Below, in pieces: positions 1 through 64,000 of a stretch of 64,000 nucleotides of DNA. Under the pieces are notes generated by a model. That model saw only the letters and a list, made by a program, of their open reading frames with translations. It searched no databases and had not been told where the DNA came from. The stretch covers positions 6,882,001 through 6,946,000 of the forward strand of contig CM060734.1 in NCBI GenBank assembly GCA_030704615.1, given 5' to 3'. Source of the DNA: Takakia lepidozioides (lineage: Eukaryota > Plantae > Bryophyta). Position numbers and translations under genes: made by a program. How positions within the stretch are numbered: the stretch's first letter is position 1; each line of letters starts with the position of its first letter.

Positions 1-339
1 ATGTAGCATGCTTCCAACGTCATGCTGGTTCTCTTCTTAAACAGCACTTTGGCTTCTCTCCTTATGGAGGTAGTTATGAAGCGTGACTGTTTGACAATTT
101 TGCACCGACTCATTGCTAGTTTTGCTCCTGCCTTACGTCTGCCACAGTACAGAACAGTTTGATGTGGAAGGGAACATATTAGGTGGGCCACATAGTTGTT
201 TTCATATAACCTTGTCTACCTTTGTAGAATTCAACTTTATCAAGACCAACATGACTTATATTCCATGAGTCCCTAGTAATCATCCTAGCAATCTCACATA
301 TGCCCACCTACGAGTCATTGTTGTTGAGAGACTAATGAC

Positions 340-1724
340 AGCAATGCCTTACTTGTGAAGCTGTTTGTGGTTGGATTCTGGGTGGTCAGGAAAAGGTATC
401 ATAGACCTCTCAAAAATGGACTTCCTCTGCCCAATCTGTCGCCGCCTAGCAAATGTGTTACTACCCCATGTGGATGCCTCAATTCTGAAGACGAGAGATA
501 CACAAGTGGAGGGAAAGGAGGTGGACGAATCAGGGAAAAATTGGCAAAGTTTCTGGCAACTTCATCAGATTCTAGTAGAAGCAATTGTGCGTTTTGCTCG
601 TCAGGTATTACTACCCCTTGTGCTTTCTGTGCTTAATCCTGTAAGGTGGTGTCCAATCAGCAAGTCCTTAGAGTCTGTGATTTGCGCCATGATAAAGAGT
701 TGGATCTTTCAAGACCTTCGATGCTACCAGTAGGTCATTTTTATGTGTTGACCTAAACAAATCGGTCTACCTCCTTTTGCCTTTATTTTTTCATTACTTT
801 TTCTGTCCATGGAGCAGAGTTTGAGGGTGAGAAGCAACTTTCCTCAAGAACCGGAAATGGAGGACCTGTCAAGCTGCTGGGTGAGTGCAAGGCACCCTTG
901 GAAGAAAGAGGACAAGGCTTTCAAAGCTTTTGTTTTTTTCTAACTTCAAATTCGTGAGATGTTTTGATATCTGCTATGCAATGCAGGCATTGGTTGCATG
1001 TATAGGGGGTTTTGCAGATTGCTGGAAGGTCTGATTTTGTTTGATGATTAAGCAGTCCTAATTTTAATCCATTTTTTTCTTCTTTTTTTGAGTGGTACAG
1101 GTTGTCGCTCACGTGTTTGGCTTGCCCTCCTTTCTCTTGAGCTATGAGAGAAGTGAATAATAAGAAAATTGTGTCTGAACTCTTCAGAATTTAGCCAAAG
1201 AAAGGATTTTGACGACAGCCTTCGAAAGCAAGAAAAGTGCAAAATTGCAAAATAACTCCCCAAACAAACTGGTGTGCCCGTCCGGGTGCTTTGGGAGGTG
1301 CTTGCAGCAAATATAATCCACACCGAAGTGGAGACAAGGGAAGATTTAACGGAAGTTGCATCATCTTCCACTGCACCAATTCAGCTTGGTGATGAGCACG
1401 TGGGGAGGAGACACAACCCACTGGATAGCCCTACGGGAGCTGGGCAAATTGGCGATGCTTGTCGATACAATGTGTTGTGGAGGTGGGTGGTTTGTGTTTG
1501 CTGCTTTGAGAGGAGACTGTCCTGTACAATGTTCTGGTCCGGTGCTTAAAGCTTACTGCAATTCACTTCCTGTCTTATCATGTCACACTTGCCTTGCCCT
1601 ATCTGTTTTATGTTTGGCCTTAGCACTTATCCAAGGAGATATGTTGAGCATGACATTTTGTATGAAATTTGAGAAACTGGCCTCTTGGACCAAAAGAATG
1701 TTTCAATTGAGGTTTCTACAATAG
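340..1724 (+). pseudogene. PRT6/UBR-type N-degron E3 ubiquitin ligase fragment (end of RING domain and downstream region), degraded
   Basis: ORF 365..733 contains IIDLSKMDFLCPICRRLANVLLP, matching the UBR1/PRT6 RING C-terminal signature (EFLCPxCRRLANxxLP). Downstream pieces (IIHTEVETR, HWIALRELGKLA) lie in different frames. Confidence 0.6.
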
Positions 1725-2137
1725 ACTTCCAACACTGCAAAACTAGCCTCTCTCTGTGGGATCTCTAAGATCGCAAGTCTTGATGCTCCATTGCAGCACA
1801 AGGAAGGCAGTCGATGACCTCATTGCTACAACATGAGCTGGAAGTGTTGAGGGACCACATCTGCAATATTCAGCAAGAGATCATGGAACCCTGTGCAGGA
1901 TAGGTTTATGCTCGACACTAGTAGTGACCATAGGTCACATAGTGACCTATGTGAGGATGTTGAGGAGAACTGTGAACAGGACAAGACTTCACAAAGGGGA
2001 GTGTTGTCTGGAAGTACAGGATTGGAGTCTATTCAACTGCCTTCTCGTCATCATCAGGTGGGCTGCTTCTGAAATGCTAATGCAAGAAAGCACAAACAAA
2101 GAATGTTCTAAGTAGATATGGTCTATGAGCTACAACA

Positions 2138-5100
2138 CTATGCAAGTCCGTAGCTAGAATCTAGAGTTGCGTAGTTTATCCTACGGAGCATGGTCTCCTC
2201 ATCCCCATAAAGAGGCAGGTAGAGGATAGAGAAGCAAGTAGAAGAGTATGGAAATCCCTCATCTGCACGAGGGAGCTTTTCTACCAAGATCCTCTTCCCT
2301 CCAAAACACTCTACGCCCGTGATGAAGACCACGAGGCGTGTGCGCTCAGAGTAGGTCATGCGATGTACGCAACTCCTGAAGAACTTGATCTGTTCTTCCT
2401 CAACGTTGAGGAAGGTGCACTTAGCCAAGAACTCCTTGGCATCAATGGTGGGAGCTCCATTAAAAACCACTCGGAGGGTCTCTGGAGGGAGCCCTTGCAA
2501 AGCGCCATGTATTTGAATGTCAGCCGGTCCCTGTGAGGTTGCCAAGAGGAATCCCTCCCTCATGGCTCTTCCAACCTCGACCCGGCCACTAAACAGGTGG
2601 CTATACACAATCGCCCAAACCTTCTCGTCCACCTGCTCTTCCCACCTGCCCTCCTCCAAGACAAGCTCGCAAAAGCTCCATCCGAGCTCGTCTGATAGCT
2701 CGTCCCTCCCAAAACAAGCCACCATATCTGTAGCGTCCTTGTAGGAGGTGCATTGCCTCAATGCCCTTAGGAATGCCCATTTCAAACCCCAACCCAACTG
2801 GAAATCCCTCTCCAGAGCCACTCTGAGGCTGCCTTCCACATCGTGCAGGGAGGAGTGAGTGGCCTCTGGCGCCTGATTGGAAAGGTGCTAGAAGGGTTGC
2901 AAAAGAGAAGGGCCTAGACAACTCCTCTGACTCTACCAAGAGGAAAATCAGATACCCCAACATCCTAGTTGCATCTAGTTGCATATCTGGACGCACAATG
3001 TCTTCGTCTGGCAGAGGATGAAGAATGCGGCCTTGCCTTCGATCTGGATAATTGAAAATACAATTGTAGGCCTGTAGCAATGCAGCAAAATGGTTTTGGC
3101 TTCTGTTAGGAACATCAGGTCCAACTTCAGCAGTTACTAGGTTCCAACATAGTATTTTAGCAAGTGTGTCTTGTACTGAATCGGTGATTGTGTCATGGTT
3201 TATTCTTCTACGCCAATGACATTCTGGTTTTGTAGTCTGTCAGTCAAGCCAGCAAGGAAAACTTTATGAAGTGATAGGTTGGAGGGAGGAGGCTCTCACA
3301 AAGGGGCGGGTCTGGAATTGCTTCCAGGCGTTACTGAGCCAAGTGTCTCACAGCCCAGGTTTCTGCCTCCTCCATGCCGCTTTTGTGCACATATTTCACC
3401 TGTAGTTTATGCATGGCTTCCGGCCCATTCAGGTTGACCTCATTCCAATGTTCAGTGAAAGCGTTCAGCTCTTTTCCTTGGTGTACCTGCTCAATACCAA
3501 GGAAACGACAGTGAATATGTGTGTTTGCATATATAGGTAGATCAATTGAACATGTCAAGGACATAGGGAATATGGAATACATACCATGATGTGTTTTGTA
3601 GGGCGCTTAGAGTTTGTGTAACTGTAGAGAATGTGATTCAAATAGACTTTTTGATGAGCAAGGAGGGCGTCCTCAACCTTCCCCCTTGCCTCCAAAACCT
3701 CAGTCTCATCTAGTTGTGCCATTTGCTCTGTGCGACACATCAAGCGGAGTTTGGCTTCGGTGAAATCTGTGAAAGCAGGATCGTGAAGGATCCTGTCTAT
3801 ATCCTGTAGGCTCCAAACACCTGGAGCTGGCCCTCCTCCACCAAAATTGGAAACGAGTGCATGTGCAAGCATGCACTCTTTTGCATTGACTCCTCAAAAG
3901 TATCCCATTCTCGCCAAAATGGGCGAGCCTTCAGCTCAAATGCCCAGTGGATGTCTACAGGGGCGTACATTGCGAGCGCAGGGTGTCTGCCAAGATTGGA
4001 CAGCTCTGCCTCAGAGTTCATTACGCCTCTGCGAAGCTCTCTTCTGTTGCACAAAGTGCGATAGACAGGACTGTCACTTGAATCAATCCCAAGGGCATAA
4101 GCCTCGAAAGCTTTCCAAAAGGTGTCGGCTTTTGCCTCCTCATGGGGGTGGTACACTTGGCAGCCCCCCCCCTGTCACCCTGATCTCCAAGGCTGCAAAG
4201 TACTGTTGATGGCATGCAATCCATCGTTCTTGCAGTGTGTCAAGGGAGATGAAACGATATGTTGATGGAATGACCTGTACTGGAGGGTGCTGGAGTGGAG
4301 GATGTTGATGTAGTGGCCGCTGTTGGAGTGGGGTGAGGTGTCGATGTTGAGGTGATCGGGTCTGCCAGAGCTGCCATGACAGGGGAAGTCACTTCTAGGT
4401 CGTCATAGTTTTGGCAGTGACTATTGAATCTCACAACTGAAGAGACTTGATCAAACTCATGAGACATGGTGTCCATTAAAATACCTGGTCCACCTCCTGT
4501 CAGATCAATTGCGGAGCTTCTGTCAAGTCTTGATGGTGAAGGTCCACCAGCTCCTAGATTCTTGTATGGCTACTTCTAGAATTTGTGGGAGCATTTCCAG
4601 GGGTTGATGTTTGGCGTAAAGAAGGATTTGGTGTTGTTGGTGCTGCTCCTCTTAGAGGATGGGCATCTTGATCATCATCCCTACCTACATTCAACATAGA
4701 AGTGTAGGAGGTAATCGCTGCCCTAGGTAGAACAACAGGATCTGGACAATACACAATGTATGTGTTCGCTGGGACTGCACCAAATGGACTTTGACATGTA
4801 GGAGCAAAGGGGTGGAGCTTGAAGCCCCTCTCTGAGCCTGTTCCTTCTGGTCTTCTGTTGCACTTGTAAAAAAGTCCAGAAAACAAAGTTCCACGGGTGT
4901 GTTGATATTGGGGCAGCCTAGAAAAGGCCTCCGCTATTGCGAACTCGATGGATGTGCGAGCATATGGGGTAGGGTACATATACCCACACCATCTTGATGT
5001 TGCAGGCTGTGAAACAACGATTGAGGGTACGTCTGAAGGCCACGAGGCCACCATGGGAAAAGTAAAGCCGACTTTGCAAGTCCATACTGTAGCCCTCGGC

Positions 5101-5381
5101 AAGGTATAAATAGTTCGGCTCATAATGCGTGGTGCTCGTGTTGAACGTTGCCGTCTGGAGGCACTAAGTTGACTGTTGTTAGGGGCTCCTCTCCGGCTGG
5201 AATGTCCAAAAATTGGTGGGTAAGCAAATCCCTGACCTGCCCATTGAATTGGAGATGGAAATACGGCCCTTCGTAGTGTAGGAGGATGCTCGTCTTCCAT
5301 GTCTTCTTTCATGTCTTCCCTGGCTTCCATGTCATCTTTGCACGCCATGTCATCTTGGTAGTGGTGCATCCTGGCAGTCAA
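2138..5381 (-). pseudogene. Intronless HECT-domain E3 ubiquitin ligase-like gene, fragmented by stops and frameshifts
   Basis: ORF 2138..2839 ends with a HECT C-lobe (IKFFRSCVHRMTYSERTRLVVFITG...FPYSSTCFSILYLPLYGDEETMLRRINYATLDSSYGLA) with the catalytic Cys in the PxxxTCFxxLxLPxY motif. Co-directional ORF pieces at 2601-3080, 3331-3582, 3555-3872, 3797-4156, 4240-4476 and 4554-5381. Confidence 0.75.
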
Positions 5382-5772
5382 ATTTCCGCTGTTAGTGTAG
5401 CAATTGTTCCCATTTCTTGATTCCCCTCATGTATCTCGTCCTTTCTAACAATCCATGATTGGCACTATATGAAATTGATGTCAATTAGGAGTTGTACCTG
5501 TACATTAGGCACGGACAGTGGCTGCAGTAAAACTCTTGGTCTCTTTCAGACTGAAGGGTCCAAATGAGGGAACCCTTTAGGATGAACATAATAGGGAACG
5601 GATGATCGTTGGATGCATTTTGGATGAAAAATTACACACGTGAGTAAACCATGGATGACGGCAACAACACGTATCGTGGGGGATCAACATGCGCAGGGAA
5701 GCAGGCATTAAGCTGTCGTCAACGACAGCTTAACTCGCAGCCCCAGTCAGCACATGAAAATGAACCCATGAA

Positions 5773-7030
5773 TTATACTGCATGAGTTTAAATTTGAAGT
5801 TGTTTACGTTTGGACGTTTGCATCTTGTGGCAGATCACTTGTCACGCCTTTCAACGGGAGAACTCGCCACAGGGGTAGATAATCAACTACCTGATGCAAG
5901 TTTATCAGCAGAAGTAGGAGCAGATGACTGGTTAGATTGGCAGTGGTCAATCAGATATTACCTAACTCATGGACAGTGCCCATCTAGTCATGGGAAGGAA
6001 CAAAATTGTACAAGCTGGGACCAGTTGGAGTCCTAAAGAGATGCTTGTACCATCATGAAATTAATAAAGTCTTGGAAGACATTCACAAAGGGATAGCTGG
6101 AGGACATCATGGAGAGAGACTATCAACCGGAAAATACTACTTGCAGGATACTGGTGGCCTGGGCCTACTGAACCATTCCAGAAATGGGGATTAGACTTTG
6201 TTGGGCCAATCAATCCACTAGCCAGGAACACCCAGAACAAGTATATAATCACAGCCACAGATTATACCATTAAGTGGGTAGAAGCCAAAGAACTGCGAGA
6301 TAACATAGCGAAATCTACAGCCAGATTTCTTTATGAGAACATAATCATGAGATTTGATTGTCCCTTATAATTTATCAGTGACCAAGGGAGTCATCTTATT
6401 AATGAGACCATTGAACTGTTGACTAAGGAGTTCATGATTGTGGACAGGAAGAGTACAACTTATTACCCTCATGGTAATGGGCAGGCTAAGGCTACCAATA
6501 AGATATTGTACACCATTTTGGTTAAGATAGTCAATGCCAACAGAACTGATTGGGATACAAAGCTGTTAACAACTTTGTGGTCTTACAGGACTTCATACAA
6601 GGTCACTACAAAGTATACACCATTTCAATTAGTCTATGGCATGGAAGCTCTAATTCCAATGGAATTCTTATTACCTACCATGAGAACTGAATGGGGAAGG
6701 AGAATGGAATTGGAGGATTCAATTAAAGTAAGGAAACATGTACTATATCATGTGGAAGAAGTATGTGCTGATGCAGCAGATAACATGGCCAGAATTCAGA
6801 TGAAAAGAAAGGATCGGTTTGATGAATGCAAACTAAAAACTCTTAAGACAGGAGATTTGGTACTGTGGTTGTAGAAGAAGGGAAAGATTAAAGCTTCTAA
6901 GCTTAAATCACCATGGAAGGGACCTTATGTCATACAGAAGATGTATGATAACAACACAACTATGTTACAAATAATTAACAAAGAAATGCTTGGTAGAGTC
7001 AATGCCAACAAATTGAAGGGATACAGCGGT
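5773..7030 (+). pseudogene. Gypsy RNase H C-terminus and integrase (HHCC, DDE core, GPY tail)
   Basis: HEFKFEVVY..GRLHLVADHLSRL; HKGIAGGHHG; KWGLDFVGPINP; ISDQGSHLIN; YYPHGNGQAKATNK; WKGPYVI. Several frameshifts and stops. Confidence 0.9.
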
Positions 7031-8628
7031 ATCCATGATAGACCATTACAGCATGATTTGCATGTTGAACCACAAGCGCAGTCACAGACTACACCAGTAG
7101 CACTAGCAGAGCATGAAGTACTTGTCATATCACCGAATGTGTATGGCCATAGCAGAGAACACAGAGGTTTGCACAGCGTCACAACCCATCACAGGCAACG
7201 TAGCCCACACAGGTTGCACAGTCCATAGGAGCAGTGACAAGTGGACACGAGTTAACAATAGTAAAGTGGCCGGTAAGTAAAAAGACAGTTTGGGAGTCAA
7301 ATTCGGATAATGTGCCACGGGGTCAGAAGAAGACGGGAGAGTGTTTGAATTCAAACACGTGGCCTATGGAGCGCAACACTCCGCATTGCTTGTATTGTAG
7401 TAACGAGCGTCATCACACAAGAAGACAAGCAGGGCCGTCAAAATATCTACCCGGTACTTCAGCCGAAACTTATCACGAACCCATTAATGCACCAAGAGGA
7501 CAGGTGGCAAAACACTTTACGCGTCCGGCAAAGGGTAACCTTTGCCACATATGCAGTCCTAGTGATCATTCCAGGATAGAATATGAACAGAATAGGGTAA
7601 AAATAAAAAATTACCTAATGATGCAACGGCCAATCAACAACGCGAATTTTGTGCAAGGGGCTCCATTCAAGAAACAAGGCCAAGAAACCAAGAAGATCAT
7701 GAGCGGCAGAGTCAGTGTTATCCCGGCTAACCATTGTTTCCGCGAGAGGATTAATCAAGGCTATAGCCTTGTAGCTATGGCGGATATCACGGACTATACA
7801 CTAGCTCTACTTCTTACGCAGTGGCGCAAGGAAGGACAGGACGAAAGTACTTTCTCTCTCACGCATTGTTTGCAAGCCCCGCAAGCTTACACACACCTAC
7901 ATGTTTCATTCTGCGTTAATCACACTTTCATGCTATACGCATTGCAAGGTTTCTTGCAACTATTCCAAACAAGGCCTTCTTGTTTGTCCGGTATGAAGCG
8001 AATCAGAGAGATGGAGGATCTACGAGTGAAGAGCACTACGATACTACAAAAGCAAACAATTGCCACTCCCCAGGTAGTGCAGCTGTTAAAGAACTTGAGG
8101 TTGGAGGGACCGTTGCGTAAATAATGGTCTTTGCATCCCTTGGCTAGACTAGAAGGCTCCGTTACCATATAACCATATGGCAAGCAGGTCTGAAAAGCTG
8201 TTCTTGGTGTAAACTTGATCCACAAGATATCCTTGGGGATCAAATTCTTTACCAGTTCAAGCTCTTCATGCATATGAGTGAAAACATTCACTCTTGACTC
8301 TTCCCAGCTTTCAAACTCTATTCGCTTTATGGATATCAACGCTATCACATATGTCAATGTTGGTAACCAACTCGTTCTCCCTTTACAGGACACTTGATAA
8401 ATCTTTATCACTCATTTCTCCAAACCTCACTCTGGATCAATATCATGCACTCTCTTGAGAATATTTTCCTTGCAACCGTCTGGCAATTCTAAGAACTTCT
8501 GAAAGAATTACTTGGACAATCTTTCTTTCTAAGTTTCACAGGAAATTTGATCCACATCAAATTCTTTGATTCTTCATCCACCATGATCCCACCAGATGCC
8601 TATCACATCTGGTTGTTCTTGACTCAGT

Positions 8629-8648
8629 TCCCCAGTATGGTCACCAAA
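8629..8648 (-). promoter_or_regulatory. Putative primer-binding site (PBS)
   Basis: The minus strand reads ...tcaaca|ttTGGtgaccatactgggaa directly after the LTR end. The tRNA identity was not determined. Confidence 0.6.
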
Positions 8649-9650
8649 TGTTGAGCGGCTTTTACTCACCCATCCCTTAGCTATCCGAGGTGGAAACTCC
8701 AAGATAGAAGAGTTGGAAATCTCTAAGCACTCGGCCCGCTGAGAACAATCAGTCAAGACCTACAGCTAGTGTATCATGGGGGTGCTTTCCTATATCTATT
8801 CCTTCTTGCATTCATGTTTAGTAAGTTACCTTACTGCCTAGGTTTAAGTATCAAATTGCTTCTGCAATCTACCATGTTCTATCTACTTAAGCATTCATTC
8901 CACAACTTCACTTAGATCTCTCTACACAGTGTGAGTATGAAATATGAATCATATTAATATATATCATGTATCAGGCCGAAGCCATGGTGTCTCTATTCTG
9001 CCCTACAGTACATCTCTACGGCTTGCATGTATCAAGTTACATCAGATCTTCTTCTTCTCCTCCATGTGCTCTCTCGTCCCCTCTGCTCCAAGATCGTGCT
9101 CTCCCCCGAAGTGATGCCAGAAGTGATCCCCTCCATGTAGCTACTCTGCATAATGTATCTGCAAGCTGTTCTAACTGCCTAACTAACTAACTGTCAGCCA
9201 AGATAATACGTAAATATTGTCGTTCCCCTTGCTGTTGACGTTGCCGCACACTCGTTCCCTGCCAGTGATAACCGCTCCCTATGTCAAGCTGTGACTTGTG
9301 TGACGTTGTGATGGGCTGTGCCAAGCTGTGTCGGGCTGTGACCTGTGTGACGTTGTGATGGGCTGTGCCAAGCTGTGTCGGGCTGTGACTGGCTGTGACG
9401 TGTAGGGCTTTGACTGGCTGTGTTGTATCGGGCTGTGTTGGCTGTGTCAGGTTGTGACTGTGTCTGGCTGTGGCTAACTGTGATAGGTTGTGTAAGCCTG
9501 TGACTGCTGACTGTGTGAGCCTGTTTGCCACCCCTAAGATATCCCTAAGGCTTGTGCCGGTCTGAGTCTACCACCCCTAAGAACTGCGCAAAATTAAGGG
9601 TACCCCACAGAACCCGTAAAACTATCTAAGTCCCATACATCCCTGTAACA
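8649..9650 (-). repeat. 5' LTR of the Gypsy element (now inverted relative to the 3' LTR)
   Basis: Reverse complement of 18669-19669 with scattered transitions. TG...CA termini. Contains internal ctgtg/cacag tandem repeats (~9290-9520). Confidence 0.92.
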
Positions 9651-10857
9651 CCAACGTGGCCATACTCTACTGCCCTCTGCAAGCCAAGTACCTCAGCGTC
9701 GTCCCCGACGACAATGGGCTGGCCGTTGTTGAGGAGGATTTGCTTTGCATAACATTCCACTTTGAACCAGGGACCGTCCATATGCTCAGAGAGGTAAACG
9801 ACAATATAGGGAAGATCGAGAGCGCACAGGTTCAGAAGCCGCATAAACGCAATGGCCGGAGAGAATGGAGAGTTACAGCGGCCAGGTATTGCGTTCATGG
9901 AGATCAGAGACGTCTTTCCACGGACACTGTACTCACGCCGGGAACAACTGCTTCGGTGGCTCAGGTCCCCAAAGCCGTCGTCATCAAAATAGAATAGACC
10001 ACCTCCACCACGTTTGTGGCGCTCTCCGATAGTTTGGAAGACGAAATCACTGAGCTCCCTCCTCCAACGAACCGTAATGTTCTAGTGGACCCGGATGTGC
10101 AAGAGATAAGCAGTGTCATTCTGAAATTGCAATCATTGAGAGGGTTGCTAGGATGCAAAAATGATGTTAGAGGCATTGCCTGGGAGACACAGCGGATCCA
10201 ACGAGCAAAATTCCTTCCCACCGATTTTGATGGTGATATCATTTTTGAACTGCCACCTGCGACTTCTTGTGGAGGTTTGGTTGGTCTCATGTCGGGCATG
10301 GACAAGAAGCACGATGGGCACCCATGGTGTCGGACAAAAAATTCTAATATATGCAACCCGCATGGCTTGAAGTTCCGGAGATCCATTTGCGTGGGGCACC
10401 CACGTTGTGCAAATTCAGATTGTCAGCATTTCCAAATGGCCGGTTTGGAAAATGAGACGGAGTGGGAGGGTGTCTGTGACAACCCATTCCAAGTACAGTG
10501 TGCTCCTCCAAAGGGCAGTTTGCTCGTTTGCAAGTTCTGTAAAGTCGTGCCACAATGCTTAGCAGAATGCAATGCACGGATGTACTACGTGCTGCACCGT
10601 TTCAACAACCTCACACGGGCATGTATCCATTTCGGCACTCATGCACATCCAGTGTCGCAAGGAGAGTGCAGGGACAGTGTTGACACAGTGCATTCGCTGC
10701 TTCAACAGGAATTTCATAATGCTCTCACTGCCTTACCATCGGCCATTGTTCTGGCAGCAATCAAGGGCTTCCTGCAAAAACATCTCTTTGGGGAATCAGA
10801 GGAATCAACGACAAAGTTTGATGCGACATCGCTTGACTTTGTATTGGACCATTTTTC
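9651..10857 (+). pseudogene. GCM/WRKY-like zinc-finger ORF of an older, probably transposon-derived element; the insertion target of the Gypsy
   Basis: DGHPWCRTKNSNI...RRSICVGHPRCANSDC...CKFCKVVPQCLAECNARMYYV...RACIHFGTHAHPV. ORFs 9656 and 10016 are in one frame with a single TAG between them. The frame stays open across the reconstructed empty site into 19670-19760 (minus strand). Confidence 0.55.
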
Positions 10858-12860
10858 AGCCATCTTGCTATCATTCACTTATCAAAGGCTTGTTCACCAA
10901 ATAAATCAGAGCCTGATGATCCACATAGAACATAAATTTCCTTCCCAGCAAATAATGCCTGAACTTCTTGACTGAATAAATTATTGCCAAAGCTTCTCTT
11001 TCGGTGGTGCTATAGTTCCTTTCAGTACTGTTGCTAGCATAATACACCGGTGAATCTATGTTTCCTGTGACATTTTGGGCTAACACAGCTCCCTATGCTT
11101 CTCCAGAGGCATCACAATGTACATGAAATACCATATGTCTATGTGGGTTAATCAGCACAAGTGTAGTTGTTACTGACAATGTAAGTTCCTTGAAGGCGTG
11201 TTGGCACTCAGCTGTCCATGCAAACCTTGCATCCTTCTTCAAGAGCTCGCTCAATGGTGCTGCCTTCTGTGCATATCATCTGACAAACCTTCTGTAATAA
11301 TTGGTTTGTCCAAGGAACCTCCTTAGAGCCTTAACGTTACTTGGTGGTGGAGAGGCTTTAATAGCCTCAGTCTTTCTAGGATCTATAAGCAGTCCTTTTT
11401 TACACACAATGTGTCCCTAAAGAACTCCTAAGTTCACACAGAAAGTACATTTTTTCTGGATTCAGCCCAAGACCTCTCATCCTGCATCTGGCCAAACATA
11501 ATTTCAATTTCTGCAAGTGCTCATTCTTAGAGCTGTAAACACTGAAGTCATCTAAGAATACTTGCATGAAATCATCCAAATATTCATGAAAAGATTCACT
11601 GATCACTCTCTGGAAAATTACTGGTGCATTACAGAGTCCAAAAGACATGACTTTGTATGCATAAGCACCCCAGTCTGTGATGAAAGCAGTCTTTCCCTGG
11701 AGTCATTCAGTTTCTTGTAGTTAACACAAACTCTCAGTTTGTCATTCTTCTTTGGTACTATCACAACAGGTGATAGCCATGTTATGTACTCTATTGGGTA
11801 TATGAACTTAGCATCAGCCAGTTTCTTGATCTTCTCTCCCACCTTCTGTGCATAATTAGGATTCATTCGGTACCGTGCTTGCGTAACAGGTACAGAATCA
11901 GGTTCCAACTCAATTATGTTGGCAAATCTCAGGTGGTATCCCTTTCAAGTCTTCATAACTCCATGCAAATATATCCTTGTATTTTATGAACAAACTCTTG
12001 GCTTCCTCAAAGAATTCAGGTTCCAAGTCTACTCCTATTTTAACCATTCTTGATTCTTCCTCAATTCCCACATCTCTCACCTGCTCTTCAGCTGTGATTG
12101 TCCATCCAGCCACTATTTCATCCTGCAAACTAACAGTGGTTGGTTCCTCTAGGGTCTATATTTCTTCCTCTCTTTCCTCATAGAAATGTGGTGGATAACT
12201 GCTTGTTTCCCCCTCTATTGGTGTTGCTGTTACTACACCACAACGTATACCGTTGAGACAACTCAGTCCTCCCAGTTGCATTTCTGCAACTTGATCCCAC
12301 TCTGGGTGTGCAGCAAACAGAGCAAGTCCTCCCCTCCAGTCATACTCCCTGACTCCACGAGGTCTTCTGGTAGCAGGTAGTCTACCTGATTTCTTAGTTG
12401 AAATCTGTATTTTGTGCTTATCCTTGCGCACAGTTAGAATTTGAGTATTCCAGTCATGAAATACCTTGGCCTGTTTCAGCCATGGTCGTCCTAGCAGTAA
12501 AGAATAAGCTTCCATGACATCATCCATTTTCAATACAGTCAAAGTGATCTTAAAGACCAACTTTTGAATCTGTAATTTTACTAATCTTATCAAGCCCAAT
12601 GGCTGTACACTTCTTTGATCTGCCATTGTTACTGTGAATGGGGCTGGTTTCATGTTACTCAGACCAAGCTTTTGCCTTAATTGGTCTGTCATGATATTCA
12701 CTCCTGAGCCACCATCTATCAGTACATCAGTCAGGTCTATGCTTCCAATTCTCAATTGGATTACTGGCATGAAATCATCAAAGTCTGTGATAGTTTCCCG
12801 CCCTTCAGGCTTCACATTATAACTTGTCACCTTGCTGTTCAGGTCTGTATTTTCTGTCAC
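10858..12860 (-). pseudogene. Gypsy pol: aspartic protease, reverse transcriptase, RNase H
   Basis: VLIDGGSGVNIM (protease); WLSPVVIVPKKNDKLRVCVNYKKLN, MSFGLCNAPVIFQR and VFLDDF (RT, with an internal deletion); NYSTTEREALAIIYSVKKFRHYLLG..VDHQAL (RNase H). Confidence 0.95.
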
Positions 12861-12881
12861 ATGAGCAATCTGATTGATTGC

Positions 12882-15340
12882 TTAATACAGCATGTGTCTA
12901 CAATGGGGTGCCACGGCCAATAGCTGCCCAATTGTAATCTCAGCTTTGGTCTGGCATATCACTTCAGCCAATGCCACTTCATTATCCTGCACCTGTGAAG
13001 CATCTTGCTTCACTTCATCTTCATCTTCTTCATTTTCTTCTTCAGAGTCTATTGACTCTGCTATAGGGATATCCGTCTGCATTTCCCTTATAGTTTCTGC
13101 CACTTCCTTGTGCAGTTCCTTCTCATCTCTCCATGCCTCATCATCTTCAGGCACATCACTATCATCTTCATTCACATCTTCCTCCTCATCCACTGGAGGT
13201 AATAGTTTAGCCTTGCTTCTGGTAACTATCATTGTACTTACTTCTGGTACAAAACATGGCATAACCATGTGAGCTGCCACTACCGGGCCTTCATTCACAA
13301 GGATTCTCACCTCATTCTGGTGTCTAATCCAGATTGGACAGGCTGACTTGCGATGTCCTTGTTGGTTACAATAGTAACACAATTCTTCACCATCGGGTCC
13401 TCGCCCTTGGTCCATTATGGGATTATTCTATAATCCTAATTCCCTGGCTGGTAATTCCCCTTGGATTACCCTGGTAGTTGCCTCTGGGATTGCCTTGGTA
13501 ATTCCCTCCCTCTTCCTGCCATACCATTGTTATATCCGCCAGGCCTACCATAGTGGTCCTGGTCATTGTTTCTTCTTGGCTGGGTTTGCACTTGATGCAC
13601 CCTCACCTGTCTTGGTTCCCTTGTAGCTGTCTTTCTTTTGCAATAACAATTCTCAGTAGAATGGTTATCCATTTTACAGATAGTACAGTGTTTCTCCTTC
13701 ATGTGTCATTCAGCTGTGGTATGGCCTTCATTTTGGCACTTTGAACACCAGACACCCTTCCTCCAATGTGTTGCAGGCTCTGTGGCATATTTTTTCAACA
13801 TTTCTTCCAAATCTTCTTTCATAGTTATCCCTCTTCAACTTTTCCTTCTTCTTGCTCTTCTTCTTGAGCTCTTGCTCTTCTTCCTCATCTGACTCATCCT
13901 CAGAGTCATCATCATCTTTTTTATCCTTCCTGAGCAATTTCCCTTGCTCAATTTTGTTAGCTGTTTCAAATGCCTCTTCCACTATATTATGGGGTAACAT
14001 ATCCATTTTCTTTTGTAACTTAGGTCTCAGTCCACTCACAAACCAAGTCTTTTGTAAACCTGCTGGTGGTACATCAGGAAGCTTCTTGACCATTAACTCC
14101 ATCTTCTCCAGATATTCTTCAACAGTTTCATGCTTCTTTTGTCTCAACTGTTGTAGACTACCGTACACTTCATCCTCAATTTTGCTTGTCCTAAACTTGT
14201 TTCGGAATGTTGTACTAAGGCCATTCCAGGTTTGAAAATGATTATCAGGAAATCTAGCATACCACTCACTTGCTTTCTTGATAAGTGAACAAGGAAACAA
14301 TCTCAGTTTGGCATCATCACCATTCTCGTTGTTCACTATACACATGTGCTCAAATTGGCTGATGTGTACATCAGGATCCCCTTTTCCTGCATATATCGGA
14401 AAAGGTGGTTTTGCCCGAGTTGGAGCTACTGCTGCCATCAGTGGCCCTACTCCCTGCCCTGTGGCAGGTGCTAGTTCTCCTGTAGGTGCTAGTCCTTGAG
14501 GACCTGCTGTGGTTGTGGTTGAACCCCCACCAGGTGCTGGCCCCTGATCACTCCCTGCTACAGGCCCCCCTGTACTTGCTGTACCCCCAGCTCCAGTTGC
14601 ATTACTTCCCATACTCCCTGTCCCCCCAGAACTAGATCTAGGCTGCCCGCCTGATCCCCCTGAGCTGACACTTGTGTTGTGTCACTTGATCCAGGTCCAA
14701 CAGGTTGGATTGTCCTGGTTGCAGTACCAACATCAGTTGTTGGGTCTACATCTTCATAGTCTTTATCTTCCAAGTTTTTCTCTCTGTTTTCATCTTCCAA
14801 GTTCTTATCTTGGATTTCTTCTTCCTCACTCATATAACTCAATTGGAGTGGTGTTGGAGAGTTTAAACTCTCCGTTGGCTCTGCCTCATCTTCCTCTCCT
14901 TCCTTGGCTGGTGTTTCAGAAACTGGAGTTCCTGCTCCTGGTGTACCATGCCAACTCTGATCAAAGATTTCTGTCAAATCTTTAACCCAGGGATATACCT
15001 CAGATCTTTCCCCTCGTGGCTGATCTTCTTCATGTACCAAATCCCTTAACCTTTCTTGTAAAGAATAAGAAGGAGTGGCATCCAACTTACGTTCTTCCGG
15101 TATGGGTGATGTACTCTCTGGCCTTGATGGTGTGAGAGATCCAGATGATTCCCCTATGTCTATTCATCTCTCCCAAAGATATGGATAAGTAGCTTTCAAG
15201 TAACTCTCTCTTTTTGCTGAATATCTATGAAGTCTTGCTTCCTTTTCATCACTCATCACCCATATCTTTCATATCTTTGATGAGGCAATAACCACAACTC
15301 TCTCCTGTAGTACCTCTCATATATGCTTGTATTTCTTTCA
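12882..15340 (-). pseudogene. Gypsy gag (capsid domain and zinc knuckles)
   Basis: FPIYAGKGDPDVHISQF..KLRLFPCSLIKKASEWY..QLRQKKHETVEEYL..WFVSGL; CTICKMDNHSTENC; CYYCNQQGHRKSAC. Confidence 0.9.
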
Positions 15341-18300
15341 AGCTTGATGATCCAGTTCATCAAGAACTTTGAGCCAAAGACAGGAGCTACGCGGTGAAGG
15401 GTGTGGATATACAAGTTACTCCGCAGTACTTGCAGCAGCTCTTTGATTTACCATCTGGTAAAGTGAGCGTGGATGAGCACAGAGCAAGATTGCAAATGGT
15501 GAATCTTTTCCAAGAAAATAATATACTTGCACAAAAGCCGAGTATCCAGGTTTGAGGGAAATAGGCTAGATACTAAACATTCTGCTTGCCATGAAACAAA
15601 ACCAACAGTATCTCAACAGATCTTTTATTGAAGAAGTTTTGAAGGCTTTGAAGGGAGAGGATGTAGCTTGGGCAGAGATGATGCACAGTGGCCTGGTGGA
15701 GGAAATGAAATGGCTGCAGACCACTACTGCCAAGTCCCCAATTATTGTGTTAGCCCCAATAATTGCACAAATTATCTATGACTCTTGCCTGCTTAGTGCG
15801 CAAGAACGCAAGGTCGTGGGGGTGTTTGAGGCAGCCACAACTGCAGTAGAAGAGCAAAGATCCTCTCAAGAAGAAGGAGGATTGGAGGGGCAGCACCAAT
15901 CCAAGAGACAGAAGAGGGGAGAAACCATAGTGGCGGCTCCACTTGCAACAAGGACCCCTCACGATGATGTTTCCATAGCTCCTGCACAAGATGGGGTGCA
16001 GAAGCCAAACGAGCTGGCATTACTGGAAGCACAACCATTAGAGAGGGAGGAAGAAGTCACTTCAGTACCACGGCCAACACAACAAGTTGACCAAGTTGCC
16101 CCAGAGGTAACTCAAACTGGTCTTGCTATTACACCATAGCCTTTTACTTCAGAGAGAGAGGGATTGGACATCCCCACTACGGAGCAAGTAGTGGCAGAAA
16201 TTGAGAAGAGAGATCTTCTCTATGAAAACTCTGGTATGGTCGGAGACCCAATGGTACCAAAGATACCAAGTCTACCCAAGGATATCTCTGATGTGCAGGT
16301 TATGCCCAAACCTGTGATAGAGGTTGAAGTGGTACAGGGCAAGGGTACTGCAACACTTGTGGTAGATGAGGTTGCTCAAGTACAAGATCTTGTGGGAACT
16401 TGGCCTGATTGGTTTGTGAAACACCAAACTGTTGAAAATCAGGAAGAACAACAGCAGGTTTTCCATGAAGACCCACATCATGCCATGGTTATGGGCTCCA
16501 TAAGCAGGACTCTTAACCTGTTGGGCACCTACTTCAAGACTCATGTTCCTTCCACTCAGTTGGCAGCATTGCAGGAGGAGCTCAAACAGGAGTTTGAGGC
16601 AAGAATTATCACTGAGTGTGCAAACAAAGAGGATGTGGAGGCCAACCTCAAGTTGCAGCAAGACTTGGAAGACTCTAAAGCTGCCCCGCAGCTTGAGAAA
16701 GAGAATTTAATTAGAGCAGGTCTTGAGCAAGAGAAGTTACATGAGGTACATAAGCAGCAGCTATACCAGATGCAAGTTCAGCATGAAGAGAGTTTGCGAA
16801 AAGAGAAAATGCTTAATTTTGGATTGGAAGCAGCCAATCAGAAACTGGTCATACAGTGTGCCGCACTAACGACTAATCTGGAGCTGGCTGCAATGGAAGT
16901 CAAGAAGCAAACTGAGAGATGTATATGGGTGGAGACAAAGACAATGGACACAGGGGAAACTCGTTGCTGACATGAAGGATACTCTCTGTCACAATGATAA
17001 TACAATTCAACAGTTGAAACAGGTCAATGTCGAGAATGACAAGCAACTTTTGGAGTTGCAGCAAAAGATCACAGTGTGGGATAATGAACTATCTGTGAAT
17101 GAAAGGGCATGGAAAGAAGCCAATAACCTGTCAGCTGCCTATGCAGCTCTAGTTGAACCTCATGCGAAGAGAATGGAGAGTTTACAACAGTAGTTGGAAA
17201 CATACAGGTTCAAGGAGGAGCAAAGTGTCTGAAGTGCTACGCAGGACTTAGTGGACAATCACTTCTTACAAGAGTGGTTGACACAAGGGCCAGTGGAAGG
17301 AAAAGCACCTAGGAAGTTGACTCAAGATGAGATGAATGATCTCAGGCTATGGGTGCAGAATATTGCCACAACCACTATAGACAATGTCTATAGTCGCATA
17401 GCCGAGTTGCAGGAGGATGTGGAGGGGCTTCAGACTCAAGTGAATGAGTTGAGTTTCAACATTGAGAAGAGGGCCTTTGTTCCAGAGGAACAGCTACTGG
17501 CTACTTACTTGCAGGCACGGACTTTGATTTTCAATCTTCAGCACAGGAAGTGTCGGCCTTGCCAACACCAGGAGGGACTGCGGCAACATCGCAGCAGCCA
17601 CTTCAGATAGTCAGTCTCGATACCATGGCACAGCAGCAATCAGTCCCTGGGGTTTGGGGTGATGCTTCTTTTAATCCACCTACTACTCCTGCTGCTCTTG
17701 AATACAGTAGAACTATGGTTCTTCCCTTCAACCAAATTCCCATTGTTATGGATGTCGCTTGGAAAGAATTTAGTCCTTCGGAGTCTTTGGCACATTATTA
17801 CCAGATCATGCACATTTGGTTGCCATTGGCAACTCGGACCAAGGTTCTTCCAACCGATAGACCCATTGAGGATCATCATTTTGCAGGTTGTTGGGCTAAG
17901 GCAGGAACAATGTTGAAGGAATTACTTGCCTTCCAGATCATTCACGGGTTCATCTACACCAGGACCAAGGAAGTACCTAGTCTGGTCATGGGCTGTGGGA
18001 TGTACTGTGCTGCTTGCTTTGTTTTACGCTACCACACTGAGCAGCAGAAATTGCAAATGAGGTTCCAGACTTATTCCAGTGGGGAGCATTGGACATTACC
18101 TCCAGTTCCAGATCACAAGTATATGTATGATGTGAGGGTCATGCTTCAACGGGATCCAAAACTCTGTCTTTGGTTTTCTTCTGCTCTGGAGCACTTGGCC
18201 AAGGAGAACTTTGACTATGACCCAATTTTTCCCAAGGGGCATGAGGCCAGGAAATGGCTGCAATTTTCAAAGGTGATAGGCACAACACTCTGCTATACAA

Positions 18301-18449
18301 ATGACGAGCTGCGAATATATACTGGTCTTGCCCGCAAGAGGTTGGCACAAGTCTTACAATATAATGTTCCGGACATGGTGGGCATACACTGTTTGCCAAT
18401 TAAACTTCCAGTGAAGCCCAGGAAACCGAAAGCCCAGATGAGACAGTGA
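15341..18449 (+). pseudogene. Extra ORF(s) between integrase and 3' LTR (plant-transposon-protein-like N-part, coiled coil, unknown C-terminal globular domain)
   Basis: LMIQFIKNFEPKTGATAVKGVDIQVTPQYLQQLFDLPSG, then co-directional ORFs 15591, 16164, 16972, 17251 and 17550. Its N-terminus lies at ~7993-8138 on the other side of an inversion breakpoint. Confidence 0.65.
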
Positions 18450-18668
18450 TTCTAATACCACTGGTTCTTTGGAGGGCAATTTTGACATGGCTGACGATTA
18501 TGAGACACAAATGGAGGAGAAGAAACGACAAGGATCTCCTATGCCTGAGAAATTGCCACCATATCAACCCAAGACAGGACAATCAGCTCCATCTAGTCGG
18601 CAGTCATCCCCACTAGCCAAAGACACGGCTCGGGCTCATACACAGATCCCTCAGAGGGACTCTCATAA

Positions 18669-19669
18669 TGTTACAGGGCTGTCTGGGACTTAGATAGTTT
18701 TACGGGTTCTGTGGGGTACCCTTAATTTTGCGCAGGTCTTAGGGGTGGCAGACTCAGACCAGCACAAGCCTTAGGGATGTCTTAGGGGTGGCAGACAGCC
18801 TCACACAGTCAGCAGTCACAGGCTAACATAGCCTATCACAGCCTGTCACAGTTAGCCACAGTCAGGCACAGTCACAGCCTGACACAGCCGACATAGCCCG
18901 ATACAGCATACAGTCGACACAGTCTGTCACAGCCCTACACGTCACAGTCTGACACAGCCAGTCACAGCCCGGCACAATCACAGCCCGACACAGATTGGCA
19001 CAACCTGTCACAGCGTCACACAGGTCACAGCTTGACATAGGGAACGGTTATCACTGGTAGGGAACGAGTGTGCGGGAACGTCAATAGCAAGGGGAACGAC
19101 AGTACTTACGTACTGTCTTGGTTGGCAGTTAGTTAGTTAGGCGGTTAGAACAGCTTGTAGATGCATTATGCAGAGTAGCTACATGGAGGGGATCACTTCT
19201 GGCATCACTTCGGGGGAGAGCACGATCTTGGAGCAGAGGGGACGAGAGAGCACACGGAGGAGGAGAAAATGATTGATGTAGCTTGATACATGCAAGCCGT
19301 AGAGATGTACTGTAGGGCAGAATAGAGACACCATGGCTTCGGCCTGATACATGATAGATATTAATATGATTCCTATTTCATACTCACACTGTGTAGAGAG
19401 ATCTGAGTGAAGCTGTGGAATGAATGCTTAAGTAGATGGAACATGGTAGATTGTAGAAGCAATCTGATACTTAAACCTAGGCAGTAAGGTAACTTACTAA
19501 ACATGACTGTAAGAAGGAATAGACATAGGAAAGCACCCCCATGATACACTAGCTGTAGGTCATGACTGATTGTTCTGAACGGGCTGAGTGCTTAGAGATT
19601 TCCAACTCTTCTATCTTGGAGTTTCCACCTCAGATAGCTAAGGGATGGGTGAGTAAAAGCTGCTCAACA
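18669..19669 (+). repeat. 3' LTR of the Gypsy element
   Basis: tgttacaggg...gctgctcaaca; inverted copy of 8649-9650. Confidence 0.92.
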
Positions 19670-20808
19670 ATCGGATGTGCGAGACATTGCACGCACGAAG
19701 CGGGAGTAGGGGCAAGGTACAATACGAGGCTGCAGCTCACTCACATTGGCTAATACTTCCCTACCCTGCGTGTACATCTTCTATTCCCTTACTGTCATAT
19801 TAACTCGCCGTCTTTCAGCTTGACAGTAGAAGCTGTGTGGATATCTGTTCATGGCAGAATACAGACTGGGCATGCAACTGTGTCATAGTCACATAATTGT
19901 AGCACACAATTTCACAGCCACTTTCCTGAAGATTCCCATGAGGGCCGAACAGAAGCTGACACCGAGGGGTACGTGGGATCCATGCACAGGATCGTCTTTG
20001 AAGCGCATTGAAAGAAGATGGCAGTGGGCACAAATGTCCCTTTGTCACTAACACAACAAGGAACCACCCCGCCGCAGTTCGAAAAACTCATGAACGTGCC
20101 GTTACTGTACATACCCCGAAAAGAATTGGATGATGTATGAGATGAAACCCCAACCACCATCCATCTATGTCGTCCACATAGACGGGTGTCTTGGAAGAAG
20201 ATAGTCTTGCCCTCCTCATTTCGCACTAGTCACACTGGAGCCTCCCAAGAAAGAAACCGTCTCTACAAAGAAGAGAGCGCGGCGCAAGTCACTTTACTTC
20301 ACGTCGGCGAGGCAGAGGTTGAAAGCGAGGGAGAGGATGAGGAAAACGTGTAGGGCATTAGATCTTTCTGAGGGAGAGAGCGACCGTGAGGGGGAGGGTT
20401 CTATGGCGGAAGGTACGCAAACTCGGGGAGGTGAGGAGCTCTCTGTGGACAAGCAGCTAGAGGAGATGTTGGATCTGCCACTGTTGCGGGAGGCTGAGAT
20501 GGAGAGAATGGCACCTATAAGGGAGGAGGCAGGCGGAAGAACCCTAGGCGGCAGTCCTGTCGAGGAAGTGGCTAGGGAGCAAAATGTGCAGAGGGTCGTT
20601 GCCACATGGGAGCGTCCATCAAACCCTGCATTGTCTTTGTGGTGGTTGAAGGAGAAGGCTCAAGGGGAAGCCAGCATGCGTGCAGAAGATGTGGACAAGG
20701 ACAGTGGTCGACATAGTCTGATTCAGGTTAGTGGAGCACAATTTGTGTTAGTTCTTGCTTTCTTAGAGAGGGCAACAGAGCCTGAGCAGCAGTGTCGTGA
20801 GTGCCATT

Positions 20809-22255
20809 TTAAGCTGCCGTTGACGGCAGCTTAATCTGTCCTCGCATCATCCCTGCCACTACCCTCCTATTGGATTGTCAATCGTCCGGAAGCAGGGACA
20901 GAATAAGATATCGTCAGCTGAAGCTTAATCTGCCTTTTGTAGGAGCACTCATTTGCTAAAAGAGAGGCTCAAAGAGGAGCACCAGGCCACCAGCTTGTCT
21001 CATGCTTGCATATCAAATATGAGTATTTGGGATGTTTTAAGGAGGACGATTTAGGTAATGTTGATGACACCTTAATCTGGGGCTGATTTTGTTTTGCAAG
21101 CAAACATTGGTTTGCAACGAAAACGAAAGAAGGCGTGGGAGAGTCTACGCGAGTTACCCACTGAGGAACAGGGACCAGACAGGATGCCAATATTGCAAGA
21201 AGACGATGACACTGTAAATGAGGATGAGGTGTAGAGGGAGCTGTCGCCGCCGGGGGCTATGGCGAGAGTGGAGGAGCCAATGGACACACAGGTGCGTTCG
21301 AAGGAAAGGCTCCAAGTGCAAGAGACCAAGTGAGGTGGAGACCAGGGCTCTTCCAGTGGTGTGCAGAAGCAAACGAAAGTTAGTCCATCTCTTACAATTG
21401 ATGCTTTTGAATTCCAAGTTGAATGTGAATAGAGACAGAGGCAGGAGTTGAAGATGCAGATTAAGGCATCATTGACGATAGCTTAATGTGGCCTGTGAGG
21501 GTTAGGCAAGACTAGAGCAGAGTCTCCATTGATAGCATAGAGGAGGACTCCGAATAAGTCATCATTGACGACAGCTTAAACTAGCCCCTCTTTTCCATTC
21601 CAATGGTTACTATGATGAATAAGCAACGAGGCAGATCGCAACATGCTTTCCTTGCTGAGGGGTAGTTTGTAGTAGAGAGGAAATGGGTGATTAAGGCATC
21701 GTTGACGACAGCTTAATGTCGCCTTTCATTTCTGTTCTGAGGGTCTGTTTGAAAAATGAGAAAATAGGCAACTTAGGGAAACGTCTCTATTGTGACAGTC
21801 AGTATGAAGCTGTGAGGAGGGGAAAGATCAAGGCATTGTTGACGACAGCTTCATGTCGCCTTTCATTTCTGTTGTTAGGGTCTGTTTGAAAAATGAAAAA
21901 ACAGGCAACTCAGGGAAACGTCTCCATTGTGACAATTAGTATGAAGCTGTGAGGAGGGGAAAGATCAAGGCATCGTTGACGAAAACTTAATGTGGACTGT
22001 CAATGCCTGATTGAGGGTTAGTTTGAATCATAGAGGAGGACGCATATCCCTGGCATCATTTGCATTGTGAAGGTTACTACAAAAGGGGGAGGAGGAGGTA
22101 GATTAAGGCATCGTCGAAGACACCTTAATGTGCCTGTGATTTCCATTGTGAGGGAGAGTTTGAAACTGAAATAAGAAGGCACATAATGGCATCGTTGCCC
22201 TAATTTCAAGTAGAGAAGAGGATGCAAATTGTGCCATCGTTGACGATGCCTTAAT
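20809..22255. repeat. Array of an imperfect ~26-bp palindrome (ttaaggcatcgttgacgacagcttaa), partly within ~137-bp tandem units
   Basis: Copies at ~20809, 21461, 21557, 21691, 21829, 21966, 22103 and 22231, with 138/137/137-bp spacing from 21691. Another copy at ~5708-5733. Confidence 0.8.
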
Positions 22256-22477
22256 ATCTCCCTGGAACTGATGCCTAAACACATGGAACTTTGCAGAAGA
22301 AAAGGAAGAAAGCGGGGGAAGGCCAGCCTGCACATGAGACAGCTGTTCCTGAAGAGAGGGCGGTCGACCCACATGAGAATTATGAAGATAAAGTGCATTC
22401 TCTTATGTACATATCCAAAGTGAACACCAGAAAGGTAATCAACTCCATGGAAGTAAGAGACGACACCCTACATCACT

Positions 22478-22991
22478 TTTGATTTTCCAGGGTGAGGACA
22501 TGGCATCCCGCCGGATCCTACACAGCTACATGAAGTCATTGGGGTCCAAATCTGCAAAATATGGACTTGCATAAATACCCTACCTCTTTCGAGTGCCGAG
22601 TTTCCAGGGCAGAAGGTACTCCCTTGGGCCTTCATTGTCTGTTCTCATGTGCTACCATGCATCAAATCATTTCTTAACACAATTCCCTTGGTGCTGCTGC
22701 AGACCCATGTCTTCAAGGCCATTTGCCTTGCTCGAATTCGGCCAGACAACACTCCTACTCATCTTGGGCTTTTCGACGTTTGGGGGGGAGCCTGGCTTCA
22801 CATAGACCCGGAATGTGACCTAGTGGATGCCGATGTCATTCACAACTATGTGGACTCCACGCAGACACTGAAAAGAGCAGGTGGCATTCCATGGAGAGGT
22901 GCTCGGGAGAAATCCCCCACTTTCATGCAGACTTTGATTGAGACATGCAGCCCGCATGGTGGCAAAGTGGTGGACCTCTCCATGGGCACAA
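22478..22991 (+). pseudogene. N6-adenine/N4-cytosine (beta-class-like) DNA methyltransferase, 5' exons (5'-truncated, frameshifted)
   Basis: LIFQGEDMASRRILHSYMKSLG..IWTCINTLPL, GT-AG intron ~22617-22702, then ..PWRGAREKSPTFMQTLIETCSPHGGKVVDLSMGT|gtgagt. This resembles the N6_N4_Mtase segment (TQKPxxLLERLIxxSSxxGDxVLDPFxGSG). Confidence 0.7.
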
Positions 22992-23929
22992 GTGAGTGCC
23001 GAATCACTTCCCATTTGTTGGCACTACTGCAAAAAGGGGGGGTTAGTGACGGCAGCCGCGCCCCCATGCCCCGCGCGGTGCTGAGCGTGCGACGCCGGCG
23101 CCACGGCGCCATTTGTGACGCTGGGGCATGGCAAGGCGGCGCCCCGACGCTGCTTGTGACGTTGCCGCGTCGCAACCCAGCGCCCAGGTGTTGCCCCCCA
23201 GCGCCGGGGCCATCCTACAATGCCGGGACGTGGCAAGGTGGCCTCAAGGGCAAGAGGTGGCTTCTTGCCACGCCTGGCCATCGCAAAGGGGGGTGACCCC
23301 ACTTGCCACACTTGGGCATGGCAAGGTGGCTTGAAGGGGGAAAAGACCTCTGCGACGGCCGGGCGTGGCAAGGAGGTATTGCGACGGGGTTTTTTGGCTT
23401 GCCACGGTGGGGGGGTGGCAAGGGGGGGCCGTCTTTTTCTTTGAGTTAAGGGGTAGGGAGAGGGGATGGGGACGGGGGATGGGACTCTAGGGGGGCGCCC
23501 CCACCTCTCTGTTTTTCTTTCTTTGCCCCCCCTCTCTCTCTCCCTCCTCCCTCTCTCTCTTGGTTGTTAATAGATTTGTTTGCAAGATGGCTGTCCCATT
23601 CAACATTTTCAAGGACTTCCACTAATGGGAAGATGCGGACTAGTATTGTGAGTCAGTGTTCTAGGTCAGCTCAAAAACACAAACATCTCCTTCCTCAAGG
23701 CACCTTGGGAGGGCAGCATTGAGACCGCGATCCCCGCGCGACCTCCGAGCCGCCGCCGCAGGTATGCTCCACGCCTCTGCTTGCTGCCCTTTCCTTTCTT
23801 CCCTCTTTCCCTCCCCCACTCTTCTCTCCACAAGCTTTTGGCCCGGCGGTGGATACCAATCCTACGGAGCCATGAATTCACCCCAGTATGGATCCAAGGA
23901 TACTCCCTAGGTGGTGGAGTTACCTGCCT

Positions 23930-24110
23930 TCGTATACCAAACTTATCAAACACTTGAACAATAAAATTAGAGTATGAAACGAGAGTGAAGACAAGCTGGT
24001 CTCCGATTTTGAGGTCGTGGTCGAATGCAAACTTCCTCCACCTGCCAATCACAAAACAACATTCGCTCATACTACATCTACTTCGGGGACTAGGCCATAT
24101 CCTCAAACTC
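23930..24110 (-). pseudogene. Captured B3 DNA-binding domain fragment (REM/VRN1-like)
   Basis: LRIWP..CCFVIGRWRKFAFDHDLKIGDQLVFTLVSYSNFIVQVFDKFG matches the B3 signature GWxxFxxDHxLKxGDxLVF. Confidence 0.75.
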
Positions 24111-24344
24111 ATCCCCGCTACTCGTTGAGGCTGATGACTCCGAGGTGTCATGGCCAGACCGACCATGCGCTTGAGCACTTGAAACATCTATCACTCCCAC
24201 AGAGCTCTGGTCCAATCCCATTTCATCCCCCACCTCATCAAAACTAATGTCCTATGTTGCACTCCCCACTATGTGGGTCATGATATTCATGAGCCCATGC
24301 CAACCATGCTCCTTGGTGTACTCGAACTCCACCGAAGATGGCCC

Positions 24345-24597
24345 ATGAGCATTGGGGTAATATCTCCATATGAGGGTCAGGTGGAGATTGTTAAGCAGTG
24401 CCTGAAAAAGCAGACGCACATCAGATAGTCATGGATTAGGATTGGAACTCATTGATGTGCAGGTCAAATCAATTGATGGCTTCCAAGGGAGAGAAAAAGA
24501 TATCATCATATATTCTGCTGTCCGAGCAAATAGAGCTAGCAACATAGGCTTCCTGGACAATGAAAGCAGGCTAAATGTTGCACTGACTCATGACAGG
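24345..24597 (+). pseudogene. Captured SF1 (UPF1/SEN1-like) helicase C-terminal fragment
   Basis: SIGVISPYEGQV...[39 protein letters not shown] (motifs IV-VI). Confidence 0.85.
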
Positions 24598-25184
24598 TGC
24601 TTACCTTTGTACACCCTGATTTGTCCCCTTCCCAACTGTCTGCCCCCATTAGAGGTTTCATAAAGCTTCCCTTTATCTTGCATGTGAGCTTAGCGACCAA
24701 GCAAGGTTGGAGATAGGGTAAGATGATAGTAGATGCTGTAGAGACTAATGACTGAGCAAATGAAGGTGAACAGTCAAACGTGGCAAGGCCAAGGGTTAGG
24801 CCTTTGGATAGCAGGCAGCAAATACCAAGGGGTATTCTCAGAGCAAGGGAATCCTCAGGGAGGATCTGATGTGAGTGTTTGGGGAGGGAGCCACACAGGC
24901 CTGTTCTTGATAAGCAAGACTAAGAGCATAGCATGCTATGGTACTCCTTGGCAAGTAGCAAGATGAGGATTCAACCATCACATCACCGCATTCACTAAAG
25001 GCATGAACAGAATCAAGACACAAGGAACAAACAAGGAATTTTGTGACAAGACCCCACCTCTCTATTTTTCTTTCCTTGCCCTCTCTCCCTCTCTCAGGCT
25101 CTCTCATTCTCTCTCCCTCTCTTTTGTGCTACTCACCAAAAACAAAAAAAACCAGAACTTGTAGATTGTGACCTTCATCGAGAC

Positions 25185-25337
25185 CGTGATGTACATGTGA
25201 TGGGTGTAATTTTTTGGATATCCCATTAACATTTCCACCTCCATGTGATTTACATAGCGTAGAGTCTTGGTGCCGATTTGCATCACTTGCTCCAGTTGCA
25301 CGTTGTTGCTTTTGTGGGAGTCGTTTGACACAACCAC
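25185..25337 (-). pseudogene. Captured DRM/DNMT3-type C5 methyltransferase fragment (motif IX)
   Basis: LRYVNHMEVEMLMGYPKNYT resembles the DRM motif EVEMLLGFPKNHT. Confidence 0.55.
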
Positions 25338-25373
25338 CTAAGTCGTAGCAATCGTAACATCCATTTCAGGATC

Positions 25374-25374
<1 letters not shown>

Positions 25375-25419
<45 letters not shown>
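25375..25419. repeat. (GA)n microsatellite
   Basis: Perfect AG run. Confidence 0.95.
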
Positions 25420-25423
<4 letters not shown>

Positions 25424-25538
25424 TGCAAGACCATTGATGAATCATAGAAAAAGCTACAATATGCATGTACATGTACAATCAATCGAAGGGATGGGTACAG
25501 TTCCGTGCGAGAATTATTATGTAGCTTTGATTATGTGT

Positions 25539-28500
25539 CTAATCAACTTGAACATCATCATCCAGAGCTTCTTCATCCTCATCAAGCTGCAAGTCTTCTT
25601 GGTCATCAGAGTCATCGTCATAAATGGCCCGGCCCTCAAAAGACACCTCCGAATCATCCTCCACCTCGTTGTCAATGGCCGTGTCTTCATCTCCTTGTCC
25701 AACATCCGTATCTTCTGGAGCTTCATCATATAGGGTCCGGGATGCATTCTCCGGGGTGTCATCATCATCTTCTACCCCCTCTACCCAACCTCCATCATCG
25801 GTATCATTATGACCACCGTCCCTCCACCACAATTGCCTCACCCCATAGAGATCCAGGACCATGATAGATACGTCTTCCTCTTGGTTGAGCATGCACAACC
25901 ACCTTCCAATTTCCCCCTCTTGTTTTGTCATCTGAGAATAAAACTTGCTCCATGTCTGAAGGCCGTGCAAAAAGCTCATCGAAGGGACGATGAGTAGGGT
26001 TGAGTCTATCTGCATTGACGTGCATGAAACCACAATCATCTCGCACTAGTGTTGCGGAGGGCCCCACAAGATGTGGCTAGAACCACCTTCCCTTGAAGAG
26101 AAGAGGCCGGTACCTTGTATACTGAAGTTGGAGTACGCTCTCAAGCTCTCCAATGTACTCAAGCTTGCTCATAGCCCTTGCCCCACATGGAGTCTTGCCA
26201 ATATGTGGCACACAAGCCAGAACCAAACGTTGTTTTGCGCTTCATGTCAAGAGCACAAATGTGGAAATGACGACTGTGATCCCAAACCGCCGTGTATGAG
26301 GTCGTGAATTGAGAGGGGCCCCTTGCAAGGTCTTGCACCAAATCTGAAACCACCTCACCTTGAGAAACGACGTCATAAACTGAAGTCTTGAGCCACTGTT
26401 GGAATGAACTTAAAGGCTACAATTCCACGGGCAAATCTTGTGAAGGAACATTCCGGCAGCCCGCTCCTCGTCAACGGCGTCTAGTAACCGGCCTTGGATG
26501 GTTCCGCCTCCATGCAGGCGTCTCCTCCTCTCGTTGTTGAACAAGGTTATTGTATCTTGCCTCCCACTCATGTATGGATGAGGTGTTCTTCAGTATGAAG
26601 TCATGCGCTTGCTCAATAACCAAGGTCGGCAATTTTACCCTCTTCGATTTTTTGGGCAAAATGATGTCCTTGGTTCGTGCATCCTCCTCTTCCTTCCACA
26701 TCCGAGAGGCTTCCTCATCCACCTTTGCCATGTATTCCATGCAATAGAACATATAGCTTCTTGCAATGTATACCCCTCCGCCATGCTACCCTCCGGGTGC
26801 GCCATTTGTCTTACAAATGCTTTCGAAGTCTTCATGTAACGCTCAAGAAAGTACATCCACCGAGAATGAACGGGGCCGACAATCGAAGCCTCTTCCACTA
26901 AGTGCACTACCAAGTGCACTTGGATGTCAAAGAAGGAGGGATGAAGGTTCATCTCCAACATACACATTACCTCCGCCGCCTCCTTCTTCATGCGTGGAAA
27001 ATCCGCTTCCTCCAACTTTTTGGAGCAAATCCACCGGAACAAGCCTCCCAATCTGTAGATTGTCTCGCGGAGTCAATGTCCCACGTACTACAATGGGCAA
27101 GATGTCTTGCAAAATATTGTGGTAGTCATGAGACTTCAAACCATGGACCCCGTCTTCGTTGAACTTCATACGGAGGGATGACCCATAACCAGTTGGTGTT
27201 CAGGCAACACCTATGGTGGCTATCACATTCTTGTATTCCTCCTTTGTCCATTGCCAAGGTGCGCGCCTATACTTCCACCGTACAACACCCTTTGGGTCCA
27301 TACCATTTTGTTCGGCCCATAGATGGCGCATGCGACCCTGTTCCTCAAGCTCTTTTCTAATACCGAGAGAATCTCCTTTTGCAGCCACTCCCTTCTTTAC
27401 CGGCGTGCCATGAAGAACCCGAAAAATGGACGAGCAGACATTCTTCTCAATATGCATGGGATCTAGAAGATGGCGAATCTTCAAGTCCTACATATATCCC
27501 CACCCACAAATACTTACACAAATATTTTGACGTGAAAGTGACGGCAGTGGGGTTAGCCTCGTGAAGTGGATGCAGAAGACTGGGGACCTGCAGAATTGTT
27601 TTCTTATGTTTGATCATGTGATGCATACCAAATGTGCAATATCACATGCATGCATACCTCCATGTTTGTGAATCTTGTGGCCCGCACACCTTTCCCGGGG
27701 GGCTCCGATGCGAGGCGTGCCATCTCATCAGTGTTGCCAACTCCGGGCTTCAGTAGTGTGCCTTCAATCGCAGGATGAACGGAAAGTAATGCATTTTCTA
27801 GGATGAAATACCCCACGTCCCCCACATATAATCATCCCATTAGGACACATAATACAACACCCTTATGTCTTTCCCTTTATACAACATCTCCCTCATTTGG
27901 GCGTGAATGGTCAAAACTGAACGTCGCTAGTATTACTCACTCCTTCCAAAGCCACAATCAGATCTTGCATGAGTACTACTCTCTAAACCCTAAACTTTGT
28001 GGAATAGACGTGACATGCATTGACAAGATTAAAAAAGAAAATTTCCATGCGAGGGGGAATGACGCTTATACATTGTGTGGTACTTTTTTCCTTTAGACAT
28101 CATCCCGATATCGGTCTTTCTTGCACTTTGGGCACTTGGTGAGACGCAAATCCTCTCCGTACTATAGGGTTTTATCACATGGACATGCATGAAAAATCTT
28201 ATAGCCCATCCCCAAGACTTTGCGCGCCTCTTTCCGCGACCGTGACATCTTGGGTTTCAAGTGTGGAGCAAGGATATAGTCCGCAATAGTTCGCATTATA
28301 GCAGACATCCCAACATTACTTATGCCAAATCGAACTTGAAGATTGAGCAATAGTAAGATTGTTGAAAGTCGACTCACTTTCGCCCCTTCGTGCAAATGAG
28401 TTCTCGCCTCCCTCTCCATGTCATTTGAGAGGCCCATTTCAGGATCAGCGATTGGCCTGGTTTCTTCTTCATGGGTTGCATCAGCACCTATATGATGCAT

Positions 28501-28751
28501 TAAGAGATCCTCCATAGCTTGCACATCCTCCTGGTTATTTCCATCCTCACTGCTGCTATCACTGTCACTGTCATCGTCATCATCGTTCGGTACTTGATCC
28601 ATGGTGGGGCGACGTCTCGCCCACGGCTCCCACCTAATGTACTTGGGCTGTTTTCAGATGGGGTCCCCCAAGAAAGCACCGGGAAGGGATGGACAAAGTC
28701 CTGATACGAACAAATGAACATACATGCATATATTATAATGTGTCCTTGCAA
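25539..28751 (-). pseudogene. CACTA TnpD-like transposase (DUF4218/DUF4216 regions retained; catalytic core apparently deleted)
   Basis: YKIFHACPCD..CPKC; IRHLLDPMHIEKNV; GLKSHDYHNILQDILP; PSFFDIQVHLVVHLVEE..GPVHSRWMYFLERYMK; PEGSMAEGY; NWKVVV. Multiple frameshifts. Confidence 0.9.
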
Positions 28752-29973
28752 CCATACAACTTATTATAATCGAAATGCAAACAACAACCTTCAATGTGTG
28801 CATGCATCAAATATGTCATTCAATAATTACATATATGTGCGCAACGTCACGCATGCAAAGTTTCAAACCCAAACAAAATCATTTGCCCCCCCAAGGACGC
28901 GTTCACCCTATCAACCAATTTTTGTTTACTAATGTGAAAGAAAATCTTCTGATGCCATTACACCCATCAAACGGATGTGGCTCAAGCTTCACTTTTTCCC
29001 ACATGTGCTTAAATATGTGTGCAAGACCTGTGCAAAGATCCAGTAGAAAAAAAAACATTTGCCTCCCCAACGACGCACTCACCCTTGAACCAATTTTGAA
29101 TTAAATCGAATTTAAATGAATTTAAAATAAATATTTACATTTAAAAATATAGGATTGCGGTTTTGAGGGGCGTAATATTTTATTTTTGGCTCTATTTTGT
29201 TCTATGATATCGGGGTTTGCACCACTACATCCATGAAAAAAATTGGACAAAAAAAATAAAATGGAAAACAAAATGTGTGTTTATAGGGTCACTTTTGTAG
29301 AACTCTCTAGGAAGAGTGCATGAAGTTGACAATAACTCAACTTTGGAGTGCAAATGAGAGAACAAAATATGGTTCTGGGTCCAAATGACTTTTGTTTACT
29401 CCCAAATTTTTCACGCACGTTGCATATGCTGTCATTAAGCATATGGCTTGAAAATCGAATTAAAAAAAAATCATGTGCAGACGAAACGCAATTTTCCGTC
29501 TCTACGACACGTAGCTGCATTCAACACTAGAATGACCCATTGAATGAACTTGGTTCAAGCTCATATTTGGTCCACACGTGCATAAGTATGTTTCAGATCA
29601 TATACGTCGGCGCCGCACCATTTTGTTTTTCCTAAGTGCTTGAAGCACCCTCCCCGTTTTCGTTTGAGAGAGAGGTGGGACTGTGGGGCTTAGGGTGGAG
29701 GAAGCTTACCTGCATAGGTCGTTCTCTCTTGCTAACCTCTCTCTCTCTCTCCTATGTGGCAGAAACGCCGTGGAGAGGCATCCGCAAAGGAAGCGGAATG
29801 AGAGAGAGAGGCGTGGGGGAGCGGGGGAGAGAGCGCTGCAGCGGTGGGGAGACGCGCCGTTTGCAGCAGCCACGACGCCACAGCAGCAGAGGTAGGTTTT
29901 CTCCCTCTCCCTCTCTAGTTAGTTCTTTATTGTGGGGAGTGAAAAAAAAGAGGGAGAGAGAGGGAAAGAGGGG

Positions 29974-32900
29974 GAAGATATACATGTCATGTCAAGACAT
30001 GGACAAGACCGCTAAGGTCATTGTCATTGAAAGACAAAACAGCCCTTTACAGGGCACCATCTAACATTCCCTTTCATGTTTACAATCTCATTTGAATACC
30101 CCATTACATTTCAGGGTCTCTGAAAAAACAGGGTGGGAGGGTGGGATTCCAGGTCAATCATATCATGAAAGCACCATAGTTTGCACCATCATTTCAAAAA
30201 CTCATTTCAAACTCATTTCAAAAACCAGATTGCAGGTTTGGGGATATTTCCCAGAATCAAGCTCATAGCACTTCAAGTTGAAACAGCCAGCCATTCATGC
30301 CTTAAGTATTTGCAAGTAGACACAACACCTTAGCAAAACAAGTTGTGCAAACCAGATTGTAGGTCTTGGGACATTCCTCAAGACTCATGCTCAAAAACAA
30401 TTCAAGTTGAGTTTGAACAGTAAAACAAATATGCCTTAAGCATTTGCTGGTTTACATCATGTTTCCTCTTGCCCTATTGGCATGGTTCAAGACATGGTAT
30501 ATATCATGAGGCTGCATGCCAACATCCAGGTTTTGAACAAGTCTTATCCCTAGAGGCTATTGCTGGCCTGAAGGTGACGTTTCAGTGTCGTGTCACAAGC
30601 AGGAATCATAGAACAGAAGCAAGGCAAATTATCCCAAATTTGCCTGCTATCAGCCCTCAAATTCAGACTGCTATGAGAGCCATAATGAGTGTGTGTGTTC
30701 CCTAAACAAGGCGTACCTGTTTGACACAACAGAGTCAAGCTGAGAGGTTTCATTCCAAAGCTAGTTTGGTGATGTATCAATGCCAAACCACAAGCAGTAA
30801 ACAAGAAACCTATGCAAGGTTGAGTGTTCCAAAACAGATCTAGGTCTTGAGTGGTATTCTAGAACCTCCAAAGATCTGAGTTAACAAAGAAACTCAGAAG
30901 AACCCTGCCTGCAGCCAGGCCTTTAAATTGAGAGTCTTTAGCGGGCCAAGGCAACAAAATCCAGGTCTTGAGCATTTCACTTCCCTAAGAAACAGTACTG
31001 GTTTGAAGTTGATGTTTCAGAACCAAGATACAAGCAAGATTCTTAAAAAGGAAGAAGAAACAACAGGGTTGAGCCCCCTTAAGCAGGTATAGGCCTGGAA
31101 TGGTATTTTAAGGCCTCATAAAATAGCTCTGCCAAGGTGAAAGAGCAGCTCAGAAACCCCTGTTTGTTATCAAGCCATGAAACCAAAATGATATGAGGGC
31201 CTTGAAGAATGTGTGTTATCTATCAAAGCTTATCCTTTTGATCCATCAAAGTCATACCAAGAAGTTTCATTTCAGAGCCAAGTATCAAAGCAGTCAGAGT
31301 AATAACTGCTATTTTGTACCCTTGTACCCTTCATAGCTTAACTCCTACACATGCAAATGTGGTTGTAAAAAACCAGAAACAGGGGTAAGGAGAGAAGCAG
31401 ATCCTCATTGGAGCCATCTTGGAGCAGGTCTGAAGCGGCATGGTGGCAATTTGAAGCAGCAAATGGCATCAGCAGCTTAGGCAGCAGCAGTATCCACATT
31501 TGCAAGAACAGGAGCTGCAAGCTTCAAGAAATCAAGACAAGTGAAGACCCTCACCTATGCCCGTCCCAAAAACCACCACATAGCGATGTGTGTTAGTGAG
31601 GATGCAACAGGTGAGTGGCAGGTCTTCACAGTTGCTATCCATGTCAGTGTTGAATTCTAAAGCATGTACAGATCACAATTCAAGCAAGGATAAACTCAAA
31701 AAACCTTGAGTGTTTGTGGTATGCCCTGCGCCATGGCGTCCAACAGATCGTCTCCAACAGAACGCAATCAAAGTAGAAGCGTTCACAGATAGAGAATGGT
31801 TCATACAAGAAGAGAGCAACATGTAATCTGTATATAAATAGGGATAGAGTACTGCCCAACGAGGAGTAAAAGCGCCGCTGCAAAATAAAGAACCATGACT
31901 TTATGAGCAAAGCGATCATCGCTTTGTCGTCTGCCAGAGATGAATCTGCCTAACCGCCAATGCGCATCCCAAGAGCCAGCCATCACGAGTATCATGTAGC
32001 AACAGGGGAGCAGGTTTACGCGGCGCATCATCAAGGTTCACTGAAGCACGAGTTCAGTGTTGTGAAATGTGTCGGCGTGCTTAGGGCATAACTTCCCGAT
32101 TTCTCATCCAGGGTGGATGAAAAATCACATTTTATGAAGAGAAGCACATTGTCAATGGATGACATCCAATAAAAAGGTATCTTTTAGGGTTATGGTATAG
32201 GCTTAGGTTTAATAACTGCCATCATTTATGATGGTAGTTTTATTATCTCTTGGATTTTAAAATAGGTAACCATTATTCATGTAGTTCATCCAGTTTAGAT
32301 GAAAGAAATAGATGGTAAACCAAGCTTTCTGTACATTAAGTTTCATCATCCTATAATAATATCATCCAGATTTGGATGAAAAAGGTTGGGATGAAAAACT
32401 AAATAACCTCAAAAGGTTAAGGCCAGATGAAATCCAAAGAGTTATAGAGGGAGAGGGAGAGACAAGGAAAAAAAACAAAAAGGAGGTTGGGGGGGGGGGA
32501 GTGACTGAGCAGCTGCCCCCTCTCTCTCCCCGCTTAGCAGCAGCTGCTGCTCAGTCAGTCCCCCCCCCACCTTCATTTTTTTTCTTTGTTGCCCCCTCTC
32601 TCCCTCTCTCTCCCTCTCTCCCTCTCCCTCTATAACTCTTTGGATTTCATCTGGCCTTAACCTTTTGAGGTTATTTAGTTTTTCATCCCAGCCTTTTTCA
32701 TCCAAATCTGGATGATTTTATTATAGGGTGATGAAACTTAATGTACAGAAAGCTGGATTTACCATCTATTTCTTTCATCTAAACTGGATGATCTACATAA
32801 ATAATGGTTACCTATTATAAAATCCAAGAGAATAATAAAACTACCATCATAAATGATGGCAGTTATTAAACCTAAGCCTATACCATAACCCTAAAAGATA

Positions 32901-34340
32901 CATTTCTATGGGATGTCATCCATTGACAAAGTGCCTCTCTTGGTAAAATGTGATTTTTCATCCACCCTGGATGAAAAATTGGGAAGTTTTGCCCTAAGCA
33001 GGCCGACACACTTCACAGCACTGAACTCGTGCTTCAGTGAACTTTGATGATGCGCCGTATAAACCTGCTCCCCTGCTGCTACATGGTACTCGTGATGGCT
33101 GGCTCTTGGGATGCGCATTGGTGGTTAAACAGATTCTTCTCTGGCAGACGACAAAGCGGTGATCGCTTTGATCAGAAACTCATGGTTCTTTATTTTGCAG
33201 CGGCGCTTTTACTCCTTGTTGGGAAGTACTCTATCCCTATTTATCTACAGATTACATGTTGCTCTCTCTTTGTGTATGAGCCATTCTCTATCTGTGAACG
33301 CTTCTACTCTGATTGCGTTCTGTTGGAGACGATCTGTTGGACGCCATGGCGCAGGGCATACCACAAACACTCAAGGTTTTTTGAGTTTACCCTTGCTTGA
33401 ATTGTGATCTGTACTTGCTTTAGAATTCAACACTGACATAGATAGCAACTGTGAAGACCTGCCATTTACCTGCTGTATCCTCACTAACACACATCGCTAT
33501 GTGGTGGTTTTTGGGACGGGCATAGGTGAGGATCTTCACTTGTCTTGATTTCTTGAAAGCTTGCAGCTCCTGTTCTTGCAAATGTGGATTCTGCTGCTGC
33601 CTATGCTGCTGATGCCATCTACTGTTTCAAACTGCCACCATGCCGCTTCAGACCTGCTCCAAGATGGCTCCAATGAGGATCTGCTTCTCTCCTTACCCCT
33701 GTTTTTGGTTTTTTACAACCACATTTGCATGTGTAGGAGTTAAGCTATGAAGGATACAAGTATACAAAATAGCAGTTATTACTCTGACTGCCTTGATACT
33801 TGGCTCTGAAATGAAACTTCTTGGTATGACTCTGATGGATCAAAAGGATAGGCTTTGATAGATAACACACATTCTTCAAGGCCCTCATATCATTTTGGTT
33901 TCATGGCTTGATAACAAATAGGGGTTTCTGAGCTGCTCTTTCACCTTGGCAGAACTATTTTATGAGGCCTTAAAATACCATGCTAGGCCTATACCTGCTT
34001 AAGGGGGCTCTACCCTTTTGTTTCTTCTTCCTTTTTAAGAATCTTGCTTATATCTTGGTTCTAAAACATCATCTTCAAACCAAACTTGCAATCTGGTTTT
34101 TGAAATAAGTTTGAAATGAATTTTTGAGATGATGATGCATACTATGGTGCTTTCATGATATGAATGACCTGAAATCCCACCCTCCCGCCCTGTTTTTTCA
34201 GAGACCCTGAAATGTAATGGGGTATTCAAATGAGATTGTAAACATGAAAGGGAATGTTAGATGGTAAAGGGCTGTTTTGTCTTTCAATGACAATGACCTT
34301 AGCGGTCTTGTCCATGTCTTGACATGACATGTATATCTTC
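29974..34340. repeat. Giant fold-back inverted repeat (palindrome) centred at ~32530
   Basis: ORF pairs mirror each other (32372+/32442-, 31801-/33044+, 31338-/33561+). The left arm has ~760 bp (~30240-31000) absent from the right arm. A further copy of the outer end lies at ~34690-34896. Confidence 0.9.
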
Positions 34341-35394
34341 TCTCTCTCACTCTCTCTTATCTTGATGGTGGCTAAATTCTTGGTAACACCACTCAAAAAT
34401 TGCCTAACCCCTTCATTCTGTTGGGAGTCATTCCGTAGAACAGAACAGGCAAGGTATTCACCCTATATGTGCCCTTGTTTGAGTACTTGGTAACAACTTC
34501 CTTTGGGACAACTACCATGGTAGTTCAGCAGTAAGGTGACTGCTCCTTTAGCTCTTGCCTGTTCGTCTTCCGCTTCTAACCACACAAGGCAGCCTCTCTT
34601 ATGACCATATAGGGCAGATGCATTAGATTAGGACCTAGGGAAAACCCTTCCCGTTGGAGGGTGTGCATAATGGGACCAGCTTCACTTCACTATGGTGCTT
34701 TCATGATATGAATGACCTGAAATCCCACCCTCCCGCCCTGTTTTTTCAGAGACCCTGAAATGTAATGGGGTATTCAAATGAGATTGTAAACATGAAAGGG
34801 AATGTTAGATGGTGCCCTGTAAACGGCTGTTTTGTCTTTCAATGACAATGACCTTAGCGGTCTTGTCCATGTCTTTGACATGACATGTATATCTTCCCTC
34901 TCCCTCTCTCTTTTAACTTTTCTACCCCCTCTCTCCCTCTTTTTTTTTTTTTTCTCTTAAGCAGCAAAAAAGAGAGGGAGAGAGAGGGAGAGATAAGGAA
35001 ACAAAAAAATAAAAAATAAAATGGTGGGGGGGGGGGGGACTGAGCGGCTCTCTCTCTCTCTCTCTTCTGCCCCCTCTCTCTCCTCTCTGATTTTTGGTTT
35101 TTTTGTGGGGAGTGACAAAAGAGAAAGAGAGAGAGGGAGAGGGAGAGAGAGGGAGAGAGAGGGCGAGACAAGCAAACAAAAACAAAAAAGGCTGGGGGGG
35201 GGGGGGTCACTTCCCCCCCCCCACTTTTTTTTTTTTTTTTTTTTTCTTGCACCCTCTCTGGTGGGGCGGAGCTGAGAGCAGCAGCACTTGCTGCTCTCAG
35301 CCCCCCACATGTTTTTTTTTTTTTTTTGGATCTGGAATGTAGAGATTGTTTCTTGGTGAGGCTAACTTTTGGGTTTGCATGACAGGTGCCAGGC

Positions 35395-36450
35395 TTATGG
35401 GGAAAGAGAAGAAGTCCCGTGCCCCAAAGAAAGGGGCGGAGAACCTATTTGCTCTTCCGGCACGTGTGAAGCGGGCTGGTGTCTCACGGTTAACCAGCCC
35501 CGTCGACAGCCGCAGCCGGAGGGCTCCTCTGCCCCCTGAGGCCAGCCCCCCCCCCCCCCCCCTCTTGTCCTCGTCTTGGATTCGCCAGGGGCCGACTCAG
35601 CCACCTCTCCTATTCGGGAGGTTGTTGCTGGGCTGGATGCTCAGTTGAGCACACCCCCGGCCACCAAGACGGGTGAGATGTACCTTGGCAAGTGCATCAC
35701 CCATTCGGGGGCCCGGTTCGGGCAACTTTTGGATGTCACCCCTATACAGACCCCTTCCTCCGCAACGAAGGCTGCACTTGCCAAGGCCCAAGGTCAGGTT
35801 GAAGGGCCTCGGGAACTGGCGGTTCCTAGCCCAATGTTGATCATGAGGGAGGAGTTGACGAGGAGGGCCAATGAGGAGGCCGAGATAGCGAAGCGCCTCG
35901 GGGGAGGAGGAGCTACGGGCCGGTTTGGAGCGGCCTAGCCGATCAGCGATGCCGCCCCCTCAGCCTGAGCGGTCAGCAAAGAAGGGCCTGGACTACGGGG
36001 TGCCAGCGGCGGCTATGGTCGGCATCTGGAACCTACTTCTAGCGGCGCTCCGGGAGGGGATAGCGCGGGGACTTCTGGCAGCGGGGACTCCCGCCACATC
36101 GGGTGACACCGGGGCCGATTCGGCCAAGCTTGCAAAGGTACAACCGTCGCACCTTGCCCATTCCATGTTTTGTCATTTCCTTTGCATGCATGTATTTCTT
36201 TCTTGTTTGTTTCTTTTTTTGAATTTGGGGGGGTTATTCGTCTTCAGGAGGCAGAGACATTCTTGGCCGGTTGGGTGCACTCCTATGGGGTTGCCAATGA
36301 GGCAGAGCATATGGTGTTGATGAAGGACCCGAACACCAAAGGTAAGAAGAAGAGGCCTTGACCTCTCAAGGTCCCTTTTACCATCAATGAAGGGGCTGCC
36401 GAGGAGAGAGAGAGGAGGGAGAGGGACATCGAACGCCAACCTCGTCGCCA
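35395..36450 (+). pseudogene. Spliced, frameshifted ORF of unknown function inside the CACTA element
   Basis: Co-directional GC-rich ORF pieces (35346, 35576, 35925) with a GT-AG intron at ~36138-36247. No recognisable domain. Confidence 0.35.
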
Positions 36451-37978
36451 ATTGTGTTCTCCTTTGGCAGAACGCACCTCAATAGAGACCCCCACATCAC
36501 TTGTCGGGAGTCTCAGCTTCCGTGTCGTTGCCGGTGTCATGAAGGAGTGCGACGCTCCTGTGTCCACCAACAACGACACGTTAGTTCCGGAAACTATCCC
36601 ACTCACGAACAATAACTGACTCCCTTTACGTAGGGCGCCAGTTTCCTGATACAACTCACAAGAGTAGTTGCTTACCTTGCAAGTCTTGGCGACCACCGCC
36701 TCCACCAAGCGGTTGATGGAATCTTTGGACAACTTCGTGGTTGCCCGAGTCATGTTCAATTGTTGGGGTTTTGTGCACTTCTTGGCCATGTGCCCGGGCT
36801 CCCCACAATTGAAGCACACTCCATCGAAGGTCGCCTTTTGTCCGCCATAGGGTGTCGCACCTGATTTTTCTTTCGGAGCACCAGGTGTCGTCTTGGCGTG
36901 TGAAGGCCCTCCCTTCGATTTCCACGTGCCATTGTCGCCGCGTGGCCTATCCCACTTCTTTTCCGGTCGAAAGGAGTTACCCTCCCGCTGGGTCTTCTTG
37001 TGGTTCAGCTCCGTACGGCCTTGACTTTCGCCCCTAGGGACATCCGAGAAACATTCAGCCCTCTCGATTGCCTCGTTCAAAGTCTTAGGTGGCTTCTCCT
37101 CCAACTTTCGCCTGGCCCACTGAACAAAACCCCGAATGTCATCCGTTTGCTTCAAATTCCTCATCTTGTCCCGGGCGAGCCAGGACGCGTTGAGGGGCAC
37201 AAACTGTCTCTTCATAAGCTCCTTGAACCCACTCCAGTTCAAGGTTTCCGGGTTTGGACCTCGGTCGTGAAGGCGTTTCTGCCACCATTGTTGAGCATAG
37301 CCCCTCAAATAGGTGGGAGCCACTTCCACCCGATCCTCGTCACTCAACTTGGCCGCCCGAAAGTACTGCTCTAGCTCCAAGAGCCAGGTGTTGAGTGCCT
37401 TCCGATTTCGGACACCCTCGAAGGTGCCGGGTTCTTTAGGCTTCACCTTAAACTTTGCCTTAGTAGAAGTGGCATTAGCCGCCTTCAACATGTCTTTCAA
37501 TGTCCCACCAAACTGCGCCAACAACCCTTCCCAAAAGGCTGCTGGCATGGGAGGCATCTGTTGGTCTGTCGGAGCTCTCAGAGATTCCTCGGGCTCCGAA
37601 TCCTCAGATTCCTCCCGTTCTTGAGGCCGAGCAATGAGCTGAATGCTTTGCGCACAAGGGTTCAGTAGACTGACCCTGGGACCTACACGGAATAGGACTA
37701 CTCATCCTCATCCTCATCCTCATCGTCAGAGGAGGAGTCATAGCTATCCGATGAGCCTGATGACTCCGCGCCCTTTGCCTGAGCACATAAACCAGGCGGC
37801 ATTCCCCTAACTCCCACAGAGCTCTCATATAATCCCTGGCCATGACGACTCCCCCCCCCCCCCCCTCAGCCATACTAGTGCCCTGTAGTGCACTCATCCC
37901 CTCCGTCTTGGCCATGTTGGTCATGAGGGATTGCCAACCATGTTCCTTGGCGTAGTCGTACTCTACCGGAGATGACAA
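36450..37978 (-). mobile_element. Truncated Ty3/Gypsy fragment: gag, zinc knuckle, protease
   Basis: KPKEPGTFEG..WLLELEQYF..YLRGYAQQWW; CFNCGEPGHMAKKC; LLVDTGASHSFM. Breaks off before RT. Confidence 0.85.
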
Positions 37979-38344
37979 CCTCTCAAACGTGGTTTCCTAC
38001 ACATGCCACAAATTAAAGTCAGTTTCTCACGATGATGGAGCCAGAAAGAACATAACAAAATACATAGGGAAGTATGACTTACAAATCAGAGGATAAAACC
38101 CCTCGATCCGCCGGGGCCCCATTTGTGTGTGGATTCGTGCTTCTCAAGGCGGATTGTTGTTGCTTCGCGTGCCCTTTGAAATTTATCCTTGTTTGCCGCA
38201 TCGTTCTCTCCCGCAATGAGCGCATCCCACGATGTCTATGCCCCCCCCCACAATTAGTGAATTACACACATACGTTGCATCGAATCCACCTCAATTAATG
38301 CACATGCAATAAATGGAAGGTGAAATGATTCAAGGATTTGCCAA

Positions 38345-38980
38345 CCTGTGAAATTCCAAAAGGTGGTTTGGGTGTGACCCCCTTTTCCATTGCCCTCCGA
38401 ATCCTTTGTCTGGCACGATACCTCATGTTCTTCAAGTTCTGCCCCACCATCTCCATCACCCTTGTCTCACTCCAATTGCCCGGAAACCGGCGGTCTAGCT
38501 CACGGGCATACTTGCGCTTCTGGCCATAGTGCTGATCACCCCACTCGATGTGCCAAGGGAACCACGCCGCTGCGAGTTTGAAGGCTGGCCCCTTCATAGC
38601 CGCCCAAAACGCACCGCATGGGTCACCATGCTTATTGACCTCCACCGGTGGCACAACGATCTTTGCCAAGGCCACCTCCTTTATCCCCCGGGATTTCTTC
38701 TTCTTCTTCCCACCCTCTCCCTTCTTTGCAAGCTCCTTCCCCACCTCCTTTGTTATCCCACTGCCTTCCCCCGCACGCACCCACCCCGTCATCTCCATGG
38801 GACTTCTTCCTCTTCTTCTTTTCCTTCCCCTTCTCCACGACTACCTCCTTTTGTCGCGGCCCTTTGCCTTGAGGGCAGGGGGTCGGGACGCAGAGGGGCT
38901 GCCCCTACGGTGGGGGCGGTGGCAGTAGTAGGTACGGGGGGATTGAAACCCAAGGCACTCAAGGAGGCGAAGGCGCTCAC
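38345..38980 (-). pseudogene. CACTA TnpA/Ptta-like second ORF fragment
   Basis: VEVNKHGDPCGAFWAAMKG..WFPWHIEWGDQ..RRFPGNWSETRVMEMVGQNLKNMRYRAR..KPPFGIS, located near the CACTA end. Confidence 0.5.
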
Positions 38981-40031
38981 TGGGTGGAGCCCCGCACACC
39001 GGTTTCTATCTTATTCATGTGTCGTATCGGCCTCACCCTCGATTCATGCTTGCTTGAATCAATGCAATAAACAAAATTGAGTACATGTTAAATCAGAGCA
39101 ATGGAAGCTCTAACGTCTTCCAACACCCAAGAAAGAAACCAGGGAAAAACCCTAAATCACCCCCAATTCACCCCCCAACCACCCGGATTGCCACCCCAGG
39201 GCATCGCTTGGGCCAGCGTCCTTGCCCTTGTGCGACGCCCGGGCGTGGCACAACCGTCCCCGGGGCGTCACTAATCGGATGTCGCATAAATGCGACGGAT
39301 GGGGGTTGCAAGCTACTACCCCCCTCCAGTGACGCCCCGCCGTCGCTTCTTGGCCATCCAGGGCGCTGGCGGGGGCCTCCTTCTAGCCACGCCCGGCCGT
39401 TGCTACTATCCCGACGACGGCGTTGGTTAGGGCAACAGCTCGGCATGGCAACCAATTTTTTTTTCTCCATTCTCGGACTAAAAAAACACCACGTGGCGGA
39501 GGGGGGGTTAGGCTCAGCCACCCAGTGGCGTCGCTGCCAGACATACCCCGGCGTCGTATGAGGAGACCCCGTCGCCACAGTGCAGTCGCCCAGTGTGACG
39601 CCGGGGCGTGGTTACTTGCGACGCCCGGGTGGCTGGGTGCCATTTTTTTACAAAAAACAAACAGGTGGGGGAGGCCTTGTGTTGGGCACAGGGACGCCGA
39701 GGCGTCGCAGCTAGCCCGGACGTCGCACAAACGAAAAACCCGTCGCGCGGGGGGGGGGGGGGGGGGGGGGGGTCGGTCCCGGCTTTGCCACTATGTTGCT
39801 ACTAGCCACGCCCGGCCGTGGCTAGTTGTGACCCCCATCCGTGGCAAGCCTAAAAAACCCGTCGGCTGCGCCCCTGCCTCAAAAGCGGCGTTTAGTGACG
39901 TCACGGCGTGGCTGCGGCGTTGCCGCGACGTCACTGACACCCCCCCCTCTTTTCCTGTAGTGTGGGTGCAATACTTGTCCTTCTGTTTTAAATTCTTACA
40001 TGATTTCGTGCATCCATTTGCACTCCTGCAG

Positions 40032-40220
40032 GGGCTTCCTTCCATGCCTGCAAGTATACAGGAAGGCATTTTCTTGGGATGGAGGGGGGCAAGCAGCTTT
40101 ACACTCAGGTCATCGCACCACTGTCTGAGGGGTCATCGCATTCGACTCAGACTGAGAACATTGTGGTGGAGCAGGATCTGCAAGAGCCCGATGCTCTGGA
40201 TGTCGATTCCGATTTCTCAT
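40032..40220 (+). pseudogene. N6/N4 DNA methyltransferase, 3' exon (continuation after the CACTA insertion)
   Basis: After the ctgcag acceptor it reads in phase (R/G)ASFHACKYTGRHFLGMEGGKQLYTQVIAPL, matching the canonical GTTxxAAxxLGRxFIGxE motif I tail. Confidence 0.75.
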
Positions 40221-40847
40221 GTGAGTCAGTGCAAGTTGTGTGTGGCAGTTCAGGGAGCTGAGGGCACATCCTTCTTTATTCCTCTTCTGTTCGCAACTTT
40301 GGCCAGCATATTATTTGTCTTACATATTGGTATGTGTTTGCAAGAGTCCCAGGACACCACGGTTTCTGTCTTTCTTTGCCAACCCGGAATTTTACCCGAG
40401 TCCAATAGCATATTTTGTATTGCCATGCTATGCGGAGGCTGCAGCGGCCGAACTTAGTCTACTCTCATCTCCCCCTCCTGTGCTTTACGACAAAGATGGT
40501 TTTGTGCAGAGCAGGGGTAGTGTCTTCATAGATAGTTGTTCATTCGTTTTGGACACTGCCTCCTGTAGCAGTGGATATTCTTCGTCGGAATGAATCCACT
40601 GTTTTCAAACGATTTTTGTTAAAGCACAAAATTGCCTCTACACCTTCTTTGCAATTGGGTCTCAACATCTCTCTCGACCTTCTGTACCTGGTAAAAGGAC
40701 AACCCTAAACCCTCCTCACTTAGACAAGGCAATGTGCTCTCCTTTTCGGCAATGCAAAACATACAAAGTCTACTTTCATAGTTGATTTCCAAGGAAGTCT
40801 AGCAAGACCCTCCGGGGTTCACTGCCCAGCTCGGGGGATTTCGCAAC

Positions 40848-41731
40848 CACTACTAGAAATTCCTTTTTAATTTTCCTAGAATCCACAAAGTACATTCATC
40901 CAAGTGCCATTCATCCATGGATGACATTCATCCAACATTCATACATCGTTCATCCATAACGGGATTTTCGGTATGCATGTATACTGGCCACTATCCGCAG
41001 TAATAGGTCCTCTAGGCCAAACAGGTGTCCGCGGATATAGGTGAGCAGGTCTAGAACCGTGAGCAGAATTCTGCTCACACAATTTTTTGCTCACGGATTC
41101 TGCTCATGGTTAAGCAATCCCTGTCCCCAAGCCACCCCCCGTTTGCTATAAAATCAAAAATGAAAAACCCGATAGATGCGTCGTTTTTTTCAAGCAACCC
41201 CTTGGGAGTCGCTTTCAACTACAATCATGCGGGCAAAAGAAAAACAACAAAAACGTTGTTTTTTACGGCGACCCTTCCTAGTGTGATGCCAGAGCACTAA
41301 AAGCGACCCCCCCAGGGGTCGCTTTATAGCCGCCGCCGGCCGTCGCTTTTTGGCCTATGCATTAATATGAAATAATAATAGAAAAATAATTTAACTCACT
41401 TCTTAGCAGCGACGCCCCGAGAGTCGTTTTATCTTATTGATTTTCCGTCGTTTTTTTTACGCGATCCCCAGGGGATTAAGTATCCTAGGTTGGGGAGTAC
41501 TAACCAAGCGACCCCCCGGGCGCCGCTTCAGAGGGCATACCGGACGGCTGAGAAACAACCCCCAGGGGGTCGCTCGTAAGTCGCCGAAAAGCAACGACGT
41601 CATGATGACAACGGAGCAATGGCTTGTGAGTCGCTTTTAGGGAATTTGCCGTGGGGCGGTATGTTTTAGCCGTAAAACGATGGTAGGGGCATCATTTTCG
41701 CGTTGTTACTCCCCCCTTGAACGGTGTAGTG
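40848..41731. mobile_element. CACTA termini and subterminal repeat region (two unpaired ends)
   Basis: CACTAC at 40848 and GTAGTG ending at 41731, with many gcgacccc/ggggtcgc repeats at ~41130-41700. The TIRs and flanks (aac vs cct) do not match, so these are probably ends of different elements. Confidence 0.55.
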
Positions 41732-42805
41732 CCTGTGTGCAGCTGAAGCTCCAAGTTGGCCCGGCAGCCAGTGTGGGAGTTAGGCGCGCGCACCAAAGCG
41801 AGTATCTATGATAGGAAGGGGAGTTTACCGAGGTGAGGTGCGCGTCATGCAACAATTGTGGCACCTTCCAAACAACCACAAGATATCGACCCCCCTCCCA
41901 CTGTTACAAAGATTCATGGGATGCCAAAGGTACCATACATTTTGAGTTCTTCATTCCGTTCAACATTTGTTGTTTCTCTATGATCCTCGATCATTGTGAC
42001 ACAGGGCTGGCAGCGCAGTTGTCACCGGTGTGCATGGCAGAAATAAATATCAGTGTCACGATATTGTTGAAGGCATGTTCCGTGTTGAGGTGACTGAGAT
42101 CTATATTGCACATTGTCGCTGCTTATCCTAACAGAGGACCCACCACAAATAGAGTTGCTTTATGTCCTTGGTCTGAGTTGTCTTTGGCCATAGAAGTACA
42201 TGAAGAGGGCTTCTAGAGGTTTCTTTAGCTTGGACACATACATTTCTAACAATGAGGGAAGTGTAGGAAACTAGTTAGACGTTCTTAGCATGCATGCATA
42301 GACATCATGCAGATATATGCTCAGAAACTGATGGCTCGATTTTGTTGACACAAGGCATAGTGTTCCAGCACTTTGATCCATGGGATCCTCTTTTTTTGCG
42401 AAGTCAAGTTCTATTACTTGAATCTTCAAAACTATTCGGAAATGTTTAGATCTGACAGTAGGCGAATGTAGACCATTGGGGAATCTCCAGCATACCAACT
42501 AGGGGAATCACAAAGTAACCAGAGATACTATTTTCAATTTCGGGGCTTCGCGAGCAGGTTTTTCCTACATTCATCCACATTCATCCGCTCGAAAATATAG
42601 CAATTTAACCGTGGATTTCATCCGTCCGCATCCGAACTATGTCCGTCCACATCCATCCGTCCCGGAGCGCGGGATTGTGAAATGAACTCTTCCTCTCTGC
42701 GCCATCTCCCCTCGCCGCGATGCACGAGCTCGCTTCTCTCTCCTTCAGCCTCATCTTCGAAGCCTACGATTAGGTGTGCAACTTTCCTATGTTTCCAGGT
42801 TTAAT

Positions 42806-45800
42806 ATGAAGGGAATGAAATTGGATTCAGAAGAAATTACCCTGAGGATGGGAACAGCACCGGTCGCGCTGCCTCAAGATAAACAGATTGCTGGCCCTCC
42901 GAAATCTCCAATTGATCCTACTGTTTCAGAAAATCAAGTGCAGTGGATCTGCAATTTTTTTGAAAAGGTTAGACTTACTGAGAATCTCCTTGGTTTACGG
43001 ATTGCGAGGTGTAATTTGGCTGCAGATTGCAATCAATCTTAAACTCTAACATTCAGGTCCATTTTGTATCATGATAAGCGATAAACTGCTTCTTCGGTAT
43101 CTGTCTTGGGTAGCCATTGTACCTCAGTGTGCGAACCCTCATGTAGCAACTTTCTGCTTTAAATTGGAAGTAGCGACACGCAACGATTAACGGTGCAAAG
43201 AGTAGTAAGCTTGTTCTTAGTGTGGTTGCAGGTTCAACGGTCAGTGCAGGTAGACCATTTGACGTTACATCGGTTATTCCGGACTTTGCAAAGCTGGTCC
43301 CAATCACCAGCAATGAATGAGTTGCTTGACAGTGGTTTTGTTGCGACTCTGGCGACATTATACGATAGCTTGCTGCAAAAGGATTTCGGCAAGTCGGACG
43401 TTTTGACGTCTGTACTGAACCTCTTGTATTTAATTGAGGACATGACTGAGGCTCCAAAAGGTAATATGTTGTCTTCATCCTGCTCTTTGGCCCTGTCAAA
43501 GCAGACATGGAAAGTATGGCTGGAATGTACATGCTACAGTTCAGTACGTTTGGCTTTGTATCGATGCTAGAGTAGCTTACTTAGCGGTGAGTGGTGTTGC
43601 ACTTCTTATGTGCAATTTTCATGTAGAAGGTGTCCGACCAAATGCTGCAGTGTATCTAGCATATGAGTGACGGTTTTGTATTGGAGCTGCTATTGTGCAT
43701 ATTTTAGTGGTTTAGGATAGTCAACTATTTGAATCTAGTTTCATTGAAGGTTCGTCTTTATTGCATGCTCTCAGGCAAAGATCTGTGTGGAAAGTACTTT
43801 GTATCACGACTGTTGGTCATTGCACCTGCCAAAATGATGCCTGTGAGACTACAGCGCGCTGCAGTGGAGACTCTTTGTGCCCTCATTACGAAGTCTCCTG
43901 CAAATCAGCAGGCTGTCCTTGACAACTTGAGTGACTGGTATTAAATTTGTGACGATTCATTATGTTGTGTTTTGCAACCTGATTCACAAGATAAACTACA
44001 TAGCTGTGCTTCCTATTCAAGCCAAATTGAACTGATATCACTACTCAAACCTGGCATTTTACTTATGTGCATTTGAAGTACGGTAGCTGGTAGGCCAGTA
44101 GAAGCTTGTGAGCTTGCACTATACTAACCTGGATTGAAATTTGGCAGCTCAAAGCTTTTCAAGGTATTTCTACCGAAGTGCGGTGATTTTCAGCTGCAGG
44201 CCAGCATAACTGAAATATTCTATAGGCTGTCAAGAAGAGAACCTCAGGTTCTCAACCTGATAGAGGATGAAGTTGTCAAAGGCACGCTTTCCTCTCTGCA
44301 TCAAATGAAGACGCCAGATCTTCTGTCTGAGATACGAAACCTGGTTGTCATGCTAAATAAAAGTCTTGGCCCATTGAGAAGGTACATTGATGTTGCCGTT
44401 GTTGATCTTTGCCTGTCAATTGTAGAGGGCCTTTCCAAACAAGGGGAAGAGAAAAATACCAGGGTTTTGTCTCTCTGCTTGAATCTGTTGTGACAAGTAT
44501 TGTGTATGTCCTGGCAGTGTTTACTCGTTTTTATCGGAAGGTGTCATTATCAATGGCCGTAGTGTCGCATCAGCAGAAGAAAAGTGGGTTGACTTTGGAA
44601 AGACACACTTCAGCTTCTACGCAGTATCAACATCTGACAAAGAAAAAGTAAAGTCTTCTTCGATGTCCAGGGGACTCAGCACTTCATTTGTTTTTCCTTC
44701 ACATAGATAACTTCAGTTTCCACTGGAGTATGCTGTCATGACTTGTGTGGTCCGTAAATGACACATCATTGTTTTCCTCTCAGGATGACACTGATGCTCG
44801 AATGGTTGACATACTTTATGTGAGCATCATGTAAAGTCTTCTGTGATGTCCTGGGGACTCAGCACTTCATTCTTTCTGTGAACATTCATTGCAATGTATG
44901 CTCTCATTCCTTGTGTGGTCAATAAATAATGCACCATTGTTTTCGCCTCTCAGGATGACACTGATGCTCGAATGGTTGACATACTTTATGTCAACATCAT
45001 CAATATAAGGAGTAAGTCTTGCACCCACCACGGTTGCACTGATGTATGTCTTGGGGAATGGCAAGGAGGCATGTCTGTGAAGAGATTTGTGAGGCATGAG
45101 TGAGTAATAAGTTATCCCAAAGGTCTGGTTGTGATTTTTGTGTCAATTGGTCAGATGAATTGCAAGTGCAACTAGCAGATTACCACTGGCATGGCTTTTG
45201 TACTGCAGAGTCCTCTGACCTACATCTGGAGATTGATGTACAAGAGAAAAGAAGACAGCTGCTCTCCTTACAGGTGGAAAAGTCTACTGAATACTACTGA
45301 GTTTGCTCCTGCCGCTGTGTTGCTTCATCAGTTATCTATTTCACATATTGGGAGGTTGGCAATCATCTTTGCGGGATTAAAAACATTTCATTGGTTGCAG
45401 GATGAGAGCAGTTTGAGTCGGCAACTCCACATACAGCTTTCATTTGCTGCAGAGGGTAGGCAGAGCTTTACTTCTCTCTCCTTCCAAAACAAATTGTCAC
45501 TGCATATAAACGTGAGATTGCTGGTTAACATGTGAACAGAGTGATTCCGAGAAAGACATGTTGCATGCTGCATGTTTCAACATATTATGTTGCTAGACTG
45601 GACCAATATGTTCAAAAATTTTCCCCTTGGGGTGATTTCATTCAAAATCAAACTTATGGAACGTTTTGTGCTTCAGACTTATCTGCGATAGTGGCACACA
45701 TTATACCCAAAATACGTCCATATGAGGTAACTCACAATGAATTTCTATCAAGCAAGAGAATCCTGTATTAGGGATATTATCTGAGTGGTGTTACAATGTT

Positions 45801-48800
45801 GTACACATCCAGACAATTTGTCATGTCCCTCGTTGTAGTTACAATGAAATCAGTGTCCATTTGAAGCACACATTCCAATGACTGAGGTTGTCTAGTTTCT
45901 TGAGCTTACTGTCATTCCAACTTGCCTCAGTTCAAGTGTCCTAGCGGATGTGAACTTTGCAAGTCAATGAGTAAGTACATTATGTGATCATGGGGATATC
46001 CAGCCAAACTAGATAGGACTTCCTTTTTTTGATACAAAGACCCTCTGTATATAGTCTGCCTTCCACTGTCTAAGGAGTCCTAACACGGGTTTTGAGGATG
46101 TATAGGTGGGAGTTGAGCAATTGAGTCATAGCCGGTGGACAGGCTGCAGTTCTCATTCTGGACGTACTGTTTATAGAACTTCACAAGGGCTTCCAATCCC
46201 TTTAAAAACAAAGAAGAGCAGGTTGGAAACCTCATCAGTTGTGGACTTACATCATCCCATTCCCGGGGACTTGAAATTGGAGACTGTCTTAAGAAAGCAG
46301 GCTCATCAAAATATCACTACAGATGGTAAGGAAACAGTGGCAGGGACGATCCGGGTTGATAAGGGATCTTTGGATACACAATTAAGGAGTGCACCTGTAG
46401 CCGAATTTGTTACCAAGCAGGTGCTCACTGTGACTGACAGTGGGCACGATGCTGTCATTCCAAGAGTATGTCCAGTTACAATTTTCAGAAAGCCTGCTGA
46501 TAGGCCAAAGCTGCCAATGCATGAAAGAAATCCACTGGATGACAGGCAGACAGAGCTGCAACAAACACAGCAGCAAGATGAAGTGTTGGTGCATTTGCCA
46601 GATATAGCTGGCATCAAGCAGAGACATGCTGAGTGGCAGAGTTCGGCGACCCCTCACTGTGGCTCTGAGAGGCTCAAATTGAGAAATATGACTACGAAAA
46701 CTCTAGCTGACCCTGTCGGCATGCAGGGGCTTGTGGCGCCAAAAAGTCGGTCAATCTGTCCAGTTGGAATGAATGAACAAGTTCCGTCAGCGTTCGAACT
46801 ACAGCTGAACAGTGGTTATGGACTGCGGAAACCAAATGACGGGGATCCTTTCATAGAAATGCAGTCAGGGTTTTTGGAAAACCAGCAAGTAGAAATAGCT
46901 GTGCACTTGCCTGATAGGGATGGTGTCAAACAGAAAGCAGCAGTTCCTGAACATGACACTCCAGAGAAGGATGGGGCTGCGCGACATACAAAAAGCAGCT
47001 TAGCTGAGCCTGCTGCTGTGAAGGTGCCTGTTGTGCAAGAAAGTGGGCACAATTTGCACATTGCAAGTGCTTCAGGTTCAGAGGTCTCAAAGCAATCTGG
47101 TGCAGTTGTTGGTGTTATGAGAGAAGAAGCTGCTATCATGCCAGAAGGACTTCAGCGAAAACAGCAACATAAAGTAGGGTGCAAAATGCATCCTGCAACA
47201 ATATTGGAAGTTCAACCCAGAACTGGTTATGGACGGGAAAAACCAACTGAAGGAGATCCTCTGATGAAGGTGCAGTCAGGAGTTTTGCTAAATCAGCAAG
47301 CAGAAATGACAGTGGACCTTTCTGGTTATAATGGTGCCAAACAGAAAGAACAAGAAGTTGCTGAACAGGATATCCTAGATGATGATGATGAAATGATGTT
47401 ACTCCTAGAGAAAGCTGAAGCTGGACAACAGGCAAAGATGCCCTTGTCTGAGCCTACTGCTGTGAAGGGGACTGCTACGGGTAAAGAAGGGCGCAAGTCG
47501 CACATCGCAAATGAAGGACCTGTTGCTTCATGCTCAAAGGTGCCAAAGCAACCTGATGCAGTTGTTTCTGATATGCCAGAAAATATCAATAGCATGGGTG
47601 GTGGACTTCAGCAGATACATCAAGTGAATAGAGAATGCAAAATGCATGCTGCAAGTGGAGGGCCAGTTACTTCAGCTTTCAGGGGCCCAAAACAACCTGA
47701 TCCAGTTTTCACCGATAAGAAGGACGTATTCCATTTCATGTCTAAGGAAGGTCCTGTGGCCAAGGTTCTGTCATGCCATCAGCAAAAACAGCAAGCAGAA
47801 AGAGCCCGCAAATTGCATGTTGCAAGTGGAGGCCTAGGGCTGGTTACTTCAGCGTCAATGGTCTTACATGAATCTAATGCAGTTGTTGCTTATAAGCCAG
47901 ATGGGTTTGACTTCATGCCTGAAGAAGGTCCTGTGGGGAAGGTTCAGTCTGACCTTGGGCAGGAACAGGAAGTGGAATTTGTGGTACATCTGACAGATAA
48001 ACTCAGCATGGAAGACAATGTTGAAACACTTTTCCAAGACCCTGCACAGGAGGCCTTCACTACATGTGGAAGAGGTAAGGGAAAGGAAAAACCATATGAA
48101 GTTCATGATTGTGGAGCAAAATGTGGACAACTCAGCACAACAAGATATTCTAGAAAGCAGAGGCTAAAGAGAATTATTTGTGATCCAGTAGAGATGGACC
48201 ACCAACAGGCTGACTCAGGTCCTCATATTCAGGGTAAATTTGCACAGAGGCAAGTGACTCCTAACGTCACTGACCTTGCAGAAGGCCAGCAGACTGCTGC
48301 ACCTCAAGCTGAAGATCATAAGAAGAAAAGGCCAAAGTTTACTCTTGTATCTGACCCTATTGAGACGGATAGGGGGCAAACTCCGAGTCCAAGCATGGGT
48401 GCCAGTGTACTTGGCAAAAGAGCATCACGAAAACCTCAGGCAAAGACTCACAAACTGGCTGGTGCAAGGAAATTGCAGGATATGACTATTACCACTCGCC
48501 AAAGCCAGAGTGTGGCTTCTAAAGTCAACGTTTTGAGTCACAGATTGAAAACGAAAAGAGATCTTGGAGTTTTGGGCAGCAGTTCTGAGAGAGTATTTTG
48601 TTCTATGGATCCCGAGGATGGCCATACCTTTGAATCCTGCTTGGGAAGAGCCAAACAGGTAAGGAAGGTCAATATGCCATGCTGTCCTCCCTCCCCCAGG
48701 GACCTGGTTCACTTTACAGGTGTCAAAGATCAGCTAAATACAATAAACCTCCTGATCAATTCTCAAATAAGTGGAGAAGATGAAGATATCTTATATGAGG

Positions 48801-51454
48801 AGAATCTGGCGCAGGTTCGAGTATCCTTTCAAAGTCTGTTTATCCCTTGGCTGAGTATTATCTGCAAGCTCTGATCTACAACCTCCTTCTTTTCTGAAAT
48901 CTTGAAAGTAGTTGGAAAAATTCCACTGCTAAGGGTCAACAGGGTATCTGACTTGTCTTTGCAGCTTTCTCAGTTGTATGTCAAAAAGTTTCAGTTGCAG
49001 CATGTGTCCCTTGACTCCTCATAGCAGAAAAATAAGAGAATCGATGATGAAGAGGATAGTCAGGACAAATCTGTGCACGGTGATTCAGATTCTCTCTCCT
49101 CGGGTAGAAGACAGTTTGACATTCACAAACCTAGAGGTAGGGGGCTTTGCAAACATGATGGCGTCTTCTGTGACATGTTATCATGAAGTTCTGAGGTGTT
49201 AAATCTGACAGTGAGTTAGAAAAATCTGCACTGCTCTTAATTGCAATCTTTTCTTGACAATGAGAAACTTGCTCTGGCTGGAGTGCATTTATAGCCAAAG
49301 GCATTCTGATGCAGGCCTCCGGATGGGCGAAGGGTGTTTGAGAGTAGGTGGTTTATTGTTTTGACCAAACCTTCAACGCTAATGTCCTTGCCTTATGTTT
49401 ATGTGTTCTATGTGTGTAGGCATTGCAAGAAAACCACCACAAGCCTCTACAGTGCAGCGCTGGAGATCTTCCAAAATGTCACAGCTGAAGTCCACTAATT
49501 CTCCAGATAGTGGGGATGGCATTGCAGCTGTAGCTATCGACTTGCCAACTTTACATGGTAAGACTTAACAGCGACTAAGCATTGACCATGCCCAAATTCT
49601 TATTAGACCTCTAGCTTCAATGAGAATTGCAATTTATTCAGAAATCTAGTGATTATCCCAAAAGTAAAAGCTGCCAGCCTGAAATTTTGGTGTTTTGCAG
49701 GCATAAAGCCCAAATTGGTGGAGGTTGAATCTGAGGATGACAGTGGAGTTGGCAGGTGTGCAATGTGGTTACCCTCCTGAAGAATTTGGCTTTGATCCAG
49801 TTTTTGATGGAGGAGTAAAGGACTAGAATTGTGAATAATCTGCACTAGAATGTGGAAGATCACGGAGGGCTTGGAGTTGCCCCAGAGGATCAGCAAGCTC
49901 CACCTTTGTGCTAAACGAGGTCCAAGTAAAATGTTGCTTCCACTTCTGCAGGGCAGCTACAGTGGTGGTGAGCTTGCTGGATAGATTCAAGAAGAAAGTC
50001 GAGCTACAGAGTGAGAGGAAAATGGCACAAATTTTGAGCGTCACACTTGGCAAAGTTGAGCTTGAGGCAGAAGCATTTACTACTGAAGTTAAAAAAGAAC
50101 TGTGAGCTTCCTACCCCAAGCATTGCTATTGTATGTACCAGTTCATCCTTCCTTATCGTACGATATCAATGCATTCCAGGGTTCCTTGCACTTATTGTTG
50201 GTAACGTGGCATTCAAACAGTGATAATTTCACGAAGGACTGCAAAAGAAAGTTTGGATTTCTTGAGAACCAATTACAAGGTACCGCTTGAACGGAGCCCT
50301 CTCGCACCTTTCCAACCCCATTGATGTGTTCTAGATAGCTTTAATGTTGCATGTTGGATGCAAGGAATTAACATCATGTTCTGGACTCGAAGTTCAGCTG
50401 AGTGTTGGCAGTTGTGATTCTGGTTGTGTAATGAATTTGAAAATACTGTGTAGTCTTCATAATCTACACATTTCTACAGATTTCCAAAGCTCTATGCTTA
50501 TCCTACAAAGCTTCGTACCTTCAATTCCATCAGATAGTTTGAACTCCAAATTGTGATTAATCATCAACAATTGAATGGTATCCCTCCAGTTTGAAGTCAT
50601 ATATGACATTTCATGCCAGAGATGTTTTTGGCCAGAATTATGCTATCAAATGTAGTCCCATATTCAGAGTGATCTGTGTGATTGTGCAGATCGAAAGAGA
50701 AAGTTTCAAGTAATGCAGAAGAAGGTTGAAAAGGAATTCAATGAGCATCTACAACAGTATAATCAAGTTTGCTCGCAATTGAAAGATACCGAGATGGACC
50801 TAAAGCGCATTGCTGGCAAACAGAGTAAGCTTCATGCTTTGGATCTGTGGATAGGGACTTCGGGATTGAGCTCCAATTTCATGTCAATCCTTGTGCCAAG
50901 GATATTCAACTGAATAAGTGCCTAAAATATACAGGAATGGAGCAGAAGAAATTGTTTGCTCAACTGCAGGGGTCAAGTGAATGCCATCTTGCTGATGCTG
51001 ATAGGAAGCTATTTGATATGAAGAAGGTAAGATTGCAAGGCTCGTCATCCATGGTTGATAAGGCACTTGTAACGCAGGGAATAGTGCTGGGATGGGGATG
51101 AAGTGCACTTTCAAGTAAACCTATTTTTGAAGCTGATCCTTATTTTCCTGGATGATAGAGAAAAAATGTTTGTTCTCCAGGTTTCCAATTGGAATAGAAT
51201 AACCCTAGTCGATGCCTGAAAGCTACATTGGTAGGGCAAGGGAAGCCTGCAAGCTCTTGAATTCTATCCAACTTCATTCCAGGCATTGCCATGATACCTG
51301 TGCTGAGTACCCCAATACCATTGCCTGTTGGGTCTGATGTCGCAGTCTGCTCTCTTTTTAGATTCAATGGTTGTGGGTGCTGTTGATGCAGGCTGCCAAG
51401 CGGATGTATGGACTCCGCGATGTGCTTGAAGGTGTTGACTGGGATGTAGATTAG
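42806..51454 (+). CDS. ASY3: Meiotic chromosome axis core protein, ASY3/PAIR3-like (SYCP2/Red1 family), multi-exon
   Basis: The C-terminal exons (EDDSGVGRAATVVVSLLDRFKKKVELQSERKMAQILS..KRKFGFLENQLQ..FNEHLQQYNQVCSQLKDTEMDLKRIAGKQ..QKKLFAQLQ..HLADADRKL..AAKRMYGLRDVL) align by eye to the ASY3 coiled coil. The N-terminal exons resemble the SYCP2 armadillo-like and PH-like domains. One large exon at ~46144-48813. GT-AG introns. Exact exon set is approximate. Confidence 0.75.
44648..45000 (+). repeat. Tandem duplication of an intron plus exon start within the ASY3-like gene
   Basis: Units 44648-44830 and 44831-~45000 both begin gtaaagtcttc and contain ctctcag|GATGACACTGATGCTCGAATGGTTGACATACTTTATG. 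Confidence 0.85.
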
Positions 51455-52199
51455 AACGAGCCCAAATTGCAAATTCCTAGCATTTTGGGTATGCGAGGAT
51501 CTGATTGATTCATGTAGATTGGACTTGACCCATGTTCGCATATTCACTTCACTTTTTAGGAGGTTGCTAATTGCAAATGGCATACATGTGCCTTGTTACA
51601 AGAATTTGGAAATAAAGGACTCCATCCAAGATGACGTTATGACTTCCAGAGAGGCCTCCTAGTGTCTTGATTCTGGCTTTTTGCATCAAGTTTTCCTTTC
51701 GTGCAGGACAACCAGAGAGTGTTTTTCGTCCACTTGAGGACATATCTCAAGAATTGGAGCTTGCTAATATCCTTTTCCATCTGGTGGTTTTATGGTAGAC
51801 GATTGATTGTTTGAATTGATCGTCTAGGTAACATTTGATCCGGGCTGCCTTGAATTAGAGCCAAGACTGGTTTACTCGCAGAGCTGAAGCCTAGAGTACT
51901 TTCTTTATTGGCCCTGCCCTCAGGCAGACAATGGTATGAAACAGATTTGCACCTGTGATTGGGAAGCTCTTCCAGTAACTGTGGATCATAAACCTGAACA
52001 CTGTAGAGATCGCTGTATGGGAGGAACAGAAGCAGATTCTTTCATTCACGTAACTCCCCAATATATGCAGTGGCCCCACAACTTTGCTTTGACTGTTTAT
52101 GCCCCCCCCCCCCACTATCTGAAGTGGTATGCACCATGAATACTACTGCTATGTAACTCCAGTACGTCAGTACATCTCTTTGTCCTAGTGGGGGGTCAT

Positions 52200-55100
52200 G
52201 CTTCATCATTAGCATGTAACTAATCTAACCGGTGGGTCAATTACAATACCCTAGATGAATCTGATTTAACAACACTCCCCCTCGATCTGAAGATGGGTAT
52301 TTCAGAGCGTCCTTATTGATAATTGGCTTCATTGCGAAGGAACTGTCACTACTGAATATTTACAAGTCCTAATTGTCCTCTAAGCTTTTCGAATGCAGTT
52401 CTTCCCAGGGATTTCGTCAATATGTCAGCCAGTTGTTCTGTTGTAGGCACGTGATTCACTTCGACCTCCCCTGAAATGATCTTCTCTCTCACAAAATGGT
52501 GCTTTACCTCAATGTGTTTTGTCCGTCCGTGATAAACTGGGTTGTGCGCCAAGTTGAGGCTTCCTTGGTTGTCACCGTAAATGGTCGTGGACTGTTTTGA
52601 ATCTTGGATTCCGATTTCCCCTAGCAGCCTCCACAGCCAAACGGCCTCCTTGGTGCCTTCGGTCAAAGCCATGTACTCTGCTTCAGTCGATGAAAGCACC
52701 ACCGTAGGTTGCTTCTTGCTGTTCCAAGTGATCGGAGTGCTCCCGAGCATAAACACATATCCTGTTGTCGATTTTCTGTCGTAGGCATCGCCTGCCCAAT
52801 CGGCATCCGTAAATCCAAACAGATCATCATCCTCCCCTCGCCAATACAACAAAGCAAAATCGATTGTACCTCATAAGTACTTATAGATGTGTTTCACTGC
52901 CTGAGCATGAGGTTCTTGCGGCTGGGACATAAATCTGCTCACAACACTGACTGCAAATGCTATGTCAATTCTAGTATGAGTCAGAAAAATCAACTTGCCC
53001 ACCATTCATTGGTAGCGTGCTATATCTGCAGGTGGACCCCCCATGTCGGGAACAAGCTTGATCTTCTCAGGCAGTGGTGTGTGAGTAGGATTGCAGTCGG
53101 AAAATCAAATTCCTTTAGCATCTCTTTGATGTACTGTCTCTGAGTAACCATGATTCCTTCATCCACGAATATAAATTCTAGTCCAAGTGAGTATGACAGG
53201 AGACCTAAGTCTGACATCTCGAACTCCTTTTGAATTTCTTCTCGTATCAAAGCTATGCGTTCATCGTGGTTGCCAGTAAGGTAGACATCATCAACATAGA
53301 GAATGAGCAAAACAGTTTTCCATTTTTCTTCGTAGAAGTAAAGGTTGTAGTCTGCATTCGACTTGAACAACCCTTGACTCTTGAGGTAAGCATCGACCTT
53401 ACTGTACCAGGCTCTAGGTGCCTGTTTCAGACCATAGAGTGCCTTTTTGAGTTTGTAGGCATACTCACCTATGGAAGCTTCAAAGCCTGGAGGTGGTAAG
53501 ACGTAGATTTCTTCTTCTAGAATTCCGTTGAGGAATGCTGTCTTAACATCCAAGTGGAAGATTTTCCACCCCTTGTGTGCTGCCAGAGCTACCATGCTTC
53601 TCAAGGTGTTCCACTTCACCACAGGAGCAAAGGTTTCCGTGTAGTCCTGCCCTTCCTTCTGTTGGAATCCCTTGGCCACCAGCCTCGCTTTGAGTTTTGC
53701 TGCCGATCCATCTGCATTTGTTTTTACGCGGTATATCCACTTGGTGGCAATGGGCTTTCTGTCATGAGGTAGATGAACTAATTCCCCCAAGTGTCGTTCT
53801 TGTAAATGGATTGAAGCTCATTGTCCATTGCCTCCTTCCACCCAGGATGCAACATGGCCATCTTGTGATCCAAAGGCAAGTCGATCAACTGGATCTCTTC
53901 AGCGGCATTAATGTGATAGTCTTGAAATCTGGTGGGAATTCGACTTACTCTGCCACTCCTGGTAACTGAGGTGGGTAGGTCTAGAGTTGCTAATCGTCTT
54001 CTTTGGTACGTCTTCAGCGGCACAATGGTACGAGCAGGTGGATCGAGACTCATTGGTGGCTGAATGAGGAATTCTTCAGGGTTGATGGCGATCGATCCTG
54101 CATGACCACTTTCCTCGATTATCCCTTCCGAAGAAACTTCCTCCGAGCCTTGAGTCATATCGTAAGCGGGGGACGGGAGTGCCACCTGAGATGCTTGGAT
54201 TTCTCCCTCATGACCTAATTGTGCAGCGTTGAAAGGATGATCTCCTTCTTCCTTTCCCTCAGTCATTAGCCACTGAAATTCCTCTCATGGCTTGGAGCCA
54301 AACTTGATGATCTCAGAGAATGGAAAAATGCTCTCATCAAACTTGATGTCCTTGGTTATAAGAACCTTTCTGGTCTCTCGATTATAGACTCTGAATCCCT
54401 TTGAGGTGGAGTCATAACCAAGAAAAGTGCACTCAGTGGCTCGTGGAGCCCATTTTTCTCTGGCAGGTGAGGTATTCAGCACGTACGTTCGACAACCAAA
54501 AACTCGAAGGTGCCTCACTGATGGTTTAGTCCCCGTGATCCTCTCGTATGGAGTATCCCCATTGTTGGCTCGAGTGGATGATTGGTTGATTAGGTAATTT
54601 GCAGTGTTAACTGCTTCAGACCATAAGTGAGCAGGTAGATTGCTTTCAAAAGCCATGCTCCGTGCTCACTCCAACAAGCTCCTGTTTTTCCGCTCAGCTA
54701 CTCCGTTTTGGTGTGGAGTGTGAGCTTGAGTTAGCTGCCTCACAATTCCGTTATCACCACAGAACTTGATAAACTCGTTTGAGGTGTATTCACCTCCCCT
54801 GTCTGAGCGTATGGCTTTAATTTTTGAGCCTCTCTGAAGTTCAACAGTAGCCTTAAATTGTTTGAACTTAGTCAGAGTCTCGCTTTTCTTCTTCAAAAAA
54901 TAGAGCCAGGTATATCGACTGAAGTCATCAGTCATGGTGAGTATATACCTCGATCCAGAAGCTGATTTGGTGGAGAGAGGTCCACATAGGTCAGTGTGGA
55001 TTAGGGCCAGGGGCTCCTCTGTTTGTCGAGCTCCATGCTTTGGGGCCCGCTCCCGTGATTCTTTGCATGCATCGCAGATGTTTGCCCTTGCTCCCTTTTT

Positions 55101-56040
55101 TGGCTTTGCCAGTGTGGCATGCAATGCAGAAATGGTCTGGAATTGTGATTTGAGGCAGTCCTTCAACCTTAGCATTTGAGGCCATCAACTGTAGACTTTT
55201 GAAGTTAACATGCCCCATTCTCCTGTGCCAGGGGAGTGCGTTCTTTTCTGCTGTGTCGGCCTCAATGCTTTCAGCAACATTTATTTTCTAGGTGGTCTGA
55301 ATTTGTAAAGGCCATTGGACCTATCCCGTTGGCCGATTGTCACCACATGACGAGATTCTGGTGTAGGGAAGTTGTTCAGTATCCAGACTCAGCTTGAATC
55401 AAAGAGAACTTTGTGTTTCTTGTCAGCAATAGATCCTACTGAAAGCAAGTTTTTCGTGATACCCGGTACATGCAGAACCTTCTCAGATTTTATTGCTCCA
55501 TCTACAGTGGGAATCTTCACATTGCCCTTTCCCTTTACAGCGAGAGCTTCTCCCCCAGCAGTGTTGATGTTGGAGCTACCACCCTTCTCATATTCACAGA
55601 GTAGGTTTTTGTGACCAGTGACATGCTTGGAGGCACCACTGTCTATGAACCATTCTGCAATCTTCTGATCAGCCAGATTCAACTCAGTTATATTGGCTGC
55701 TAGTTGTGTGGTCTCAAAGAACTCCTCATCCTCATCATCACTTGTAAAATTGTCTACAAGGCTAGCAACATTAACAGTTAATTCCTCCTTGCGGTTTGCC
55801 TTGCGCTTGGCCAGTTCGGTAGCTAGCTCAGGGCAGTTGCGCATCCAGTGGTCCGCCTTGCCGTAGTAGTGACACTCGCCCTTCTTCTTGTCACTCGTAG
55901 CACCCGATGCAGTTTTGCGGCTGGTCAGGTTGTGCTTGTAATGCCCCTTAACAAGTAATGCTTCTCCATCCCCACGTTTCCCGTGATTGACTTCACGTCT
56001 TATGTCATCCTGCATGAGAATAATCATCAGTTCTGCTACA
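52200..56040 (-). mobile_element. Ty1/Copia LTR retrotransposon, 5'-truncated (zinc knuckle, protease, integrase, RT, RNase H, PPT, start of 3' LTR)
   Basis: WFIDSGASKHVT; LIHTDLCGP, IRSDRGGEY, PHQNGVAERKNR; KARLVAKGF, LDVKTAFLNG, LYVDD; [33 protein letters not shown] gagggggag next to tgtt at ~52274. The far end of the 3' LTR was not determined. Confidence 0.95.
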
Positions 56041-56044
56041 GAGC

Positions 56045-56191
56045 GAATAGGTTTAGGTTGGGGGGGGTTTGGAATTGGATGTATTAGCCAGAAGGGGTGC
56101 GTATGTGCAGTGTGGATGGGGTCTGTGGGGGGTTCTACTGGGGGTTTGGACGCCCCTAGTTGGGCAAAGAGGTCAGCCTCCTCGTTCCCGT
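56045..56191 (-). pseudogene. Short RNase HI-like fragment (probably non-LTR/LINE-derived)
   Basis: NGNEEADLFAQLGA matches the RNase HI C-terminal motif GNExADxLA. Confidence 0.5.
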
Positions 56192-56718
56192 TGTCGTGCG
56201 CATACGTATCGCTACACAACTACATCGCTGTCCAAACCACACCACACATATATGCACAATAAAGTAGTCTGCCACAATGATAAAAAAGCTAAGAACACAC
56301 TGTTCACACAAGAAACAACATGAATCCAGCAGCATCACTCTTTAAGATAATAGTCGAGCCAGAGGCACCCCAAGCTATGGGGACTCCACCCCACAACAAC
56401 CTATACTCCATACATAAACACACTCAGATTCTAAAGCATGAAGGAGCTCGGTCGCGCAGGCTCAACTCGAGAGAGATGAGCTGCGCAACTGACGTTCTCG
56501 TGAAGATAAGACGGTTCAGGTGTCAAACTAAACTTGACACCTGATTTAACACTTGACCTAAATCCAAGTGTTAAATACAAATAACTAGCTTTATTCTAAT
56601 TAGTTTCACACTGTGCTTATTTAACTTGACAGCTGTCGTGCGCATACGTATCGCTACACAACTACATCGTTGTCCAAACCACACCACACATATATGCACA
56701 ATAAAATAGTCTGCCACA
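56192..56718 (-). repeat. 3' LTR region with B-A-B structure (~86-bp direct repeat at both ends)
   Basis: 56192-56278 and 56634-56720 are near-identical (tgtcgtgcgcatacgtatcg...gtctgccacaat). A G-rich PPT (minus strand ctagggggg) at ~56721-56731. Confidence 0.75.
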
Positions 56719-56977
56719 ATCGCCCCCCTAGCTGGTGGATAGGTCCCTCTAACTCCAGATAGCTACAAGATGTAATAGCCACAGCCGTACTAAGTCCTCT
56801 ATCACTGTCCCTATTGTACTCAAACTCTATTGACCAAGAGGCCGGGTACAAGAGTAGCCCTATCGTTAGTCGCCGTCTTGCAATCTGTGAACTTGAGCCA
56901 GGATCTCGTGTATTCAAGGTCTCCTGTAGCTGGGAATTGCGTTGCTTGTTAGCCTTCCATGGTTGTATCCACTCCCA

Positions 56978-58230
56978 CTATCCAATGCAATGTGGACATA
57001 ACCAATCCCCATCCGGAACCATCTCAAGAGGTGGAGTCAAGCATCCCATATGCCAACCTCTAGAGCATCGATCACACACCAGCATGGTGGCTGCCTTTCT
57101 AGCAGACCCACACAACATGCACCTCAAACTTGCAGATACCACTGCCAGGTTTGGGTCAATCATGCCATCGACATTCGGAAGGTGACATGGCGCACAATTA
57201 CGCACATGGTCCTTCCAAGTTATGCCATCCCGACCCTCCAAGACCAAGACGCCTGAGGGTAAGACCTCTCGAACCCTCAAAATAACACATCTTGCAGTCA
57301 CATCCAAGGTCGTAGGAGCAGTCTGCTGCAGATAGACGTAGTCACCAGGGTTGAATCTCCGAACCCCAGGACGATAGCCTCCACCACGTATGGTAGCATA
57401 CCTCAACGTATCACGGTGTTGTGCAATGGCAAGGTTCTCGAAAGCCATGGGCATGACTTTCTTGAACAACTCTGCACGCTGCTCACATGCACGTGTCCAC
57501 ACGTCCGGATCGTCAAGATTAAGAACTGTAGCAGCTTTTCTGCGAATGGATGTAGGCAAATCCGGCTCTCGGCCAAAGAGAAGAAAGTATGGTGAGAAGA
57601 AGGCAAGTGATGCTTGCTTGTTGAACCTGTAGCCCATGGCTAACCAGGGTAACTGAAGGTCCCAATCTCCTAGGTGTCCATTTTGCAAGCCATACTTGCG
57701 CAAACCCCTCTTTACTATCTGAACAACTCTCTCTGCCAAGCCATCGGCCTCGGGATGATTCCGAGAAGTGGTGCGGTGGTCTATCAAGGCCTTGTCACAC
57801 AAAGCCTGAAACTCTCCCAAGAACTCTCTCCCTTGGTCCGTGAGTACCTCAGCTGGAGCACCGAATCGGCTAAGCACACAATCCAAGAATGCATACGCAG
57901 ATCCCTCACTAGCCTTATCAGGCAATGGAACCAACTCAATCCACTTGGAGAAGTGCTCCACCATCACCAACACGTACTTGTTGTGGCGCATGGTCAGTGG
58001 CAACGGCCCTGCGAAGTCAAGACTCCACCTGTAGCCCAATCCCATGATCGGAAGAGGGTGCAATTGTGGAGTAGGGGTGTTGAATGAAGCACGCACCCTG
58101 TCACACACCATGCACCTAGCCACAAATTATTGTACCTCTGTGTGCATATCACGCCACCAATACTGCCCCTGCAATAGACTATGAGTGCGTCACACCCCAA
58201 AATACCCCAACTCCTCATGGGCATGCCGCA
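56978..58230 (-). CDS. Gypsy integrase with C-terminal PHD finger
   Basis: DDE core, then CMLCGSARKAATMLVCDRCSRGWHMGCLTPPLEMVPDGDWLCPHC (C4HC3). Confidence 0.92.
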
Positions 58231-58288
58231 CTAACCGTGCCCGCTGTGTTGGGTGAGGCACAATCCTCACTCGACCATCCTCCCACAC

Positions 58289-59986
58289 TCAGAGCAGGTG
58301 TGTCCCCTCCCACTTGAACCTCTTGGCTCGTTGTAGGACCCGATCCCTCTCCTTGGCAGTCACAATGGCTGTAGTGTCTCCAGTGCGGAGGTAGTCCAAC
58401 ACAACTGAATCCTTATGTATATCTTTTGCGCCACCTTGCTCATTGCTGGCCTCAAGGTCCTCAGACACTTGATCTACAGTCATCCCTGTTGCAGGTCCAA
58501 CCTGGCCTTCCGCTGCCAAGATACACAGAAATGCAGATGCATGCCATCCAGACACCATCTCCTCGTCTGTCTCACCATGCCACCGAGCTCCAGTGTCATC
58601 CTGTTGGCTCGTGCATGGATTGCGACTCAACCCATCTGCATTGCGATTGACCAAACCCGGTCGATGCACCACCTAAAAGTCATACTCTTGAAGGATGAGT
58701 GCCCACCGTGCAAGCTTCCCCGTAAGCTTGTCTGACTCCATCAACCACTTGAGTGGTTGGTGATCCGTGACAAGGGTGAAGAGATTGTCGTATAGATAAC
58801 ACCTGAAGTGTGCCACGGCCCACACTGCAACTAAGCATTCTCCCTCATATGAGCTATACTTAGACTTTGCAACGTTGTTCGAGCGGCTAGCATAAGCCAC
58901 TACGAACTCTCTTCCCTCATCATCCACATGTGTGAGCACCGCTCCAAGCCCCAGCATGCTCTAATCTGTATGCAGCTCAAAAACACGCCCCCTGATAGGT
59001 CATCTCAAGATGGGCGCCGAGGTCAACCTCGCCTCGAGCTCTTGAAAAACTTGTTCTTGCTCATCTTCCCACTGCCACTCCTGGTCCACCTTGGTCAGCT
59101 TGGTTAGAGCCTTTGCAATGGCACTAAATCCCTTAACAAACCGTCTATAATAGTTTGCTAACCCCATGAAAGCTCGAACTCGGCTCACATCCGTGGGGCG
59201 TGGAACCTGTGCAATGGACTCTACCTTAGTCTGTTGTACCCCCAATCCTCCAGGATATATCATGTGACCCAGATACTCAATCTGGTTGTGGAAAAACTTG
59301 CACTTTCCCGGATGTAACTTCAATCCGTGCGCCCTCAAGCGCTCAAATACCCCCTGAAGGTGTCTCTCATGCTCTTCCACCGTAGCACTAAAGATGATGA
59401 TGTCATCTATGTAGCACCGAGCAAACTCCACCCCTGCTAGAATCTTGTCCATGACTCTCTGAAACTCTGCCGGAGTGTTCTTAAGCCCAAATGGTAAGAA
59501 CCGCCACTGATATAGGCAATCCTTCCCGTGCTCATTGATCCCCCAGAATGTCGTCTTTTGCTTATCCGCCTCCTTGATCGGCAACTGGTGATATCCGGAT
59601 CGTAAATCCAACGTGCTAAAGACCTTGGCATGCCCAATGGCATCAAAGATCTCCTCTGGTGTTGGCATGGCATACCTATCGGACTTGGTCTGACGATTTA
59701 CAGGCCGGTAATCACCGCACATACGTCTCTCCGTCCAATTGCCAAAGACATCCTTCTTGGCTGGCATCACTGTGGCTGAAGCATACTCTCCCCCAGATAG
59801 CTCCACCAAACCAGCCTCCCAAAGGTCCTGAGTTCTCATCTGAATCAAGGACCTCTCCATGTCACTGTATCTATAGGGTCTCCGAAAGATTGGCATGTCA
59901 GTAGCCAATTCAATGCGAATCTCTTGACCCTTCAGTGCTCCTAAGTCCTTCAAACTGAAGGCAAAGCAGTTCTTGTAAGCCCTCAA
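58289..59986 (-). pseudogene. Gypsy reverse transcriptase and RNase H (in-frame stops)
   Basis: ORFs 59000-59986, 58673-58957 and 58289-58672 share one frame with the integrase ORF. Confidence 0.95.
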
Positions 59987-60167
59987 GAACCGCCGTATAC
60001 GTCGTCTCTCTCCTCCGGTGACTATAGGTCCAACATCAGGCTCCTAGTTGTCCTCCGTGACTGCAATCTTGAGTCCAGCAGGCTTAGAGGTAGAAGACGC
60101 GTCCCGTGGTTGTTATGCTGCAACCTCTTGAGCAGTGACCACTACCTCCTCTGTCAGTGACAATGTC

Positions 60168-62216
60168 TCATCCTGCCCCCATCATCCCATTCTTGAGGAC
60201 CTCCTCAATCCGAGAAAAATCCCCAACCTGATCCATCACCGCCGCCTTGGCTGCCAACTCCTTCTGAACCTCGAGCACCTCCCACGTGTGCCATGGATGC
60301 GGCCTGCACCTCGTGGTCCTCACCTGCTTGCCCCCACTCGCTGTCTGTACCGTCTCGGTAGGCGGGGAGACCATGAAGGGAAGTGTACTTTGTATTCTGC
60401 GCTGCTCAGCCATAGCCAAGCTGATAATCCAGGTCAAGCAATTGAGATCCATTGTTTGCCCCAACACCTGACGACGTGATGCCTCAGACAGAGATGGCAC
60501 CGCCATGGTACCAGTGGTAAAACCCATCGCTCGCTCGCGCTCGTCAGCATTGGGCTCCACTAATTGTTGCAACTGGCTATCCCACAAGAGGCCAGGTCCA
60601 CCATCCCGAAAAGCATGAGATCCTGGGAAGCTGAGCAGTGTAGGTAATGCTGCTCGTGGTTGATTCACCCTGTTGACCACTGCCAAAGGCGAACGGTCAT
60701 CGTGTCTCATACGTTGAGACTGCCTCCCTGTGTCCAAAATGCTATCCACTGTGAGGTGTGCTGGCCGCTGCACCCCATCAAATGCACGCTTGAGCAGTGC
60801 GGGTGGCATCAAGTTAGTCCACCATAGCCGTGGACGATGAGCCCGTGACCCCACTGCAGCTGCATCCAGCAACACTGCTGACCCAAGCCACGACCGGACT
60901 TGATGCACACTGGCCATCACCCTGGCCCGAGAATCACCCATCGGTGGCACATTCTCCAAGATGTATGCTGGAAATACAGCTTGATGAAGCTGCAAGTGGC
61001 GCAAAACCCGCACCATCTCCCAAAACAGACCCGTCCTCGAGTCTCGCAATCCATTGCCATGCCCGGCTGATGAATGCCCTTGGCAGGGCCAACCTGCCAC
61101 TACCAGATCAATGGAGCCAACCTGCTCCAAATCCTGCGCCCCCAGCAACGAAATGTCTGCTGGCAAGGCTTGTTGGTATCCACGAACTGCAGACACTGAC
61201 AACAAATCAGGGTACTGCTGTACCAACTGAGCAACATGGCGTAGTGAGACGTGTCGTGCAGTCTCATCCCTCTCTACATACAGGTAACGTTGAACTCGTG
61301 CACCTGCCTGCAGCACTGCAGCCAATCCAGTGCTGATCCCGCCAAACAAGTCCAGAAGGCATATGCCTTCATCCGGGCACTGCCACACAAGAGGTGTGGT
61401 ATCCAATGGCGACAACTGAGGTGGTCCTGGTGCAATCACCGCACTCTCCTCTTTTCCTGACGGTATGAAGGCCTCTACCCAGGCTTGTTGCACCCGTCCA
61501 TCAGCAGCCTGCTGCAAATCCTTGCTCGTACCCCACAATGGAGTGTGAGCAACCATGGCAGGCAACTCCGCCGTACCATGCATGTCATCTTGCTCTGCTG
61601 AAGGTGGCACATCCTCTGCATGGGCATTGCCTTCCAGCAACTCTCCAGGCCAACTAACTACAGCTGTAAAGGTGGCTAGTGTTGGCATTTTGTCCCGCTG
61701 GGCAGCCGCAATATCCCCAATGAATGTCACAGGGAGCTGTGCACAACGACCATGCCCTGACTGCCATCCAGGCCTGTAGGATGCTGACTCCTCCCAAAAG
61801 TCCAGGGTGAAGCCCATGGGATATAACACTGCCCCACCAACAAGGACATCGTAAGAGACTGCGTCTGTCATAATGGCTTTGGCTCGCATCACTGAGCCAT
61901 CTATAGGATGATCCGGCTGCAGTCTAATGGCCAACTCACGCCGTGTCATGCCCCGAGCCTGCTCTGATCCTCCCAGAGATGTCTGTATCTGAAAAGGACA
62001 AGGCTCCATATCCGCCTCCATGAGGCCCAAACCTGCGATAGCAGCTCTGTCCAACATCAATGGCTGAGCTCCCGAGTCCAACAAGACCCGAAGTGGCTGG
62101 TACTTCTTGCCTGCCGGTCCACTCAATGAGAAAATGCCCTCATGGTTGTCTAACAATACAACTCCAGGTGTCACCATGGCGCGCTCAAAGGCTGGCCTAG
62201 CTGGTAGCTCCGTCAA
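60168..62216 (-). CDS. Aspartic protease fused in frame to a DNMT3-like DNA (cytosine-5) methyltransferase (MTase domain ~61367-60420)
   Basis: Motif I LLDLFGGISTG; II YLYVERD; III ADISLL; IV IDLVVAGWPCQG; VI YILENV; VIII AHRPRLWWTNL; IX ERERAMGF; X RRQVLGQTMD. Uninterrupted ORF. Confidence 0.93.
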   Translation of the reverse strand: MTELPARPAFERAMVTPGVVLLDNHEGIFSLSGPAGKKYQPLRVLLDSGAQPLMLDRAAIAGLGLMEADMEPCPFQIQTSLGGSEQARGMTRRELAIRLQPDHPIDGSVMRAKAIMTDAVSYDVLVGGAVLYPMGFTLDFWEESASYRPGWQSGHGRCAQLPVTFIGDIAAAQRDKMPTLATFTAVVSWPGELLEGNAHAEDVPPSAEQDDMHGTAELPAMVAHTPLWGTSKDLQQAADGRVQQAWVEAFIPSGKEESAVIAPGPPQLSPLDTTPLVWQCPDEGICLLDLFGGISTGLAAVLQAGARVQRYLYVERDETARHVSLRHVAQLVQQYPDLLSVSAVRGYQQALPADISLLGAQDLEQVGSIDLVVAGWPCQGHSSAGHGNGLRDSRTGLFWEMVRVLRHLQLHQAVFPAYILENVPPMGDSRARVMASVHQVRSWLGSAVLLDAAAVGSRAHRPRLWWTNLMPPALLKRAFDGVQRPAHLTVDSILDTGRQSQRMRHDDRSPLAVVNRVNQPRAALPTLLSFPGSHAFRDGGPGLLWDSQLQQLVEPNADERERAMGFTTGTMAVPSLSEASRRQVLGQTMDLNCLTWIISLAMAEQRRIQSTLPFMVSPPTETVQTASGGKQVRTTRCRPHPWHTWEVLEVQKELAAKAAVMDQVGDFSRIEEVLKNGMMGAG

Positions 62217-62234
62217 TCTGACAGCTGCAGCTTG

Positions 62235-63998
62235 CTAGGGCGCAGCTGTGGCAGTCTTGACCCTCAAATCCGAGGATCCCTCTGCCACTACACCTTCCAC
62301 TAACTCCACAGAAGATGAAGTGACCTCCCCACTCTCACAGAGTGTTGCTGCTAGTCTGAACACTGCAGCTGGTCTTACCCCCGGCGTTGCAATCATGGTT
62401 GCCGAGAATAGTGGGGCTTGACACACAGAGGTGGCTGCCCCCAATAACACACTGGCTGCACTAGCCTTGGTAGCAGGTGTTAGTGATGCACGTGTAGCTC
62501 TCCCTAATGGCATAGTAACCTCCACCTCGGTAACAGTCGGGCGAGAACTAGGTGCCATGGATGGCGTCGACACTGTCTCCGCCAATGTGAATGACTGAGG
62601 AAGCCTCGCCTGACGGCTTGCCTCCCCACGCTGTGGATCCAATTCCACCTCAGCACCTCGTGGCTCAGGAACTCGTGTTGCTTCTCGAGTCACGGCTGCA
62701 GCAGACTCCACCTGCTCTAGTGGTAGTGCTGCTCCGCACATGAATCCCATGCCTCCCATATCTCCTCCCTCAGGAGCAGGAGGTGGACCATCCCGCCTTG
62801 GAGCTGGTACCACCTGAGCTATAACCATGGCAGCGAGCCTCTGCTCTACCTGCTGAAGCCGGTTGGCCATGCCTTGGTCAACACCCTGACCTCCGCGTCC
62901 TTGGCCATGTTGCGCTTGCCCTTGGCCTGCGCCTCGTGCCCGGCCACCTCGTCCTCTCTAGGCTGGTCCACCTCGCCCCCGGCCACCATTGCTCCCTTGG
63001 AACTGGCCTGGGCGCAACTCAGGGTGCAAGTCATAACACTGGGCATCTCCATGCCCATATTTGCCACAATGCCCACACTGCAATTGTGCAGGCTGTGCTT
63101 GTGCTGGCTTTCTGCCACTCTCTGGGCAATCTCTCTTGACATGGGGTCCTCCACATGTCCAACATATCACCCCTGGTTGCTGTTGGCCTGCAAAAGATGC
63201 CACGGGCCTCTACACCTGAGGTCCCCTGTAAGCTCCATGGAACTTGGGTTGGGAAACCTTGCCCCCCTGACCACGCTGTTGGGCAGTCCCTTGTGCCTGT
63301 GGGCTGGCAGCTGCGCTTTGTGCAGGCATGTCCTTGCCAAATCCAATGGTAACAACTCGCTCCTCCACCATGTTGAGCTCAATCCGCTCAGCGAGCAGAA
63401 ACACATCTGTTAATGTGGGTTGGGCTGTTTGTAACAGGGTTGCATCCCGCACTCTTCTCCTGAGCTCCTTGTCCAAAATTCCATACCAGAACTGGATTGC
63501 CTGAGCTTTAGTAACCCCTTGGGTCATACTTATCAAGCGCCTCATACGAGTGTAGGCCTCTCGCAAGCTCTCACTAGGTTTGCGCTGGAAGTCTTGCAAA
63601 CTTCGCAACTTCTCTGTCCGTACACCTTGGTAGTTCATCCGCAACTCCTGGAAGAACTCCACCACCGGGTTGAATCTAGGCACATGTGTTGTAGTCGTGG
63701 CAGGAGGAGTAGTAGCACCTTTTGAACTGGTACCACCTGCAGAAGTACCGGCACTACTTGTTCCACTACTAGTGCTGGCAGTGGGAGATATTGGTACTGA
63801 TGCAGCTACTGGTCGCATCGTGCCTCGAGTAATGGAGACGTAGTCAGGTGACCAATACATCCTCCACTCCTCAATCTCTGCTTCATGTCCTCGCCTGAAC
63901 TCGTGGTAATCGTCCATAGGCGGGCCTTCCAAATGCTGGAACAGTCCCTTCCGCGCCATGAATGGGGTGAACAGCTGTGGATTGCACATCTGCTGCAA
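62235..63998 (-). pseudogene. Gypsy gag (capsid-like region and two zinc knuckles)
   Basis: LQDFQRKPSESLREAYTRM..FWYGIL; CWTCGGPHVKRDC; CGHCGKYGHGDAQC. Same frame as the protease-MTase ORF. Confidence 0.85.
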
Positions 63999-64000
63999 AT

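Follow-up and report, generated by a model that had tools for sequence, protein, structure and literature searches.

Gypsy-DNMT3 retrotransposons of green plants: a DNMT3-type methyltransferase placed ahead of a conserved, probably leaky stop codon

Introduction

The fusion of a DNMT3-type DNA methyltransferase (MTase) with a Gypsy retrotransposon has been known since 2018, when KnitGypsy-Dnmt3 was described from Klebsormidium nitens (PMC5890265). The name Gypsy-DNMT3 is used for elements of streptophytes in a preprint (10.64898/2026.05.21.726589), and a streptophyte case also appears in PMC12344493. As described, KnitGypsy-Dnmt3 was found in one alga, whose own lineage was taken to have acquired the DNMT, and this DNMT lay in the RT/RNase H ORF; its enzyme gave no methylation in yeast, a result that the authors considered inconclusive (PMC5890265). 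The same account reported SymbioDIRS-Dnmt3 of Symbiodinium, a retroelement DNMT3 that methylates CG in yeast and that belongs to a tyrosine-recombinase DIRS element, unlike the Gypsy element studied here. The first-pass annotation of the present DNA had mentioned retrotransposon-borne methyltransferases from dinoflagellates and a charophyte alga, which agrees with that paper.

Other systems share parts of this arrangement. The EpiLTRs of Euglena and Cymbomonas are likewise LTR elements with a DNA-methylation writer and a chromatin reader, but they carry a DNMT4-related enzyme, an adenine methylase and a chromodomain, and are described as of independent origin (10.64898/2026.05.21.726589). The Ogre elements group the protease with Gag and express RT-RH-INT at a lower level, but they use an intron of ~274 bp, and the available part of the account gives neither a methyltransferase nor a single in-frame stop (PMC6317226). 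A Chlamydomonas Gypsy element with a PHD finger is reported with no methyltransferase in the available text (10.1101/2022.06.16.496473), and the available part of a Marchantia study names five methyltransferases and leaves DNMT3 unmentioned (PMC5784723). In-frame stops are described between gag and pol of MuLV, between pol and env of soybean SIRE1, and in Candida Tca2 (PMC2194720).

Since 2018 it has been an open question why some retrotransposons encode the very enzyme by which they are normally silenced, and the Gypsy case had consisted of one alga and an enzyme that gave no activity in yeast (PMC5890265). The window analysed here, the whole 64-kb stretch of Takakia lepidozioides DNA, contains a copy of an element that we assign, from sequence comparison, to the kin of the Gypsy-DNMT3 and KnitGypsy-Dnmt3 lineage. 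What appears to be new is the host range, the layout with a stop after the MTase, and a relocated form in chlorophytes; in the open-access literature neither the family's occurrence in liverworts, mosses or chlorophytes nor the relocated form nor the stop was found described. Members in Marchantia, Calypogeia, Sphagnum, Closterium, Mesostigma and chlorophytes push the capture toward the root of the green plants, or imply horizontal spread, and place the family in hosts that are amenable to genetics. From the stop after the MTase an unusual stoichiometry is predicted, with a DNA-methylation writer made at capsid level. Element-borne domains also raise the number of DNMT3 genes counted in annotations of bryophytes and algae, and pose as 'bacterial' methylases in mis-binned contigs.

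Organization of the window element

The element lay on the minus strand and had the Ty3/Gypsy domain order GAG-PR-RT-RH-IN, with the MTase between protease and RT (Table 1). The gag, protease and MTase regions shared one frame and RT, RNase H and integrase followed one frame over, as the first-pass annotation had described. Three features had escaped the annotation: an in-frame stop (60113-60115), a PHD finger that ends the integrase, and the split direct repeats.

Table 1. Features of the element copy in the window (positions of the window)
Feature	Position	Strand	Basis or remark
Gag region (capsid-like part, two Cys/His knuckles)	62235..64000	-	Retrotrans_gag, E 0.003; frame of protease and MTase; three stops
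Aspartic protease	61700..62234	-	LLDSGA at 62076-62078, read from sequence
DNMT3-type C5-cytosine methyltransferase	60420..61400	-	Pfam DNA_methylase PF00145, E 1.8e-12
MTase motif I	61326..61355	-	
MTase motif IV (PC)	61071..61097	-	
MTase motif VI (ENV)	60948..60962	-	
MTase motif VIII (RxR)	60813..60842	-	
MTase motif IX	60519..60542	-	
MTase motif X	60447..60464	-	
G5 run, frame change of the window copy	60176..60180	-	Length varies among copies
Stop and hexamer CAA CCA, candidate type I readthrough site between ORF1 (Gag-PR-MTase) and pol	60107..60115	-	TAA in the window copy
Reverse transcriptase	59003..60043	-	RVT_1, E 3e-32
RNase H, interrupted by stops	58600..59002	-	Pfam search and frame reading
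Integrase zinc-binding and core domains, interrupted by stops	57400..58450	-	Pfam search and frame reading
PHD finger, integrase C-terminus	56987..57121	-	Pfam, E 1.2e-10
Purine-rich tract just 5' of the 3' repeat, likely plus-strand primer	56721..56729	-	Read from sequence
Repeat B1 of the 3' B-A-B split direct repeat	56634..56720	-	87 nt, 98% to B2
Repeat A2	56279..56633	-	Inferred from the A...B-A-B layout of L015, L041, L046 and L005
Repeat B2, element 3' end (...GACA)	56192..56278	-	Summed depth jumps ~200-fold across the end

The long uninterrupted ORF of the annotation was confirmed. The minus-strand frame 60168-62234 was open from stop to stop for 688 codons, and the originally annotated 60168..62216 gave 682. 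This stretch had no start of its own, the first ATG being located at 62177, and belonged to the gag frame, in which three stops lay upstream. The frame of RT, RNase H, integrase and PHD finger contained seven further stops in addition to that at 60113-60115. The window copy is dead and decayed. The contrast drawn by the annotation between a stop-free MTase and stop-bearing neighbours was true as described and yet within chance. Simulations that scattered 10 stops over 2,320 codons left an open run of 688 codons or more in 22% of cases, and an MTase of 327 codons free of stops also in 22%; the chance would be 3% had the exact 688-codon stretch been specified in advance. The intact ORF was therefore rejected as a sign of selection (P=0.22).

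The Pfam match of the gag-asp protease (E 0.009) was below the cut-off. The start of gag and the 5' repeat of the window copy fell outside the window, where repeat A1, the partner of A2, would sit 5' of gag. The 3' B-A-B part of the split direct repeats was present in the window, and the complete A...B-A-B layout in L015, L041, L046 and L005. Homologous gag was present in L003 and L010, and a similar purine-rich tract in L003, L005 and L007. A target duplication of 4 bp, as expected for integrase, flanked one full-length locus, and another locus showed a 3/4 match. The window copy also had a stop at 60044-60046, close to the end of the aligned stretch.

The window element resembled KnitGypsy-Dnmt3, as described in PMC5890265, in its Gypsy domains, its intronless, non-permuted Dnmt3, its DIRS-like split direct repeats and its purifying selection. 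The Ka/Ks below 0.2 that characterizes KnitGypsy-Dnmt3 was also found for the intronless MTase of the window family, with values of 0.08-0.10 in the closer pairs. The window MTase was 38% identical over 322 residues to the K. nitens protein GAQ93235.1 (P0112), and both fell in one clade of a quick tree (SH-aLRT 97). From its protease motif, its MTase and its species, we infer that P0112 is one of the copies of PMC5890265. In comparison with KnitGypsy-Dnmt3 as described there, the MTase of the window clade was in the RT frame but set apart by a conserved in-frame stop, and the present family was also found in land plants, other streptophyte algae and chlorophytes.

Identity and fold of the methyltransferase domain

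The window domain is a complete, intronless DNMT3-type C5-MTase. The motifs were found in the non-permuted order that had been claimed for them. When the window domain alone was compared with solved structures, the best match was DNMT3A (E 7e-10), and a family profile of 87 rows gave E values of 9e-28 for DNMT3A, 5e-14 for DRM and 2e-9 for M.HhaI. An AlphaFold model of the MTase had a pLDDT of 95.9; a single-sequence fold was discarded at a pLDDT of 36. The top Foldseek match of the model was the DNMT3A structure 6f57 (E 5e-20). In a fold search of 48,161 chains, DNMT3B was matched with a Z of 29.1 (r.m.s.d. 2.6, 279 aligned residues) and DNMT3A with a Z of 27.8, and lower values were obtained for M.MpeI (25.6) and DNMT2 (20.8-22.5). 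In sequence and fold, the domain was thus nearer to DNMT3A/B than to DRM, DNMT1/MET1/CMT, DNMT2, DNMT5 or bacterial enzymes, which bears out the assignment of the first-pass annotation as DNMT3-like and not DRM-like; nor was it Dcm-like. A UBA domain, as in DRM, was not found in the Pfam search, and the motif order also differed from that of DRM.

The catalytic residues were almost invariant among the 87 aligned rows. The cysteine was present in 86/87, the glutamate of ENV in 87/87, and the two arginines of RxR in 84/87 and 86/87. The MTase is likely to be catalytically active on DNA.

The bacterial and viral collections, searched to their 80 best loci apiece, yielded no close donor; the best true prokaryotic or viral match had ~30-35% identity and covered only part of the MTase. 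The strong 'bacterial' match L081 was rejected as a sign of a bacterial donor; it was a contig of a whole element filed in a bacterial bin. The homologues returned included no host DNMT3 or DRM, and the last homologue search gave 18 long proteins. The MTase tree was built with Symbiodinium, viral and bacterial sequences as its only outgroups, and the Symbiodinium protein P0395 fell outside the green-plant MTase clade.

The stop between methyltransferase and RT

The frame change at the G5 run, which had been annotated at ~60177, did occur there, but it was not the gag/pol boundary of the family. One letter was missing from it in 32,254 of the 88,444 depth of run X1 and in the single contig of X5, whereas the X7 contig had the letter; X9, which may be an RNA run, had the shorter form in one alignment, and in another its piece ended there. 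Because the length varied among copies and the relatives kept gag, protease, MTase and RT in a single frame, a programmed frameshift was rejected and the frame change was regarded as a lesion.

In the window family, a stop was located 24 codons before RT. It was TAG at 60113-60115 in 99% of the aligned X1 depth and in all aligned X5, X7 and X9 contigs, and the following CAA CCA showed no change of at least 5% in the aligned X1, X5, X7 and X9 sequence. The element L081 had a single stop in 2,210 codons, which lay between MTase and RT and read TAG CAA TCA, and the corresponding junction of L062 was TAG CAG TTA. The loci of the Sphagnum type, so named from a match to the end of a Sphagnum protein, had a stop in 11/13 cases (10 TAG and 1 TAA), always at a distance of 18 codons from RT and in 10 followed by CAA; their hexamer, CAA CCC, was one letter off CAR-YYA. 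The sequence UAG-CAR-YYA was therefore exact, and in frame with the downstream ORF, in the window family, L062 and L081. The spacer from stop to RT was 18, 24 or 25 codons, yet the reading frame was maintained, and the stop, the frame and CAR-YY(A) were retained while the flanking amino acids diverged among families. Elsewhere in these elements CARYYA was rare, following 0.2-0.4% of ordinary codons. The four stop-bearing families formed one clade, and count as long conservation and not as four origins.

A break after the MTase was also observed in other members. In a further family it was seen at the protein level, where five proteins shared an end after the MTase and separate proteins began with RT, from contigs of the same lengths. 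In L012, which represents a second lineage, the stop lay at another position, with TGA CGG immediately following motif X; UGA-CGG is the type II readthrough motif. The proteins P0112, P0122, P0123, P0398 and P0399 ended at the residue of the L012 stop, P0112 being similar to L012 and known as a protein only, from a partial gene model. Families without the stop also exist, and a second moss-associated family had its MTase fused to RT. Downstream of the stop, no shared RNA structure was detected at five loci (z of -1.4, -1.6, 0.05, -3.9 and -0.14), and the junction gave no Rfam match.

From these comparisons, ORF1 encodes Gag-PR-MTase, with the stop after the MTase as a conserved family boundary before pol. 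Type I readthrough in plant viruses such as tobacco mosaic virus (TMV) is signalled by UAG-CAR-YYA (PMC3542737), and the conserved UAG is probably read through, so that pol would be made as a fusion. The likeness to TMV would extend to the position of the signal in frame between an abundant upstream product and a rare polymerase fusion. Unlike the stops described for TMV, MuLV, SIRE1 and Tca2, that of the window family follows a protease and an MTase, which would put two enzymes on the abundant side.

Proposed mechanism and alternatives

The reading that we favour, with modest confidence, is that ORF1 of Gypsy-DNMT3 ends at a likely leaky stop and that the MTase is packed in bulk and methylates the cDNA of its own element before insertion. 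The readthrough ratio of TMV is about 10:1 (PMC2754532) and the Gag:Pol ratio of retroelements 20:1 (PMC2194720). By analogy, readthrough of 5-10% would yield a ~10-20-fold excess of Gag-PR-MTase over RT-RH-IN-PHD. The MTase would enter the virus-like particle at Gag level, would presumably be freed from the polyprotein by the protease of the element, and would methylate the particle cDNA before integration. This cDNA is, on balance, the substrate towards which we lean, and CG would be the context most to be expected, given what DNMT3A and SymbioDIRS-Dnmt3 methylate. The PHD finger may then direct the pre-methylated copy to a particular type of chromatin. A likely gain is that the new insertion would arrive marked, would resemble established repeat DNA of the host and would damp its own expression. 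More broadly, and tentatively, a lineage as old as the green plants may package a DNMT3 at capsid stoichiometry by means of a leaky stop and integrate pre-methylated copies at sites chosen by the PHD finger. The stop in this broader proposal might be UAG-CAR-YYA in the bryophyte clade and, separately, UGA-CGG in the Klebsormidium type, a pairing that we put forward with similar reserve.

Depletion of CpG was rejected as a footprint of self-methylation. The CpG o/e was 0.44-0.61 in the element and 0.53 in the neighbouring Copia, with no extra depletion, and among the transitions, at least 32 in number, the 32 listed (9 CG, 8 CHG and 15 CHH) were only mildly CG-rich.

With the same enzyme and the same stop, the abundant MTase could instead be nuclear and act in trans, its targets being the chromatin of the host, older copies or elements that compete with its own. 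Output at Gag level would far exceed the need of one 9-kb cDNA, and trans effects on the host methylome have been raised for Symbiodinium (PMC5890265). However, the covalent linkage to Gag would place the MTase in the particle by default, the fused versions and those located between RNase H and integrase can act only together with Pol, and the K. nitens methylome, as reported, appears ordinary (PMC5890265). We hold this reading to be unlikely.

The stop could also be a true ORF end, with pol expressed by splicing, an internal promoter or reinitiation; the MTase would still be made at Gag level and RT would be unfused. An intron separates GAG-PROT from RT-RH-INT in Ogre (PMC6317226), and promoter activity is described at the Tca2 junction (PMC2194720). 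The TAG might serve as a splice acceptor, and an ATG followed the stop three codons on in the Sphagnum type and five codons on in L062. However, in the window and in L081 the first 60 codons beyond the stop contained no in-frame ATG, and the 50 nt upstream of the stop (44-48% AT, 22-34% T) were unlike plant introns in composition. The frame was, moreover, kept across the stop and CAR-YYA matched in three families, and another route to pol is accordingly judged rather improbable beside readthrough of the UAG.

Retention of the MTase domain for nucleic-acid binding or RNA methylation, and not for DNA methylation, is very unlikely. The inactivity of the K. nitens enzyme in yeast would fit such a use, and RNA has been suggested as the substrate of a LINE-borne DNMT, but DNMT3B failed in the same yeast assay (PMC5890265). 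The near-invariant catalytic and cofactor motifs, and a fold nearer to DNMT3 than to DNMT2 by the Z values given above, also argue against it.

Family range, linkage and selection

The MTase had named homologues in Calypogeia fissa (73%), in Marchantia polymorpha (at most ~70% across the full domain) and in two species of Sphagnum, as well as in Closterium, Monoraphidium, Scenedesmus, Mesostigma and Klebsormidium nitens; a Coleochaete homologue consisted of the RT part only. Intact-looking relatives of the element exist, and the family is present in Marchantia. The element was highly repeated in public runs, with 77,971 contig pieces of run X1 aligned over 8.1 kb. The summed depth, which is not a copy number, was ~2,200 in the flank bin and 0.43-1.3 million in every element bin. 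A contig of 5,009 nt from another organism spanned the MTase to the PHD finger at 96% identity.

Linkage was assessed by a scan with an RT query, which was blind to the MTase and returned 80 loci. Among the 51 kept (a minimum of 700 nt upstream and of 38% RT identity), many of which were near-duplicates from few hosts, the MTase was located upstream of RT in 45. The remaining six comprised two with the MTase inverted, one with an internal deletion, two with other DNA upstream, and one without a PHD finger that probably belongs to another family. A PHD finger was present in 60/61 MTase-bearing proteins that reached beyond the integrase core.

The MTase was constrained like RT between families, where MTase identity was 48-69%, and 81% for L081 and L062. 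The dN/dS values of MTase and RT were 0.098 and 0.076 for the window against L001, and 0.098 and 0.094 for L081 against L062. With dS near saturation between families, the MTase gave 0.08-0.10 in closer pairs and 0.22-0.26 in the deepest pairs. Within families, among dead copies, both domains were relaxed (MTase 0.40-0.75, RT 0.34-0.69). The notion of a one-off piece of a host or bacterial gene decaying neutrally in the window copy, to which the relaxed values within families and the 6/51 exceptions might be credited, is refuted for practical purposes by the equal relaxation of RT, the between-family dN/dS of about 0.1, the homologues in equivalent position from Mesostigma to Marchantia, the nature of most of the exceptions, and the distant, partial prokaryotic and viral matches. 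The comparisons support the MTase as a fixed, selected part of the element family.

The MTase-bearing elements formed one RT clade (SH-aLRT 100; 45 of 73 rows used). The MTase and RT trees of 38 taxa were correlated (Mantel rho 0.67), with 8/10 strong MTase splits recovered in the RT tree and one conflict. In a set of 230 MTase-bearing proteins, the MTase followed RNase H or preceded integrase in 94 and was fused before RT in 17; 44 were protease-MTase proteins without RT and 75 contained the MTase only. Since many members lack the stop (the 17 fused and the 94 relocated), bulk expression of the MTase is not required for persistence of the lineage. The relocated position, between RNase H and integrase, was that of chlorophyte-type elements, including those of Scenedesmus and Monoraphidium. 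Because this type was a single clade nested among the others in both the MTase and RT trees, a single capture of the MTase domain, followed by a single relocation, is likely.

Repeat junction and priming

At the 3′ end of the Gypsy-DNMT3 element, the junction of the direct repeats B1 and A2 was a short palindrome, GACA-GC-TGTC, which was conserved across three diverged families and resembled a circle junction joining two element ends. Visual inspection of the sequence following A1, the 5′ partner of A2, revealed no obvious tRNA primer site in the related loci L003, L005, L015, and L041, and therefore priming may be unusual.

Variation around the methyltransferase

In the Klebsormidium-type lineage, a second stop was located at another position, immediately 3′ of the methyltransferase (MTase), where TGA CGG formed a type II readthrough motif. 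This stop directly after the MTase suggests that the published KnitGypsy-Dnmt3 element of Klebsormidium nitens (PMC5890265) may likewise not carry DNMT and RT in a single uninterrupted ORF. In the chlorophyte-type elements, the same MTase was situated between RNase H and integrase (proteins P0089, P0061, P0104, and P0381–P0394), which is a domain move within pol.

The whole of locus L081 and the protein P0025 represented plant or algal retrotransposon contigs assigned to bacterial metagenome-assembled genomes, in which the MTase of such contigs was labelled a bacterial methylase.

Other features of the window

A short piece (56060–56191) adjoined the 3′ end of the element and continued into a decayed Copia element; its motif resembles the terminal part of an RNase H, putatively of the cellular or LINE type. 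The two further Gypsy gag-protease remnants contained no methyltransferase match, and the B3-domain fragment was consistent with a plant host. Two long inverted repeats were also observed, one at 31000–34080 (arms of about 1.5 kb, 93–96%, spacing of 152 nt) and the other at 8644–9650 and 18669–19674 (arms of about 1 kb, spacing of 9 kb), with a Gypsy remnant between the arms of the latter.

Positions of features in the window and in related sequences
Feature	Sequence	Position	Strand	Details
B1/A2 junction palindrome	window	56625–56645		
B1/A2 junction palindrome	L003	13340–13370		
B1/A2 junction palindrome	L081	about 7040–7060		
TGA CGG stop after MTase	L012	207–215		proteins P0112, P0122, P0123
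Ty1/Copia element, decayed	window	52350–56050	minus	Pol_BBD, rve, RVT_2
Gypsy gag-protease remnant	window	12156–14681		
Gypsy gag-protease remnant	window	36283–37701		
HECT-domain fragment	window	2138–2887		
B3-domain fragment	window	23666–24187		
Tandem repeat	window	21526–22027		four 137-nt units
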